Shown: positions 1-64,000 of the stretch, piece after piece
Layout of the letters: every line of letters starts with the position of its first letter
Position numbering within the stretch: position 1 is the first letter of the stretch
NCBI RefSeq assembly: GCF_964355755.1
Contig: NC_092671.1
Coordinates: 23,448,070-23,512,069 of the forward strand
Direction of reading: 5' to 3'
From: Antedon mediterranea
Lineage: Eukaryota > Animalia > Echinodermata
Length of the DNA: 64,000 nucleotides
The notes under the pieces: model-generated
What the model was told of the DNA's origin: nothing
The model's input: only the letters and a program-made list of their open reading frames with translations
Databases searched by the model: none
Translations under genes and position numbers: made by a program

Positions 1-1290
1 TAATCTACTTATATCATAACCATCTATAGTGACTTCCATGTTATCAATATTACAATTTGGCCAAGTTTCAGAAAGGCATAGAATATCCACATCATTAATG
101 TGAAGGAAGACTTTATTCCTAAGACATTGAATGTTCAAATGAACGATCTTAAAACCCCTTTTGAGTAAACAATTGTGATCAATATAACTTCCTTCACTAA
201 ATGGGAGTTCTGATAAAGTTGCCTTAAAGAAGCATGAATCACACCACCAAGTGTTAACCTTAAAAGAACTAGGAATTTTGCAACAATTTAGATGAAAATC
301 CAAAGTGCAGTTGCTACATTAAATACTTTGTTTGTGCAGTATAATATTTTTTAGACAGATTCCACATTGACTTACTAGTATGTTATTTCTTTTAACTTAG
401 CTGATATTAATGTGCAGTCCATGTTTTGTAAAGTTACTTGGAGAGCTTAGGTGCGTTGCATGGTCAATAAATTGTTGTTTGTAGACAGTTTTTAGCATCT
501 TATTGGCAATTTTCACTTGTTCGTTAGCCTTTGGATCATCAAAGCGTTGGCACATAGCTGAAATGTAGACATTTCCGGTTATCTTCTGTTCTAGCAAAGT
601 CACGAGTGCATCAACATCATCTTCAAATTTCTCCAGAGAAAAGTTATCCCCACTGCAATCATTCGTTCCAACATGAATAATAGCATCTTTTACCTTCATA
701 TCTGTTTCGTTGAGTTTAGTGCAGACTTTGTTGATCGTTGCTCCTCTCATTCAATTGATTCTTTGGTGTGTACGTCTGAAATAACTGATGTATTAGGGTT
801 ATGTTCACATATAGTCCCTTCTATGGCAAGTCCATCAAAGGGGTTGGACAATTCAATTGACGATTCATCATGGGAGTTTGCTGCATTTGGTTTGACAGAT
901 TGGTAGCACTGTGTTGCGGCACCACAAATTCATTCTCCTTACCTACTAGTTCTTGTTGAAGACTCTTAATTCTGACTTCTTCAGGACAGATGTTCCTTTC
1001 ATGAAGTTCATTAAAGCTGGATGTAAGGTGAACATCATCATCAAGAACATCAAATGAGTTCTTTGTAACAATTTTATCTTCTGTTTGTTTGGTACATAGG
1101 TTGTTAGTTGGTACACATTTCTTTGGTTGTTCAAATTCACATTTGTTAATTATAGCCTGTAGACTGAGAATTTGTTGTTCTAGGGACGAATTTCGTTCAC
1201 TCATGTCTTTGAAGGCTGTACTGAGGTGTACAAAGTTTGAAAGGACATTCTTGTACTCACTCAGCTGCTGCTTTATCTCTATACTATAGA
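1..1290 (-). mobile_element. CR1/L2-clade LINE 5' portion: degenerate ORF1 (coiled-coil + SGNH/GDSL esterase-like) followed by ORF2 start (PHD finger + APE endonuclease N-terminus); runs off the window start
   Basis: ORF 397-750 contains IIHVGTNDC...HGLHIN (SGNH-like ORF1). Manual minus-strand translation of ~390-1 gives CGIC..C..C..H..C..WWCDSC (PHD) then KIVHLNIQCLRNK...DILCLSETW (APE motifs). Stops and frameshifts are present. Confidence 0.8.
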
Positions 1291-1291
1291 T

Positions 1292-1402
1292 CCTATCACA
1301 TTTTGTAATCTGTTAGCTAATACATGGGCTAATATTTTATAATCGACATTAAGAAGAGTAATCGGTCTCCAGTTTTCTAAGTTTTCTCTTTGTCCCTTTT
1401 TA
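1292..1402 (-). mobile_element. L1/Tx1-clade LINE RT fragment, continuing 4076-5030 beyond an insertion
   Basis: Translates KKGQRENLENWRPITLLNVDYKILAHVLANRLQNVIG, which follows on directly from ...TQTRGIINLIY at ~4080. Confidence 0.85.
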
Positions 1403-4075
1403 GGTTATATGCATGATATGCATATAACCTCTTGATTCTGTCAGGATCTTTATTTATTTATTTGTTTATTTATTTATTTATTCTTTCCTTAGCACTATTT
1501 TGTCCATGAATTATCTTGATATCAGTTTCATCTATCTAAGTCAATTTTTCAGAGTATATTCCTTATGGCCAGGAATCGATGTGGTTATGTTTTCAGGGTG
1601 CGCAATCAAACATTACGCGGTCTACGCGCGATTTAACGAAATCAAGTTTGTAATCATATCTTCACAAGCATGAATCACTTTTAAACAAAATTTTGTACTC
1701 ATAAATTTCAGGTCGCATTTCATCATACAGCAATACAATTACGTGCGTAGCGCATATAACGCATGCGTACGCGCGCTTAAAATGTTGAAAGTTGTCAGAA
1801 TTTATTTTCGATGAAATCAGAGTACGTTTCAGGCAATTTTAAGCGTTTAAAAAATTGCCATGAGTGCACAGATTTTTTCACACGCACTGTGCGTCAAACG
1901 TTAATGCGCACTGTTTTTGTCCGATTACTGTTGTATAACCTTTCTTTAATATTTTATTCGTCAAAAGTGACAGGCTACGCACGTGTAAGTTAACAAAATT
2001 GTGAAAATATGCTAAATTTTAAAATTAATATATATCGTTAGAATGCTCGGGAACACCTATTTTTTATTTCATTTTCTTGAAGTGTATGTATCATATGTAT
2101 GATTTATTATGAAATTAGAAGAACAAAAGTTGATTAAGTCATCATTAATGGCATATTAAATTTAACAAAATTAATTCCGACAATCAAACAAATTATAACA
2201 TTTTCTTAGGCCAAAATAACAAACTTAACATTAACTTTCTTCCTTAAGAAGTTCATATATTAAAGTTAAAAGTATATAGTTTGACAGTGCATCATTTTTA
2301 AAAATTTTTAAAGATGTCATAGTAAAACATTATAATTCATTGCGGTATGTAATAATCTATCTGCACCAAAGTGGTTACTGCATAGTAAATACACGGAGGA
2401 ATCTTTCCAAAACTTTTAGTCAGTTGGTGTATGGCTCGGTGGTCTTTGCTCGTGTCTATAGCATTCAAGTACCGAGTTCGAGTCTCACCTTGGGAAACCA
2501 AACGAAATAAGATTTTTTTTATTATCCGTATTGGTTGTTCAATTGTATTTCTTAGTGTATAGATTAGGCCAAATAAAAAAACATACTTGTTAAGCGTCAC
2601 CGCCCGCTCCTGATTATCCAGCCGCCTCTCTTTTTATTTTTATTTTTTTTTTACCGATATACAACGGAAAGTTCAGCGGCCCGGCCCAGCTCCAGAGTAG
2701 GGCTCGAAATTCACGCTAGCAAACTAGGATTTTGCTAGTAGATTCTTCATAATTGCTATTTGAAAATTTCAAAACTAGCAAATGTTTGTTAGGCTAGTGT
2801 AATTTTTGAAAAATACGTACTTTTTAGCTTAGACAACACTAGCCGCCGATCGCTCTATGTCGACAACGGCAATTTGGTGAAAACAATTGTTTCATTTACA
2901 CGCCGCCGATTTACGTCAAGGAAACGCGAATAGCACCGCGAATCATGTAATGTGGTAAACAGCAAGCTTTTTCCCCAACACATTAAATCATGCGCATTTA
3001 GTACGTCGCTGAGGATTACATCATCAGTCAAGTGATTACAGAATACGCGATTATCAATTTAGGGATTTAACGAAATAAATATTTTGCCTACACAGTGGTC
3101 GAAGCGCGTTTTTTTATGGGTTCGTAAATAGGAAACACCCCATACATAATGGACTCTACCAATTTTGTTTACGATGATCTCGAGATCGGCACACCACGAG
3201 GTCCTGTTGGGCGATGGGTTTCCTTATGCCTGGTTTACCTGTGGAATAATTACATACACTTTTTGCATCACAACTTTAAATACTGATTTACACAGCAATT
3301 GGCAAAGGATTCATCAAAGAAGAATGAATACGTTGAATAAAAATTCACTTAAGAAATGCCGTAAGCTGTTTTCAAACTATAAATCAGCCCACTATTTAGT
3401 ATTATGGAGACCAAATCATGCTTCTCGCGATAGGGAATTTCCTGGATAGATGAGTCGAGCGAGAGACGGCGGATGGCCGATGAGTGAGGTGGGGGTAGCA
3501 GCTTGGACGGATTAGTTAGCCTAGGGCCTACAATTTCGCTTGGTGGCAATTAAATTTAATGTTTTAATTACGTCTGGATATAAACAATACAAAACTCAAT
3601 TTTGTCATAAGCAATAATATTTCATACATAGTCAATTTTGTTCTGTTTCGCATTTTAAAAGTTTGACGTTTCGTCCTAAAAAAAGTGGGGCAAAACGTCC
3701 ACCGCGCAAAAATATACCTCTATAAAAAGTAAAAAAAAAAAAAAAAAAAAACCGTCCCCCCGCCCCTGAAAATTTATGAGGGTGTGACGCTTAACAAGTA
3801 TATTTTTTTATTTGGCCTTATACACATGATTTATAATGAAATCTAAATAAAAACACAAATGTGGTTTATGACATTATATATGCAGAAAGATCTTTGATTG
3901 GGTTATGATACCGGCTATTGTATTTGCGTTAGCAAGATCCTATTATCATATATTATAAATAACTAACGATTCTGAGAAAATCAATCAATCAATATATCTT
4001 AAATCAATCAATTATCTTTATTTAAATCAATGCATATAACCTATAATTCGTCATAGTGACGAATTAAATCTAGTT
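1401..4075 (+). mobile_element. Helentron-associated non-autonomous element (HINE/DINE-1-like)
   Basis: 5' subterminal IR taggttatatgcat forms a palindrome at 1401-1430, followed by a (TTTA)n microsatellite at ~1450-1480. The 3' subTIR atgcatataaccta (4030-4043) is followed by stem-loop aattcgtca-tag-tgacgaatt and ctagtt. It sits in a T-run that splits the Tx1 RT. Confidence 0.75.
2566..3819. mobile_element. MITE with ~35-bp terminal inverted repeats, nested in the HINE
   Basis: aggccaaataaaaaaacatacttgttaagcgtcac at 2566 is inverted-matched by gtgacgcttaacaagtatatttttttatttggcct at ~3784-3818. Confidence 0.75.
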
Positions 4076-5030
4076 ATATATTAGGTTTATTATACCTCTT
4101 GTTTGTGTTGTAGATAACTTTCCATTAGTTTAAAGAATCACATAGGATATGTTTTAAATGGTTCCAAAAAGTGCGATAAAATTCTACACTTGGGCCATCA
4201 ATACCTGGACTTTTATTTAATTTCATTTTAAAAATCGTTTTTGTACATTCATCAACAGATAGAAGACCTTCACACTTTTCCTTTTCTTCATCAGATAAAA
4301 TGTTAAAATATGTATTGTTTAGGTATCTATTCAATTTATCTGCAGGTATATCTTTATTAGAATATAGGTTTTTATAGAATATAACTTCTTCTTTCAAAAT
4401 TTCTTCGTTATTTGAAGTATATTTACCATTTCTTTTTAATACAGTGTTAATTTGTTTTCTTTTTCCTTTAGCTTTTTCTAATCCTAAAAAGAATTTGTTA
4501 TTCTTTTCACCTTTTTCGAACCATTCGATTCTAGACCTTTAGAAGGTAGATGTCATCTAACTGTTTTATTTTGTCTGTATTTTCAGAGTAGGAAACATTT
4601 AATTGACCAGTTAGTTCATCAACTTCATTAAGTAAATTATTTTTTTGGGTGTTTCTTTCTTTTTTTTTTCTTTGTACAGTATCTACGAGTAAATTCTTTT
4701 ATTTTAACTTTCAGGAATTCCCATTGAAGGTCTGGACTTAAGTTGTTTTCATTATTTTTAATGATTTCTATTATGTGTATTATATTGTCTACGTATGTAT
4801 CATTTAAGATGCTATTATTTATTTTCCAAATTCCTGGACCTTTCACTTGGTTGGTATTTACGAGTTTAAGTGAGATTGCTTGATGGTCAGAAAATAAGGA
4901 GGGCCTATATCTGTTGAAAGATCACTATATGCATCAGTAGTCTAATATACGAAAAGTATCTTTTCGCCTCCAGGTAAATTGTGTTTTATCACTGTGGCAC
5001 TGTCTCCATATATCAGTTAAGTTGTATAGT
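4076..5030 (-). mobile_element. L1/Tx1-clade LINE ORF2 fragment (endonuclease C-terminus, linker, RT start), degenerate
   Basis: ORFs contain GPGIWKINNSIL, WEFLKVKIKEF and KSPGIDG..VEFYRTFW; a SDHQAI motif lies near 4880. Confidence 0.85.
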
Positions 5031-5989
5031 TATATATATAAATAATATATATGGGTGATCAGACCGGTTTTTCTGTAAACCAGATTTTAATCTGTTTATC
5101 TTGCAAAAGTGAGTTCCATTTCTCAGCTGCTCTTGATGCAAAAAAGTGTCTCCTTATTTCTAAATAATAACAAATTAAAAGAATGACCTTGCATTTTTGT
5201 GAAAGTTAATTTCCTAAATAGTTCCTTTATATGCAATCTATTGTGACTAGCATACCGGCTAATGACCCATCATTTTTCACGGAGAGCGGCCGTGGAAAAA
5301 ATTATTGTAATTTTCCCCTGATATTACATATTTTTTTTGATATTTGTGGTTTTATCAAAATGCTTCTTTCATTAATAATCACTTTGAAATGCAGGACCGT
5401 CTCGTATCAGTCTGTAGCCAAACATAAATACTGTAGCTGACCACTGCGTTCCATTTTTTAAAGTATGTCGGAAGAAGGATGCTTTATGAATGCTGACTGC
5501 CAGTGATCTAAACAATAGGTACGCGGTTGTCTGGCGGTGTACTTAGTATGAATCGGTCATGGCATAGCTTGCTGTAGTGCGGTATTCGCATAAATATATT
5601 TATTTATTTTTCAGCTGAAAATCGGCAATTCATTTGCAACTCTTTCAAATTTACAGACACGTATCGCTCGATGTACACTCATACAGGGAAGAAGTTAATT
5701 AGAATTAGAGTTATTCACGAACGAGTTTACGATTTTTTCAATTAACGAATAACCTTTCGTACTTGGAGGATTTCATAGATGAGGTATTGGGCATGTCAGA
5801 GATGGTTTGCAGTCGGTTAAGGGGGACTTCGCCCAAACCATAAAACCCAGGCCTGAAACAGTGCCTTGCATTTTGGGTAATAACATTTTTGGTCGACGAT
5901 CACCCACTAATTTAAATGGTTATTTTTTAGCACAAATTTAGCAGAAAGGCTTTTTATTTAAAATGTTTTTATTATTATCTATATATTAA

Positions 5990-6300
5990 TATCTATATAT
6001 TAATGCTACAAAATTTTTCGCGTATTTTACGTATCTCCTCCAAAACCACTGAACGGTACGTGTTCACATTTGGCACACTGATGGTTATTGATGGGCCACA
6101 CACGATAGGCTATGTCACTTTCCTGACTTTTAAGGATAAACACTATTAAAAAAGGCAAAAATTAGTAGTAATTAGATATCTCAGCGACCATGTTACGTCA
6201 CTGTATAAACTACGCAACCTCCTCTTTTGTGTACCGCCCTGGCCGGATCTACAAATACCATGTCAGGCCGCTAAAAAAAACAGTCTTTAGTCAACCGTAT
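5990..6300 (+). mobile_element. Probable non-autonomous Helitron 5' portion
   Basis: a|tctatatat start (duplicated), the same start as the Helitrons at 52356 and 53672. No 3' end identified. Confidence 0.4.
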
Positions 6301-6307
6301 CGAATGA

Positions 6308-6810
6308 TCGCGTCGTTGACCAGCGAAAGCAAGAGTAAAAAACATAAGTTTTACGATTTTTATTTGACTTTGTATCATCCAAAAGAATAATTTATTTGAG
6401 TAGTATATATATATACGGCTTTACCACGTTGAAACACCGGTTCTTGTCAGATCACCGAAGTTAAGCAACGTTGGGCCTGGTTAGAGCTTGGATGGGAGAC
6501 CATCTGGGAATAGCGGGTGCTGTATACGGAGCTGGGGTCCCGTTAGGCATTTGAAATCAGCACTGCTGACTCTTATGGCAGCCCCTGCATCTAGTATCTG
6601 CCTCAGACCTCTGGTCAAGGTGGGCACTGGATGAGAGAAGCCCTTGATCAATGTCAGGACCAATGTCAGGACCAATCAAGGTGCTTTAAACTCTCCTGGC
6701 TTTGTTTGTATCAAACCTGTTAGTGGCGGTAATTATAGCTGTTGGTTTCGATTGAATAAAATAAAATTTAAAAAAATAAAAATATACAGAGATCCAGATG
6801 AAACTTTTTA
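6308..6810 (+). mobile_element. Penelope pseudo-LTR fragment interrupted by a SINE
   Basis: 6308-6410 plus 6783-6810 match the pLTR at 14618-14706 and the reverse complement of 13540-13660 (gcgtcgttgaccagcgaaagc...tatacagagatccagatgaa). Confidence 0.75.
6412..6780 (+). mobile_element. 5S rRNA-derived SINE (SINE3-type); 5S-like head at ~6412-6527
   Basis: Head tacggctttaccacgttgaaacaccggttcttgtcagatcaccgaagttaagcaacg...ttggatgggagacc..ctgggaatagcgggtgctgta follows the metazoan 5S consensus with mismatches. There is no oligo-T terminator; a ~230-bp body and A-rich tail follow. Confidence 0.8.
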
Positions 6811-7696
6811 CTAATTTCTACTACTTTTTGCGTTGATTTCAGAGTCCGTAAGTATTATTATTATTCCAATACCTCACGTCTTAATTCGATAACTTATCAA
6901 TTCATATTTTATCAGTAAAATTTCTGAGGCGCACCCTAGATTAATATTTACACAGCACAAAGTCCCGTATCCAGTATTGCTTTCATTTTGTAGCTTACAG
7001 ATATTTCTTTACAATTAAAAAAAAAAAAAAAAACAATTTGTCAGGAGCCGGAAAGAGTGCGCATCTACTTAATCATGCAATACAAATTATTATTAAGGCA
7101 AACAAACGGAGTTACTGGTTGACCACAAGTTAATTACAAAAATAGCATGTAGGTAACAAATATCCCTTACAAAAATATTGCAAAATATCAAAATCAGTGA
7201 AATAAAATGTAAATGAATATACTTCACAATTCGTGTTTCCTTAGAAATGTGTTTTTCATTTCAATTTTTGTACACTTTTTTTATTTTGTCCCTAATGTAT
7301 CAATTAATACACCACGAAAGACACGCAAAATAATATAGTTTGGCATTTTATACTTTTGTTATGTGTTTGCGAGCACATCTAATTCACACAGCACAATTTT
7401 TCTTTAGCATTTTTTATTTTCGTAAGGTCAGAACAGTCAAAAGTAAAGTCTAAAGTTCCATATCCACTATTGCTTAAATTTTTTAGCCTAAATATATTTT
7501 AAAATGAAGGGATAGTGTGTAACAAATCAATGGCCGTAAATACAGTAATTTCAAATTTTATTTGTGATACAATTTGTTTTTATTTTATTAATTTGTCAAA
7601 GTACTTTTATCAGAGTGCGCATGCAAATGACTTTAGGGTACTATTACTGTAGGCTATTTACAGCAAAAATGTCATATACCTTTGATTAAACATTAA

Positions 7697-9412
7697 AGGC
7701 CAGGTGCGGGCAAAAAATTTCTATTGATCAATAGAAATTCCAATAATTATTGATCTATAGTTTCCCCTATGTTTCATAATTTTTGGGATTTTATTTGTGT
7801 TACACGAGCTTGTTGAAAATAAGCACTTATCAGTGGGGGATAGTTCAAATTACACAGTAAAATCTCTATTCTTTTGTACACAAATTTTGTAAATAGAGAG
7901 GCGTTTTAAAAAGCTATGAAAAATAAACGGTGTGGTAAAAAATGTTATCAGATGACTAAATATAGGTAATATAACTTAAATATTACATTTCTGATATTTT
8001 TATTCAACTTCAGATTTTTATTTTCATGCTATAGCAAAAATTATCCACTGTACTGTATATCCACCATCTTTTTTCACCGTCTAGGGAGTCACCAGACATA
8101 ACTACTACTTTCGGTGTACAAGTCGCACCTGTGTATAAGACGCACCCATAACGGAGACTGAAATATTAGTATTTTTTATGTAGTCGATGTATAAGACGCA
8201 CTTATTTCTAGGCCGAAATTTTAGCATTTTACAATCAAAACAATGGTATTTTACATATAAAACAATGAAATTTGAGACATATTTATTGAATCAAATGATA
8301 TAATTTTGTTTGATTGCCTTAATATTACATCGTAATCAGTCTCAACTGAACGTTCAGTGAAAAGGGAAATCCCCATATTTTTTCAGTTACGATGCACTGT
8401 GTGGGTAGGGCTAGCCTATGTCTATTTAAGTAACTTTAATTTCATATTATTTAAATAAATATACCTTCTTATTGTGTGTATGACCATTATATAAAATCAA
8501 TCTAAACGATGTTCAGTTTTTGGGCTGAAAATGAAGCAGGAATATCATGTACGGTATATGAAAATCTTTCCTATGCATGCATGCATTTACAGTAAGGAGA
8601 TCACTAACCATGTGCTCCTCCTTGCCTGGCCCAGCACTGTTGGCCATATACATTATGAGATTAGGGGAAGCTACTTAACGCAATAACAACACGCTCTTTT
8701 AGATATCGCTTGACATACGAACTATCGCCTACATGATTTTAAATTTATTGGATTGTTGACATAGAGATGTAATAAAATAAACCACCTTGATCAAGGGAAA
8801 TAGTTTTTGTGTAATTAAAATTTGACACCACCATAATTAATGGACTCTTCCATAAATATGTTGTGCTGTGATGAATACACACCCGCGAGTTCAGAGAGTA
8901 CTTGGCCTGGATAGAATATCTCATTCAAGTACTGTAAATATTAATTATTACAGTCGGGGATGACAATTTATACCTTAATTAAAAATTCAATAAACTTGTT
9001 ACCACAATGTGGTGATCAACCGTGATTCGACAGGAGTACTAGCTAGGCCTACATTGCAGAGTAGTACACTATTTTTAATAGGCTAGGTTAGGTAGATAGG
9101 CCTCCTAGCTAGCTACTGTACACTGTTAACTAGCTTTTTAAGGGTGCGTGAGGAAGTTACAGTGTATAAGACGCACCCAAAATTTAGAGGTCAAATTTGC
9201 GTGTCAAAAGTGCGTCTTATACACCGAAATATACGGGTACCTAACTACTGAAAAAAAATTATCCTGGTTTTTATGGAAGAATTTTGCCAAATTCTGTATT
9301 TGACCATATTACGGGAAATTGATGTTTTTTCGTCTTGATTTCTGTTACAAATATTTGATTTATGTACAATTAACCAAATATTATATTTAAAATTCATGCC
9401 TGTACCTGAGCT
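7697..9412. mobile_element. Non-autonomous DNA transposon with TTAA flanks (Kolobok-like)
   Basis: ttaa|aggccaggtgcgggca ... tgcctgtacctgagct|ttaa: imperfect TIR with AG/CT termini. Confidence 0.6.
8104..9237. mobile_element. Tc1/pogo-type MITE nested in the TTAA element
   Basis: TIR tttcggtgtacaagtcgcac / gtgcgtcttatacaccgaaa, with internal gtgtataagacgcac repeats. Confidence 0.7.
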
Positions 9413-10419
9413 TTAAACTCTCTTCGTCCACCATTACCACCAAAAAAAAAAGTAACCATATGAAATGATAATTTCAGGAATATGGTGCCCGGATATTACA
9501 CTACTCTAAAAATATCATGGGTGGGCCTACTGTTTTAAAAACTAAGACAATTTTAGCAATATGGTGCCCTGAAATTACACTCTTTAAACATTTCTGGTTG
9601 AGGTAAAACTGATAAATATAAGCCTCAGACTGTGGCTACAAACATTTAAAAATATGGACATCTAGATGCCTGGAAATGGCACTCTGAAAGAACAATTTTT
9701 TTTTCGGGTTGGTCCTTGAGAAAATGACACTCTATATAATAGGCAGGTCCTCAATTCTCCCCTTCTACTTTTGACTCCTCCATCTTTTCTTACAATTTTT
9801 TTAGAGCATACAAAAAAATATTTTTGCAACTCGAGGACCCCTAGCCACCGGTCCTGACCATTGTTGGGGTTAAGGCAAGAACATTTTTAGAATATGAACA
9901 TTTTAGATCAAACTTAATACAATAGATCTGTAGTATGCATTAATATGACAAACTTTACAGTTCTTTAACACATGTGCTATGTAAGCTGGGGATAAGCATG
10001 TTTTAAACATTTAGCGTCACAGTTACTGTGGAAAGGAAACATTTCCTAAATATGTATTTTGCTATTTCACTTCAGAACATGCTACTTCATTATGCAAATC
10101 TTATCAAGATAAAAGGCCCATTCTGGAAAAGGTATTTAGAAAGCAGGGTCTTAGAGGTAGAGTATAATAAATATTGTATTACATATCCAGTGACTCAGTT
10201 ATTTATCCTTCCGCAAAAATAAAATATTTTCTAGAATTTTACAGTTAATAATACATCCAAGTTGCTGAATACAGTAATTGTGCATAACACTGAGATACAG
10301 AACATTTTTTTATTTTTTTTAGTTTTATTTTTATAGTAATAATTTATATTACATTTACATCAAAGATAAAGATAGTTATGATTGATTCATACATGATGAC
10401 ATTACCATTGTTTTTATAG

Positions 10420-10590
10420 TATCAAAATTGGTTTCTTCTGATTGGCGAATTGATTACATTTTAAGTTCCAATGAGTTACTTGAAGTGAATGAACCCTGTG
10501 TGCAGCTTAAGTTGAGTGTTAAAGAATTGGAGGACACAAACACTGAATCATTTATGATTTCTGCAAATAAGCTTCAAATGTTTTTATCTG
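10420..10590 (+). CDS. COMMD4: COMM domain-containing protein 4, penultimate coding exon
   Basis: tttttatag acceptor and G|gtaagt donor. Encodes SKLVSSDWRIDYILSSNELLEVNEPCVQLKL...ISANKLQMFLS, which parallels the COMMD4 COMM domain (WRVDYTLSS..L..V.EP.V.L.L...SADKFQVLL). Upstream exons were not found in the window. Confidence 0.88.
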
Positions 10591-10649
10591 GTAAGTCAAA
10601 AATGCAAAGAAAAATATAGTACTGACTACAAAAACCAATATAAGATAAA

Positions 10650-12050
10650 TAGAGATGAAAACTTTATTGCAATTTATATAACAAAATTTAAATACAATTC
10701 AACAAATTAAGAAAATATATACAAAATTACGAATTATATAAGTTATAAATAAGGCAAACAATCAATATAAATCTAAGTATAAATCTTATTATAAATCTTA
10801 GTACCCGACTGCGCAAGGAAAACCATCTACTAACCATTAAAAATATCGGTGTTAATAATGAAGTTCTTTGATCTATTTGTATTGCACTTTGGTAGAGGAA
10901 ATTCAGTGACTGATCTTAATTTATATGGTATGTGACGCACTTGTGGCAGTAGGTTTTGGAGAATATGACTAGCAATTTTCGGTTTTCGAAAGTATTCCTT
11001 GCACAGTCGGGTACGTCAGTCCTCAAGCAAAGGGATATTTAAAAAATAAAGTGCCTCTTTGTACGAAAACCACGGGAGTATAACTCTAAAAGCCCTTCTC
11101 TGAATAGCATTGATTTTTAAGCGGGTCAAACAAGTAGCCCACACTGGCGCAGCATATTAAACTACAGGCCAGACAATACTACAATAAAAAAAACTTAATT
11201 TGTGAACGCTAAGGCTGGCTTTACGCATTTGCCGTAGGAATTAGAATTAGCCTTCCTACACATGCAATCAATTTTGGCATTCCAAGTCAGGTTAGCACCC
11301 AGGAGTTTTGTTTGATCTACACATTCGATGGGGGTTCCATTTATGATCAATGGGTCAAAATTTTATTTAACCCTCTTGCAGCTAACCCCAAAACAGTTTT
11401 TTAGTTTAGTTCCATAAGATTATCATGCGCAAACGGTGTCAGCAAGTGGCTGGATCCCACTCATACCATCCCTACCAATGCACTCATAGACGGAGGTGTC
11501 GTCCATACATGGCACCGCCGCCATAAGATCATCAGCAAAGACAATAAAGAGAATGGGCCCCAGCCACGAGCCTTGGGGATACCACCATTTACACCCTTCC
11601 ATAAAGTAAAGGCGTTACCTATTTTACACGTTGTTGGTTATGGCAAAGGAAAGCTCTAATCCAAGATTGAAGGTAGAAATCAATTTTTTTCAATAAGTGT
11701 TCCATGATCTATCAGATCGTATTCTTTCCGAAAGTCTAACAGATGTATTCAAACTTCTTGTTTTTTGTCTGTCGCGGAAAAACATTCATTAAAAAATTTT
11801 ATAAGGACATCAACAGGTGGGCCCAAATTTGTTCTCCAGTTAAACTTTCAAAAACAGTCATTGCAGTAGAAGGAAGTGAAATAGGGCGAATATCATTCTC
11901 GATACTACTAGGTGGACTAGATTTTGGGATAGGCACTACATTTGCGCATTTCCAAATATCAGGTATAACCTCTTCCCGGAGACTAGAATTAAAGATAGCA
12001 CATAGAAGAATCCATGGATGAATCATGTCTGGCCTAGGTGCTTTATTGCG
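10650..12050 (-). mobile_element. Degenerate CR1/L2-clade LINE RT region, within the last COMMD4 intron
   Basis: WKCANVVPIPK, IRPISL and GIPQGSWLGPILFIVF motifs, with many stops. Confidence 0.8.
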
Positions 12051-12639
12051 CCGTTCTGCAACCTATGGGTCGTGACCCAATGTTTGGGTCGCTAAATTGT
12101 TTCTGATACTGAAACTTTTTATCAATTATACACTGATCTATAACATGTGAAATGTTCTCAGTTTTGTAGAATCTACAACAATAATTTTGCTCTTTTGGCG
12201 TTCCGTAGAAACCAAAATATTGAACATTGAGTGTGCGAAATGCGAGAAAAACAACGTCTGTAAAATCACCAATTTAATGGATTTATTGTTACTTTTATGT
12301 GATTTTTCTTCATTAAAGTAGGCCTACTAATTCTAAGCTGTGGTATTCAGGATAAAGTTGGTTAAAATACAAGGCAAGTGCAAAAGGAAACTAGCCTAGC
12401 GGGCCTAGCTAGGCCTAGGCTACTTCAATTTCGGTGATTTCCTGCCTTGCAATTTTGAGAAATGATAAAATGATGCCTCGCATTTTTTGATGATGGTAAA
12501 ACGATGCCTCGCATACATTTCTGACTTGCCTCGCATGCCTTCCCTGCCTCGCGTGCCTCGCTGTCTCGCACTTTGTTACTACCCTCACTGACTGGATCTT
12601 GCAAGATATAAGTACAAAAATCGATGTTAATAACTGTGT

Positions 12640-13506
12640 ATGCAATGTGTTAAATATAATGGTACCATATCTAATTACTCTTACTTAAAAGCTGGTGTCC
12701 CAACCAAGTTAGGCCCTTTATGTTTCCAGATCATGATCAACGATGCTGGTTCAAATTCTAAAACTAAGTATCTGAAATATGTTGATGATCTTACTTTTTG
12801 TGAAAATCGTAAGCTCTCATTGCCTGGTTTTTTACAAGATGATCTTAATTCTTTTTTCCGCTAGTGTAATGACAATTGTTTAATGCTTAACCCCAAAAAA
12901 TGTAAAGCCCTAAAGGTGTGTTTCAGTTCTACCTAACCTTCACACGTTGACATACACTTGGGAACTGATAAGCTCCAATGTGTTAATAAAGCCAAGATCC
13001 TGGGAGTTTTTTTTCAAGACAACCTTAAATGGGACTGTCATATTGATTCCATCATCACTAAAGCTTCTAGGAAACTTTTCCTTTTACAATCATTAAAACG
13101 ATTTAACACTGAAGAGCTTAAATTGACCTTTTTGCGGTTATATTAGACCAGTTGTTGAGTATGCTGATGTTGTTTGGCTTTCTGGTTTGACTAGTAGATT
13201 AAGCAATTGTATCGAAAATGTGCAAAAGAGGGCTTGCCATATAATGCTAGGAAACAATTATTTTCTTACTCTGGTGCCCTTGATTTTCTTAAATTAGAGA
13301 CTTTGGCTCAAAGAAGGCTGTAGCATTGTCGCAAGTTCGCTGAGTATCTCCCCAAAATTAAACAAACAGCTGATTTAATCCCACCGACCAGACATATATT
13401 TTTACTATGACATGTATTTTTACACGCAATTTGGCTCTTAGCCACGAGTTGTAATTTTGGTCGATTTTTTATATTTTAAATAAAAGTTAATAATAATAAT
13501 AATAAT
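12640..13506 (+). mobile_element. Degenerate L2/CR1-clade LINE 3' fragment
   Basis: KLGPLCF, KYVDDLT and LGVFFQDNLKWDCH motifs; aataaa and an (AAT)n tail at ~13480-13506. Confidence 0.8.
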
Positions 13507-13536
13507 AGACATTGTTGTCATACATTTAAAACATTA

Positions 13537-14706
13537 GTAAAAAGGTTCATCTGGATCTCTGTATAGTATTCAAGTAAATTTTCTTTTGGATGATCCAAAG
13601 TCAAATAAAAATCGTAAAACTTACGTTTTTTAGTCTAGCTTTCGCCGGTCAACGACGCAGCTTAATCATGAGTGAGTCTAACAATACATTACCCTTCTTA
13701 GACATCATAATTACAATGAACAATGGAGACCTGACGACAGTTTACAGAAAAAAGACCCACACAGACCAATACTTAAACTTTCACTCCTGCCATCCATTGG
13801 AACACAAGTTAAGTGTGGTTAACACTCTGGTTGACAGATGTGAAAAAGTTGTCACTAAAAAAGAAGAGAAACTAACAGAAATGAAAAGATTAAACATGCG
13901 CTCGTTGGGTGCGAGTACCCCAATTAGTCCATGGACAAGATAATCCAAAAAAGATCGGAGAAAGAAAAACAAAATGCCAAACAAAAAACAAAAGATACAA
14001 CCAACAAAAACAAGGGAAACATAGGGATACCTTACATACCAAGAATATCAGAAAGAATTAGACCCTGCTTATCTAGTTACAATGTCAACACTTATTTTAC
14101 TCCACAAAACAAATTAAGAAATCTTTTAGTTCACCCAAAAGACAAAATAAAAAATGATGACAATTGTAACAACTGCGAAAAAGTGTATATAGGAGAAACA
14201 GCTAGAACCTTATCCACAAGGATAAAAGAACACAAAGCAGATGTCACTTCACATTGCACAGGTATTTTAACACGTTCAGCAAGAAATTCAGCTTCAGAAA
14301 TTGTTCATAACTCAGCCATCACCGATCACATGACCACTCACACTCATTTACCAAATTGGAACGTAAAAATACTAGGAACAGAATCTTCATGGAAAGACAG
14401 AAAAATAAAAGAATCAATAAAAATAAGAAAACATGGTAACACTATGAACAGAGACGACGGCGGTTTGGAACTCCCAAAATTATACAACAACTTACTAAAG
14501 AGGAGGCCCCGACAATCCCATTTAGGTAAACCTGAACGTTTCATAGATGGCGCTATACCAAATACGAGAGCTAATGGTAACAAGTTCAAGTCACAGAGAC
14601 TCACTCATGATTAAGCTGCGTCGTTGACCAGCGAAAGCTAGAGTAAAAAGCGTAAGTTTTATGATTTTTATTTGACTTTGGATCATCCAAAAGAAAATTT
14701 ACTTGA
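13537..14706 (+). mobile_element. Penelope-like element (GIY-YIG type), 5'-truncated, with an inverted upstream pLTR
   Basis: RT-thumb motifs LPFLDI and VYRKKTHTDQYLNFHSCHP; GIY-YIG motif VYIGETARTLSTRIKEH. The pLTR at 14597-14706 is inverted at ~13540-13678. A 17-bp flanking duplication atacatttaaaacatta lies at 13520-13536 and 14707-14723. Confidence 0.9.
14603..14644 (+). ncRNA. Minimal type I hammerhead-like motif in the Penelope pLTR (A3-U8 core variant)
   Basis: actc-ATGATTA-a-gctg(cgtcgttgac)cagc-GAAA-gc-TA-gagt; inverted copy at 13632-13673. Confidence 0.55.
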
Positions 14707-14768
14707 ATACATTTAAAACATTAACATGAAAAGGTCTAGCTTAGTTTTCTTTCTTTTTTCATTTCCAG

Positions 14769-14809
14769 AAATAAAACAAACAATAAAGTTGATGGAATGT
14801 ATTGATTGA
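14769..14809 (+). CDS. COMMD4: COMMD4 final coding exon
   Basis: Polypyrimidine tract + ccag acceptor. The phase-1 join gives (E)IKQTIKLMECID*, paralleling the COMMD4 end ELKQAQTLM. AATAAA at 14859-14864. Confidence 0.8.
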
Positions 14810-14882
14810 ATCTAGCAATTGAAGCTTCTACTATTGGCGGTTCCTGATTATAATACTCAATAAAAAATATTAAATATTACTG

Positions 14883-15927
14883 GGGCGGATTGCAATAAAG
14901 GTCTTAACCTCGGTCTTAGACTTAAGCCCAAGATGAAACCCTTAGCAATGAGGGTATTAGATATTTGACCATTGCAATAGAAGTCTTAGCCTTAGAATTT
15001 CAGCGTCGTGATCTTAGATTCTAAGCCTCCTCCAGGCAGACTTACGCTAACCGCACAACGTGAGCTATGCTAGTAATATCATGGCGAAATTAACTTATTT
15101 AAATACTGCTGTGATTTGATTTTATGATACTGAGTATAGAAAAGGGGTATTGCACTATTTTATTTAAATATTTAATTCTGTTGACAACCAACAGGTTGAT
15201 AAGACATGTACATTATTATTTTGATCTACCAATTGTTTCAATAGATAAAATCTATATAGGCCCACACCTACCTGACCGCACCAACAAGCTGTATGCATAT
15301 TCTCCATACGCGGCCTAGCGCTACACTATTTTGACCAAGAAAAGACTACATATACTGTAGTAGCATATTTAAAATTAGTTGTTTTTAAATATTTGTTTGT
15401 AAACTCTAAGAATGTAATAATTAACTAATATTTACTATCAAATTACATACAATTTTGTTGCCAATATTTTTATTTATTTGCTAAAATCTCCTAGTATTTA
15501 CGTAATCTTAACGCTATTGAATAGGCAGTGTGTCCATTCATGCATTAAAATGGCCTCAATATGTCCTACTGAGGAGTTTGTCGCTAAAGTACTCCTTATT
15601 GTTAAATTACTCTATTTGCACTTGTTTGTATAGCGCCCTCTTTTGTCGGTAACTATAAGTGGTGCTGCAAACCGACCAATAATCAGTTGCTACAATGAAG
15701 CTCAAGATCGACAAGAATGGAGACACCTCATCAGAATGGTCACAAGTACTTAGATATGAGTAGAACGACGAAAGAAGAAGATAGGCTGGTTTGATTGTTT
15801 GAAATTCTTTACTAATAAAGTCTCAGTTAAGACCGCAACTTTGCTGAGAGGCATAGCTAAGACTTTCGCGAGGGGCTTAGGGCTTTGATCTAAGCCTAAG
15901 ACAAAGTCTTTATATTGCAATCCGCCC
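14883..15927. mobile_element. Non-autonomous PIF/Harbinger-type element
   Basis: TIR gggcggattgcaata / tattgcaatccgccc, with a 3-bp CTG duplication on both sides. Confidence 0.75.
15650..15781 (+). mobile_element. RTE-clade LINE extreme 3' end
   Basis: Translates AQDRQEWRHLIRMV followed by a (GAA)n tail. Confidence 0.55.
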
Positions 15928-16706
15928 CTGTATTTTGATTTTTGATTATCACTATTTTATGAATAAAAATATATACAGTATAGTGTATTTTGATTATCAC
16001 TATTTTATGCAAATGGTAAAGGAGACATAAATGTCGCACACATACATTCAATACTCGATTCTTCAAAGTAGGAAGGAAACCACATTTCTATAGAAGATCA
16101 GTATTTTACATAGATAGGCACTGGTCTATAGACAAAACCAACAAAACGTAAAGGGATGGATGAGTAGGGCTGTTTACACCTCACTCACCATATTCATAAA
16201 ATAATGATGAAACTTTAACGTACAGGTAAATTAATATTTATCCTATGTAATTTCATAATACATTTGTTGTCAACTGAGATTTTAAAGTCGGAAATTCTCA
16301 ATAAAACAAAACATAGAAAATTTGAGGGTTTTTTTCCCATTTTTTATTCAACATAACCATCATCAACACATTAACCACAGTTATGTTAAACGAGTTGCCA
16401 TCCTGGAAGCAAGTGGCTATTTGTGTGAGTGAACGGAACAAAAACACTGGAAAACTTCAGTATATAAAATTGATACAATTTATTGTATAGCAAGCAAGCA
16501 AGATAAAATGTTCAGCTTCAACCATTGGAAATTGGAACATTCCAAAGGGATGATTAAACGATGAGGTAATATCAACTGGTTAATAGGCAGTGTGACTTCT
16601 ATTATACATATGTTCTTGAAAAGTTACTAAGCTATTCACAAGTTCAGCACCCCTACTTGATTGTTTCGACTACTACTGTATAGTACTTACCAAGCCTTAT
16701 ATTTTA

Positions 16707-19700
16707 CTAGATGGTTCGCTCGCGTACCATCTAGGTTGTGTCCACAGATGGTTCTCGAATACACAGTAATTTCAGCGTAAAAAAACTGGCGATTTCAAAT
16801 GTACGTACCGCAGGACTATAAATACATTGTCGTTTTCAGAAACGAATAAACAGACACAATGATTAATGTAGTCAACTAAAATTTGCACACTGGGAATTAG
16901 GCCTACTTCCGAAAGAGAAACTTGTCCTAAAATGTGTCCAAAAAAACTAAAACTGTCCCTGTTATAGTCGATTGAAATAGTCAAGTACATGTAACGATAC
17001 ACCACTACGACGTTTATATTTTGTATAATTACTAATTAATACAATAAACAGTAACCACATTCACAGAAAGAAAATTACAATTCAAATAGCGACCAAAATG
17101 GTTATTACGTACAGTATTTACAATATTGTCAAAGTATCGCAATGCTATATCTCAGTTTTAAGTTTATTCTCAAAGGGCCCATAATAGTCAGGGTCCTCGT
17201 GTATTTCCGTAGGATTTTAATGCCCAAAGTGAGATTTCACTTGATTTCACTTTATTATGGTGCTAGGATACCAAAAGTGCTAACAAATTTTCACGATCCC
17301 GTAACCATGGTAACAGCCCCAAATTCAAAATGGCGACCAAATGACCATATCTCCATAACCCTTTGCTCTATTGACAAGATATTGGCATCAAAATACTCGG
17401 AATGTATATATTTATATTCGTTGTAATAGAACATTTTTACTAAATGCAACCGGAAATGCTATTTTCTGTACTATTGACCCTTGACCTTGACTCGTACTGT
17501 ATCTTAAAAACGGCTGGTCATAGAAATTTTAAAATGGTCTCAAATTGCTCAGACCTTACATATTTATATTTATTGTAACGCAATATTTTGTTAAAAAATG
17601 TCCGGAAGCAAAGTTATTGACCTTTGACATAGAGAAAAGCTTACAAGAATTTTTATTCAGTAGTCTATGGTCATATCTCCATAACCCTTTGGTCTATTGA
17701 CAAGAAATTGGTATCAAAATACTCGGAATATATATATTTATATTCGTTGTAATAGAACATTTTTACTAAATGTAACCGGAAATGCTATTTTTCTGCACTA
17801 TTGACCCTTGACCTTGACTCGGACTGTATCTAAAAAACGGCTGATTATAGAAGTTTAAAAATGGTCTCAAATTGCTCAGACCATACATATTTATATTGAT
17901 TTTAATGCAACATTTTGTTAGAAAATGACCGGAAGTAAAGTTATTGACCTTTGACCTAATAAACATGAACTTTATTTATATAAGCATTTATCTATTTGAG
18001 CATGTATGGTCAATTGTTTGTGGTAGGGATTAAAAACATGAGTTTATACATATTATCATCATTCGAATATTTAATTTCTAATCACATATTTATAGTTTTT
18101 ATATATTTTATAAATAGTATATACTTTATAGTGTAAGCACATTTATCTATGTAAACAACTTTGGAAAATAGTAAAAATTACCGCAAAAATTCATTAATTC
18201 ATCCACTTCACTAAAATGACGTAGCCAAATTGATTCTTCCTGAACTTTTCCTGAAATGTTAATTGCTATACTTTTTACATTTTGGAGCTCCAAAATTGGA
18301 TTAAAACATCTTTAATTACATCAGTACCATGCATTTATTGTGTCAGCATCCTTGTTGCCATTAAGACAGTCAAGGAGTGAGAGTGGTTGATTCTTCAACT
18401 GTTGTACCTTTAATGCTTGTTCTTGAAACATTTTTATATGGAGGTTTCTCATACAGTACATTGAACTTCTGCCGGCCATACATTATTACGTGGTTAGACG
18501 TTCCTTGGTTTTTCTTCTTAGATGTTTCAAGATATGAGAAGCAATCTTTCAATGCTAATATTGACTGCCATTTTGTGAATAATATCCCCAAGCAAAGGGA
18601 CGAATTTAAGGAGTGAGATTGTTAGAAGTGACCAAGAGGTTTTTGATGTTTACAGCATCTTATGATTTTATCTCCTTCAAGCTACAAAATGTTTTTAGTT
18701 TCATTTTCATTTCAGGTATAGTCCACAACCAGACTTTGGTCACAAACTTCAAAAAGCTTCAACTCCTTTTTTTTATTATCTCTGTTTAAGATGTATTTCT
18801 TTACTTCTTTTGAAATTATTACTAAGACAAAGTTAAAAAAAGTGTTGATTTTGTTGATTTGATTTGAAATCTTGAAGGATTTGTGTGTTTTGTGTTGAAG
18901 AGTGAGTTCGATGGGATATCTAGTTCGATTTCCTCCTCCTAAGTAATGCCAACAAGATCACCAACCCATTTTAACTGGTTTTCCTTCTGTTCTAGAGCCT
19001 GATCCGGGAAAAGAGCACTATTTAAATACAGATTTTTTTCTTTACATTCAAATTAATTACAATCTTTTATTCACTGTCATCTAAATGTTAGATGGCAATG
19101 TATCAGACGAGCATATAAATGAAAACCAGTCATGGGCAAAACAAATCTGCAAAATACCTTTCTAATATTATAGGTTATAATTACCATCAAATCTCACTCT
19201 GACATTCACTACTTTTAGCTAAATCAGAAATCTTCAATTAATACGTTTATAGAGGTTCAAAATGGCAATTGAAAACAATATCTGAAAATGTGAGTTTAGA
19301 AAAGAACTGAATGCATAACATAATTATCCTAGTGAACGCCAGGCTAGTGATCTGGAGGTTGTTGGAGTCCCACAATGATGTATTATCCATCCTTGTATGT
19401 AAATAGCTATTCTCTGTGTCAATGGTGAATAACTTTACTTCTGGTCATTTTCTTACAAAATATTGCATTACAATAAATATAAATATGTTTAGTCTCAGCA
19501 ATTTGAGACCATTTTTAAATTTCCATGACCAGCCGTTTTTTAGATACAGTCCGAGTCAAGGTCAAGGGTCACTAGTAAAGAAAAATGGCTTTTCCGGTTA
19601 CATTTAGTCAAAATGGTCTATTACAACGAATATAAATATATTTATTCCGAGTATTTTGATACCAATATCTTGTCAATAGACCAAAGGGTTATGAAGATAT

Positions 19701-20250
19701 GACCAGAGACTACGGAATAAAAATCCTTGTAAACTATTCTCTATGTCAAAGGTCAATAACTTTGCTTCCGGACATTTTTGAACAAAATATTGCATCACAA
19801 TAAATATAAATATATAAGGTCTGAGCAATTTGAGACCATTTTAAAATTTCTATGACAAGCCGTTTTTAAGATACAGAACGAGTCAAGGTCAAGGGTCAAT
19901 AGTACAGAAAAAAGCATTTCCGGTTGCATTTAGTAAAAATGTTCTATTACAACGAATATAAATATATATATTCCGAATATTTTGATACTAATATCTTGTC
20001 AATAGACCAAAGGGTTATGGAGATATGGCCATTTGGTCGCCATTTTGAATTTGGGGCTGTTACCATGGTTACGGGATCTTGAAAATTTGTTACCTAGCAT
20101 TTTTGGTATCCTAGCACCATAATAAAGTAAAATCAAGTGAAATCTCACTTTGGGCATTAAAATCCTACGGAACCCCTATTTTCATACATGAGGAACCTGA
20201 CTATAAATTTACCTACTTGTGTTAAACCATGGAGGGCTCATAAATTTGAG
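16707..20250 (-). mobile_element. Non-autonomous Helitron copy (same family as 52356-55726), interrupted by an Academ element
   Basis: Reverse-complement match to the Helitron 3' end (ctagatggt..cgcgtaccatctag hairpin). Homology to ~52850-52940 runs up to 17184 and resumes at 20204. Confidence 0.75.
17185..20203 (-). mobile_element. Internally deleted Academ DNA transposon with ~770-bp TIRs
   Basis: TAG...CTA termini with a TAA target duplication (17182-17184 and 20204-20206). Long TIRs (17185-~17960 vs ~19410-20203) contain internal sub-repeats. The minus strand near 18940-19020 translates FPDQALEQKENQLKWVGDLVGIT, resembling the Academ transposase DQAxEQxN..K..GG.VG.T motif. Confidence 0.75.
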
Positions 20251-20357
20251 TAAAGCACAGGATTGGTCATTTTGGAGTTTATAGCACTTACACAGCTATT
20301 TGTTTGCTATTAATTGCTGTATCATATATAGCAATTACACAGCTATTTGTTTGCTAT

Positions 20358-21619
20358 GACGTGATTTCGATACAAGTCGGCCCTAAACCGTCTCGGCCAA
20401 AGTCAAGTCGGCCAAAGTCAAGTCGGCCCCAAGTCAAGTCGGCCTCAAGTCAAGTCGGCCTCAAGTAAACTCGGCCTCAAGTCAACTCGGCCTCAAGACA
20501 ACTCGGCCTCACGTCAACTCGGCCTCACGTCAACTCAGCCAAAAAATAATCGGTCAACTCGGCCCCGTTAAAGTATGCAATGCAAAAGGTGCAAAGGAAG
20601 GGGATTGATAAAATAATATTTCTTCACATTTTATTACCTATGAATAATTCTGACTTTTAATGAATATTAATATTTAGACAATAATACTTTTAGCAAAAAA
20701 AAAAAAGAAGGATTTCACCAATTTTTCTTTATTTACGTTTAATAAAATTTCAAATTGCACAAATTGTTCTGAAATTGCGCATAACAAACAATTGATTAAT
20801 AAGCTAGAATTCATACTACAGTATTATTAATGATTACGGTACAATATGAACATTTGGATAATAAATAGGAACACATTGTAGGCATACACCCAATATGATG
20901 ATGCACGTACGTGGGCGCGTATGTTCGTTCGTGCGTCAAAATTCAATAAACATGTCCGATATGCGAGGACATATATTAGGTGTAATAAGATTGTTTGGTT
21001 GAATCATTGAGGTATTAATTAATGTTAACTCTATGGTTGAATCATGCGTATATTTCTTCAGTGTATGCATTTGATTAGGCGACAACATCTGAAACCAATT
21101 TGTAGCTGCGCCTCCCTGTGCCTTTGACAGCTATTTCGATATCTACAACTGCTACGTGTTTTCGCTGACCGGGGATTCCCCTTTTTTTTAAATGCAAATC
21201 ATGGACAAAAACGATATGTACAGTACGATCATTTTTCTATGGCCAAATGGTGGAACCATGGAGCTATAATAGCTCCATGATGGTCTTCGATTTACTAAAA
21301 TGTGGTACCTGCACGTGTTTTTGTAAAACGCGGGTACTTCTATTCATATCGGCAATGATGTCATTTTTTTATTTTCTTATTTTCTTATTTCTTAATTTTT
21401 TTTAAAGAGTGGATAGTAATAATCATAATAATATTAAGCACTTTTTGCGTTCAATACTTTATTGTGGCCGAGTTGACCGATTAGTTTTTGGCCGAGTTGA
21501 CGTGAGGCCGAGTTGACTTGAGGCCGACTTTACGTGGGGCCGACTTGACTTTGGCCGAGACTGTTTGGGGTCGACTTGACTTTGGCCGAGACTGTTTGGG
21601 GTCGACTTGACCTGCACCC
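20358..21619. mobile_element. Foldback/MULE-like MITE 'A' with tandem-array TIRs (caagtcggcc / caactcggcc)
   Basis: The array at ~20372-20565 is inverted at ~21465-21612; the right terminus is gacttgacctgcaccc. Confidence 0.75.
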
Positions 21620-21982
21620 ATCAGGTATAGCAATTATACAGCTATTTGTTTGCTATTATTGCTGTATCCGGTATCAGGTATAGCAATTATACAGCTATTT
21701 GTTTGCTATTATTTGCTATTATTGCAGTATCAGGTATAGCAATTATACAGCTATTTGTTTGCTATTATTGCTGTATCCGGTATCGGGTATAGCAATTATA
21801 CAGCTATTTGTTTGCTATTATTGCTGTATCCGGTATCAGGTATAGCAATTACACAGCTATTTGTTTGCTATTATTTGCTATTATTGCAGTATCAGGTATA
21901 GCAATTATACAGCTATTTGTTTGCTATTATTTGCTATTATTGCTGTATCAGGTATAGCAATTATACAGCTATTTGTTTGCTA

Positions 21983-24340
21983 CTCTCTTAAATTGGTCGA
22001 CTGAATATTCAATCGATACGGTTGATTTTTCAACTTTTGGCCGACTGTGAGTAGGGACAAATCGGATTGATTGAAATAACGATTGAAGATTTTCAATCGA
22101 TTCAAAGATTGAAAAATTTCAAACTAAGAAGATTGGAAAAATTATTTTTTCAACCAAAATCGATTGACTTTTTTGTTTAAATACGATGCTTAAAAAAGAT
22201 ACGTTTCTTATATATATTCCATTTTGATTTTATTGAACATAACAGTATATTACAATAGTCAAGACACTGCTGTAGTCTTTGTCTTTCAGTAGTATAATTA
22301 TAAATTCAAAAACTATCTTATATGCCTTGGTGATATACCCTAATTCTTGGGAGGGCATCTACAAAGTCCACAAATATCATTCAGGAAAATATAGTGCAGC
22401 CTAAATAAAAGCCCAACCATGGCTTCTATAATGTGTCTGAATGAAAGTACATGTTGAGTTATGATGACCGTCCAATTGACAATAAATATGGCTGTGCAAA
22501 TTTTTGACCTGCATACTCTTTTCTAACATCTGTTGCATCCTGTAAGAATAACAAAAAGCATAACAAACTGTTATTTATCATAAAATATTTGATAAATGTA
22601 CGCATCTTTAGTAGTAGTACTGTACTATCTTTATCATTGATAATTTTTTATTTTCAATATGGTCTTAAAAAGCAACGGTGAATAGTTTTGCTATTCAATA
22701 TTATCAGAAAAGAGTATCATATAAAACTCTTTTCTCTAATTTAAGTAAATTTTGACATTCGTAATTTTTAAAATGAAAATAAAAACTGTACTATTAATTA
22801 ATATGCTTACATGGATATGTTGAATGAACAAATTCACAGCTTCTGATTTGGTTCATGCTCTGTAGAAGATTGAGACATATAGTATGCTTCATATAAATCA
22901 GCATAACAAGACCATTATATAGGCCTAGTGCACAAAATAAATTATAAAACATTAATAATAGTAACACAAATAGTAAAAATAATAGGCTAGTTCAGATTCA
23001 GTCAAGCCACCAATAATTAGGCAATCTTTTTCTAGCATCATGTCGGTATGTCGAGTAGTTTCTTCTAGGTTGGAAATATTTTTTAATCCAGTCCCTGTTC
23101 AGTTTTAAAGCTTAAAAAACACGAATTTATACACAATTGACATGTATAAATACAGTGATTTAAATACAGATATACAACATATTATTATTACTTACTATCA
23201 AAAAATAAATATAAATCGTTCAAGATGATGTCCATGTTGTTATTGTGAATGATTGCAGCCCGAAACATCATTGACATTGTGTAGTCAAGCATTTTTCCTG
23301 TGCAATAGATAGAAATAATATGTTTCTACTAAATGTTATAGTACTGTACAGTTTACAGTATACACAGTATAGCCTATCGTCATTATTTATTAATATTATA
23401 ATTATTAATTATATCATAATTTATTGGTAGGACGCCTAGGCTAGGCCCTACTAGAGGTTCTAGCTATAGGCCTCTAGGGCCTAGTCTAGGAAATAGTATT
23501 AAAGTAGGGCCTAGGCTTAGTAACTAGGCTAGGCCTATTTATTAGACCTAGCTCTTCTCCAGCTAGACCTACTAGTTATGCCTAGCCTACTAGGCTAGTA
23601 CTAGCCTAGGCTAGCTAGGGTAGGCCTAGAGAACGTCATCAAGAATTACAAAGTAACGTTTTTTTAGTATTCATTAAAATTGTTTATACAATGGAAATGC
23701 CTATTCAACTAGGCTAGGCCTAGCCTAGATAGAATAATATTCAAGGCATAGCACATTTGATTTAGTAAATTTAACCTAGGCTACTCACTAGCTAGGCCTA
23801 TAGCCTAACTCGGTAACCGGCAAAAATAAACTCGAGCCGTAACCGTACACCACACTCGCTGCTGTCACGTCAACTAGCCTACTAACTAGATCTGTGCTGT
23901 GGCCAGAAAATGTGCGCGGTGGTGGTGGTGTGAATGTAGGCCTCAATGTAGCGTATGCCTTAGATTCAATTTAAAATAAATGATTACCAACCTTCTAAAA
24001 TAGATATTGATTCAATTGGTATATGTTACGAATACGGTAGCTCGTAAATTGTCGGCAAAGAATCTAAAATACGATCGAAGTGCATGAAGACACTGACTCT
24101 GAAGATCAGGCGGGCGGGAAGCGAGGAGAGGGAAGACAAACTTTTGTTGTCCGCGCGCTTTCACGTCACAATATATTAGGCGCTGATTGGATGTTGTAAT
24201 CAAACTTTCTATCAGTTGAAACTTTATTTTCAACTGGAGCGTATTTCACGTTCATGAATACCATATTCAGTCTAAAAAGTTTGGTTTTAATCATCAAACG
24301 TAAATACGATCGAAATTTCCAATCGATGAATTTAAGAGAG
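21983..24340. mobile_element. Non-autonomous DNA transposon (EnSpm/CMC-like) inserted in the satellite
   Basis: TA|ctctcttaaatt ... aatttaagagag|TA interrupts the satellite unit precisely, with subterminal aatcga/tcgatt motifs. Minus-strand decayed exon-like pieces near 22330-22545 read QPYLLSIG and IEAMVGLLFRLHYIF. Confidence 0.6.
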
Positions 24341-25375
24341 TATTATTTGCTATTATTGCTGTATCAGGTATAGCAATTATACAGCTATTTGTTTGCTACT
24401 ATTTGCTATTATTGCTGTATCAGGTATAGCAATTATACAGCTATTTGTTTGCTATTATTTGCTATTATTGCAGTATCAGGTATAGCAATTATACAGCTAT
24501 TTGTTTGCTATTATTTGCTATTATTGCAGTATCAGGTATAGCAATTATACAGCTATTTGTTTGCTATTATTTGCTATTTTTGCAATTACACAGCTATTTG
24601 TTTGCTATTATTGCTGTATCAGGTATAGCAATTATACAGCTATTTGTTTGCTACTATTTGCTATTATTGCTGTATCAGGTATAGCAATTATACAGCTATT
24701 TGTTTGCTATTATTGCAGTATCAGGTATAGCAATTATACAGCTATTTGTTTGCTATTATTTGCTATTTTTGCAATTACACAGCTATTTGTTTGCTATTAT
24801 TGCTGTATCAGGTATAGCAATTATACAGCTATTTGTTTGCTATTATTTGCTATTTTTGCAATTACACAGCTATTTGTTTGCTATTATTGCTGTATCAGGT
24901 ATAGCAATTATACAGCTATTTGTTTGCTATTATTTGCTATTATTGCAGTATCAGGTATAGCAATTATACAGCTATTTGTTTGCTATTATTTGCTATTATT
25001 GCTGTATTAGGTATAGCAATTATACAGCTATTTGTTTGCTATTATTTGCTATTATTGCTGTATTAGGTATAGCAATTATACAGCTATTTGTTTGCTATTA
25101 TTTGCTATTTTTGCAATTACACAGCTATTTCTTTGCTATTATTTGCTATTATTGCTGTATCAGGTATAGCAATTATACAGCTATTTGTTTGCTATTATTT
25201 GCTATTATTGCAGTATCAGGTATAGCAATTATACAGCTATTTGTTTGCTATTATTTGCTATTATTGCAGTATCAGGTATAGCAATTACACAGCTATTTGT
25301 TTGCTATTATTTGCTATTATTGCAGTATCAGGTATAGCAATTATACAGCTATTTGTTTGCTATTATTTGCTATTA

Positions 25376-27250
25376 GTCATAGTCATATATACTTTATTGT
25401 CCATTTAAAAAACAGAAATGTGATTTGAAAACTGGCAAAATACAAAAATATAAAATACAATTTACAAAAACACACACAAAAAGTTAAGAGGCTAAAAATT
25501 GTTAAAATTAGATAAAAATTATTATTATTTAATTATATTATATGATTTATTATTATATTGAACTAACGATGATTTAAAGTTTATATAAAAGCATTAAAAC
25601 TATAAAAATAAGCAAAAGCGGTTACATTTTACCTTTGTACTCTGGAGTTATATAAGTGTATAGCATTAGGTACAAACGAGCACCTAAACCGTTTTGTTTT
25701 GGTATTAAGTGCACGTAGTCTTATGCCAGAATTCATGAGAGCAAATTGTTTGTGAAGAGGATGTGTTTCATCATCAATGATACTTTTTACTTTTTTTAAC
25801 ACATTTTCTTTATACAAGGATTCAACATCAGGTAAGTGCTCTCCTACTAGTCTAATTGCTCTATTTCCTATTCGATTAAGTTTAATTTTATCTTTTTGCA
25901 TTGTATTACCATAAAAACAAACATTACAAAAAAGTATTACACTGAGAATTACAGAGTTATAAAACAATTTAAGTATAGTTTTGTCAATTTGTAGGTACTT
26001 AATTTTTCTTAAAATAAACATCCTTTGGTTGGCTTTGCATGTGGCTTTATTTACATTTTTATCCAATTTAGCTTATTGTCAATTATACAACCCAGATATT
26101 TGTACTCATTTACTACTTCAATCTCATTTTCATTTATAATCAGAGGTTCTAAGGGTTCTTTAATTTTCCTAAAATCAATTTGCATTTCTTTTGTTTTCTT
26201 TATGTTTAGTTTCAGGTTGTTATTGCAGCACCAGTGATAAAAATCACATCCTAGTTGTCTATAGCTTGTTTCATCATTGCCAGTAATGTATCCAGTGATG
26301 ACTGTGTCATCTGCATATTTTACTATACAACATTCATTTGAATTGGCTCTGAAACTGCTGGTGAACAGTGAAAACAACATTGGGGAGATAACAGACCCTT
26401 GTGGCATGCCAATGCTAACAGTTCTTTTATCAGATAAAATACCGTTTAGTTTAACATACTGGAACCTTTTTGTTAAGAAATTATATATCCATGAAGTCAA
26501 TGTGTCGTTTACGTTCATTTCTTTAAGTTTGCGTACTAATGAACCAGGTTCAACGGTATTAAAAGCACTAGAAAAATCTATATACAAACATCTTACATAT
26601 GATTTAGGCACATCTAAATGTTGGTAAATATTATGTAAGTGGAAGAGCACAGCATCTTCAACACTTCTATTACTCTGATAGGCAAATTGGAGAGGATCGA
26701 GAAACAATTTGGTCTGATCAAGCAACTGCCTAAGTACAATCTTTTCTAGGCACTTACCAACATTGGATGTGATAGCTATTGGCCTATAGTCATTAAGTTC
26801 CTTGGGATTTTTTATCTTAGGAATAGGTGAGATACAGGCCGTTTTCCATTGATTGGGCACTGTACCACTTGCTAAACTCTCATTAAAAGGTTTGGTATAT
26901 ATCGGTGCCAACTCTTGGTTGCAGTATTTAATAACACGATTTCCAATTCCATCAGGGCCAGTACTTTTACCAGGCTTTACTTTGGCGAATACATTACGCA
27001 CATCAACTACATTTATGACTGCATTGTTTACTAATGAAGTCTCATTTTCGCGGATTTCTGTGTCTTCATTTTCATTTTTGGTAACTAATATCTCGGATTC
27101 AAAACGACAGAAAAAGTTGTTTAAGTCATTAGCGAAGTTCTCACTTCCATGTACACGCAATATGGTTTCTTTGTAGCCAGTTAGTGTTTTAATTGCTTTC
27201 CATGCTGCTTTAGGATTTTTGTCTTTAAATTTATTTTTTATTTATTGCTG
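25376..27250 (-). mobile_element. Rex1/Babar-like LINE, 5'-truncated RT with one frameshift
   Basis: ORFs 26051-27160 and 25629-26066 contain YRPIAITS, LDPLQFAYQSNRSVEDA, YIDFSSAFNTV, GMPQGSVISP and KYADDT; short (atgact)n tail. Confidence 0.88.
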
Positions 27251-27286
27251 TATAAGCAAAGATTGTATAGCGTCAAGTTCAATATT

Positions 27287-27603
27287 GTGGGTGAGTGGCC
27301 GAGCGGTTAAGACAGTGGAACCGTAATCACGTAGCCATAACATCGGCAGGGGTTCGAGGCTCACTCACTCGATGGTTCTGGTGGTAGAACGAGTCTTCTC
27401 GGATAAGGACTATAAACCGTAGGTCCAGTGTACACAACTTGCTCGTGTGCACTTTAAAGAACCTAGTACATCTTTCGAGACGAGTAGGGGGTTACCCCGG
27501 TGTATTAGTACATCACAGCCACTGATCACCAACTGGGTCCTCTGGGAGACCAGTCTTTGACTGAAGAGGTTACCCAGTATAAATATATATTTCAATCAAT
27601 CAA
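27287..27603 (+). mobile_element. tRNA-derived SINE with a Nin/Deu-like central domain
   Basis: A box tggccgagcgg and B box ggttcgaggc; core ggataaggactataaaccgtaggtcc...gcactttaaagaacc; (tcaa)n tail. Confidence 0.75.
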
Positions 27604-28087
27604 TTGAAAATCGAAACGTGGCAGGCTGAAGGCGCTTGACCTTTGACAAGATTGCCTAAAATTTTAAATTTTTTAGTTTTTAACTTTACAATACTTAGTG
27701 TTGTATATTCTGGTACAGCCGCTCCATAATCTCTTTGCTTTTCTTCCTTATATCTTTACTCATATTAAACGTTTTACTAACAAATTTTATTTATATTTTT
27801 GCTTTATGTACACGTTAACTTATGATCAAATAACAATTTTCTCATCGCAACTTGTACAATGTAATTTAGAAAACTACAACCATTTTTCAATAAACATAGG
27901 CCTAGGGAGGACACATCATACAACGTACATTTCTAGCCTAACAAATTTTTCAAAACTTTCTATTATTTAAAAGTCAAAGATAGCCAGGTCTCGGGTCCAT
28001 TCTATTGTCGCCACAGATTGATATCTTCATCAGTACTTCTATGAATGGACGATTAGGTGGGAACACGAACGCTAGTTGATCATACCG

Positions 28088-31000
28088 AATACAGGTCAAC
28101 CCGTACCCATGCCAACTCGTACCCAAATTTTGGCTTACTCGTACCCAAAATTTTGGCTCACCCGTACCCATCATTGGCTAACCCGTACCCAAGTTTAATG
28201 CTATTTAAAGTATATTTATATATTACAGTTAAACCTAGTTTTATTACATTTTTAGATCATATGTTCGATATTATAATGGCAAAAACTATTTACCTAAGTA
28301 TAATTTATGTACAGACTCGTACGAAAAAAGCACAGCTTTCATCGTATTTGGGTCGTAGTCAAAGATCTTATATACTAAAGATAGGACACTCTCGGAATTT
28401 TACGTGCAATTTATGTAACACACATGGAGCTCATTTTATAGGGCGCCCTCTCGCTCAAACAAGTAGATTTATGGATCAGATATGTCTACTGTATTGTAAC
28501 TGAATACTCAATTTTTTTCATCACAATAATTGCGGTAATGTGCGATTAAATTATAATAAATTATTTCCTGTACTTTGTATATCTCTATTTGTTTTAATTA
28601 CTGAATATTGTTGTTATTATTGAATGTTTATCATCATCCTCAAAATCATCATCTAGGAGTAATCATCACTCACACTACTACTTATTTATGCGAGTCGGTC
28701 CCTCTGGTATTAACCACACTAAGCGCATCGTATTCCGTTTTTGTTCTTGATATGTTCTTCCATCCAGCAGCAAAACAGTACAGATTAGGAAAATATAGTA
28801 GTCAAATAGTGTGTTATAAACAATTAAAAAAGAACAAGAAGTCACTTTTTGAAAATCACTACTTCGACTATTTTATTGCAGTAATTTTTAGGAATATATT
28901 TATAAAGAATCATAGGCTTAAGCTTACAGTCATGACATGAAACAGATTATGATAGTCAATTCTGAGACAATTCATACTAGGACTACTGCATTATGTACCC
29001 ATCATTCGCCATGACATTCATTTGTTATTATAATTTATTTAAAACCTGAGATAGCAATTAGTTATGTTATAGTAGTCTCAGTTTAAAATTAACTCAATAA
29101 CTACGGTATTGCAAAATGATGCACGGGCCACACAGAGGAAATATAAAAAATGTAGAAACATTGAAATAAAATCATCATATTTACAATTATTCAATCATCA
29201 TACCAGACCGTCGTAATGATCATGTTTCTAGCCGATAATGCACAGACCGAGGCGCGTACAGACTTCCTACAACTTTATGGCATACCTCATAAATGTGATA
29301 CTTTAATTAATTTTTCACTCTTCTTCTTATCACTGATTATGTCTCTGTTGAAGCATAGAATATGCGTAGGTTTACGTACGTTTCAATTAGCAATGTTTCA
29401 ATTGCTGGTGAACAAACATTCAACTCATAAAATGTGTTAGGAACTAGCTGCTTTGGGTCTTCCAGTTTTCGATTGGTTTCTCGCATCGCACTGTAACAGA
29501 TATCGCAATTGTGCTTTACACTTGCTTTCTTGACGACGTAACCGGCTACATATACTAAAGTATTTAGCTGAGTCATCTCAAAGTCTTCTAAGCAGCAGTC
29601 GTCGTCAGTGGTGGCATCGTTGTCTTCTTGATCGGCAACATGATGCGATGATGATGATGATGATTGGGCCATCATTATTGCATCAATTCCATCTAGCTGT
29701 CGATCAGTGTCTGTAAATTAATAATTGTCTAGTGAGTTTTTGCTTTATCATAATTAACGTTTACGTAATTATAGGACGTCTACGTGCATGCTAATTGATT
29801 TTCAAATTGGTTAGGGCCTAAAATCAAATACTTAAGCCTAACCTATAAGATCTTTGGTCGTAGTTAAATTAATACTTGAGGGCGCTGTTTTACATGGAAG
29901 ATGTCAGTGGTCGGCTGTGCTGCATTCTATTTTTTTCATTTATGAATAGTTATTGATCTATTATTTACTACGAATAGCCTGTACACGGAAATTGAAGTAC
30001 CCACTAGTCGTGATGATGAAAACTTGAATTTCTTTTATACATAGTTTGTATTTTCATTTTATTTTACAGATAATGAAGTAATGTGCTTTTTGAAAATCGT
30101 TTTAAAAATGGTTTTGTTGTTTTGTTTTGTTTTAACATTTCGAAGATATTTAATACATTTTTAAGTAGTCACTCGTATTTTAAAATCACGAAACTATTTA
30201 AGTGGATACCAGCCTCATTTTTGCTGCTAAGGACCATTTTAGAATAATGAATCTAAGTAGATTATTGCCGTTTTTAAAACAAATTCCCTAGGACATGATG
30301 GATGTGAGAATAATAATAAAAGGTAACCTCCAATAATTTAACATTTACGTAATTACAAACGACGACATTTGCTGTTACTACGTTTTCATTTTATAATGAT
30401 TATTACTGTATTATTATGACTAAAAACCGAAATAAATACTACTAAAACTAAAAAAAAATCATCTTATCGCTGACAGATACGTAAGTACAGTACTCAGACA
30501 CGTGTAGGTAGGCCTTCAGAACGTTTATATTATTTTAGTAAATAAGACGACATCCGTTGCCATGGAAAAACGAGTGTGGGTCATTTATTTGTCTTATTTG
30601 ACACATTATAGAATGCGTATTTTGTTTAAAAAGGGAATCCCTCGTCAGCAAAAACATGTAGCCGTTATTGAGGAAACATCTACCAAAAATGTTTAATTGC
30701 TGTAAACAAACAGATAATTTTAGTGAATTATTTAAGAAAAAAAATAAATAGAAAACGATCGTACGCCACATTGCGTTGTCTATTTTTTTACACACTGTAG
30801 CTGTTATAGAAGAAAATCTGCCAAAAATGTTTAATTGCCTTAAAGTACGTGTATATGATCATTTCACTGAATTATTAATAAATAAAATATATGGAAAACG
30901 ATCATACGTCATTACTGAGTCGTCTCTTTAACGCCCTATAAATGCGTGTTTTTTTGTAATAAAAGGTTAATCCCGGTCAGCAAAAACACGTAACACGAAA

Positions 31001-31722
31001 TCTACGCCCCATAGCCCTGCAGGCCTTACAGTACCTGTACATGATCATTTCACTGAATTATTAATAAATAAAATATGGAAAACGATCATACGTCATTTTT
31101 TTTATAATAAAAGGTTAATCCCAGTCAGCAAAAACACGTAACACGAAATCTACGAGTAATTCGACCCCATAGCTCTGCAGGCTTTTTGCTTAAAACAGGG
31201 CGTTGTTAATTCAACCAATTTTAAATATACCAATACAATAGAAACAATAATTACTTGATCGAATCATGGAGGTATCCTCCATGATCGAATGTAATCAGGG
31301 AAGATAAGGTGATAAGAATAAAAATTGATAAGTATAAAAATGATACGTTGTTGGTACTTTACCTGGGCTTAATTGAATTGTAATAGGCCTACTATAGCCT
31401 ACAACAGTAAAAATATTTTTTTATTAATTAATGTTCTTACGTAAATAAATAAAAAGACACATCAAACATACGTTTATAAAACTATAATACTACATAATTA
31501 AACGAAGTTTACAATCAAATCAATGGTCATTTTTATTAGCACACATTTCACCGAGACCTGTAAAATAAAAAAAAACCAATTTAAATATAAAAATATTCAT
31601 ACGTCAAAAGCATACCACTAGTTTTGCGCCGATCAAATCATTACAAGTAGGCCTAATTATTCAAATTGGGTACGTACGAGTAGTCCAAATAATGGGTACG
31701 AGTAAGCCAAAAATGGGTACGA
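28088..31722. mobile_element. Foldback/MULE-like element 'B' with tandem-array TIRs (ctcgtaccca / tgggtacgag); right TIR cut by the CACTA insertion
   Basis: The left array at 28088-28195 begins gaatacaggtcaac. The inverted array at 31665-31722 ends abruptly at cccacta. Confidence 0.7.
28423..29896 (-). mobile_element. P-element/THAP9-like transposon remnant nested in element B
   Basis: ORF 29337-29675 carries LVYVAGYVVKK....C..C, typical of P/THAP9 transposase C-termini. Candidate ends are catg...gggcgccctc and gagggcgc...catg; no TSD seen. Confidence 0.5.
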
Positions 31723-32550
31723 TCCCACTAAAAAAATCACCGGGATCGTGAAAATTCCCGGCGGGAAAAATGGTCGGTATTCCCGGCGGGATAATATCGA
31801 AATCCCGCAAAAATCCCGTCCAATATCCCGATCTTTAAACGGGATTTTAATCGGGATTATCGGCAAAACGAACTTGATTTTTAGCGGGATTTTAGCCGGG
31901 ATCCCGTCCCGACGGGAAAAATGGTCGGTATTCCCGTTCCCGACCGGGATCCCGCCAAGAATCCCGCTAATGACCGGGATTTTTTTGAGTGATATTTGTC
32001 CGGGATTTTAGACGGGATCCCGTCCCGGCGGGAAAAATGGTCGGTATTCCCGTTCCCGACCGGGATCCTGTCAAGAATCCCGCCGATGACCGGGATTTTT
32101 TTGAGTGAAATTTAGACGGGATTTTAGACGGGATTTCAGCCGGTATCCCGTCCCGGCGGGAAAACTTGTCGGTATTCCCGTTCCCGACCGGGATCCTGTC
32201 AAGAATCCTGCCGATGACCGGGATTTTTTTGAGTTATATTTAGGCTAGACGGGATTTTAGTGGGATTTCAGCCGGGATCCCGTTCCGACGGGATGTATGG
32301 ATTTCCGCCAGAGACTTTTGAAGACGTGCGTTTATTTCCTGGCCCGGCCGACTCAATTGTATAAATCTTCGTATACCTACGATCGTCCTTTTGATTTCAG
32401 TAGGCCCTATTTCAACCATAATTGGTATTCGGACAGACGTGAATGAAAGGACTAGATGCAAAAAAAAAAACAATTCAATTAATTAACAAACAAAAAGTGA
32501 TCACACAGAAATATCATAAACAAACAAAGTTTATTTTTCCTTCTTTTTTT

Positions 32551-35500
32551 TCAGATTTTGTATTTTTTGTTACGGATTGCCCGAATCTTATCATTTAATT
32601 TTTTAACTACTTGGTCCCACACTTTATCTTTTTCAACTTCTTCCACAGGATAGACGTTGAACAGGTAACCTGAAAATTAAATATAGACAAATTTAGTTTA
32701 TTTGAATAATAATAACAGCATCACATTAAAAAATATATATATAATCATTTAGAGTATTAAGTTACGCCTACGGTGGAACGATATTTTTATAGAATGTTTG
32801 TTTTTATTTTTGTATCATTACTCTATTTCACAATACCATTATTCAGTTGTTTTAGCAATGTGTTGACTAACAAAGTTAATTGATTAATAATGTTGAGTTT
32901 ACTAACAATCGTACGTTGTGTTGAATAACAACTTTACTTTTTTATAATTATGACGCGCATTATGTTACGTTGTGCAAATAAATTGATAAAAACGTTGAGT
33001 TGATGAAGCACTCAACTATGTTTAGCAGTTGATTTTCAAAGAGCTGTAGTTATATAATATTAATTAATTGTTGAGTTGAGTTATTGTTGAATTGAGGGTA
33101 TGACGCTATTGGTTTTCCAGCTGATGAGTAATACTGCACTCCTGCATAGACAATGCATGTGTCGTATGCAGGAGATCCGATCAATAGTCACCTCCATAAC
33201 ATTAAGGATCGAAACAGCCGTCATCATCATTTATATTAGGTATTCTATTGTAAATAAACATTAGAATTATATGTTTATTATTTTTAAATAGTGTAATTTA
33301 ATTTAAAAAACAAAAACATTCAATACTGGCGATGATGATGGCTGTCCTGGGATAAACCCAGTTGTTTTTTATGTGATCTTTTGATGACTTCTTTCATTTT
33401 AGCAAATGCATTATATGAAAAAAATTTGGGTAAGTATTTCATTGCATAAAAAACGTACTCACTTCGTAATGTCTTTCTTTTTGCTTCGTCCATCTGGACG
33501 TTTCCCTTCCCGTGACCATAAATTGTTAACTTGTTGTAGCATTGCTCTTTAGTAATTAATAATTCAAGTGTGGATAACGCCAGTTTTTCAATGCTGTTTG
33601 CAAACATTTCGCATCGTTTCAGCGACTCCCTCTCCACCTTAACCCCATACTTGGCGTTACCCAAATATGTCATATCTGTTAACAGTAAAAACCAACATTC
33701 TCAAGGTTTATAGAGGAACACACAATAAGAAATAATTAGGGGATATTGCCATTGACTATATAGGTTTAACTCCGCCAAAATGCGCATGTGCCCATAATCT
33801 AAGACAAGAATGCAAATTGTATAGTGAATTATCTTTGCGCACACGTATTATAAATGTAGCGAACTGGATGTAATTTTTTTTTAAATACACTTACCATCTA
33901 AAGAGTTTTCGTTCTCCATGGCACTTTCGATGAACTGAAGAGTAGGAGGTGGTGGCGGCAGCGGAAGAGTAGGAGTCGATGGCAGATGAAGAGTAGGAGG
34001 TGGTGGTGGCGGAAGAAGAGAAGAAGGAGATGGTTGAGGCAGAAGGGGAGCATGAGGTGGTGGTGGGATGAGAGAGGGTAGTGGGGGAAGAGGCTTTATG
34101 CCCTGAAATAAATATAAAGAATAAATATAAATTACGTAAAACTACTCCGATAATTTTAATATACAGTGAGATAGTTTCTTACTTGAATCTTACTTGAATC
34201 TTCGGGCTCTTGATTAAGGCAAATGCCTTTTAAACGCCCTCCATTTCTTCTGTATTTATCTAGAATTGGTAGCAAAATTTATCTCCCATTGCTCTGTCTT
34301 TGTTTAGTTGATCCTTGAATGCATTTATGTTTTCTGCTTGTACTGTAGTGTGGTATAGATTGTTCCATGTGTTGACGATTCTACATGAAAAGGAGTGGCT
34401 TCTGATTTTCAGTCGGGCTCTTGGCTTTCTTAATTTGAATTGATGGCCCCTTGTTCTACTGTCCTCTCTAAAGTCAAAAAAGGTTTCGGCTTCAATATCA
34501 TCCAAGCCCTTGATAATTTTAAACACTTGTATAATGTCCGCTCTCCTTCTTCTGTAATTCAGTGTAGGTAATCCAAGCTCTTTTAATCTCTGATCGTAAG
34601 ATTTATCTCTTAACTTTTTGACAATTTTAGTGGCCCTACGCTGCACTCTTTCAAGCTTATCCAAATCACCTTTTAGGAGAGGGTACCATATACAGCTTGC
34701 GTATTCCAGATGAGGTCGAATTATACTTTTATAAAGGGGCAGGAACATATCCTTATCCATGTAAGCAAAAGATCGCCTTACCAATCCAATGAGTCTATTT
34801 GCTTTATTTACAGCTTCATTCGTATGTAGTGAAAATTGAAGACTGATCAAAAGTAACTCCAAGGTCCTTTTCAGTATTGGCATTTGGCAGATCCTCGTCA
34901 CCTTCCTCTGTTGGCATAGTGAATTGCATTTGTGGATTTGAATTTCCATAATGTATTACTTTACATTTATTAATGTTGAATTTCAGCTGCCATCTTTTAG
35001 ACCAATCGGATAATGCCTTGAGATCATTTTGAACAGTATCATTTCTGTTTTCATACACAACATTAAACATCTTAGTGTCATCTGCAAACATCCATACTTT
35101 AGATTTAACTGCATCAGGTAGGTCGTTTATGAAAATGATAAATAATAAAGGGCCTAACACGCTGCCTTGAGGGACTCCGCTTTTAACCGTAGACCATTCA
35201 TAAAACCCCTATGCATGGAATGTACCATTTTCCGGAATAAAATTTTTTTTTTTACAGTTTAAATTTAACTATAAATGAATTCTAGAGATATTTCACACAT
35301 TTTTCTGTAGGCTAGGCAAGTGCACCTCCGCGCATATCTCTCAGCCGACGCCGCAGTGTATATGATGAAGGGACCGTTATTAAAACGTTTGTATACACAA
35401 TGTTTAGGCTGATACATCGTGTATGTAATATAGCTACTAACCTCGTCCTTGCTTGATGTCTTTCTCTTCACATTACTACTCTGAAGGTTACAAATAATAC

Positions 35501-36530
35501 ACATTCCAATAAAATTACAATAAACTACAACCCAGTGGTCTGAATGTTACAAAATAATGTATTTTAATTAATTAATTTAGTGTATAGGCCAATATTACGA
35601 TATCGTGGTAACATTTTGCGTATTAATAATAATGATAATAATAATAATAAAATAATAATAATAGTTAATAAAAATAATATTAAATAATAATAATAATAAT
35701 AATAATACCTCATCTCTACACATTTTTTTGTTTTTGTCTTTACTATCACGCGATCCCTCAGTATTATCCAATTTTGTGAAAAGTAAGTGAAAATATGGTT
35801 TAATTTTGACTATATATTGTTAGTAATTCTTCTCAAATTCTGAGCCGCTTTATAAAATGTCTGAAAATGCTTTTTTCATTGTTGAGTCTAAATATAAAAT
35901 AAATATAATGTTGAATACATCAGAATCGTATAAATAAGCCCCTATATGTCCCACTGAAAACTTATTGATTAATTATATTGTTAAAACTACAATCCCGGTC
36001 GGGATGACCGGGATCCCGGTGCGTCGGGATACCGGTCATCCCGACCGGGATTGCAAAACTAGCTTAGGCCTAGGCAGCTATCGTAGGCATACCTCTGCAT
36101 AGGCCTAGTCTAGCCTATTTCATATAGGCCTAGGCCTAAAGCTTATTTAATATTTAAAAAAAGAAAGAATAGCCTCTAGGCTAGCTATAGGCTAAGGCCT
36201 ATTTATTTTAAATCGATGATAAAATATTTTGGTCCATAAACAGAGCATGTAGCCTAGGTGAACCTACATATAGGCCTAGTCTGGGTAACTAAAACTCCTA
36301 GGCTTGGCCTAGGCAGCTCCCGCGCGGGGGGTACGGTGTACAACAGTAGGCACCACCTAGGCCCTACCTCCAGTTCTTCCAATCATCCCTTCCTGGATCC
36401 CAAATCCAGGGCATCTCGCCTTTACAATAGTGCCGACATTTAATGGCACTTTACTGATGATAGCTGACATTTTCAAGATGTTACCTGTTATTGGCTTATC
36501 CTTGTGCCATATCATTAATACTATAGACAT
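32551..36530 (-). CDS. Spliced transposon accessory gene encoding a proline-rich linker and C-terminal BEN-like domain; possibly a pseudogene (middle exons uncertain)
   Basis: GT-AG exons: 36368-36530 (MSIVLMIW...), 35442-35480, 33895-34102 (poly-Pro), 33463-33675 (EKLALSTLELLITKEQCYNKLTIYGHGKGNVQMDEAKRKTLR) and 32551-32669 (YLFNVYP...VWDQVVKKLNDKIRAIRNKKYKI*). The last three join in phase; the exons between 36368 and 34102 are not fully resolved. AATAAA lies just downstream. The pattern matches BEN helices (L..LF..E, G......LD......I, W......N.K.R). Confidence 0.7.
33091..33360 (+). ncRNA. Extended type I hammerhead ribozyme (left copy)
   Basis: ccag-CTGATGA (33121-33127), GAAA (33211-33214), a 15-bp stem III pairing 33214-33228 with 33331-33345, GTC cleavage triplet 33344-33346, then ctgg pairing back to ccag. 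Confidence 0.8.
34180..35200 (-). mobile_element. CR1-clade LINE 3' fragment in an intron of the BEN gene
   Basis: GVPQGSVLGPLLF, FADDTK, RPHLEYA and RTRGHQFKL motifs; short tandem 3' tail (acttgaatct)x2. Confidence 0.9.
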
Positions 36531-38686
36531 TATGGTAGTGTAGTTTTTTAAATAAATAAAATCTCTTGTTCGTTGAAGAATTGAAGATCAAGAATGGCGG
36601 GTTTGAATAAAAAAGTTCTGGTTTGATGATCGAGGCGGGAAAAAGTATTGGAAAATGGCTGTTGAAATAATTGATGGAGTAGGGGGGAGGGGGTGGTTGA
36701 GGGGCGCGTGTAGAAGTTTTATTTTGTATGAAATAAAAATGTTATAGTTTATATTGTATTATTATTATTTCTTTTATTCGTAAATCATAGAGGTTTGAAA
36801 TGATGGGATTTAAAAATGGGGAAAGGTGGTGGAGGGGGGGGGGGGGGATCACAAGGGTGATTCTTGTAATCTTTTTTTTTTTCGTTGGCCGGACGTACGT
36901 CGTGTATGTTCGGCAAGTAGATCGCGTCGTATGTTTAACATAAAACAAAAGGAATAAGGATCGAAGAAGATTTACGTGTATATATATATATAGATCGACA
37001 GACTAGAGTAAGTTTTATTTTCATTCACAGTCTACTGATAGTGACATGTAACTAAATGACTTTGTGTGGTGCCGATTCACTAATTGTAGACGTATATGTG
37101 TGTAGTGCGGCCCAGTCGATTACGCGCGTTACGATCATGACGTAACACTTGAGAATACTGTAGTATCCATCCGCGCCTCAGCGCTCTCTCAGATCTCTCC
37201 TATTTATTCCCTCCACACCAATCCCTGCTCACTAGTAAAATAAGGACAGGCATAATATTCAGCTTATATATATAGGTATACTAGCTAATGAGATGACTAT
37301 AAAACAATTTAATACTGTAATGTGTTCCCAGATGCCTTCTTTATGAAATTAACATAGATTAGACGGTGGCCTATATAAAGCGTGTTTTACAAAATGTTGA
37401 TAAAAACACATTTTTTGTTTTAGCCATGTCAAATACAGAAAGTAGCAATGATGACTTTGATTCGCCAACAAAGTCTAAAATTAAAAAGTTTCACTCTAAA
37501 CACTTCGGCTTTAATGCAAGAAGGGCTCGATATGCTGCTACCAGACAGTTCAAACGCAAACAACCAGCAAAATCAAGACCACCTAAACACATCTCTTCGA
37601 CTTCTGATAGTAGTAGTTGTAACAGTGAAGATGAAATAATCTCACCGAAAATGGTCGGCAGTTCTTCTACTACTACACCAAGTCATAGCAGCACGTCTGA
37701 TGATACTGGCAGTGACTTCTGGACAGAACCAACTTCCAGTAGTTCAAACAACACCCCTTTTTTAACGAAATTATTTCAAGGATCTGATCATTCATATATA
37801 AGCCTGTATACGTCGATTTTATTATTTGTAATTAAGCACTCACTCACACAAGCTGCATATTCTGATTTACTTTTGCTGATTTCTTCTATTCTCCCTTCAA
37901 CATGTAACATAGAGACATCACTATATAAAAACAAACAAATTATTAAACGGAACACAAATTTCAAGGAACCAACACCTAATTTTTATTGCGAGAGATGCTA
38001 TAAGGAGTTGGAAAATAAGCTTAGCGTTTGTCCATGTGGAGGTTCGTGTCTCTCATTCCATCATCTAAGTCTTGATGACCAGCTTAAGGAATTGTTTGCA
38101 GGTAGGCATAGCTATGGTTTTTCGATATATCATTCTAATTACAATCGTTTAAAAATAAAGTCAGCAAATACAGTCTCAACGTACGATGTTTGATATCTTA
38201 GAATATATTTATATTTGGAAATAAACGGTCTATTTTATCATTTAACCATAACGATATATTTTACGGAAGCACACACTGTATTATAATTATATATTTTATT
38301 ATAGATAAACAGTTTTGCGACATGGTTATGACGAAGAAAGTCAACAGAGATACCATCGAAGACATAACCGATGGCTTAGTATACCGCCGCATTGCCCCAA
38401 GTGCCTTATGGAGCAATGAGACATTCATAACCTTTACTCTAAATACAGGTATTAACAATATTACAGTTTTTCGTATTTAAACATTCTATTACCAACACAA
38501 AATTGTCATCATTCTCATTTATTTTTATTTTATTAGATGGTGTGTCAATTTTTTCATCGTCGATGAAAACGCTATGGCCAGTGTACCTGGCAATAAATGA
38601 ACTACCAGTACAGCTCAGGTACATTAATAACTTTTTTTTTTTTTTTTGTTTACAAAATGAATCGGAACCCGTACCTACCCCTTTTC

Positions 38687-41600
38687 TACGGGGCGCCGTA
38701 TGGGACAATGCTAATTTTGTCGAAATATTACAATTTTGTCTACACATAATTAATTTTGTCAATACAAAATTCATTTTGTCAACACAAAATTAATTTTGTA
38801 TTGACAAAATTCATTTTGTGTTGACAAAATTTATTCTGTGTGGACAAAATTAATTTTGTCTTGACAAAATTCATTTTGTCTCGACAAAATTAATTCTGTG
38901 TAAACAAAATTCATTCTGTGTAGACAAAATTAATTCTGTGTTGACAAAATTCATTCTGTAACGACAAAATTCATTTTGTGGCGACAAAATTCATTCTGTA
39001 ACGACAAAATTCATTTTGTGTAGACAAAATTAATTCTGTGTGGACAAAATTAATTCTGTGTAGACTAAATTAATTCTGTGTGGACAAAATTCATTTTGTG
39101 GCAACAAAATGTATTCTGTGTAGACAAAATTTATTCTGTGTAGACAAAATTCATTCTGTGTAGACAAAATTTATTTTGTCGCGACAAAATAAATTTTGTT
39201 GCAACAAAATTTATTTTGTCGCGACAAAATAAATTTTGTTAGCCGAGCCTACTCAAGCGTGGGACAAAACGTTTTAACATTTAAATTAGAAGGCGGGGTT
39301 GTTATTGGAAACTCGAAGATTGACAGTTATAGGCCTACGATCAAACAGCTCGCGAATATCATTTTACGACCTCCTCTACACCGGTGAACTTGAATACTTT
39401 GCGTCGAGTATAAGTACAGTTTATACTGACGTATAACAATATTATTGTATACTTAAACTTAATTCCGATTCAGCAAAACGGAACACGTAGCCCTCCCGGG
39501 TAGCCCTATATGCCTACCAATTTTGGTAATAAATATTAAAGATGGTTGAAGATTTATATCGATACCGATAATATTGATAAAGAAAATGACAACACTATTT
39601 ACGATAACATCTGATAAGTTGAGTAGTAATGAAATGATTTTAGTTAATACATTTATTTTAATATAATAGTTAGTATAGGCCTATTTATTCTTATGGGAAT
39701 TGCGTCGTCTATATAGGCCTATACCAAGTTTATTTGATAGGAATACTAAATTGCTAATAGGCCTAACTCAAGGGAACAAAACTATGATATATCTCTTAAG
39801 ACATATATTAATTGTCTCTAATTGGAATAATAGAGATATCTTTATTGAAAAGATATCTTGGTTATAACAGGGATATATCTCTATTGGAACCTAAGATCTA
39901 TATTGTAAACTAACTACATCTATTAAAAACTAAGATATTTTAGTTGCCTAAATAAATGACAGTTTGGTACGCCATAGATTATGATATTGCAAATTGTCGT
40001 TAAAAAGTTAAATTTAATTTCAAAGTTACGTTTAACTATTAATTTTACTCTCGGTTGCATATTATTATATATTTACACCCTCGAAAGATATAATTCAACT
40101 TTGACCAAATAGTTATATGGGTGTTCACACAACTGACATATGGCGCCACTCAAGTATCCATTCCCATGGCAGTGTATATAATCTTTCCACCTTCTCCATG
40201 ATTGATTTGATTTATTATACATTGGTAATTGCAAATAATTGTTTATAGGTTTACATTGTTCTTTGTACTTTTAATGTACGTATTCAGTCTTTTCCTGGCT
40301 TGATAAGATTGATGTTAAATAAAAATGCATTTTCCACTAATAAAATATGGAGTTGTATCGAGAAAGTATTGTAATTTCGGGCAGAATGGTTTTCGGTCTG
40401 GAAAGGTCATTATTACACTGTCTGGAGTGTTGATATTTATACATCGAATGTTTTATGGGCAATCAGTCCTGAACCTAGACAACTTGCGTAGACCCTCAGT
40501 CAAACCAGAATGGTTTTCGGTCTGGAAAGGTCATTATTACACTGTCTGGGGTGTTGATATTTATACATCGAATGTTTTATGGTCAATCAGTCCTGAACCT
40601 AGCCAACATAGGCTACCTGGCCTACTTACTACTGTAGGTTAAAGGTTATTAGGTTTCGCAGGGTGGATGATTGTTATAATAAAACTAACGTGAGCAATCT
40701 TTTGTAGTCAGTTCTTTAAATGTTTTTTTTTTTCAAATAACGGACAGCTTTCAGCATCATTATTTCTGCAATGATTATTACTATCTTAAAGATATATTGT
40801 CCCCTGAAAAAAATGTTTTTTTTTTAATCTTTTTGTTGAATATGTTATTTTAATGTCACATAATAGTTATTCACTTTCACAAAAAATTGGGTCTGAAAAA
40901 AAATTATTTACCTGAAAAAACTGTAATTTAAAGCAAAAAATTGTCAAATTGTCTGGAAGCCAATGAGTTTTTGGGTAATTTAACTGTTTATTTTGTCTTT
41001 AATAGTTGAAATAATTTTTTTCCCCGTTCTTTTTTCTTATGGAAGTGAACAACTTTATTAAAACTGCATAATGGCCTATTCTTTATTTTTCATGATTTTG
41101 GGAGACAATACATTTTTAATTTTAAAATAAAGTATATACATTTTATAAGATTAATAAATAATATTTTAAACGACAAAATATTAAATAGCCCCATTACTAC
41201 AATTTTACTTAAGTAATAAGCAGGGCTCTAATGAAAACCATTTTCCGATTTTTTAATATAGAATACATTATAATAATAATTATTACTGACGACGTAGATA
41301 TTAAATTGTCAAAGTATGAATACTGATCATATCTGATATTTTCAGGGGTTCCCTGATATTATAAAATAGATTAATATGATAGCAATAGAGACGGAGGCAT
41401 GCTCAGCCATAATAACTTAACCAATAACAAATGTCAAAGATAGCTTCACCCTCTCTTGCCCTTTTCACGTTTAAACTCCGCCTTCTAATTTAAATATTAA
41501 AACCGAGCCTACTCAAGCGTGGGACAAAATGTTTTAAAAAACGTTTTGTCCCACGCTTGAGTAGGCTCGGCTAACAAAATTTATTTTGTCGCGACAAAAT

Positions 41601-42126
41601 TTATTTTGTCTCGACAAAATGAATTTTGTTGCAACAAAATTCATTTTGTCTACACAGAATGAATTTTGTCTACACAGAATTAATTTTGTCCACACAGAAT
41701 TAATTTTGTCCACACAGAATTAATTTTGTCGTTACAGAATGAATTTTGTCTACACAGAATGAATTTTGTCTAGACAGAATTAATTTTGTCCACACAGAAT
41801 GAATTTTGTCGTTACAGAATGAATTTTGTCGCCACAAAATGAATTTTGTCGTTACAGAATGAATTTTGTCTGCACAGAATTAATTTTGTCAACACAGAAT
41901 TAATTTTGTCTACACAGAATGAATTTTGTTTACACAGAATTAATTTTGTCGAGACAAAATGAATTTTGTCCACACAGAATAAATTTTGTCAACAAAAAAT
42001 GAATTTTGTCCACACAGAATAAATTTTGTGTTGACAAAATGAATTTTGTATTGACAAAATTAATTATGTGTAGACAAAATTGTAATATTTCGACAAAATT
42101 AGCAATGTCCCAAACGGCGCCCCGTA
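38687..42126. mobile_element. Non-autonomous IS3EU-like element with TIRs built of 20-bp tandem arrays, in a transposase intron
   Basis: TACGG...CCGTA termini with a 6-bp TSD cttttc (38681-38686 and 42127-42132). (gacaaaattcattctgtgta)n at 38710-39240 is inverted at 41570-42110. Confidence 0.8.
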
Positions 42127-43482
42127 CTTTTCACGTACACGCTACTGGAGGCCTCTTTATCATACTGTATTTCTATTACCGGTTTGACATATTTAACAAA
42201 TCATTATTATTAGGTTTTCAAGAAAGTATTTAATGCCATGCAATGTGTATTGCCAGTCTCAAAAGCCCAATATGCAAATGTATTTGAATGACCTGATGAA
42301 AAGAATACTTAAGTACAATGAGGGTGAGACACTTTTATTCTTTGCTTTACATAACTTAATTAATAATAACAATTCACTATATTACAATCAGTAATTACCG
42401 TATTTATTCGAATAGACGCCCTCCCCCCCCCCCCCCCCCCACTTGAATAAACTCTCCTCCCTTCTCTCAAATAAATGCCCGGGGGGGGCATTGTTTTTTG
42501 TTCCTCAAATACACGCCCCGCCACATGCATTACACACAATATTTGTAGTAGAATTCATTGACTTCCATGATCTACAGTTTGACCATGTATTTTCGCGCCG
42601 CGGCTCTAGCCAGCTATGTCCCAGGAGGACACATTAATTAATAAGCTGTTTCATAGCGGTAGCTTTAGTATCTAAGGCTGACAGTTTTGTGAATTTGGAA
42701 ACTCGACTATAATTTATAGGTAGCTGCTGGACCCAAAAAACGTCTGGGAGAAGAGAGTCTATATGAAAGCCTTTGCTGATAATACAGTATTATTGAGATG
42801 TAGACGGAAATCTGTAAAATCTTGATCAATAAATAATAACTTCGTTTTTGCTGTCAACCAGGCCGGTATTATAATAAGTCACTGTCAAATAATCATTCGA
42901 TAATGGTCAAAACTTTATTTTGGCTCTGTCAACATAAAGGGAGGTACAGTATTTACAATGACTTTCTTTGACTGTCAATCTAGGCCAATGTTATAATAAT
43001 ACGCCGTCAGATATTAAATCATTGAAACAGTCCTCGTAAATTTTTTGTTGGTTATCAGATGCCGTGGGGGGTCCAATCAATTATCGTCAGAAGGTGATCA
43101 ATCAGTCTATGTAGCAGCAGCAGATTATTAGGAACGCCTGCTCCATTAATTAATCCAGAAAAAGGTTTGTACATTATCTATTTGTTTATTAGCCTTCTCC
43201 TAACACAATTATATTTTCTTTAAAAAAAAGGTTTTATAAGTGGTTTCAACATTTATGATAGTAATGTCACAGTTCTGTGTCTGGACGCAAGTTCATAGAC
43301 CTACTAGTTATATTATTCATATTAACTGATACTTACTCTTCATTTACCGTAAAGTTCAGTTTTAATGAAATATATAATATAAATTGGCTTCGTAACAATT
43401 AATTAGTTTTGAAAAGATTAGTTTTTTGGTGATAGGTGAAAATGACATGTAACTTCGTAATCAATTTATTTTTTTTGTATAA

Positions 43483-43843
43483 AGGCCCAATTACACTATG
43501 ACGATAACGACGGACGATAAATATATAGCATGCATTTTTTTTACATAAACCAAAAGAAATTAGAAAGGTTTTCGTTCTAGACCTATAGGATAATCATTTA
43601 TGCTGTCTTTGATAAAAATAATGTTTTTCAAATTCCAATCAAATGACGTCATGATAAATAAAAACAATAAAATCGCTGTATTGTCACGATATTATTGGTC
43701 TTACTAATCATGACGTCATTTGATTGGACGTGTGAAAATATAATTTTCATCAAAGGAATTGTTTATATTTCTTTTGGTTTATGTATTAAAAATGCACATT
43801 TGTCTATTTATCATCGATCGTTATCGTCCTAGTGTATGGGCCT
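43483..43843. mobile_element. Palindromic Harbinger-type MITE
   Basis: ggccca..tacacta.gacgataacga / tcgttatcgtc.tagtgtatgggcc with taa/tta flanks; the whole element is roughly self-complementary. Confidence 0.7.
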
Positions 43844-44054
43844 TATGCTGTAAATGTTCAATTAATTGATCATTCCGATTTTATTAGTTGGACTCTTGCA
43901 CAGTTGGTGTCTAATCGTTGTTGTGTAATATCATTTCGAACCATATTAAAATCATAAAGAGATTCATATTCCTTAACATGTGGCTGTGCATGGAAGTCTG
44001 GTCTACACAAACTCGGCCCCGGGCCTGAAAGTGTTGGTGAATTCATAATTATAC

Positions 44055-44094
<40 letters not shown>

Positions 44095-44098
<4 letters not shown>

Positions 44099-44270
44099 CC
44101 AAAGGCAAATTACTGAAAAATATGACAATGCTGTGGGTATCAGTGGCTGGATCTCAATGGAGATACAAAAATAAAAAGCGAAAAGCTAAATCAAAACGAT
44201 AAAGTAAACAGCCAGAAAAGTTAGCAGAGCTTTCGGGCAACACTAGCCCTTCATCAGTGCAAGTGACATA
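44095..44270 (-). mobile_element. Solo Penelope-type pLTR with a minimal hammerhead motif (44224-44260), next to a (TA)n run
   Basis: Minus strand reads gca-CTGATGA-a-gggc(tagtgtt)gccc-GAAA-gc-TC-tgc. Confidence 0.65.
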
Positions 44271-45501
44271 TAAATATATTATTATACAATTGAAAGCAAA
44301 ACCCGTTGAATCTCAAATCATTAGGACTAGAAATTTGGCTTATCAATCAAATAAATCTTTCGTTCAAAATGAAACTCCAACCTCTGTAATCAAAAGATTG
44401 AACTCGAAAACGGACCGTTTTTTTAATTGGGTATGTTGAAACATTTCAATATTCATTTAATAAAGTACATTAATTATGGTATTGATCAGTGGCTATAGAG
44501 GCGTAAAAACCCTCGGTCAATATCATGTAGAATGCACTGTGGAAGGGTCATTATTAAGACTGCAAAATTGGGCTTATCAACAAATAAATACTTTCGTTCA
44601 AAATGTAAAATCAAGGCTGAAAAATTGGGCTTATCAACAACAAAATATTTTATTATTAGACGCGATAACATCAAGGATAATCAGTATAATTATTAATATA
44701 GCCACTGTTACTTATAGTTTTATTCTACATGCTAAAGTAAATAAAAATCCACTAGAAAACAAGCAAGTCTGAATGTTATGCTTATTAGCCATGTTATGTT
44801 TGTTACTGTAGGCCTATGATTGTTTGTAATGTCCACATATTATTTCCGTGGGCATATCCATAGTGTATCACTCACAAAAAAGACGTGTGAGGTTCTTTCT
44901 TTAGATTTTGAAGAATGATTTGTGTTACATGTTGACACAAGAGTCAAATGCTCAAGATATCGGCTAACGCCATGGGACCCTTGGCTTATCAATGAATAAT
45001 AAATACAGTACTACTTTCGTTCAATTGAAATCGGAATCTGACTGTTTCATTAAATTGGGTGTGATTAGGCCTAAACATATAATAATTTATTAAAAAGGTA
45101 CAATAAAAACAAATGCATCAGAGGCGTAAAGAACCCACGGTAAATATCATATAAAATGTATATGGTATAAGCACTGTGGAAGGGTCATTATTATTAAACT
45201 GGAAAATTCGGCTTATCAACAAATAAATACTTTCGTTTAAAATGTAAAATAAGACTGCAAAATTGGGCTTATCAACAAATAAATACTTTCGTTCAAAATG
45301 TAAAACAAGCCTGCACAATTGGGCTTATCAACAAATAAAATACTTTTTTTTTTAAATGTAAAATTAAGACTGGAAAATTAGGCTTATAAACAAATAAATA
45401 CTTTTTTTCAAAATGTAAAATTAAGACTGGAAAATTGGGCTTATAAACAAATAAATACTTCCGTTCAAAATGTAAGAAAACATTTTTTAAATATAATCCT
45501 A

Positions 45502-45655
45502 AGCTCTGTCTATACTATCAAACTAAATATGATGTGCCCATATTATATAGACATGACGATGTCATATCACTACGATAATCGGGCATATCACTACCATATT
45601 TGGGCACATCACACTTTTTTGGTTAAACTAGTTGGGACAGTGTAGACACAGAACT
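45502..45655. mobile_element. Short Harbinger-like MITE
   Basis: agctctgtctatact ... agtgtagacacagaact, with an internal gatgtgccca / tgggcacatc inverted repeat. Confidence 0.5.
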
Positions 45656-48600
45656 ATGTGATCGAAACATAAGTCGGAATTGGACTGACGCGATTGATTT
45701 AATTGGGTATTTTTATTAATGTAATGATTCATTAAAAACTATAATACCGATACGCGTTTGGTATTGATCAATGGTGCAAAAAACCCTGAGAAATAATGTT
45801 ATAACGCGATTTGGTGATAGCTTAGCAATAATACAACCCATATACTATTATTATAAATACCTATTACAAATCCATTCATATAACTTTTCATCGCGAACCG
45901 AAAATGTATAAATGTTATTCTACAGACAGTAATTATATATTCAAAAGCCATATTATTATTATTATCAATACCTAAATGCGATAGTAATAACTACATACAT
46001 TATTCCCAATACAAGTGTGTGCGTTTAATTCTAGAAAGAAACGACTGTGCTGACAGGCCAATGACATAAATCACAAGTAAAGTCCCAATTGTTCACTTGC
46101 GTTTTGATTGGCCAACCTATTATATTAGATTAATGAAGACTGTTCTTACAACTGTCCAGTCAAAAAGTTACGCGGCGTTTTTTGTAAGAAATATTTCTTG
46201 TTTATATAATTTTTACTGTATTTTATCACATATTGATATTATAATTGTGTTGTATTTTTTCATATTTAGGACGAACTTATTTGATTATTCAGGTTACCAT
46301 ATTTTTACACAAAAAAACGCCTCCCTCGAATAAACTTCGAGAACCACCCCCCCCCCCCCCCGCCCACACCCCTAAAAACCTCCCGGGCATTTATTCGAAT
46401 AAATACGGTATTTATCAAGACGACGCAGCAATTGCAAAACAATACGAGAAATACGTTGGTGGTGAATTTGAGTTTGAAATTATAATTTTTTTTGATGATT
46501 TAATATTCGCAGGTGTTTTAATGCAAACTTATTATGGAAACCGTCTGATTACAGCGCGTCTTTTGGCTACATGCTTAGATCTACCCGCTAGAGCTATTGT
46601 ATCGAATATGAAACAATATAACGGACGATTCGGATGCAATTCAACGTATGGCTGCAGGAAGGTTCTATGGGAGCAACACCGTTACATCGCTTTTATCCGT
46701 ATAGAGCCACCAATGCACTACGGACGAATGATGGATTCAAAGAAAAGTCGCAAATGGCCGCCATGAATGGAGAAGCAGTACGTTAAGTTCTCATTTTGTT
46801 ACCGTGCTAATAAGAAAAAATTAAAAATTTTTGTTTTTTTTACCGTACCGTACTTATCTATTGCAGGTAAGCGGCATTAAAGGCGCATCACCACTCATGC
46901 TTCTTCCGTATGTAGACATGAAGGCAGCTATTCCAATCGATTGGATGCACTGCGTGCTCCTTGGCATCACGAAACAACTTGGCAAAGACTCCAAAGGACA
47001 ATCCTTTTACATTGGAAATAAGGTTAGTTGCAACATTTTGTGTAGGTGAACAATTTTACTGGACCAAAAGGCCAGGGATAGGCCCACTATTATATTGGCT
47101 TTTGTGAAAAACTATTTTTTACAATCAAAATATAATTTATGAAATATATATTATAATTGTATTTGTTTAGATTGCTCTTCTTAACGAGCGACTTTTGGCG
47201 ATAAAAACGCCTAAATTTGTCGCCCGACGCCAAAGAAGTCTGGACGAAAGCCAGCATTGGAAAGGTAAGATTAAAGAGATTAAGGAATTGCAACATGACA
47301 ATTATTGTTTAATTATTTTATTTTAATCCAATGAATACCTACTCATTGTACAGACCAGACACAACACACAGTAACGAACAGCCGATTGATCGAATTTGAC
47401 CAAGCAAACTTTAATTTATGTATTATTAATTTTATGATACTTTGGATTTAAAGCTTCAGAATGTCGTGAATGGCTCATTCACTTTCGATACCTGTTGTAA
47501 GAGGGATATTGGATCCAATGGCGTTACGTCCATTACAGTTTACTGGTATCGGCAATTTCTACTCTTGCACAGGAATCTATTACGAAAGAACAACTAATAT
47601 ATGCTGACACATTACTGACGGACTTCTGTGCAATTTTCCCCACAATCTATGGTAATTTAAAACATTTAACTTCTCTACGAATAATATTTATTTTATGCTG
47701 TGATACTCTATTTGAAACCCTGATTTTTTAATACTGGGTAAAAAGTACATTTTAAAAATGGCTTACCGTACTGTTTGTTGGATGGAATTTTCCCATTTCA
47801 ATTATATTTGTGAGATTGTATATTGAATTTTAATATCCTAGGTGAGACTAAGCAAACAATGAATGTGCACCAACTCACACATGGTCCATACATGTGAACG
47901 GTTTGGACCGTTATTTGGTTTCTCTTGTTTCGTATTTGAATCGATGAATTCTTTCTTAAAGAATATGGTCCATGGATCAAATTTTGTAACTGAACAGGTA
48001 TGTAAAACATTTATTTAAAACAATTCAAAACAAATAAATTCAGACAATTTATATTAATTGCATCAATATTTAATGATTTAATTAATCAAATTATAATATT
48101 CATCTACCGAAATATAGCCTAAAACATAAACCGAATTCTTTACATCATTTAAAATTACTTAGTGATCAAATTCCCACAGATAACGTTCGCTGCCAGCATG
48201 ACCAAGGCCTTGCCAGCATTGGTGTATAAACTGAAAGAAGAAAGCAGTACATGTACGAAACAGCTGCTTGATAGACTGACAGTGAAATATATGCGGCAGT
48301 AAGTTTCCTGTTTTGCATGTTAATGTTATTTGTCAACATAAATCAAGACATGATCAATGCATAATTCTCGAAAAAAAATGAATTTCTTTTATAAATTTAC
48401 AGTGGATTATTTAGCAGGTAGGCCTAGTCCTACAGTAGCTAATCGTTATGTCATTTGTTTATTGGTTAGAATAATCGTTTATATTACAGAGATAAAGAAC
48501 CCGATGTGACAACGGTACTAGGGAGAGGTGTGCCGATGACGGGTACCAATTTTCGATACCTAATTGCAGACCTCCGTCATGTGACGACTTTCAAGCGGCT

Positions 48601-48989
48601 CCAAAAGGGCAGTGTTGTATATACTTGCCAAAGCGAGACGAGCAAGACGAAAAGTAACTGCTGCGTCGTCTTTCAATTAAATGATGCCTGGGCAGTTGGA
48701 AAGATACTCACGTTTATCACATCCACAACATCCACTCACTGCATCATACAGACGTACACATTAGAAGGATCGTTATTTGATTTCAATCAAATAAGGCATG
48801 CTCAAATACGAGCGTATGATGACAGAATATTATGCCATCATATCCAGAAGGTCAAATCATCGTCAACAGTACTCGTACCAGTGTCACGCATTCTTAAGCC
48901 GTGCATCTTTATGCATATTCATGATGACACGTTTGTGTCGGTACCACCAAACTTGTTGGAACATGACTAGTGTAGTGCTAGTAGTATGT

Positions 48990-49350
48990 GGTGGGGTATG
49001 CGGGTTATTATAACCTTGGTGGAGTGACGTCCCTGCCCCCAAGATGCATAGTTATTGTAAATAATGGCGGGGTATGCGTGTCATACAGACCTTAGGGAGT
49101 GACGTCCCTACCCCCAAGATGCATAGTTATTGTAAATAATGGCGGGGTATGCGGGTTATTATAACCTTAGTGGAGTGACGTCCCTACCCCCAAGATGCAT
49201 AGTTATTGTAAATAATGGCGGGGTGTGCGGGTTATTATAACCTTAGTGGAGTGACGTCCCTACCCCAAGATGCATAGTTATTGTAAATAATGGCGGGGTA
49301 TGCGGGTCTTACAGACCTTAGGGAGTGACGTCCCTACCCCAAGATGCAAA
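48990..49350. repeat. ~62-bp tandem repeat (~5.5 copies) immediately after the transposase stop
   Basis: Unit ggggtatgcgggttattataaccttagtggagtgacgtccctacccccaagatgcatagttattgtaaataatggc with small variants. Confidence 0.9.
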
Positions 49351-49410
49351 GTTAGTTTATGGTATATTGGCCTAGATATATGAATTTTAAATGGCAAACA
49401 AAATAAAAAC

Positions 49411-49670
49411 TGGGTTTATTATCCCAGGACAGCCAAATCATCATTATTCAGTGTGTTTTTTTTTAAATTTGCTAAGATCTAATTAGTTTGTACGGTATGC
49501 CGTATCTTTATAACGAAATAATTATATCAATGATGATGACGGCTGTTTCGATCCTTAAAGTTGAGGTGACTATTGATCGGATCTCCTGCATACGACACAT
49601 GCATTGTCTATGCAGGAGTGCAGTATTGCACTCATCAGCTGGAAAACCAATAGCGTCATACCCTCAATTT
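49411..49670 (-). ncRNA. Extended type I hammerhead ribozyme (right copy)
   Basis: Minus strand: CTGATGA 49638-49632, GAAA 49549-49546, GTC triplet 49430-49428, same stems as the left copy. Confidence 0.8.
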
Positions 49671-49931
49671 AACAATAACTCAACTCAACAATTTTAAGTA
49701 ATTTAATTATTTTACAAAAGATAATTCAACTGATAAAAATGGGAATAATGTAATTTCGTCATGTTATACAAATAAATTCATTTTTGATCAACTGAAACAA
49801 ACATGTTAAAAATAGTGGTGCTTAACCACGTTATCGACATTTATTCAGTGAAAAAATAACAAAGAACATACTAAATATATAGAGTAACAGTTAATGAATT
49901 AACATTGATAATCAACTCAACGTAAACTTGT

Positions 49932-51578
49932 TTTTTTCATTTCATTTCATTTCATTTATTTCAATATCATTATCGCAGCCTTAGCTGAATTACAAAGATA
50001 TTTACATTTGTTCAATATTAAAATTTGTAAAAAAGTATAAAACCAATGATAAAAAAATATAAAAAAGGAGGAAATTTACACAAGAAATACAATACAGGAA
50101 CATTCAAAAAGTTTAGCTTAAAATATTAAAATAGAAAAAAAAACACCTAAAAGCATCAATAAAAATCGCAAAGCTGTACTGGGTGATATATACAGATTAT
50201 TCATTTAGAAGCGAGATAAGGTATGGAATTGCACTTTTTCTATATCTTTCAACTCTGCATTTGGGTTGTTGATACTTTACACGTCTTAGTTTCATGTTAC
50301 TTACATTCTTCACTGGAAACCATTTTCCAAAATGAATACTTTTTGAACAATTCAGAGCAAACTTATAGCATAGATTACGCCTTCTATCAGATAAAGTGTC
50401 TAAAGAAAGATCATTGAGTGCTTGGTCATAACATATGTAGTCATTACACAATATTATTCTGCAAGCCCTTTTTTGGACAGATTCTATCATATCACTTTGT
50501 TTCTTAGTGAGACTAGAATGCCATACTGGGACAGCATATTCAACACTTGGTCTTATGTAACTCTTAAATACATCTACAAGATCAAATTTCGGAAGATTGA
50601 ACTTTCTTAATCTACATAATATATGCAGACGTCTGCTGGCTTTGGATACAATTTCTTTAACATTACGGTCCCATTTGAGGTTAGCTTGAATCCATAAACC
50701 TAGTAACTTAGTTTCATTAACGATTTCAATTGTAGCATTACCAATGAAAAGGGGTTCATGTTCATATTGATTTCTTTGAAAGTTAAAATACATAGTTTTA
50801 CATTTAGTTGGGTTAAGTTTTAGTTTGTTTTCATTAGACCATACATTCAGTAAAGCAACATCATTCTGAATTGAGGAAATTACATCCTTTTTTACTATCT
50901 GTCCTATGCACAAATCATCTACATATTTCCAAGTTTTACATGGCGAGTCTTGCATGGCATCATTAATTAGAGCAAGAAAGATCATAGGCCCAAGGAGCGT
51001 ACCTTGAGGGACGCCACATGTTAGATTAACACTCATTGATAAGGTGGATTTATAGCGTACTTGTTGGGTTCTGTTTGATAAAAAGCTAATTAACCACGGT
51101 ACAATTTCAGGTCTACAACCAAGTGTTACTAATTTAGAAACTGCTATTGTGTGGTCAACACAATCGAATGCTTTACTAAAGTCAGTTAAAACTAACTGAC
51201 CAACAGATTTGGGAATGTTACTACCTTCATAGAACACATTTAGTAGATCAACCAAATTATGGGTTGTAGAAAAGTGTTTACGGCAACCATATTGGTTGTT
51301 ATCAAGATTTTTCTCGATATCTGTTAAGAGCCATTTTTTAATGAAGCCCTCAGCTACCTTAGCTAGGATACATGTAAGTGAGATTGGTCGAAATTTGTCA
51401 ACCCTAGTACAACCATTTTCTTTGGGAACCGGAGTAACAATAGCATCCTTCCACATAGTTGGGACATGACCCTCACTGAGGGAGGCATTTAAGATATTAG
51501 TCATAGGGATGCTTAGTTCACATGCAAAATCTCTTATTAATCTGTTAGGCACATTATCAGGGCCCGGGGACTTGTTAA
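49932..51578 (-). mobile_element. L2/CR1-clade LINE, 5'-truncated, with an open 451-aa RT frame
   Basis: ORF 50197-51552 contains FRPISLT, LTDFSKAFD, GVPQGTLLGP and KYVDD; (ATGAA)n tail at ~49936-49960. Confidence 0.9.
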
Positions 51579-52355
51579 CTCAACATCAATATATTCAACG
51601 TAGCATTGGTTAAATCAAATCAACTCGTTATTAATGAAGATGATATGTTAAATAAATAATAAAATATGTGATTTAAATGATCAAAGTAGCCGTGGCGTGC
51701 GTCGCATAAAATGGTGGCACATAAGGTAGGCCTACTATTGTCAAAAAAGATGCAGCGGAGCTAATTTGATCATTAATATAAGTGGTATTTAAAACAAAAC
51801 ACAATTAAACTATTCAACGCAAAAACATTTATCAACATTACCAGTAAAAATACATACAATTTACAGATGAATGCTGTCTGTTACGAATGTGGTATACCGA
51901 AATGATCCCAATGACTAATTCCGAAATAGACGCTTTCAAATAACTTAGATTGTGGCAGACGACATATCCTATTCTTATCTCGCTAATCGGTGGGATTCCA
52001 AACAAATCTCATCGTGATGTCGCTAAATATAAAAAAAAAAATTTCGAGACAAAATCCATAATTTGCACGAAAACGTAAAATCCCAAACAAATCCGTCTTC
52101 CCTAAATCAACTGTCCCGATCATATGATAAATCCCGCCGTATCGGTGGGATCCCAAACAAAAAATCCCGTTCATTCAGAATTTGCGCTAAAAATCTCGGT
52201 TAACCGACGGGTCGAGCACAAGCAAAATCCAGCCTATCCCACACTAGTCCCATAAATCTCGCCGTGGCGACGGGATCCCGAACAAATCCCGTTCATTCAG
52301 AATTTGCGCTAAAAACCCCGGTTGACCGACGGGAGCTACAAACAAAAATCCCACA

Positions 52356-55300
52356 TCTATATATAAATTTACGTAAGGGCAAAATTCGGTAAATTGCGCC
52401 TTACTTCTAGAATTTGTACTCGATGGTATATAAAGTTGGTTCGTACTTTCGGTACTGATTTTAACCACCTGATGTAACCCTGTTTACTAATTAAATTAAG
52501 TTAGATAATTAGTTATTGACGATTAAAACGAATTTAGGTTCAACGATTTGCCCCAAATAGAGGTGTTTTCCGATCGTGGTATACACTGTCTAATGGATGT
52601 CCATCTTGAAAAATACCCGCCACAAAAATGCGAGGAGGCTTCGCATTTTCCTATCTCCTCCTACGATAATTGTTTTTAATAGCTGAAAACCGGTTGAACA
52701 GCTAGAGTACACCATCATAATGTTGAAGACAGGCCGATTTTCTTAAAAAAATACTATTTTGATAGATTTAATATACGTTTATACAAATGTATTGATTTGC
52801 GATGAATGGAACATCCCAATCTCTCAGTCTGCCAGAGTTTGGTTTAACACAAGTAGGTAAATTTATGAGCCCCTGGTTTAACACATACGGTAGGTAAATA
52901 TATGGGCCCTTTGAGAATAAACTTGCAATACTTTGACAATACAGTAAATACCTCATTTGAATCGAAAGTTTCTTACTGTGAATGTTCGTACTGTTAGATG
53001 TAATATAAAAATATATACAAATAAACTGTATTACTGAGATTGTGGATAGGCTGTACTGTTAGATATATAAACACATTATTATATACAAATAAACTTTATA
53101 CTGACAGTTCCTTCTCAACGTTTGTATTAATTAATAATTACCAAAAATATAAACGTCGTAGTGGTGTATCGTGACATGTACTTTAATATTTCAATCGATT
53201 ATGACAGTGACAGTTTTAACAAAGTATTATTTATTAAATCTCAAATGTTTTACTGTATTTAGAGGTATAGTATTTATAGGCCTATAAAACAAGAACAAAA
53301 TATTTTGTTACTGAGTTGATAAAGAATATATTTAAAAATTGTTCCTCTTTGTACCTATCCGCTTTCCTATCCCTCAACCCTAATGTTACATACAAAACAC
53401 AAATTGGGTTTCTTTAAATGAGGCCAAATCAAAAATTTGGACTCATTTTGATAAGTTTCTCCTTCGGAAGTAATTCACAGGGTGCTAATTTTAGTTGACT
53501 ACATAAATCATCGTGTCTATTTATTCGTTTCTGTAAACGACAATGTATTATAGTCCTGCGGTACGTACATTTGAAATCGCCAGTTTTGCTACGCTGAAAT
53601 TACTGTTTATTCGAGAACCATCTGTGGGCACGACCTAGATGGTACGCGAGCGAAGCGAGCGTACCATCTAGTCTATATATAAATTTACGTAAGGGCAAAA
53701 TTCGGTAAATCGCGCGTTATTTCTAGAATGTTTACTCGATGGTATGTAAAGTTGGTTCGTACTTTTGGTACTGATTCTAACCACCTGATGTAACCCTGTT
53801 TACTAATTAAATTGAATTCGATAATTAGTTATTGACGATTAAAACGAATTTAGGTTCAACGATTTGCCCCAAATAGGGGTGTTTTCCGATCGTGGTATAC
53901 ACTGTCTAATGGATGTCCAATTTGAAAAATACCCGCACACAGTAATACGAGGACACTTCGCATTTTCCTATCTCCTCCTACGATAATTGTTTTTAATAGC
54001 TGAAAACCGGTTGAACAGTTCGAGTACAGCATCATAATGTTGAAGACAGGCCGATTTTATTTTAAAAATGCTATTTTGATAGATTTAATATACGTTTTTA
54101 CAAATGTATTGATTTGCGATGAATGGAACATTCCAATCTCTGTTCCACAAGTGTCTATTCCCTCAGGCGTCGTAAAAACAAGTACTGTATAGGCTACTCA
54201 TAACAGAAATTCGATCCATTTTTTTCACGCTGCTGCTCTAGCCCGCTACGTCCCATTAGGACTACTCAATCAGAAGCTAAAGCAAGCAGCAGTTATAGTT
54301 CTAAGGACAGACAGTTTTGTTAAAATGGAAACTCCACTATGATTTATTGATTCCAGCTGCTACAGTAGACCCAAAAAACGTCTGGGAAAGAGTCTATGAG
54401 GACATGTCATGCTAAAATTACAAATCCCTAAGCATTTCTGGTATATTCACTGTCAGATATTCATTGAATTATTATCGAAACAGTCCATTAAAGTTTGTGT
54501 TTGTAATAGGATACTTCACAATTGAAATATCTAGGGTGATGAAGTGACCCCCAGATTTGACCTTAGCAATAAAATTAACTAAAGTGACAGAAATTGAGTA
54601 TTCACTTCTGTAACAAAAAAATAATATTTATTCACATATAAAAAAAAAAGAAGAAACCCAAAAACTGACAGACAATTTAAGTATTTGTTGCTTTAAATTA
54701 CATTTTTCAGGTAAAATAACTATTATGTGACAATAAAATGACACATTCAAAAACATTTGAAATAAAAAATATTTTTCAATAAGCGAGCAGCGTTTTTTGT
54801 AAAAAATATTTCTTGTTTCAATCTGTGCTGCAGAGGTTGGATATACATTTTTTTTTAAACGGATAAATGAGCTAGCGTTTTCAGTCGCCGTATATTTATC
54901 CATATTTATGTACAAATATTTATTATTGCAGTTAAACCACCCACATCATCACCCTTCCCTCACTGGCATGAGTAGCGTTGTAAATCCAGTAGAGGATAGG
55001 CCTACAGTGCATCACATGCCCTAAACGCAGAACAACTTTGGTGGGTAGGGTAGGAACCAACTTAAGTATGAATTGGCTCTAAGAAACAATTGAAAACTAT
55101 TAGGCCTACTAATTAAGTTGAGTTAGATAATTTAATATATATTGACGATTAAATCGAATTTATGATTTGCCCCGAATAGAGGTGGTTTTCACAAATTGTT
55201 TTACATTTTATAAACATATACACGTCGTCGTAGTGATGTATCGTTACATGTACTGTACTTTTCAATCGACCAGGACGGTGATAGTTTCAACAAGTATTAC

Positions 55301-55726
55301 ATCGCAATGTTTTACTGTGTTTAGTGGTATATTAGTTGTAAAACATGAAAACAATTAATATTTCGTTACTAAATGGATAAAGAATATATTTAAAAATTGT
55401 TCCTCTTTGCACCCATCCTCTTCCCCATCCCTCAACCCTAATGTTACATATAAAACACAAATTAAGTTTGTTTAAATTTGACTTAAACAATTAGTCTCAT
55501 TTTGTGACAAGTTTCTTTTTCGGAAGTAATTCCCAGGGTGCTAATTTTAGTTGAGTACATAAATCACAGTGTCTATTTATTCGTTTCTGTAAACAACATA
55601 TATTATTGTTCTGCGGTACGTACATTTGAAATCGCCAGTTTTTTAACGCTGAAATTATTATGTATTCGAGAACCATCTGTGGGCACGACCTAGATGGTAC
55701 GCGAGCGAAGCGAGCGTACCATCTAG
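52356..55726 (+). mobile_element. Head-to-tail dimer of non-autonomous Helitrons (52356-53671 and 53672-55726)
   Basis: Each unit starts TCtatatataaattt and ends with hairpin ctagatggtacgc-gagcgaagcga-gcgtaccatCTAG. The dimer lies between A and T with no TSD. Confidence 0.85.
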
Positions 55727-55835
55727 TATCCCAAATTAACTGTCCCGATATAATGATAAATCCCGTCGTGGCGGCGGGATCCCGAGAAGAATCCCGCTCA
55801 TCCAGAATTTGCGCTTAAAATCCCGACAACCCGCC

Positions 55836-57606
55836 GGGATCCCGAAAAAATCACGATTATCCCGAAATTACGATCCCGATCCCGATGATAAATCTCACCG
55901 GGATGACCAAATCCCCACGGGATTCGGAGATCCCGTTTTTATTTTTTATTTTATGTCAAAAAATAAAAGGGTTAAAATTTTGCAAATTTTCGAACATTTC
56001 CCTCTGTGGGACCATAGGATTTTTTTTGAAAAAGGGCCAACATTTCCAATTTTTAAAATTCTATAATTATGCTATAATATTGCCATTTATGCAAATATAT
56101 TGTGTTAACATCATCTTATAGAGCCATAGTAACTAGTTATGTCAAAAAATAAAAGGCCAGGATCCCGAAAAAATCACGATTATCCCGAAATTACGATCCC
56201 GATCCCGATGATAAATCCCACCGGGATGACCAAATCCCCACGGGATTCGGAGATCCCGTTTTTATTTTTTATTTTATGTCAAAAAATAAAAGGGTTAAAA
56301 TTTTGCAAATTTTCGAACATTTCCCTCTGTGGGACCATAGGAATTTTTTTGAAAAAGGGCCAACATTTCCAATTTTTAAAATTCTATAATTATGCTATAA
56401 TATTGCCATTTATGCAAATATATTGTGTTAACATCATCTTATAGAGCCATAGTAACTAGTTATGTCAAAAAATAAAAGGGTCGAAATTTGGCCACTTTTC
56501 GAAAAATTTCCCTGCGAGGGACCATAGGATTTTTTTTCGAAAAATGGTCAAAATTTCCATTGTTTAAAATTCTAAAATTATGCTATAATATTGCCATTTA
56601 TGCAAATATATTGTGCTAACATCATCTTATAGAGCCATAGTAACTAGTTATGTGAAAAATAAAATGATCAAAATTTGGCCATTTTTCGAAAATTTCCCTG
56701 CTGGGGGACCATAGGAATTTTTTCGAAAAATGGCAGATTGTTTACTCAAAAGTCTTTGACCTTATAGTCCATGGGATTTAGCTAAAAAATGACCCTTTTC
56801 TCACACAAATTGCAAGAAAAGTTTTTTTTTGATGAAATGTGTTCTTTAGACCCTACTGAACACATTTATCAACGTTAGGACATTTTTCGACTACGGGAAG
56901 TAGCCTAATTTGCATAATTAAAAATGGCCGCCATTTTTAATAACGTACTCTGTATCTTGGAAACCGCTAGTCACAGATACTTAATTATGGTGTCAAAATT
57001 GTTAGAATATATGTTTTTATATTCACTTTATTGAAAAAGTTTGTCCAAAAATGAATGGAAGTGCTATTTCTAACATTATTGACCTTTGACCTTGAATTCT
57101 CATACCTCAGCAACCACTAATCGGAGATATACAAATTAGGGCTTAAATTGTTCAGAAACTATACATTTATATATCCAGTCTAATGGCATGTTTTTGCAAA
57201 AAATGGCGGATTCTAACATTATTGACCTTTGACCTTGACTTATCATATCTTAGCAACCACTAATCTGAGAGACACAGAATATGGCTCAAATTGTTAAAAA
57301 ACTACATATTTATATTTAGTCTAATGGCATGTTTTTGCAAAAAATTTCCGATTCTAACATTATTGACATTTGAACTTTGCACTACATAAAATCGCATAAC
57401 TTTGAAAATATTGTACATATAATATTATTTTTAGTGTCAAATTTTTCAGAACATATATGTTTCTATAGAGTCCAATGACACATTATGTCCAATAATGGCC
57501 TATTGTATGGTTAGTAACATTTGAACTATGTTTGAAAAGGATTTAAACCCGGAATGATCTTCATGTGGGCATCCATTAGAACATTTGTGATTTGGCACTA
57601 CTTGTT
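55836..57606. repeat. ~320-bp tandem duplication (55836-56155 vs 56159-56475) running into an unclassified repeat with ~187-bp sub-repeats and ttgacctttgaccttga motifs
   Basis: Direct sequence identity; the motifs are shared with the Academ TIR at 17185-17960. Confidence 0.65.
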
Positions 57607-57673
57607 TAGAATATGGTGGTAATTTAAAGTGCATGTAACCAGTTAATTTAATTTAGTTACTGAAAATATTACC

Positions 57674-58194
57674 CAAAGAATATAATATCACAAGAATGAG
57701 TATTCCGCGATTTTTGCATGAGAAATTTGTAACAGAGAGTGATGCCGCCCTCATAAGGGCGGATGTATACCGACTAAATAAGACTTGATTTAATAGATAT
57801 TATACATGTCACATTAAATAGAATTATGATAATATATTTTGCAATTGTAAACCATTTTATAATACATATTTAATAACAAACTAGTGTACATTCACTTCTA
57901 CAGACAATTATTTACTAACATGCTAAATTAGTTCACAAAAAAGGCCTAAACAGCAACACCAAAAATCAACGAAGCGTTACTCAGCAGAGCCTATTCTTTA
58001 CCATTGCCGCGTACTAATCTACGCCCGGTAAAGTATTGTTTTTATGATATAAATTAGTATAAAATACATGTTATTAATAGGATACAATTAAATTTCATTA
58101 ATAACATTTATTTGTTTTACCAGAAAAAAGTTTTACAAATTTCTCATGCAAAAACCGCGGAATACTCATTCTTGTGATATAATTATATTCTTTG
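57674..58194. mobile_element. Unclassified MITE with ~60-bp TIRs
   Basis: caaagaatataatatcacaagaatgagtattccgcg.tttttgcatgagaaatttgtaa is inverted at ~58132-58194. Confidence 0.7.
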
Positions 58195-58245
58195 CTCTCT
58201 CTATATATGGCCCTGAACGATGTTAACAAGTTACGCCCTCTGTTG

Positions 58246-61200
58246 GAATCCGGTTAGAATTTTGGTAGGACGATTCGGCCCACTTTTGGGCCAAAACATC
58301 CCAGTTTGTGGACCGAAAAGTCTCACTTTAGACCAAATTCATATTCATTTTTGTTGGTATTTTTAACAATCCGTATTTTATTGATATTGTCAATGTTGAT
58401 ATAATATATGAAATAAATTACTAAAAAAACGTAATGTTATATTCAATTTAATATTTGTTTATTTCGTGCACATTCGTCAAGCGGCCAACAGAGAGCGTAA
58501 CTTGTTTACATCGTAGCGTGGGACGTGATTAAAAATGATCATTTTCGACAATATTTTCAAAATGTTTGCTTTATTGCATCTTTATCCCCAGGTACTACCC
58601 CATAGTCTCTCTAAATATAATGTTTGAGGAAAAAAGCTTATTTTATGCTTATAAAATGCATATCAAAGCCGCCCGCAAAGCCGATAAATTTAAGTGTGCC
58701 GAATCGTCCCGAGCCGAATAGTCCCGGGCCGGCCGAATCGTCCCGCTAGCGATTTTTTTTTCCGTACGAGAGTTCCTCCATCGGTTCGTTTCGGACTCAA
58801 TCCGACTCTCTTCGGTATTCGGTAAAGTCAGCTCACTGATGCGTGACAACATAATACAATTTACATTTACAAACCGCGAGCTAATACTTTCACACAGGCT
58901 CTCATAATAGTAAAATGAATCTACACTAATACGAGTGTTGATGACATTAATTAATAAATACTAGGCCTACTTAGTAATTACATTAAGAACCCAATAGCAT
59001 ATTGAAGATATTTAGGTCTACGACCCAATAGTAGGTCGTATCAATATTATTTGTTGAAGTTGAACGACCTTTTGTCACGAACGAGAGGCTCTTTTCTTAT
59101 CGTTTATGGTATTGTAGCTAGCCCTAGCCTAGCCAAGCTTGTGTAAGCCTATGCAAGGTATTACTTTTGAATTTAAAATGATTATGTACAGTAGGAATTC
59201 CTATGCACAGTGTATGTTTTTTATACCTTTTAAAATAATATTATTAAATTAATATTTATATTTTAAGATAATGGAAATTTTACGTTAAAGGTGTACGTAT
59301 TAATTATCCCCAATCTTGAAAAATAAAGATTTCAGACTTTTAAGTATAGGCAATTTTGGAGTTTTAATTAAGTTATAGGCCTACAACTAATATTATTGTT
59401 TATTATGTGTATATGTAATTTGGAAAATCATAAAAAATACATGCAAAGTAAAAAACATTCAATTACGGTACTGACACGACTGCAATAGTATAAATACATT
59501 TAATATAACACATTTTCCAGGAAGCTTATAATTATATGTGATACTATCATCTTGTCATGAAGATCGATTTTCTGTATTCCATATTCTTGATTTTATTTTT
59601 TTTATTATGGTTTCTGAAATAAATTTTAAAAAAAAATTGTTAATTTTAATTCAAAATTTCCACCGGCCAAGATATCAATAATGATTAAATTAACACAATA
59701 TTAAACGCTTTATAAGCAAGCATGTGTTTCTATACATTACAACTTACATATGTTACTAGGCCTATATGTATACAATTTTTCAAATGTTACACTTAAAAAC
59801 CTGAAGAAAATTGTGATTTTCTTGATAAAAACATCTGTTAGTGTTACTTCTGTAAATATAATTTCTAACCTACTACTTCATTTTATTAAAATAAAAAATA
59901 GTACTGTAGATGGAAATGTACTACATTGAAGCACACGTACGTAGGGCTAGGCTAGCTAGGCCTTGCTTGTGACGACCAACAAAGTGCTGCTGCTGTGTGT
60001 GTGTTACTGTTTGTGAATCTGATGGTACATACATTGGTTTGTGGCTGCCTATACAGTATTATATTATATGTGACGACCAACAAAGTGCTGCTGCTGTGTG
60101 TGTGTTACTGTTTGTGAATCTGATGGTACATACATTGGTTTGTGGGGGATCCAGTCAAGTCGCCCCATCGCAAAGTCGCCCCATACAAAGTCGCCCAATA
60201 CAAAGTCGCCCCATCGCAAAGTCGCCCCAAAACAAAGTCGCCCCGGCACAGTCGCCCCATTACAAAGTCGCCCCATCGCAAAGTCGCCCCAACGCAAAGT
60301 CGCCCCATCGCAAAGTCGCCCCAACGCAAAGTCGCCCCATCGCAAAGTCGCCCCAACGCAAAGTCGCCCCATCGCAAAGAAGCCCACGGTTTTATTTCGG
60401 AAGTGCCGCCGCTAGTAGTAGTACGCTGTTTTAATCATATAGCGGTTGCGTTTGATATCGATTGCGTTGTTACTTTGGTCGCGCTAAATGTCGTATACAT
60501 TATAATGTTTACCCTATTATATACATAATTTGTGTTTTAATTTTTATTTTACAGGTTATAATGGAGTGATGTGCTTTTTAAAAATCATTAAAAAATAGTC
60601 CCTTGTTTGAAAGTTCTAAAAAGATTTCGAAAAGATTATCCCTGATTTATAGTTTCGAAAATGTTAATTTAATATGATTTTAAAATTAGTTACCAGAGCC
60701 ACAATTACGAATCTTTCTTCAACCTACGCGTGGATACCAGCTCATTTTTTAGGATAATATAATAAGTGTATAAATAGTAGGCCTTCGTATATTTACAGTA
60801 GTTAAAACAATAACAGCGTTGTAAGACAATAAATGTTATATAGGCTACTTATTGATCATTTTGCATTTATTGACAAGTTATGTGTCTATAGTTATTTAAT
60901 TTTAATTATGACTTTTCAAAATGAAGAAATAAAAAAAAGGGGATTTCTTCGCCGATATGATCGTTTTGCACATGCAGGTATTTTAGTAAAATTAAAACGC
61001 TACATTTTGACCATGGAAAAACCATCGTACAGTATGATTATCGTGTGCGTGTTTTTTAAAAAGGGGAATCCCCGACGGGCAGCAGAAAGACGTAGCAGCT
61101 GTGAGAAGGAAACAGATACCAGAAAGAGCAGCTCCGATTGGTTTCAGAGAATGTTTCAGATTGCGAGTCGCTTTTTATTCAACAGCAGAATGATCATTTT

Positions 61201-62885
61201 ACTGAAGAAATTCTTTTCAACCCTTTTGGTTATAGAACATTCTAATTATCATGCCTAATAAATATCCTCATATCGGGTGTTTATTTAATTTTAATAAACA
61301 AGACAGTGAAGAGGCACGGAATAATACGTACACGGACGTACGACGAATACACACATGCACGTCATCATTTACGACATAATATAGTGGCGATATGATGCAA
61401 TTTTATAATGGATATAATGATGGGATTGCATTTCCAGGCTTATAATCAATGTTCATTGTAATACTATGTATATAATAGTAAACTGAATGTTTATAAATAA
61501 ATTGTTTTACCTAATTTGTTGCATATAAAAAATAAAAGACACAGACGTAGCCTACGTTCCCTATAAAATATTTCACATTTAAATTTATGTACTGTTAAAT
61601 GACATTATGCTGAATAATAGGCTTAGTATAATCTTAAACTATGTTTACAAATTGTCATTTTTAAGGCACACATCTTTCTCTCATCATAGACCTCAGTGTA
61701 AAATAAAAACAAAAATCAATTATTAATATAGGCCTAATAATAATAAATATTCATCGACCAAAGTAAAAATAATCTAGATCGTATAACATCATTTTATCGC
61801 GACCAAAATTAAACGCCACCGATTTCGAACGCGACTGATATCATCGTAAAACTCCGACGGGGTTTCCCCATCTTCAGATGGTGCGTTGTAGTGCGACAAC
61901 GGCGGAGTAATTACGGGGGTTTCCCTCTGGTGAAAGCTAGCACGTTAGAGCGACCGCGGAGTGATTAGTTGGGGGCTTCCTCTCTGATGATTGGGGAGCG
62001 TGCCGATCGTGTGACGTACCTGAGACTACATGGAGGGGCTTCCCCTTTTATGCCTACACGTTCCGTGTTATTTTGTGTATCATTGCGACATTTTACGCAC
62101 TTTTAAACTATTTTTTAACGTTTGGGGCGACTTTGCGATGGGGCGACTTTGTGTTGGGGCGACTTTGGGATGGGGCGACTTTGCGTTGGGGCGACTTTGC
62201 GATGGGGCGACTTTGCAATGGGGCGACTGTGTCAGGGCGACTTTGTTTTGGGGCGACTTTGCGATGGGGCGACTGTGTATGGGGCGACTTTGTATGGGGC
62301 GACTTTGCGATGGGGCGACTTGACTAGCATCCCAATATCCGTTTGTGGCTGCCTATACAGTATTATATTATTAAAATTCTAGGCCTATTATTATAATTAC
62401 AATGACGTTCAGTACTACTATTAATATTTATTATTATATTTACAGTGAGTATAGTATTAGGCCTCTAATATGTATAAATCTGTCACTCGTGCAAAAAAGC
62501 TGCTCACGTTTTGTCTTGTGGTTGCTGTCACGCATCAGTGAGCATCGGTGGCTTACCGAAGAGTCGATTGAGTCCGAAACGAACCGATGGAGGAACTCTC
62601 GTACGGAAAAAAAAATCGCGTCCCGCTAACCCTCTGTTGACCGCTTGGCGAATGCACGAAATAAACAAAGTTTTTGAAGTAATAATTGAATATAAAATAA
62701 CGTTTCAGTAATTGATTTTCATATAGTAGGCCCTAGGGTATATCAGCATTGCCAGTATCAATAAAATACGGATAGTTAAACACCTTTAAAAACTTGATAA
62801 ATACCACAACAAGTGTGTATAAATTTGGTCTAGGCCTAGGGCCTAGGCCTAGCCTAGGCCTAGGAATCGTCCTCTCTGAATTCGA
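58246..62885. mobile_element. Foldback-like element with long imperfect inverted repeats, hosting element C
   Basis: 58750-58850 is inverted at 62525-62620; 58360-58495 is inverted at 62630-62790; aggacgattc matches gaatcgtcct near the ends. Confidence 0.65.
60146..62340. mobile_element. Foldback/MULE-like MITE 'C' with (aaagtcgcccc)n array TIRs
   Basis: Arrays at 60153-60378 and 62122-62325 are inverted. Termini are gggatccagtcaag / cttgactagcatccc. An 8-bp duplication gtttgtgg lies at 60138-60145 and 62341-62348. Confidence 0.85.
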
Positions 62886-63324
62886 GAAAATGTCATAGCA
62901 ACGACGACAACACAACAAAACGGGACAAACACGTACAACAACCAAGAATATAATCGAATACTCATTTCACACACAAATGACCTGGACAGCCTACAGTACA
63001 ACTTTGATCTCTTTGTTTTGAAGGTAACTGTAAGTAGTACCAGGCCTACTACGTTCTCTAGGCAAAGCTTAGCTAGGCCTAGTAGGCTATGTTATGTATC
63101 GTTAAATAGGCCTATACCTAGGCCCTAATAAGGCCTAGCCTACTACCTACTAGGCCTAGCTAGTAGGAGGCTAGCCTAGGCTAGGCCTAACCGAACATTG
63201 GAAATTACTTAGGCCCTAGGCTACTGTAACATCATGTCCTAGTAGGCTAGGCTAGTAGAACTCAATTATAAACTATAATGGAACGGATTTACAAACGATA
63301 CACTTCTTAATAATAATTAATAAT

Positions 63325-63375
63325 AACTAGACATGTAACTCGTCACTTTGACGAGTTTGGTTATCCGCCGCGCAA
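63325..63375 (-). mobile_element. 3' end of a HINE/Helentron-like element related to 1401-4075
   Basis: aactag plus hairpin aactcgtca-ctt-tgacgagtt mirrors the 4045-4075 terminus. Confidence 0.45.
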
Positions 63376-64000
63376 GTGGTGCAACATTAACATTAAGGGG
63401 ATAGGTTGAGGACAAAAGGAAGTGTTGACGTTGGCATTATGACCTGAACTGAAGAATATGATATGTTGTTATTGCTGAATTTTTTTGTTTAAATTCATAT
63501 ATAGTTTACACAGTATAATCTGTATCCATATCACATACAGTGTAGAATAGGTGAAATTACGGGACCCGCTATTTATTGCAATTTTTAACATGTTGACGGT
63601 TTTAAAATGAAACGCGAAGGTAGCAATTCCGAAAGGAAATTATCTCAGCAACAACGTATTAGCGTGTAAAAGAAATTTGAATACGTGAAATATTGATGCG
63701 CGCTCTTTTAAATGTAATGAATTATGACGCAAAAGATGAAAATACGACCTTTTTTATTTAACTGGCCATATGATAACGTCACAACATCCGATTGGCAACA
63801 TTTTAACATAATTTCGTATCTACAATCCAATAGCTTCCAGAAAAAGTTTTAATCGTGATTATCACATTTTATTCTTACGAGCTATAACAGATTAAAATTT
63901 ACTGTAAAGATGAAATTGATGCCACACGTGATTTAAATTTTTAGGCATGACGACGTCAAAAAAATTAAAATATTTTTAACTCATGCGAAAGATAGTTGAT

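Follow-up and report, generated by a model that had tools for sequence, protein, structure and literature searches.

The window, i.e., the whole 64,000-nt stretch of DNA analysed here, contains a decayed cut-and-paste DNA transposon of the CACTA/CMC type in which two near-identical RNA motifs, recognized from sequence as hammerhead-type, are placed one in each arm and both point inward. Both motifs are predicted to self-cleave. Animal hammerheads are explained through RNA-based replication, i.e., Penelope elements and retrozymes. Because a cut-and-paste transposon has no RNA intermediate, a kept, mirror-placed ribozyme pair would need a different function. One that can be tested directly is defence against transcription that yields antisense RNA or piRNA precursors. 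The literature searched describes no ribozyme in CACTA elements or in other class II transposons.

Table 1. Features of the transposon and the two motifs (positions in the window)
Feature	Position	Strand	Remark
Left transposon terminus	31726..31736	+	CACTA, then A run
Left subterminal repeat array	31741..32293	.	CGGGAT motif, both orientations
Last BEN-like exon	32551..32669	-	outside left motif; from frame and splice sites
GTTGA-rich stretch, left arm	32774..33065	+	9 GTTGA against 0.4 expected
Left hammerhead-type motif	33066..33363	+	leader/pseudoknot strand, stem I 5' strand, core 33121-33127
Left motif, hairpins	hairpin 1 33128-33139; hairpin 2 33140-33173	+	hairpin 1 without GC in the present assembly
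Left motif, 3' part	stem II 33174-33210; GAAA 33211-33214	+	then stem III; predicted cut after 33346
BEN-like exon upstream of motif-bearing intron	33463..33675	-	from frame and atlas neighbours
Palindromic cluster of subterminal motif	35990..36053	.	between two divergent genes
Transposase gene, CACTA/CMC, multi-exon	37426..48970	+	frameshifts, stops, nested insertions
First AATAAA after transposase stop	49402..49407	+	abuts 3' end of antisense right motif
Right hammerhead-type motif	49407..49693	-	core 49638-49632, hairpin 1 49631-49618, hairpin 2 49617-49584
Right motif, 3' part	stem II 49583-49550; GAAA 49549-49546	-	predicted cut between 49428 and 49427
GTTGA-rich stretch, right arm	49694..51666	-	split by later LINE
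LINE, 5'-truncated	49933-51576		later insertion in right GTTGA-rich stretch; target duplication ACTTGTT
Right subterminal repeat array	52131..55935 (52131-52290 and 55760-55935)	.	split by Helitron-like block 52356-55726

Host element and placement of the motifs

CACTA/EnSpm (CMC) transposons have CACTA/G-starting terminal inverted repeats with a target site duplication of 2-3 bp. They also carry subterminal repeats, a tnp2-type transposase and a second, DNA-binding gene. The present element shares with them a CACTA terminus (on the left), the subterminal arrays, the tnp2-type transposase and a candidate second (BEN-like) gene. The CACTA identity given in the original prediction was supported by the left terminus, the subterminal repeats on both arms and a transposase match of the Transposase_21/DUF1258 type. 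The arrays on the two arms were alike with a score of 67, reached in 0/100 shuffles. An older P-like element is broken by the left terminus within its 22-bp subterminal repeats. A matching right terminus and a target duplication were searched for and not found, the right junction being lost near 55950, and the interrupted P-like end was not recovered when the target duplication was sought. Candidate termini at 49850 and 57436 were rejected, as they had 8 and about 10 matching bases and no subterminal context.

The transposase was recognized by eight collinear tblastn pieces of P0004 (E<=5e-5), which itself matched Transposase_21 (E 3e-11) and DUF1258 (E 5e-12) in Pfam. The region was also collinear with P0041, and both P0004 and P0041 pass the Pfam cut-off for Transposase_21. 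The exons of the window by themselves gave DUF1258 only, at E 0.035. When the transposase was aligned with viral contigs, 0/21 candidates matched. The element itself appears to occupy one or two loci per genome.

Full C3UGANGA9 and G12AAA boxes were found in both motifs, and the two cores with GUC sites lie where they had been proposed, i.e., C3 33121, G12 33211, and C17 33346 on the + strand and C3 49638, G12 49549, and C17 49428 on the - strand. A loose type I descriptor, run over the whole window, matched these two sites and no other, and the CUGANGA box was absent from the strands opposite both motifs. At the quality of the weaker motif (stem III >=7 bp, stem I >=6 bp), dinucleotide shuffles gave one site in 1/200 and two sites in 0/200; the pair in the window is therefore not due to chance. 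Both arms are joined by inverted homology (33018-33370 against 49740-49401, E 4e-75).

The inward orientation was confirmed, with the left motif on the + strand and the right one on the - strand in the arms of one CACTA/CMC element, 16 kb apart within the DNA transposon. The motifs had been said to bracket the transposon. This is right for the mirror placement in the arms, as C3 of the left motif is 1397 nt from the left end and, once the LINE and the Helitron-like block are taken out, C3 of the right motif is about 1300 nt or more from the right end, which is truncated, i.e., the motifs sit ~1.3-1.4 kb inside each element end (later insertions subtracted) and not at the ends. It is not right for the whole element, since the last BEN exon and both subterminal arrays are outside; ~1.6 kb of the element, with this exon, lies outside the left motif.

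The left motif is located, as proposed, in the last intron of the BEN-like gene. This intron (33462-32670) has GT-AG borders, and once it is spliced out the reading frame stays open as far as its stop. Because the last BEN exon lies outside the motif, the left motif is unable to protect it from host read-through. The label BEN comes from atlas neighbours in which 12% and 25% of the members carry BEN; this recognition is below threshold and serves as a lead. Two single exons of this gene gave no Pfam match, and no homologue was found by word-based protein search. The right motif was correctly placed just past the transposase stop (48968-48970), at a distance of 437 nt. An antisense-only orientation is also expected from the survival of passenger insertions.

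Predicted fold and comparison with known hammerheads

Type I hammerhead folds had been predicted for both copies. The boxes, the GUC site and three helices were found, whereas the fold departs from the canonical one by an insertion that separates A9 from the G10.1-C11.1 pair of stem II, i.e., 46 nt in the left copy and 48 nt in the right. The insertion comprises two extra hairpins, so stem II follows A9 neither directly nor after one nucleotide. The NUH site with the A15.1-U16.1 pair is present in both motifs. Around the core, stem I (open) has 6 bp and an extension, stem II has 5 bp, and stem III has 15 and 7 contiguous bp. An Rfam search gave 17 matches at E<=1, none of them a hammerhead. 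If the inserted-hairpin architecture is real, it escapes Rfam and the usual descriptors, which would imply uncounted ribozymes in animal genomes.

On modelling, the two extra hairpins may form a four-way junction compatible with the core, and a pseudoknot of the leader with loop II may supply the tertiary contact. This pseudoknot, between loop II and the stem I side, is predicted with 7 bp, and no two-sided change occurs among the listed variants. With the pseudoknot term not yet counted, folding into the core-compatible form costs 7.3 and 10.3 kcal/mol more than the lowest-energy fold; folding programs are unable to score the pseudoknot or the core contacts. Without the pseudoknot, the pairing probability of stems I and II is near zero, and the 3' hairpin (-6.8 and -7.0) competes with stem I. 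At the 3' end of the left motif, a hairpin and a U run lie beyond the predicted cut. The sigma-70 scan is inapplicable to a eukaryote, and the hairpin-plus-U match alone was taken from it.

Pseudoknot type I hammerheads, as described in the available part of Perreault et al. (2011, PMC3088659), have the core boxes, the GUC site and the open stem I in common with the present motifs, and likewise a base-paired contact of loop II with the strand extending stem I, which is predicted here. Their core insertions measure 1-2 nt in that text, whereas the present ones measure 46-48 nt and contain two hairpins. Two hairpins separating A9 from stem II would, if present in a natural hammerhead, be a new architecture; the insertion may be new in this sense, and the supplements of PMC3088659 or other sources may list variants.

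Penelope-like terminal-repeat hammerheads, in the part of Cervera and De la Pena (2014, PMC4209133) that is available, are also type I and dispersed as single copies. They too have extra sequence between positions 9 and 10.1, but one nucleotide there. In the same part, those of fungi and protists are built with a large helix III and function as monomers, and those of animals are minimal and act as dimers, whereas the present motifs have a long stem III. Beside the motifs, no Penelope reverse transcriptase or GIY-YIG ORF was found among 125 open frames scanned; near the motifs, the scan gave LINE-type RVT_1 pieces only.

Animal non-LTR retrozymes (PMC7229834; 10.64898/2026.07.22.740005) share with the present motifs, as far as the available text of these sources goes, the type I form and the location, in an invertebrate-like genome, within an AT-rich unit a few hundred bases long. 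They form tandem repeats and circular monomers in hundreds to thousands of copies, whereas the present motifs are single inverted copies at roughly 10-20 loci, with no tandem sign seen. The pair had been set apart from retrozymes, and no tandem retrozyme array was seen; the tandem unit typical of retrozymes (head-to-tail, 150-450 bp) does not occur in the window, and no go-back joint is listed in 8 runs, whose contigs show presence and not absence.

Likeness and distribution of the copies

Conservation had been described as confined to the paired segments. The whole 5' 166 nt, loops too, is 96% identical between the two copies (161 identities, 2 mismatches, 5 gap positions), and the stem III loops, which had been called unrelated, are diverged homologues with 56% identity, a score reached by 8/1000 shuffles. 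The near-identity, loops too, points to sequence homogenisation and is by itself no evidence of selection; gene conversion between the inverted arms probably keeps the pair alike. In support of the original prediction, the variation seen in other copies spares the structure. An apparent compensatory change between the window's copies, at 49670 and loop II, was dropped, because in the runs the right locus also carries the left-type letter.

The GTTGA-rich stretches upstream of the motifs are homologous between the arms (score 69, matched by 0/100 shuffles), with only ~53% identity over ~290 nt including gaps. The duplication of the cassette is therefore old. All upstream GTTGA motifs share one orientation on the right, as do 9/10 on the left.

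Further copies were surveyed through contigs of public runs, which show presence and not absence, with an 80% likeness filter that hides more divergent copies and so inflates the apparent conservation. In a second organism (organism B, study P2), contigs join each motif to its own flank, so both places are occupied there; its contig in X6 differs at 33021-33079. One contig of study P3 spans 33047-33343. In sample S1, where the two copies are identical to each other over 168 nt, a single contig of this length (depth 62.5) stands for both; it shows 0 other letters against the left copy and overlaps both right-flank contigs (depth 31.7 and 19.6) by 30 nt. Core depth was 10-20 times flank depth, i.e., there are roughly 10-20 further motif loci outside the present element family, and by rough contig depth about 85-90% of the motif copies belong to them. 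An independent dispersed repeat was named beforehand as a finding against the original prediction, and this share agrees with it in part.

Among the listed variants of other copies, the core varies at 1/10 positions, i.e., N7, the free one. No change was seen in stem II (0/10), hairpin 1 (0/10), the stem I 5' strand (0/6) and the stem III 5' strand (0/6), and the GUC site and the A15.1-U16.1 pair are intact, as are stems I and II. The pseudoknot is changed at 2/14 positions, both pair-keeping, one of them G-U to G-C in a large copy share. Hairpin 2 is poorly kept, with 3/18 changes in the lower stem (all pair-breaking) and 5/8 in the upper stem. One variant is 3 nt short at hairpin 1. In the loose ends, some copies have altered cores or lack C3 together with the 5' strand of stem I, and the upstream motif GTTGAGTT recurs there in outside copies.

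The commonest outside variant is a 98-nt contig (depth 516.6 in X2, 62.1 in X8). It splits into two subtypes of like depth (183.8/210 in X2, 28.6/40.1 in X8), which diverge at about the same place of stem III as the window's pair. The split fits a second two-motif element family and could equally mean two subfamilies of a dispersed repeat.

A contig of X8 that ends at 33343, 3 nt before the predicted cut, was not taken as evidence, as other X8 contigs pass the cut. The flank depths of X8 and X9, about 2-8, fit low-coverage DNA. X9 gave no contig of the element's own variant and X5 left 49356-49395 uncovered; both gaps were left out of the evidence. X10 (organism C, share 0.05) was rejected as a distant relative, with 100 nt identical to the left flank. 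A second BEN version in organism B that would lack the left motif's 5' half was also dropped, the shortened contig not being tied to the locus. The motif pattern scan of metagenome contigs (4 loci) and viral contigs (17 loci) gave chance matches throughout, none with two hairpins and stem III. Further motif scans gave 0 in viral contigs and 0 in prokaryote genomes.

Possible role of the pair

The explanation we favour, tentative but a serious possibility, is that the inward cassette of each arm self-cleaves and likely cuts RNA entering from the arms or flanks. The cassette would be the GTTGA-rich stretch followed by the hammerhead-type motif with its two extra hairpins, one per CACTA arm, pointing inward. 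RNA entering the element would be cut at the motif. The piece downstream of the cut, which is antisense to both the BEN and the transposase gene, would then have no cap and be degraded. The element may benefit from less antisense or piRNA-precursor RNA over its genes, which would be shielded. On this explanation the cassette has probably long belonged to the element and did not arrive late as a passenger. In its favour are the mirror placement, the old upstream homology next to a near-identical pair, both copies in the second organism, the structure-sparing variants, the two subtypes of the commonest outside variant and the AATAAA that abuts the right motif. This AATAAA may serve as a poly(A) signal of the transposase gene, and the predicted poly(A) site brackets the predicted cut of the right motif on the opposite strand. 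Against it stand the energy cost of the core-compatible fold, the competing 3' hairpin, the many copies outside the family, the stretch outside the left motif, the poorly kept hairpin 2 and the variants with altered cores.

A strong, though less probable, alternative is a benefit-free passenger. The motif would then belong to a dispersed retro-repeat of low copy number that is independent of the element (Penelope end or SINE-like). It would have entered one arm and reached the other by conversion between the inverted arms, and only antisense copies would survive, since mRNAs of the element would be destroyed by a copy in sense orientation. The large share of copies outside the family and the dead motif variants in runs agree with this, and the unit may be autonomous of the present element because GTTGAGTT recurs in outside copies. 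The available parts of the sources describe truncated Penelope elements as a widespread origin of solo and opposite-strand hammerheads (PMC4209133) and genes as depleted of retrozymes (10.64898/2026.07.22.740005), which also suits a passenger. Tandem copies and listed go-back joints would be expected of it and were not seen as described above, stem III is long and stable against the 1-2 bp helix of most animal motifs in the same part of PMC4209133, and a Penelope-type ORF stands beside neither copy, the nearby reverse transcriptases being LINE pieces, one inside the cassette. The copy number is low for such repeats, and the mirror placement with the old upstream homology would require an extra coincidence.

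It is improbable that the cassette is a small RNA gene with its own inward promoter, a ribozyme-made 3' end and a working 5' product of ~260-280 nt that carries the extra hairpins, e.g., a protein-binding decoy or regulator, with transcription ended by the post-cut hairpin and U run. The extra hairpins are unneeded for catalysis, yet hairpin 1 is invariant among the listed variants; a hairpin and then a U-rich run follow the cut in both copies and apparently in the loose ends of other copies, and nine GTTGA motifs of near-uniform orientation stand upstream of each copy, all of which such a gene would account for. A clear Pol III A box was not found by eye, and GATCGAAAC, which we take to resemble a B box, overlaps the GAAA core, may be coincidence and counts against the gene. 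That the motifs are hammerhead-derived but cleavage-dead, with the active fold blocked by the insertion and the long leader/loop II helix and the whole kept as a structured RNA or DNA site, is quite improbable. The intact core and stems of the listed variants argue against it, and the pseudoknot and core contacts are beyond the scoring of the folding programs; on its side are the lowest-energy folds of both copies, which lack stems I and II, hairpin 1 of the right copy, which extends over G8 and A9, and the missing Rfam match.

A wider form of the cleavage explanation, in which both arms of several CACTA families of this lineage carry, as a fixed component, an active four-way-junction hammerhead cutting incoming transcripts as an RNA-catalysed anti-silencing fence, is unlikely. 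Whichever way round a copy landed in a host gene or piRNA cluster, it would then give no antisense precursor over the transposase.

Structure of the motif pair

Judged from sequence, the two hammerhead-type motifs are real and unusual in structure, and they are placed symmetrically within a CACTA element. In the window, a loose type I descriptor matched two places only, i.e., the left and right motifs, and the core and cut-site coordinates and strands of the original prediction were recovered. The pair faces inward as proposed, the left motif on the plus and the right on the minus strand, and the two are inverted repeats in self-comparison (E 4e-75). A site of equal quality, even a single one, occurred in 1/200 shuffles, and in folding both motifs beat all 200 shuffles (z -4.5 and -5.1). 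The Rfam search of the window gave 17 matches at E<=1, none of them a hammerhead, because 46-48 nt separate A9 from stem II. This insertion is 48 nt long; in this assembly, the left copy lacks a GC and has 46 nt. The loss is private to this assembly, since all depth of sequencing run X1 at the site carries the GC (67.5/67.5).

In the predicted fold, the insertion forms two flush hairpins. Hairpin 1 has 5 bp and a short loop, and hairpin 2 has 9+4 bp; a 5-bp stem II, which the G10.1-C11.1 pair closes before GAAA, follows directly. The two hairpins, stem II and the core A9-G12 stack would make a four-way junction. Loop II could pair with the strand immediately 5' of stem I over 7 bp (extendable), and a pseudoknot is predicted. 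According to PMC3088659, about 40% of hammerheads use a pseudoknot of this kind; the window motifs would work alike in predicted design. However, stem II adjoins A9 in type I hammerheads, so the motifs were filed as a hammerhead variant and not as a plain member. Our non-exhaustive literature search found no hammerhead with an A9-stem II insertion of this kind, and no description of a ribozyme in a class II element. In both copies, a 5-bp hairpin and then a U-rich run lie 3' of the predicted cut. Separately, positions 33207-33215 at the stem II/GAAA boundary read GATCGAAAC. This fits a Pol III B-box consensus, perhaps only as a consequence of the core sequence.

The lowest-energy fold has a long leader/loop II helix in place of stems I and II, and the core-compatible fold was 7.3 and 10.3 kcal/mol costlier, pseudoknot term excluded. 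The pseudoknot energy was -5.3 kcal/mol, or -11.1 kcal/mol if extended, and on these values ribozyme activity is plausible.

Host element

Features of the CACTA element (window positions)
Feature	Position	Strand	Remarks
Left terminus	31726		CACTA and A run
Left subterminal repeats	after the left terminus, to 32293		CGGGAT
BEN-like gene (putative)	ends 32551	-	last intron 33462-32670, GT-AG, in frame
Left motif		+	C3 33121, G12 33211, C17 33346
Transposase gene	37426-48970	+	multi-exon; 8 collinear pieces matching P0004, E<=5e-5
Right motif		-	C3 49638, G12 49549, C17 49428
LINE	49933-51576		later insertion, right arm
Right-arm subterminal repeats	52131-52290, 55760-55935		matching the left repeats
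Helitron-like block	52356-55726		later insertion in right subterminal array; units begin with TC, have a hairpin and CTAG at the 3' end, and lie between an A and a T

The CACTA identity is supported by the transposase match, the left end and the arm repeats. The comparison protein P0004 is from abalone and carries Pfam Transposase_21 (E 3e-11) and DUF1258 (E 5e-12), and the best match was annotated from a feather star. The transposase gene of the window contains frameshifts and stops. The minus-strand gene is putatively BEN-like, a lead from the atlas and from likeness to BEN motifs. The left motif sits within its last intron, as had been claimed. The signature of the block in the right array is Helitron-like. 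A right terminus and a target duplication were looked for in the window, and neither was found.

Upstream of the motifs, a stretch of about 290 nt is homologous between the arms (score 69; 0/100 shuffles) and holds 9 GTTGA motifs per arm, against about 0.5 expected. With the motif, this stretch gives each arm an inward-facing cassette of about 600 bp. The proposal that ribozymes bracket the transposon holds in that they are mirrored in both arms, but C3 lies 1397 nt inside the element on the left and about 1300 nt or more on the right (LINE and Helitron-like block removed), with the last BEN exon outside.

The BEN-like exons (32508-32708, 33390-33686) also exist in another version, about 8-10% diverged and common to organisms A and B, which could represent an old allele or else a paralogue. 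LINE reverse transcriptase fragments were found at 34200-35208 and 25629-27241, one within a BEN-like intron. Between the divergent BEN-like and transposase genes, CGGGAT subterminal motifs form a palindromic cluster (35990-36053), a possible autoregulatory binding site. A transposase intron holds a foldback element (38687-42126) with inverted arms of about 590 bp built of 20-bp repeats. Past the transposase stop and ahead of the right motif lies a 75-bp minisatellite of 4.9 copies (48989-49354).

Divergence and other copies

The two copies are 96% identical over the 5' 166 nt, 56% in the stem III loop, 83% in the 3' part and 53% in the upstream stretch. The loops described as unrelated are thus 56% identical. 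In sample S1 (study P1), from which the window may derive, both copies collapse into one 168-nt contig and so are identical over that length. The conservation had been read as selection on RNA structure; selection alone is insufficient, because the two also agree in the loops, at positions where other copies differ. Gene conversion between the inverted arms probably keeps them alike. For organism B (study P2), about half of the sampled words were in common, and contigs join each motif to its own flank, so the pair is older than the split from organism B.

A 98-nt contig with the whole CUGAUGA box had a depth of 516.6 against 20-32 for flanks in run X2, and 687.9 against about 45 in X1, giving roughly 10-20 further loci; contig depth is not copy number, and single-contig ratios are rough estimates only. 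Many loose contig ends surround the motif copies, and degenerate copies are present. The contigs compared numbered X1 43, X6 66, X8 20 and X10 6 in one set, and X2 15, X5 32, X8 10 and X9 4 in another. Of 23 substitution rows listed for the second set, 17 in the motif were used and 6 in flanks or the stem III loop were dropped. Among these variants, 1/10 core positions varies (N7), and none does in stem II (0/10), hairpin 1 (0/10), or the 5' strands of stem I (0/6) and stem III (0/6). Pairing is kept at both varying pseudoknot positions (2/14), whereas all 3 of 18 in the lower stem of hairpin 2 break pairs; its upper stem varies at 5/8. Listed indels concentrate in loops and hairpin 2, although hairpin 1 loses 3 nt in one of them. 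In X8 and X9, contigs of equal depth point to a C-G to A-U change in hairpin 2. The commonest variant falls into two subtypes with comparable depths (183.8 and 210 in X2; 28.6 and 40.1 in X8), which part at about the same place as the left/right pair. This fits, and does not prove, a second element family with left and right motifs.

Possible function

The BEN and transposase mRNAs hold the antisense strand of the motifs, as originally stated, and would escape cutting. Inward RNA, started in the cassette or the host, would be cut at the two predicted sites. Hammerhead cleavage leaves a downstream piece with a 5'-OH, and this piece, antisense to the element genes, would likely be unstable. The first AATAAA past the transposase stop is at 49402, and the predicted mRNA end falls on the right cut site, which would leave hardly any overlap between the upstream piece and the transposase mRNA; in AT-rich DNA this coincidence may be chance. 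A fence that cuts inward RNA and protects the element genes is the reading that we tentatively prefer, as possible, and it would be incomplete against host read-through on the left, because the last BEN exon is outside the left motif.

That the motif is a passenger in the element is somewhat less probable than this fence, and is its main rival. The related alternative of a dispersed retrozyme or Penelope repeat held in part: most motif copies are outside the host element family (80% likeness), since by depth the BEN exons and the flanks amount to about one or two loci, but tandem retrozyme arrays were not seen, as none of 8 contig comparisons listed a go-back joint. The motifs are not of the tandem retrozyme form described in PMC7229834 and bioRxiv 10.64898/2026.07.22.740005, and a Penelope end as described in PMC4209133 is not evident here. 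That the GTTGA-rich cassette is a small-RNA gene of the element is unlikely, and an inactive motif is the least likely reading.

Other features of the window

An older element with 22-bp subterminal repeats (28093-31722) has its right end interrupted by the CACTA left end, and contains a minus-strand P-element transposase C-terminal remnant (29340-29717; Pfam Tnp_P_element_C, E 0.01). A further element (17281-20092) has inverted arms of 675 bp that are 94% complementary. The minus strand carries a GDSL lipase-like fragment at 400-750 (Pfam E 1e-4, under cut-off), and a 5S rRNA-like copy at 6411-6528 (Rfam 81.4 bits) is possibly a pseudogene or a SINE head.

Follow-up and report, generated by a model that had tools for sequence, protein, structure and literature searches.

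Candidate branched, pseudoknotted hammerhead ribozymes, antisense at a broken CACTA-type transposon of Antedon mediterranea

Genes, flanks and nested repeats of the locus

The window, by which we mean the whole stretch of 64,000 nt of Antedon mediterranea DNA analysed here, contains two divergent genes and, antisense to the 3′ part of each, one copy of a predicted hammerhead ribozyme, the two copies forming an inward-facing inverted pair. The right copy (49410–49667, minus strand, bounded by the pseudoknot arm and by the far end of the 3′ strand of stem I) lies about 440 nt past the stop codon of a transposase gene, and the left copy (33092–33361, plus strand; C3 at 33121, G12 at 33211 and C17 at 33346) lies within the predicted last intron (33462–32670) of the second gene. 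Self-comparison of the window returned them as two single inverted copies.

The transposase gene (37426–48970, plus strand) has multiple exons, is frameshifted and contains nested repeats. One of its exons retrieved 200 relatives at E values up to 0.001, among them one named from Branchiostoma; 11 of the 12 longer relatives tested match Pfam Transposase_21 (PF02992), and the window exons are collinear with the relatives and show frameshifts against them. These matches identify the gene between the copies, by homology, as a tnp2-family DDE transposase of the CACTA/EnSpm type. The window's own exons, which are too short, gave no Pfam match when searched alone, and neither the C-terminal nor the catalytic pieces of the transposase drew a relative in word-based protein searches. 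Transposase-based locus searches returned nothing from viral contigs, and no related loci came from the viral and prokaryote collections. One intron of the gene holds an element (38687–42126) with inverted arms of about 600 bp (91% identical) built of 20-nt tandem units. A 75-bp tandem array of 4.9 copies (48989–49354) occupies part of the interval from the transposase stop to the right ribozyme.

The second gene runs on the minus strand. In our hand-built model its last three predicted exons (34102–33895, 33675–33463 and 32669–32551, together spanning 32551–34102) have GT–AG borders, open frames and matching phases, and the gene also has a proline-rich exon. We take these exons to resemble those of a BEN-domain gene. 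Searches of Pfam, PDB and Atlas and word-based homologue searches gave no match, a single-sequence fold of the product was uninformative (one long helix), and our literature search found no report supporting BEN domains in CACTA elements. The locus resembles CACTA/EnSpm elements (PF02992) in its collinear multi-exon tnp2 gene, its second divergent gene and its repeat-rich flanks, but differs from them in carrying the two inward-facing ribozymes.

Each ribozyme copy has a GTTGA-rich flank on its 5′ side. The left one (32800–33091, plus strand) holds 8 motifs in 286 nt, against a window mean of 0.70 per 500 nt; the right one (49668–49930, minus strand) holds 6 motifs in 271 nt and resumes at 51577–51670, with 3 motifs in 66 nt, past a LINE. 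Aligned with each other, the right and left flanks score 76, against a null of 42 ± 7 whose maximum was 65 among 200. The LINE that splits the right flank (49930–51579) ends in a 5-nt tandem tail; we considered it as a carrier of the ribozyme and rejected it, because the left copy has no LINE at that place, and treat it as a nested insertion. Like the fragments at 34260–35208 and 25629–27241, it is a 5′-truncated LINE reverse transcriptase fragment on the minus strand.

Beyond the GTTGA-rich flanks, the motif CGGGATCCCG is clustered on the left (31724–32300, a candidate subterminal region) and on the right in two parts (51985–52355 and 55730–55940), with a further central cluster between the two divergent genes (35990–36050). 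The window has 13 matches against 0.18 expected, all of them lying either on the outer sides of the two ribozymes or in the stretch that separates the two genes, and the left and right clusters align no better inverted than direct. The two parts of the right cluster are separated by a nested, partly duplicated block (52356–55728) whose ends carry a hairpin and CTAG and which is presumably Helitron-like. CACTA/EnSpm elements end in short terminal inverted repeats that start with CACT(A/G), make 2–3-bp target duplications and carry subterminal repeat arrays at both ends. A candidate pair of such ends at 31616 and 57886 has a 9-bp match and a 3-bp duplication, a result given by 8 of 1000 shuffles at thresholds set after sight of the pair. 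We downgraded it because its right end falls inside another inverted repeat, that of a small element at 57682–58183 with 51-nt inverted arms of 96% identity. The search of the window yielded no trustworthy terminal inverted repeat.

Hammerhead core, branched stem II and pseudoknot

Read on the minus strand, 49667–49410 has the parts of a hammerhead, which is what an earlier note on this DNA had proposed; a GUC site accompanies the core and the stems I and III. A relaxed descriptor, in which CUGAnGA and GAAA could be as much as 120 nt apart and stem III could hold as much as 200 nt, recovered the right and left copies and nothing else in the 64 kb; both have CUGAnGA, GAAA and UH in type I order with no core substitution, a stem I of 6 bp, and stem III lengths of 7 and 12 bp across the pair. 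Dinucleotide shuffles matched the descriptor in 0 of 40 cases at stems of at least 5 bp and in 7 of 40 at 4 bp, and the folding z scores of the two copies are −5.1 and −4.9. Judged by its sequence, the motif belongs to the type I hammerheads: its core is complete, both stem I and stem III are there, and it is stem I that has the open ends. The prediction that it would escape standard hammerhead models was borne out: at the gathering threshold Rfam matched neither copy, its sole match in the window being a 5S rRNA, and at E values up to 10 the right copy drew a partial match of 14.1 bits to Hammerhead_1 (RF00163, gathering score 34) and the left copy none. A loose pattern scan of metagenomes gave 120 loci, none alike beyond the pattern itself (7 have the CUGAUGA extension, all without the branched motif), and pattern scans of prokaryote genomes and of viral contigs gave 0 loci each.

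The right copy opens with the pseudoknot arm (49648–49667), which adjoins stem I on its upstream side, followed by the 5′ strand of stem I (49647–49639) and the core CUGAUGA (49638–49632). Then come G10.1 (49631) with hairpin 1 (49630–49619; 4 bp, or 5 bp in the isomer described below), hairpin 2 (49583–49618; 10 bp, or 9 bp in the isomer, with a variable tip), and hairpin 3 (49582–49551) with C11.1 (49550), the loop of hairpin 3 including the pseudoknot strand 49575–49561. These three hairpins abut as had been described, and all the pairs named for them are Watson–Crick. The remainder comprises GAAA (49549–49546) and stem III with its AT-rich variable loop of about 100 nt and the GUC site (to 49428), then the 3′ strand of stem I with U1.7 and a bulge (49410–49427). 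Stem I has 6 bp, then the bulge, then a distal part of 4 bp; stem III has 6–7 bp plus an extension. With C17 at 49428, the predicted cut falls between 49428 and 49427.

The proposal of a four-way junction at the base of stem II is supported, with one change of emphasis. The 1-bp stem II that went with it, G49631–C49550, is a possible pairing, but ViennaRNA favours an isomer and gives the pair a probability of 0.0 even with stems I and III forced. G49631 and G49583 can exchange their partners C49550 and C49618 in a single branch-migration step, and the migrated isomer has hairpins of 5, 9 and 5 bp, the pair G49583–C49550 and no separate 1-bp stem. A third reading pairs the first GAG and takes G8-A9-G10.1 from the second. 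The computed energies are −32.2 kcal/mol for the 1-bp form, −41.6 kcal/mol for the migrated isomer and −41.2 kcal/mol for the third reading, and they are not decisive, because the program charges a second multiloop and has no coaxial or tertiary terms.

Hairpin 3 would stack beneath the G–C pair on the core and so serve as an ordinary 5-bp stem II, with hairpins 1 and 2 stacked on one another and pointing away from the core. The crossover would come after G10.1 in the 1-bp form and after A9 in the isomer; with hairpin 3 stacked in this way, A9 and G12 would meet an identical G–C pair and identical side-arm stacks in both, and for this reason the two forms should differ little in energy when the core has folded. 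The predicted stem II is better described as a helix of 5 bp that carries, grafted at a nick, an arm of two hairpins. Because hairpin 1 of the right copy falls on the canonical stem II when aligned to Rfam Hammerhead_1, the branch may derive from a duplication or insertion beside an ancestral stem II.

The third reading makes the second GAG the active one: G49585-A49584 would be G8-A9, the extra hairpins (7 bp, and 7 + 3 bp) would be inserted at core position 7, and hairpin 3 would be a plain 5-bp stem II. Its energy is level with that of the best isomer, and the deletion in the left copy leaves a 4-bp version of its hairpin. However, insertion of a single nucleotide after A6 already reduces activity according to the accessible text of PMC3088659, the known alignments in the accessible part of PMC10085705 have at most 1–2 nt inserted around CUGAnGA, and among the variants listed for public contigs the GAG changes fall only at this second GAG (49585 and 49586, one contig each in runs X5 and X8, apparently a decayed copy). 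We consider an insertion at position 7 very improbable and retain the branched stem II.

The pseudoknot that had been proposed between the hairpin-3 loop and the 5′ flank is supported by its duplex energy: the loop and 49667–49648 pair at −14.7 kcal/mol, a value reached by 10 of 5000 random 25-mers drawn from the window. We keep the predicted pairing of loop and arm with a slight shift from the uca/uga register: at 49569, site of the most frequent loop variant (U→C, 1867 of 1919 depth units in X5), C agrees better with a 7-bp register that includes G49654. U or C at 49569 is the one pair-compatible variant in the pseudoknot, where no compensatory change was seen, and among the variants listed from four runs none at 1% or more falls in the arm (49648–49667). 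The pseudoknot would keep stems I and II side by side. It had been thought to replace the usual loop–loop contact, but replacement is unnecessary, U1.7 being present and unpaired.

An extended form of this complementarity between arm and loop produces the nested minimum-energy fold, which has neither hairpin 3 nor stem I. Nested folding did not return the active fold of either copy: the minimum-energy folds have no hammerhead junction, stem III has a pair probability of 0.87–1.0, and stem I has one of 0.0–0.06 because a 3′ hairpin and the extended arm–loop helix win. The 3′ hairpin is a 5-bp refolding of the stem I 3′ strand, and it still beats stem I (probability 0.06) when the pseudoknot strands are set aside; A9 is paired in a competing hairpin in 0.34–0.68 of the ensemble. 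From such folds one could argue for a vestigial or mostly inactive hammerhead, trapped by the arm–loop helix, a 7-bp hairpin over G8-A9 and the 3′ hairpin, and kept for some other service such as protein binding or RNA stability. Hammerheads whose helix II has 1 bp or is missing cut slowly, at about 1e-2 and 1e-3 per min (accessible text of PMC13725137), which points the same way. Against a trapped fold, the pseudoknot and coaxial stacking lie beyond ViennaRNA, and the pattern of variation described below speaks for a working core.

Variation among copies

The stretch is present in 8 of the 9 listed public runs, which carry two organism labels and come from 3 studies, and variants were taken from contigs of 6 of the 9. 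None of the runs that contain it is listed as RNA; X9 may be. In X2 the summed contig depth is 330–400 over the ribozyme and 13 over the flank, a hint of tens of ribozyme copies, depth not being a copy count. Within 49541–49667 the variants listed occupy at least 23 positions (8 further indel rows apart), affecting 7 of the 93 positions in the core, stems or pseudoknot, against 16 of the 34 that are free (p = 2e-6). None of those listed at 1% or more falls at C3–A6, G8, A9, G12–A15.1 or the four junction G/C positions. U7 (49634), at which variation is expected in a hammerhead, is the sole varying core position among them. Hairpin 1 varies in its loop (49622–49625), and the variants of hairpin 2 cluster at 49591–49606.

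The public contigs did not show covariation in the junction helices: none of these helices has a compensatory double change among the variants seen, and 7 variants do strike stems. One of these, 49617 U→G (362 of 1176 in X5), has no partner change listed. Changes of 49616/49615 to U, at a loose end in X1 and X2, and of their partners 49585/49586 to A, in a contig of X5 and of X8, were considered as compensation and rejected, since they are not on one molecule. The two window copies, near-identical as they are, carry no covariation. Because contigs in five runs (X1, X2, X5, X8 and X9, covering both organism labels) lack about 20 nt at 49638–49659, and with them the 5′ strand of stem I and C3, copies that are dead by sequence exist, apparently as one shared dead copy or a subfamily.

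The two window copies are identical at 156 of 165 aligned columns of the ribozyme and at 65 of 111 of the stem III loop (Fisher p = 2e-13), for which the shuffled null is 50%; in the 5′ and 3′ flanks the counts are 102 of 162 and 82 of 166, and past the 3′ strand of stem I, on the downstream side, the aligned copies share no similarity. Stems I and III and the GUC site have been retained across a loop diverged almost to chance. This retention, and a catalytic core that is invariant at 1% or more among the variants listed while U7 varies, argue against the trapped hammerhead, which we regard as improbable. Very probably the branched hammerhead is a selected structure, and we expect, with somewhat less assurance, that the ribozyme cleaves.

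The left copy had been described as the same as the right except for a 2-nt deletion in hairpin 1 and a few changes in the hairpin-3 loop. The listed differences are there (the loop has a 3-nt insertion and one change), but sameness does not extend to the stem III loops, which are just 59% identical. Nor does the deletion hold as a fixed feature of the left type: it occurs in the left window copy, and contig 9 of run X2 is without it while sharing that copy's other three differences. For that reason the deletion is either private to this haplotype or an assembly error.

Both window copies have G49623, which is missing from 27392 of 28472 depth units in X1, and both retain C49596, which is altered in 9496 of 10575. 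Since they share these loop alleles, a minority in X1, despite nearly saturated stem III loops, the comparison suggests concerted evolution of the ribozyme pair, by conversion between linked arms. Gene conversion could also have made the cores alike if the ribozyme and its GTTGA-rich flank were a non-autonomous retro-module of about 600 nt, mobilised in the manner of retrozymes or Penelope elements, that landed twice in this transposon, where insertions were tolerated in antisense orientation only. Animal type I hammerheads occur mostly in retroelements (accessible text of PMC6765202 and PMC7229834), the module would have a similar length on both sides, its positions are an intron and a 3′ region, and the window has a Penelope-like GIY-YIG fragment (E = 0.012, below the cut-off). 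On the other side, tandem repetition, terminal redundancy and target duplication are absent at both copies. As far as the accessible sources go, stem III here is long and stable, whereas it is short in Penelope and retrozyme hammerheads. It would be unlikely for a family with perhaps tens of copies to land twice independently inside 16 kb, at places that mirror each other with respect to the genes and repeat clusters. We hold a twice-landed retro-module to be possible but doubtful, and continue with a linked pair.

Known systems and a possible role

Of known ribozymes, the Hammerhead_1 (RF00163), Schistosoma-type and non-LTR retrozyme hammerheads (PMC7229834, accessible text) come close in being type I, in their full core, GUC site and stem I sequence, and in being multi-copy. 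Unlike in Hammerhead_1, CUGAUGA and GAAA are separated here by three hairpins that add up to about 80 nt; the present motif also has a stem III loop of about 100 nt and a predicted 13–15-bp pseudoknot, and it does not lie in tandem repeats. The non-LTR retrozymes of animals, in that same text, carry their hammerheads in tandem repeats of 150–450 bp, whereas here no tandem array covers either copy. The hammerheads of Penelope pLTRs and Terminons (accessible parts of PMC6765202 and PMC6431247) are likewise built into a mobile element near its ends; those elements, however, are retroelements whose hammerheads have a minimal stem III and act as dimers on the sense RNA, whereas our copies neighbour a DDE transposase gene and are antisense. 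In Penelope pLTRs a very short palindromic stem III lies beside the RT/GIY-YIG region, in contrast to the 7–12 bp, the loop of about 100 nt and the GIY-YIG-like frame 18 kb away seen here.

Pseudoknots and 1-bp stems II are already known: in the accessible text of PMC3088659 (Perreault et al. 2011), about 40% of the set has a stem I–II pseudoknot, and a natural hammerhead with a 1-bp stem II is fast in vitro, the tested example being a metagenome-derived type II ribozyme. We found no description of the two-hairpin branch at stem II, and that text describes no multi-hairpin junction in stem II for its set. The type I hammerheads of fungal RNA viruses (PMC13725137) also have a long helix III and tolerate a 1-bp or absent helix II; in the accessible text they are slow and have no stem II, whereas the chromosomal motif described here would gain the equivalent of a 5-bp stem II by stacking and carries two further hairpins together with a predicted pseudoknot. 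The same text reports hammerhead variants with additional helices, citing Weinberg 2015 and Forgia 2023, the latter showing no such stem II branch in its accessible part. Non-circularly permuted hammerheads (Eckert et al. 2023, PMC10085705) are alike in having a rewired connectivity that escapes standard models. In our case the block order is the ordinary C-G-S of type I, and what would be new is a branch within stem II or at its base. The isomer with no 1-bp stem would break the assumption, found in the accessible part of that work, that a stem II strand directly follows CUGAnGA. In the open literature accessible to us we found no report of a natural four-way junction in a hammerhead stem II, although supplementary alignments may have branched entries.

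As hammerhead surveys assume a simple stem II right after CUGAnGA, a natural branch-migrating four-way junction would represent a class missed by Rfam models, and a branched stem II would offer a natural graft site for switches. The ribozymes of mobile elements described so far in the accessible sources belong to retroelements (PMC6765202, PMC6431247, PMC7229834) and serve RNA intermediates; for DNA transposons, our search of the accessible open literature found no such report. If our reading is correct, a self-cleaving ribozyme serves an element that has no RNA intermediate, and guarding a cut-and-paste element would be a new job, defence against antisense transcription.

Our main reading, to which we give a probability of about 0.5, is that a multi-copy, branched and pseudoknotted hammerhead pair lies antisense in a broken CACTA-type transposon and likely cuts transcripts that read in from its ends. 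Cleavage would occur 3′ of C49428 and of C33346, and the 3′ piece, refolding as a hairpin, would be released. Whether the ribozymes belong to the transposon is evenly balanced in our estimate, which rests on one locus. The weakest step is the last, in which the pair would be a standing part of the transposon family and would limit antisense RNA against the two mRNAs. We put forward this guard role tentatively, judging it rather unlikely: protection by the left ribozyme would not reach the last exon of the second gene, and antisense orientation would also be the outcome of selection against sense insertions. More speculatively put, and with no greater confidence, an animal CACTA family may carry at each end a branched, pseudoknotted hammerhead, the two evolving in concert and facing inward as a one-way valve against read-in antisense RNA, which would blunt small-RNA silencing; its mobile junction may tune or gate the cut.

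Two further traces of mobile elements lie to the left of the pair. The Penelope-like RT/GIY-YIG fragment spans 13566–14710 and has 114-bp inverted repeats on either side; the descriptor found no hammerhead with stems of at least 4 bp there, and a related 98-bp piece lies just upstream of the 5S rRNA (6411–6528). At 29337–29717, on the minus strand, there is a P-element-type transposase fragment with a weak Pfam match (E = 0.01).
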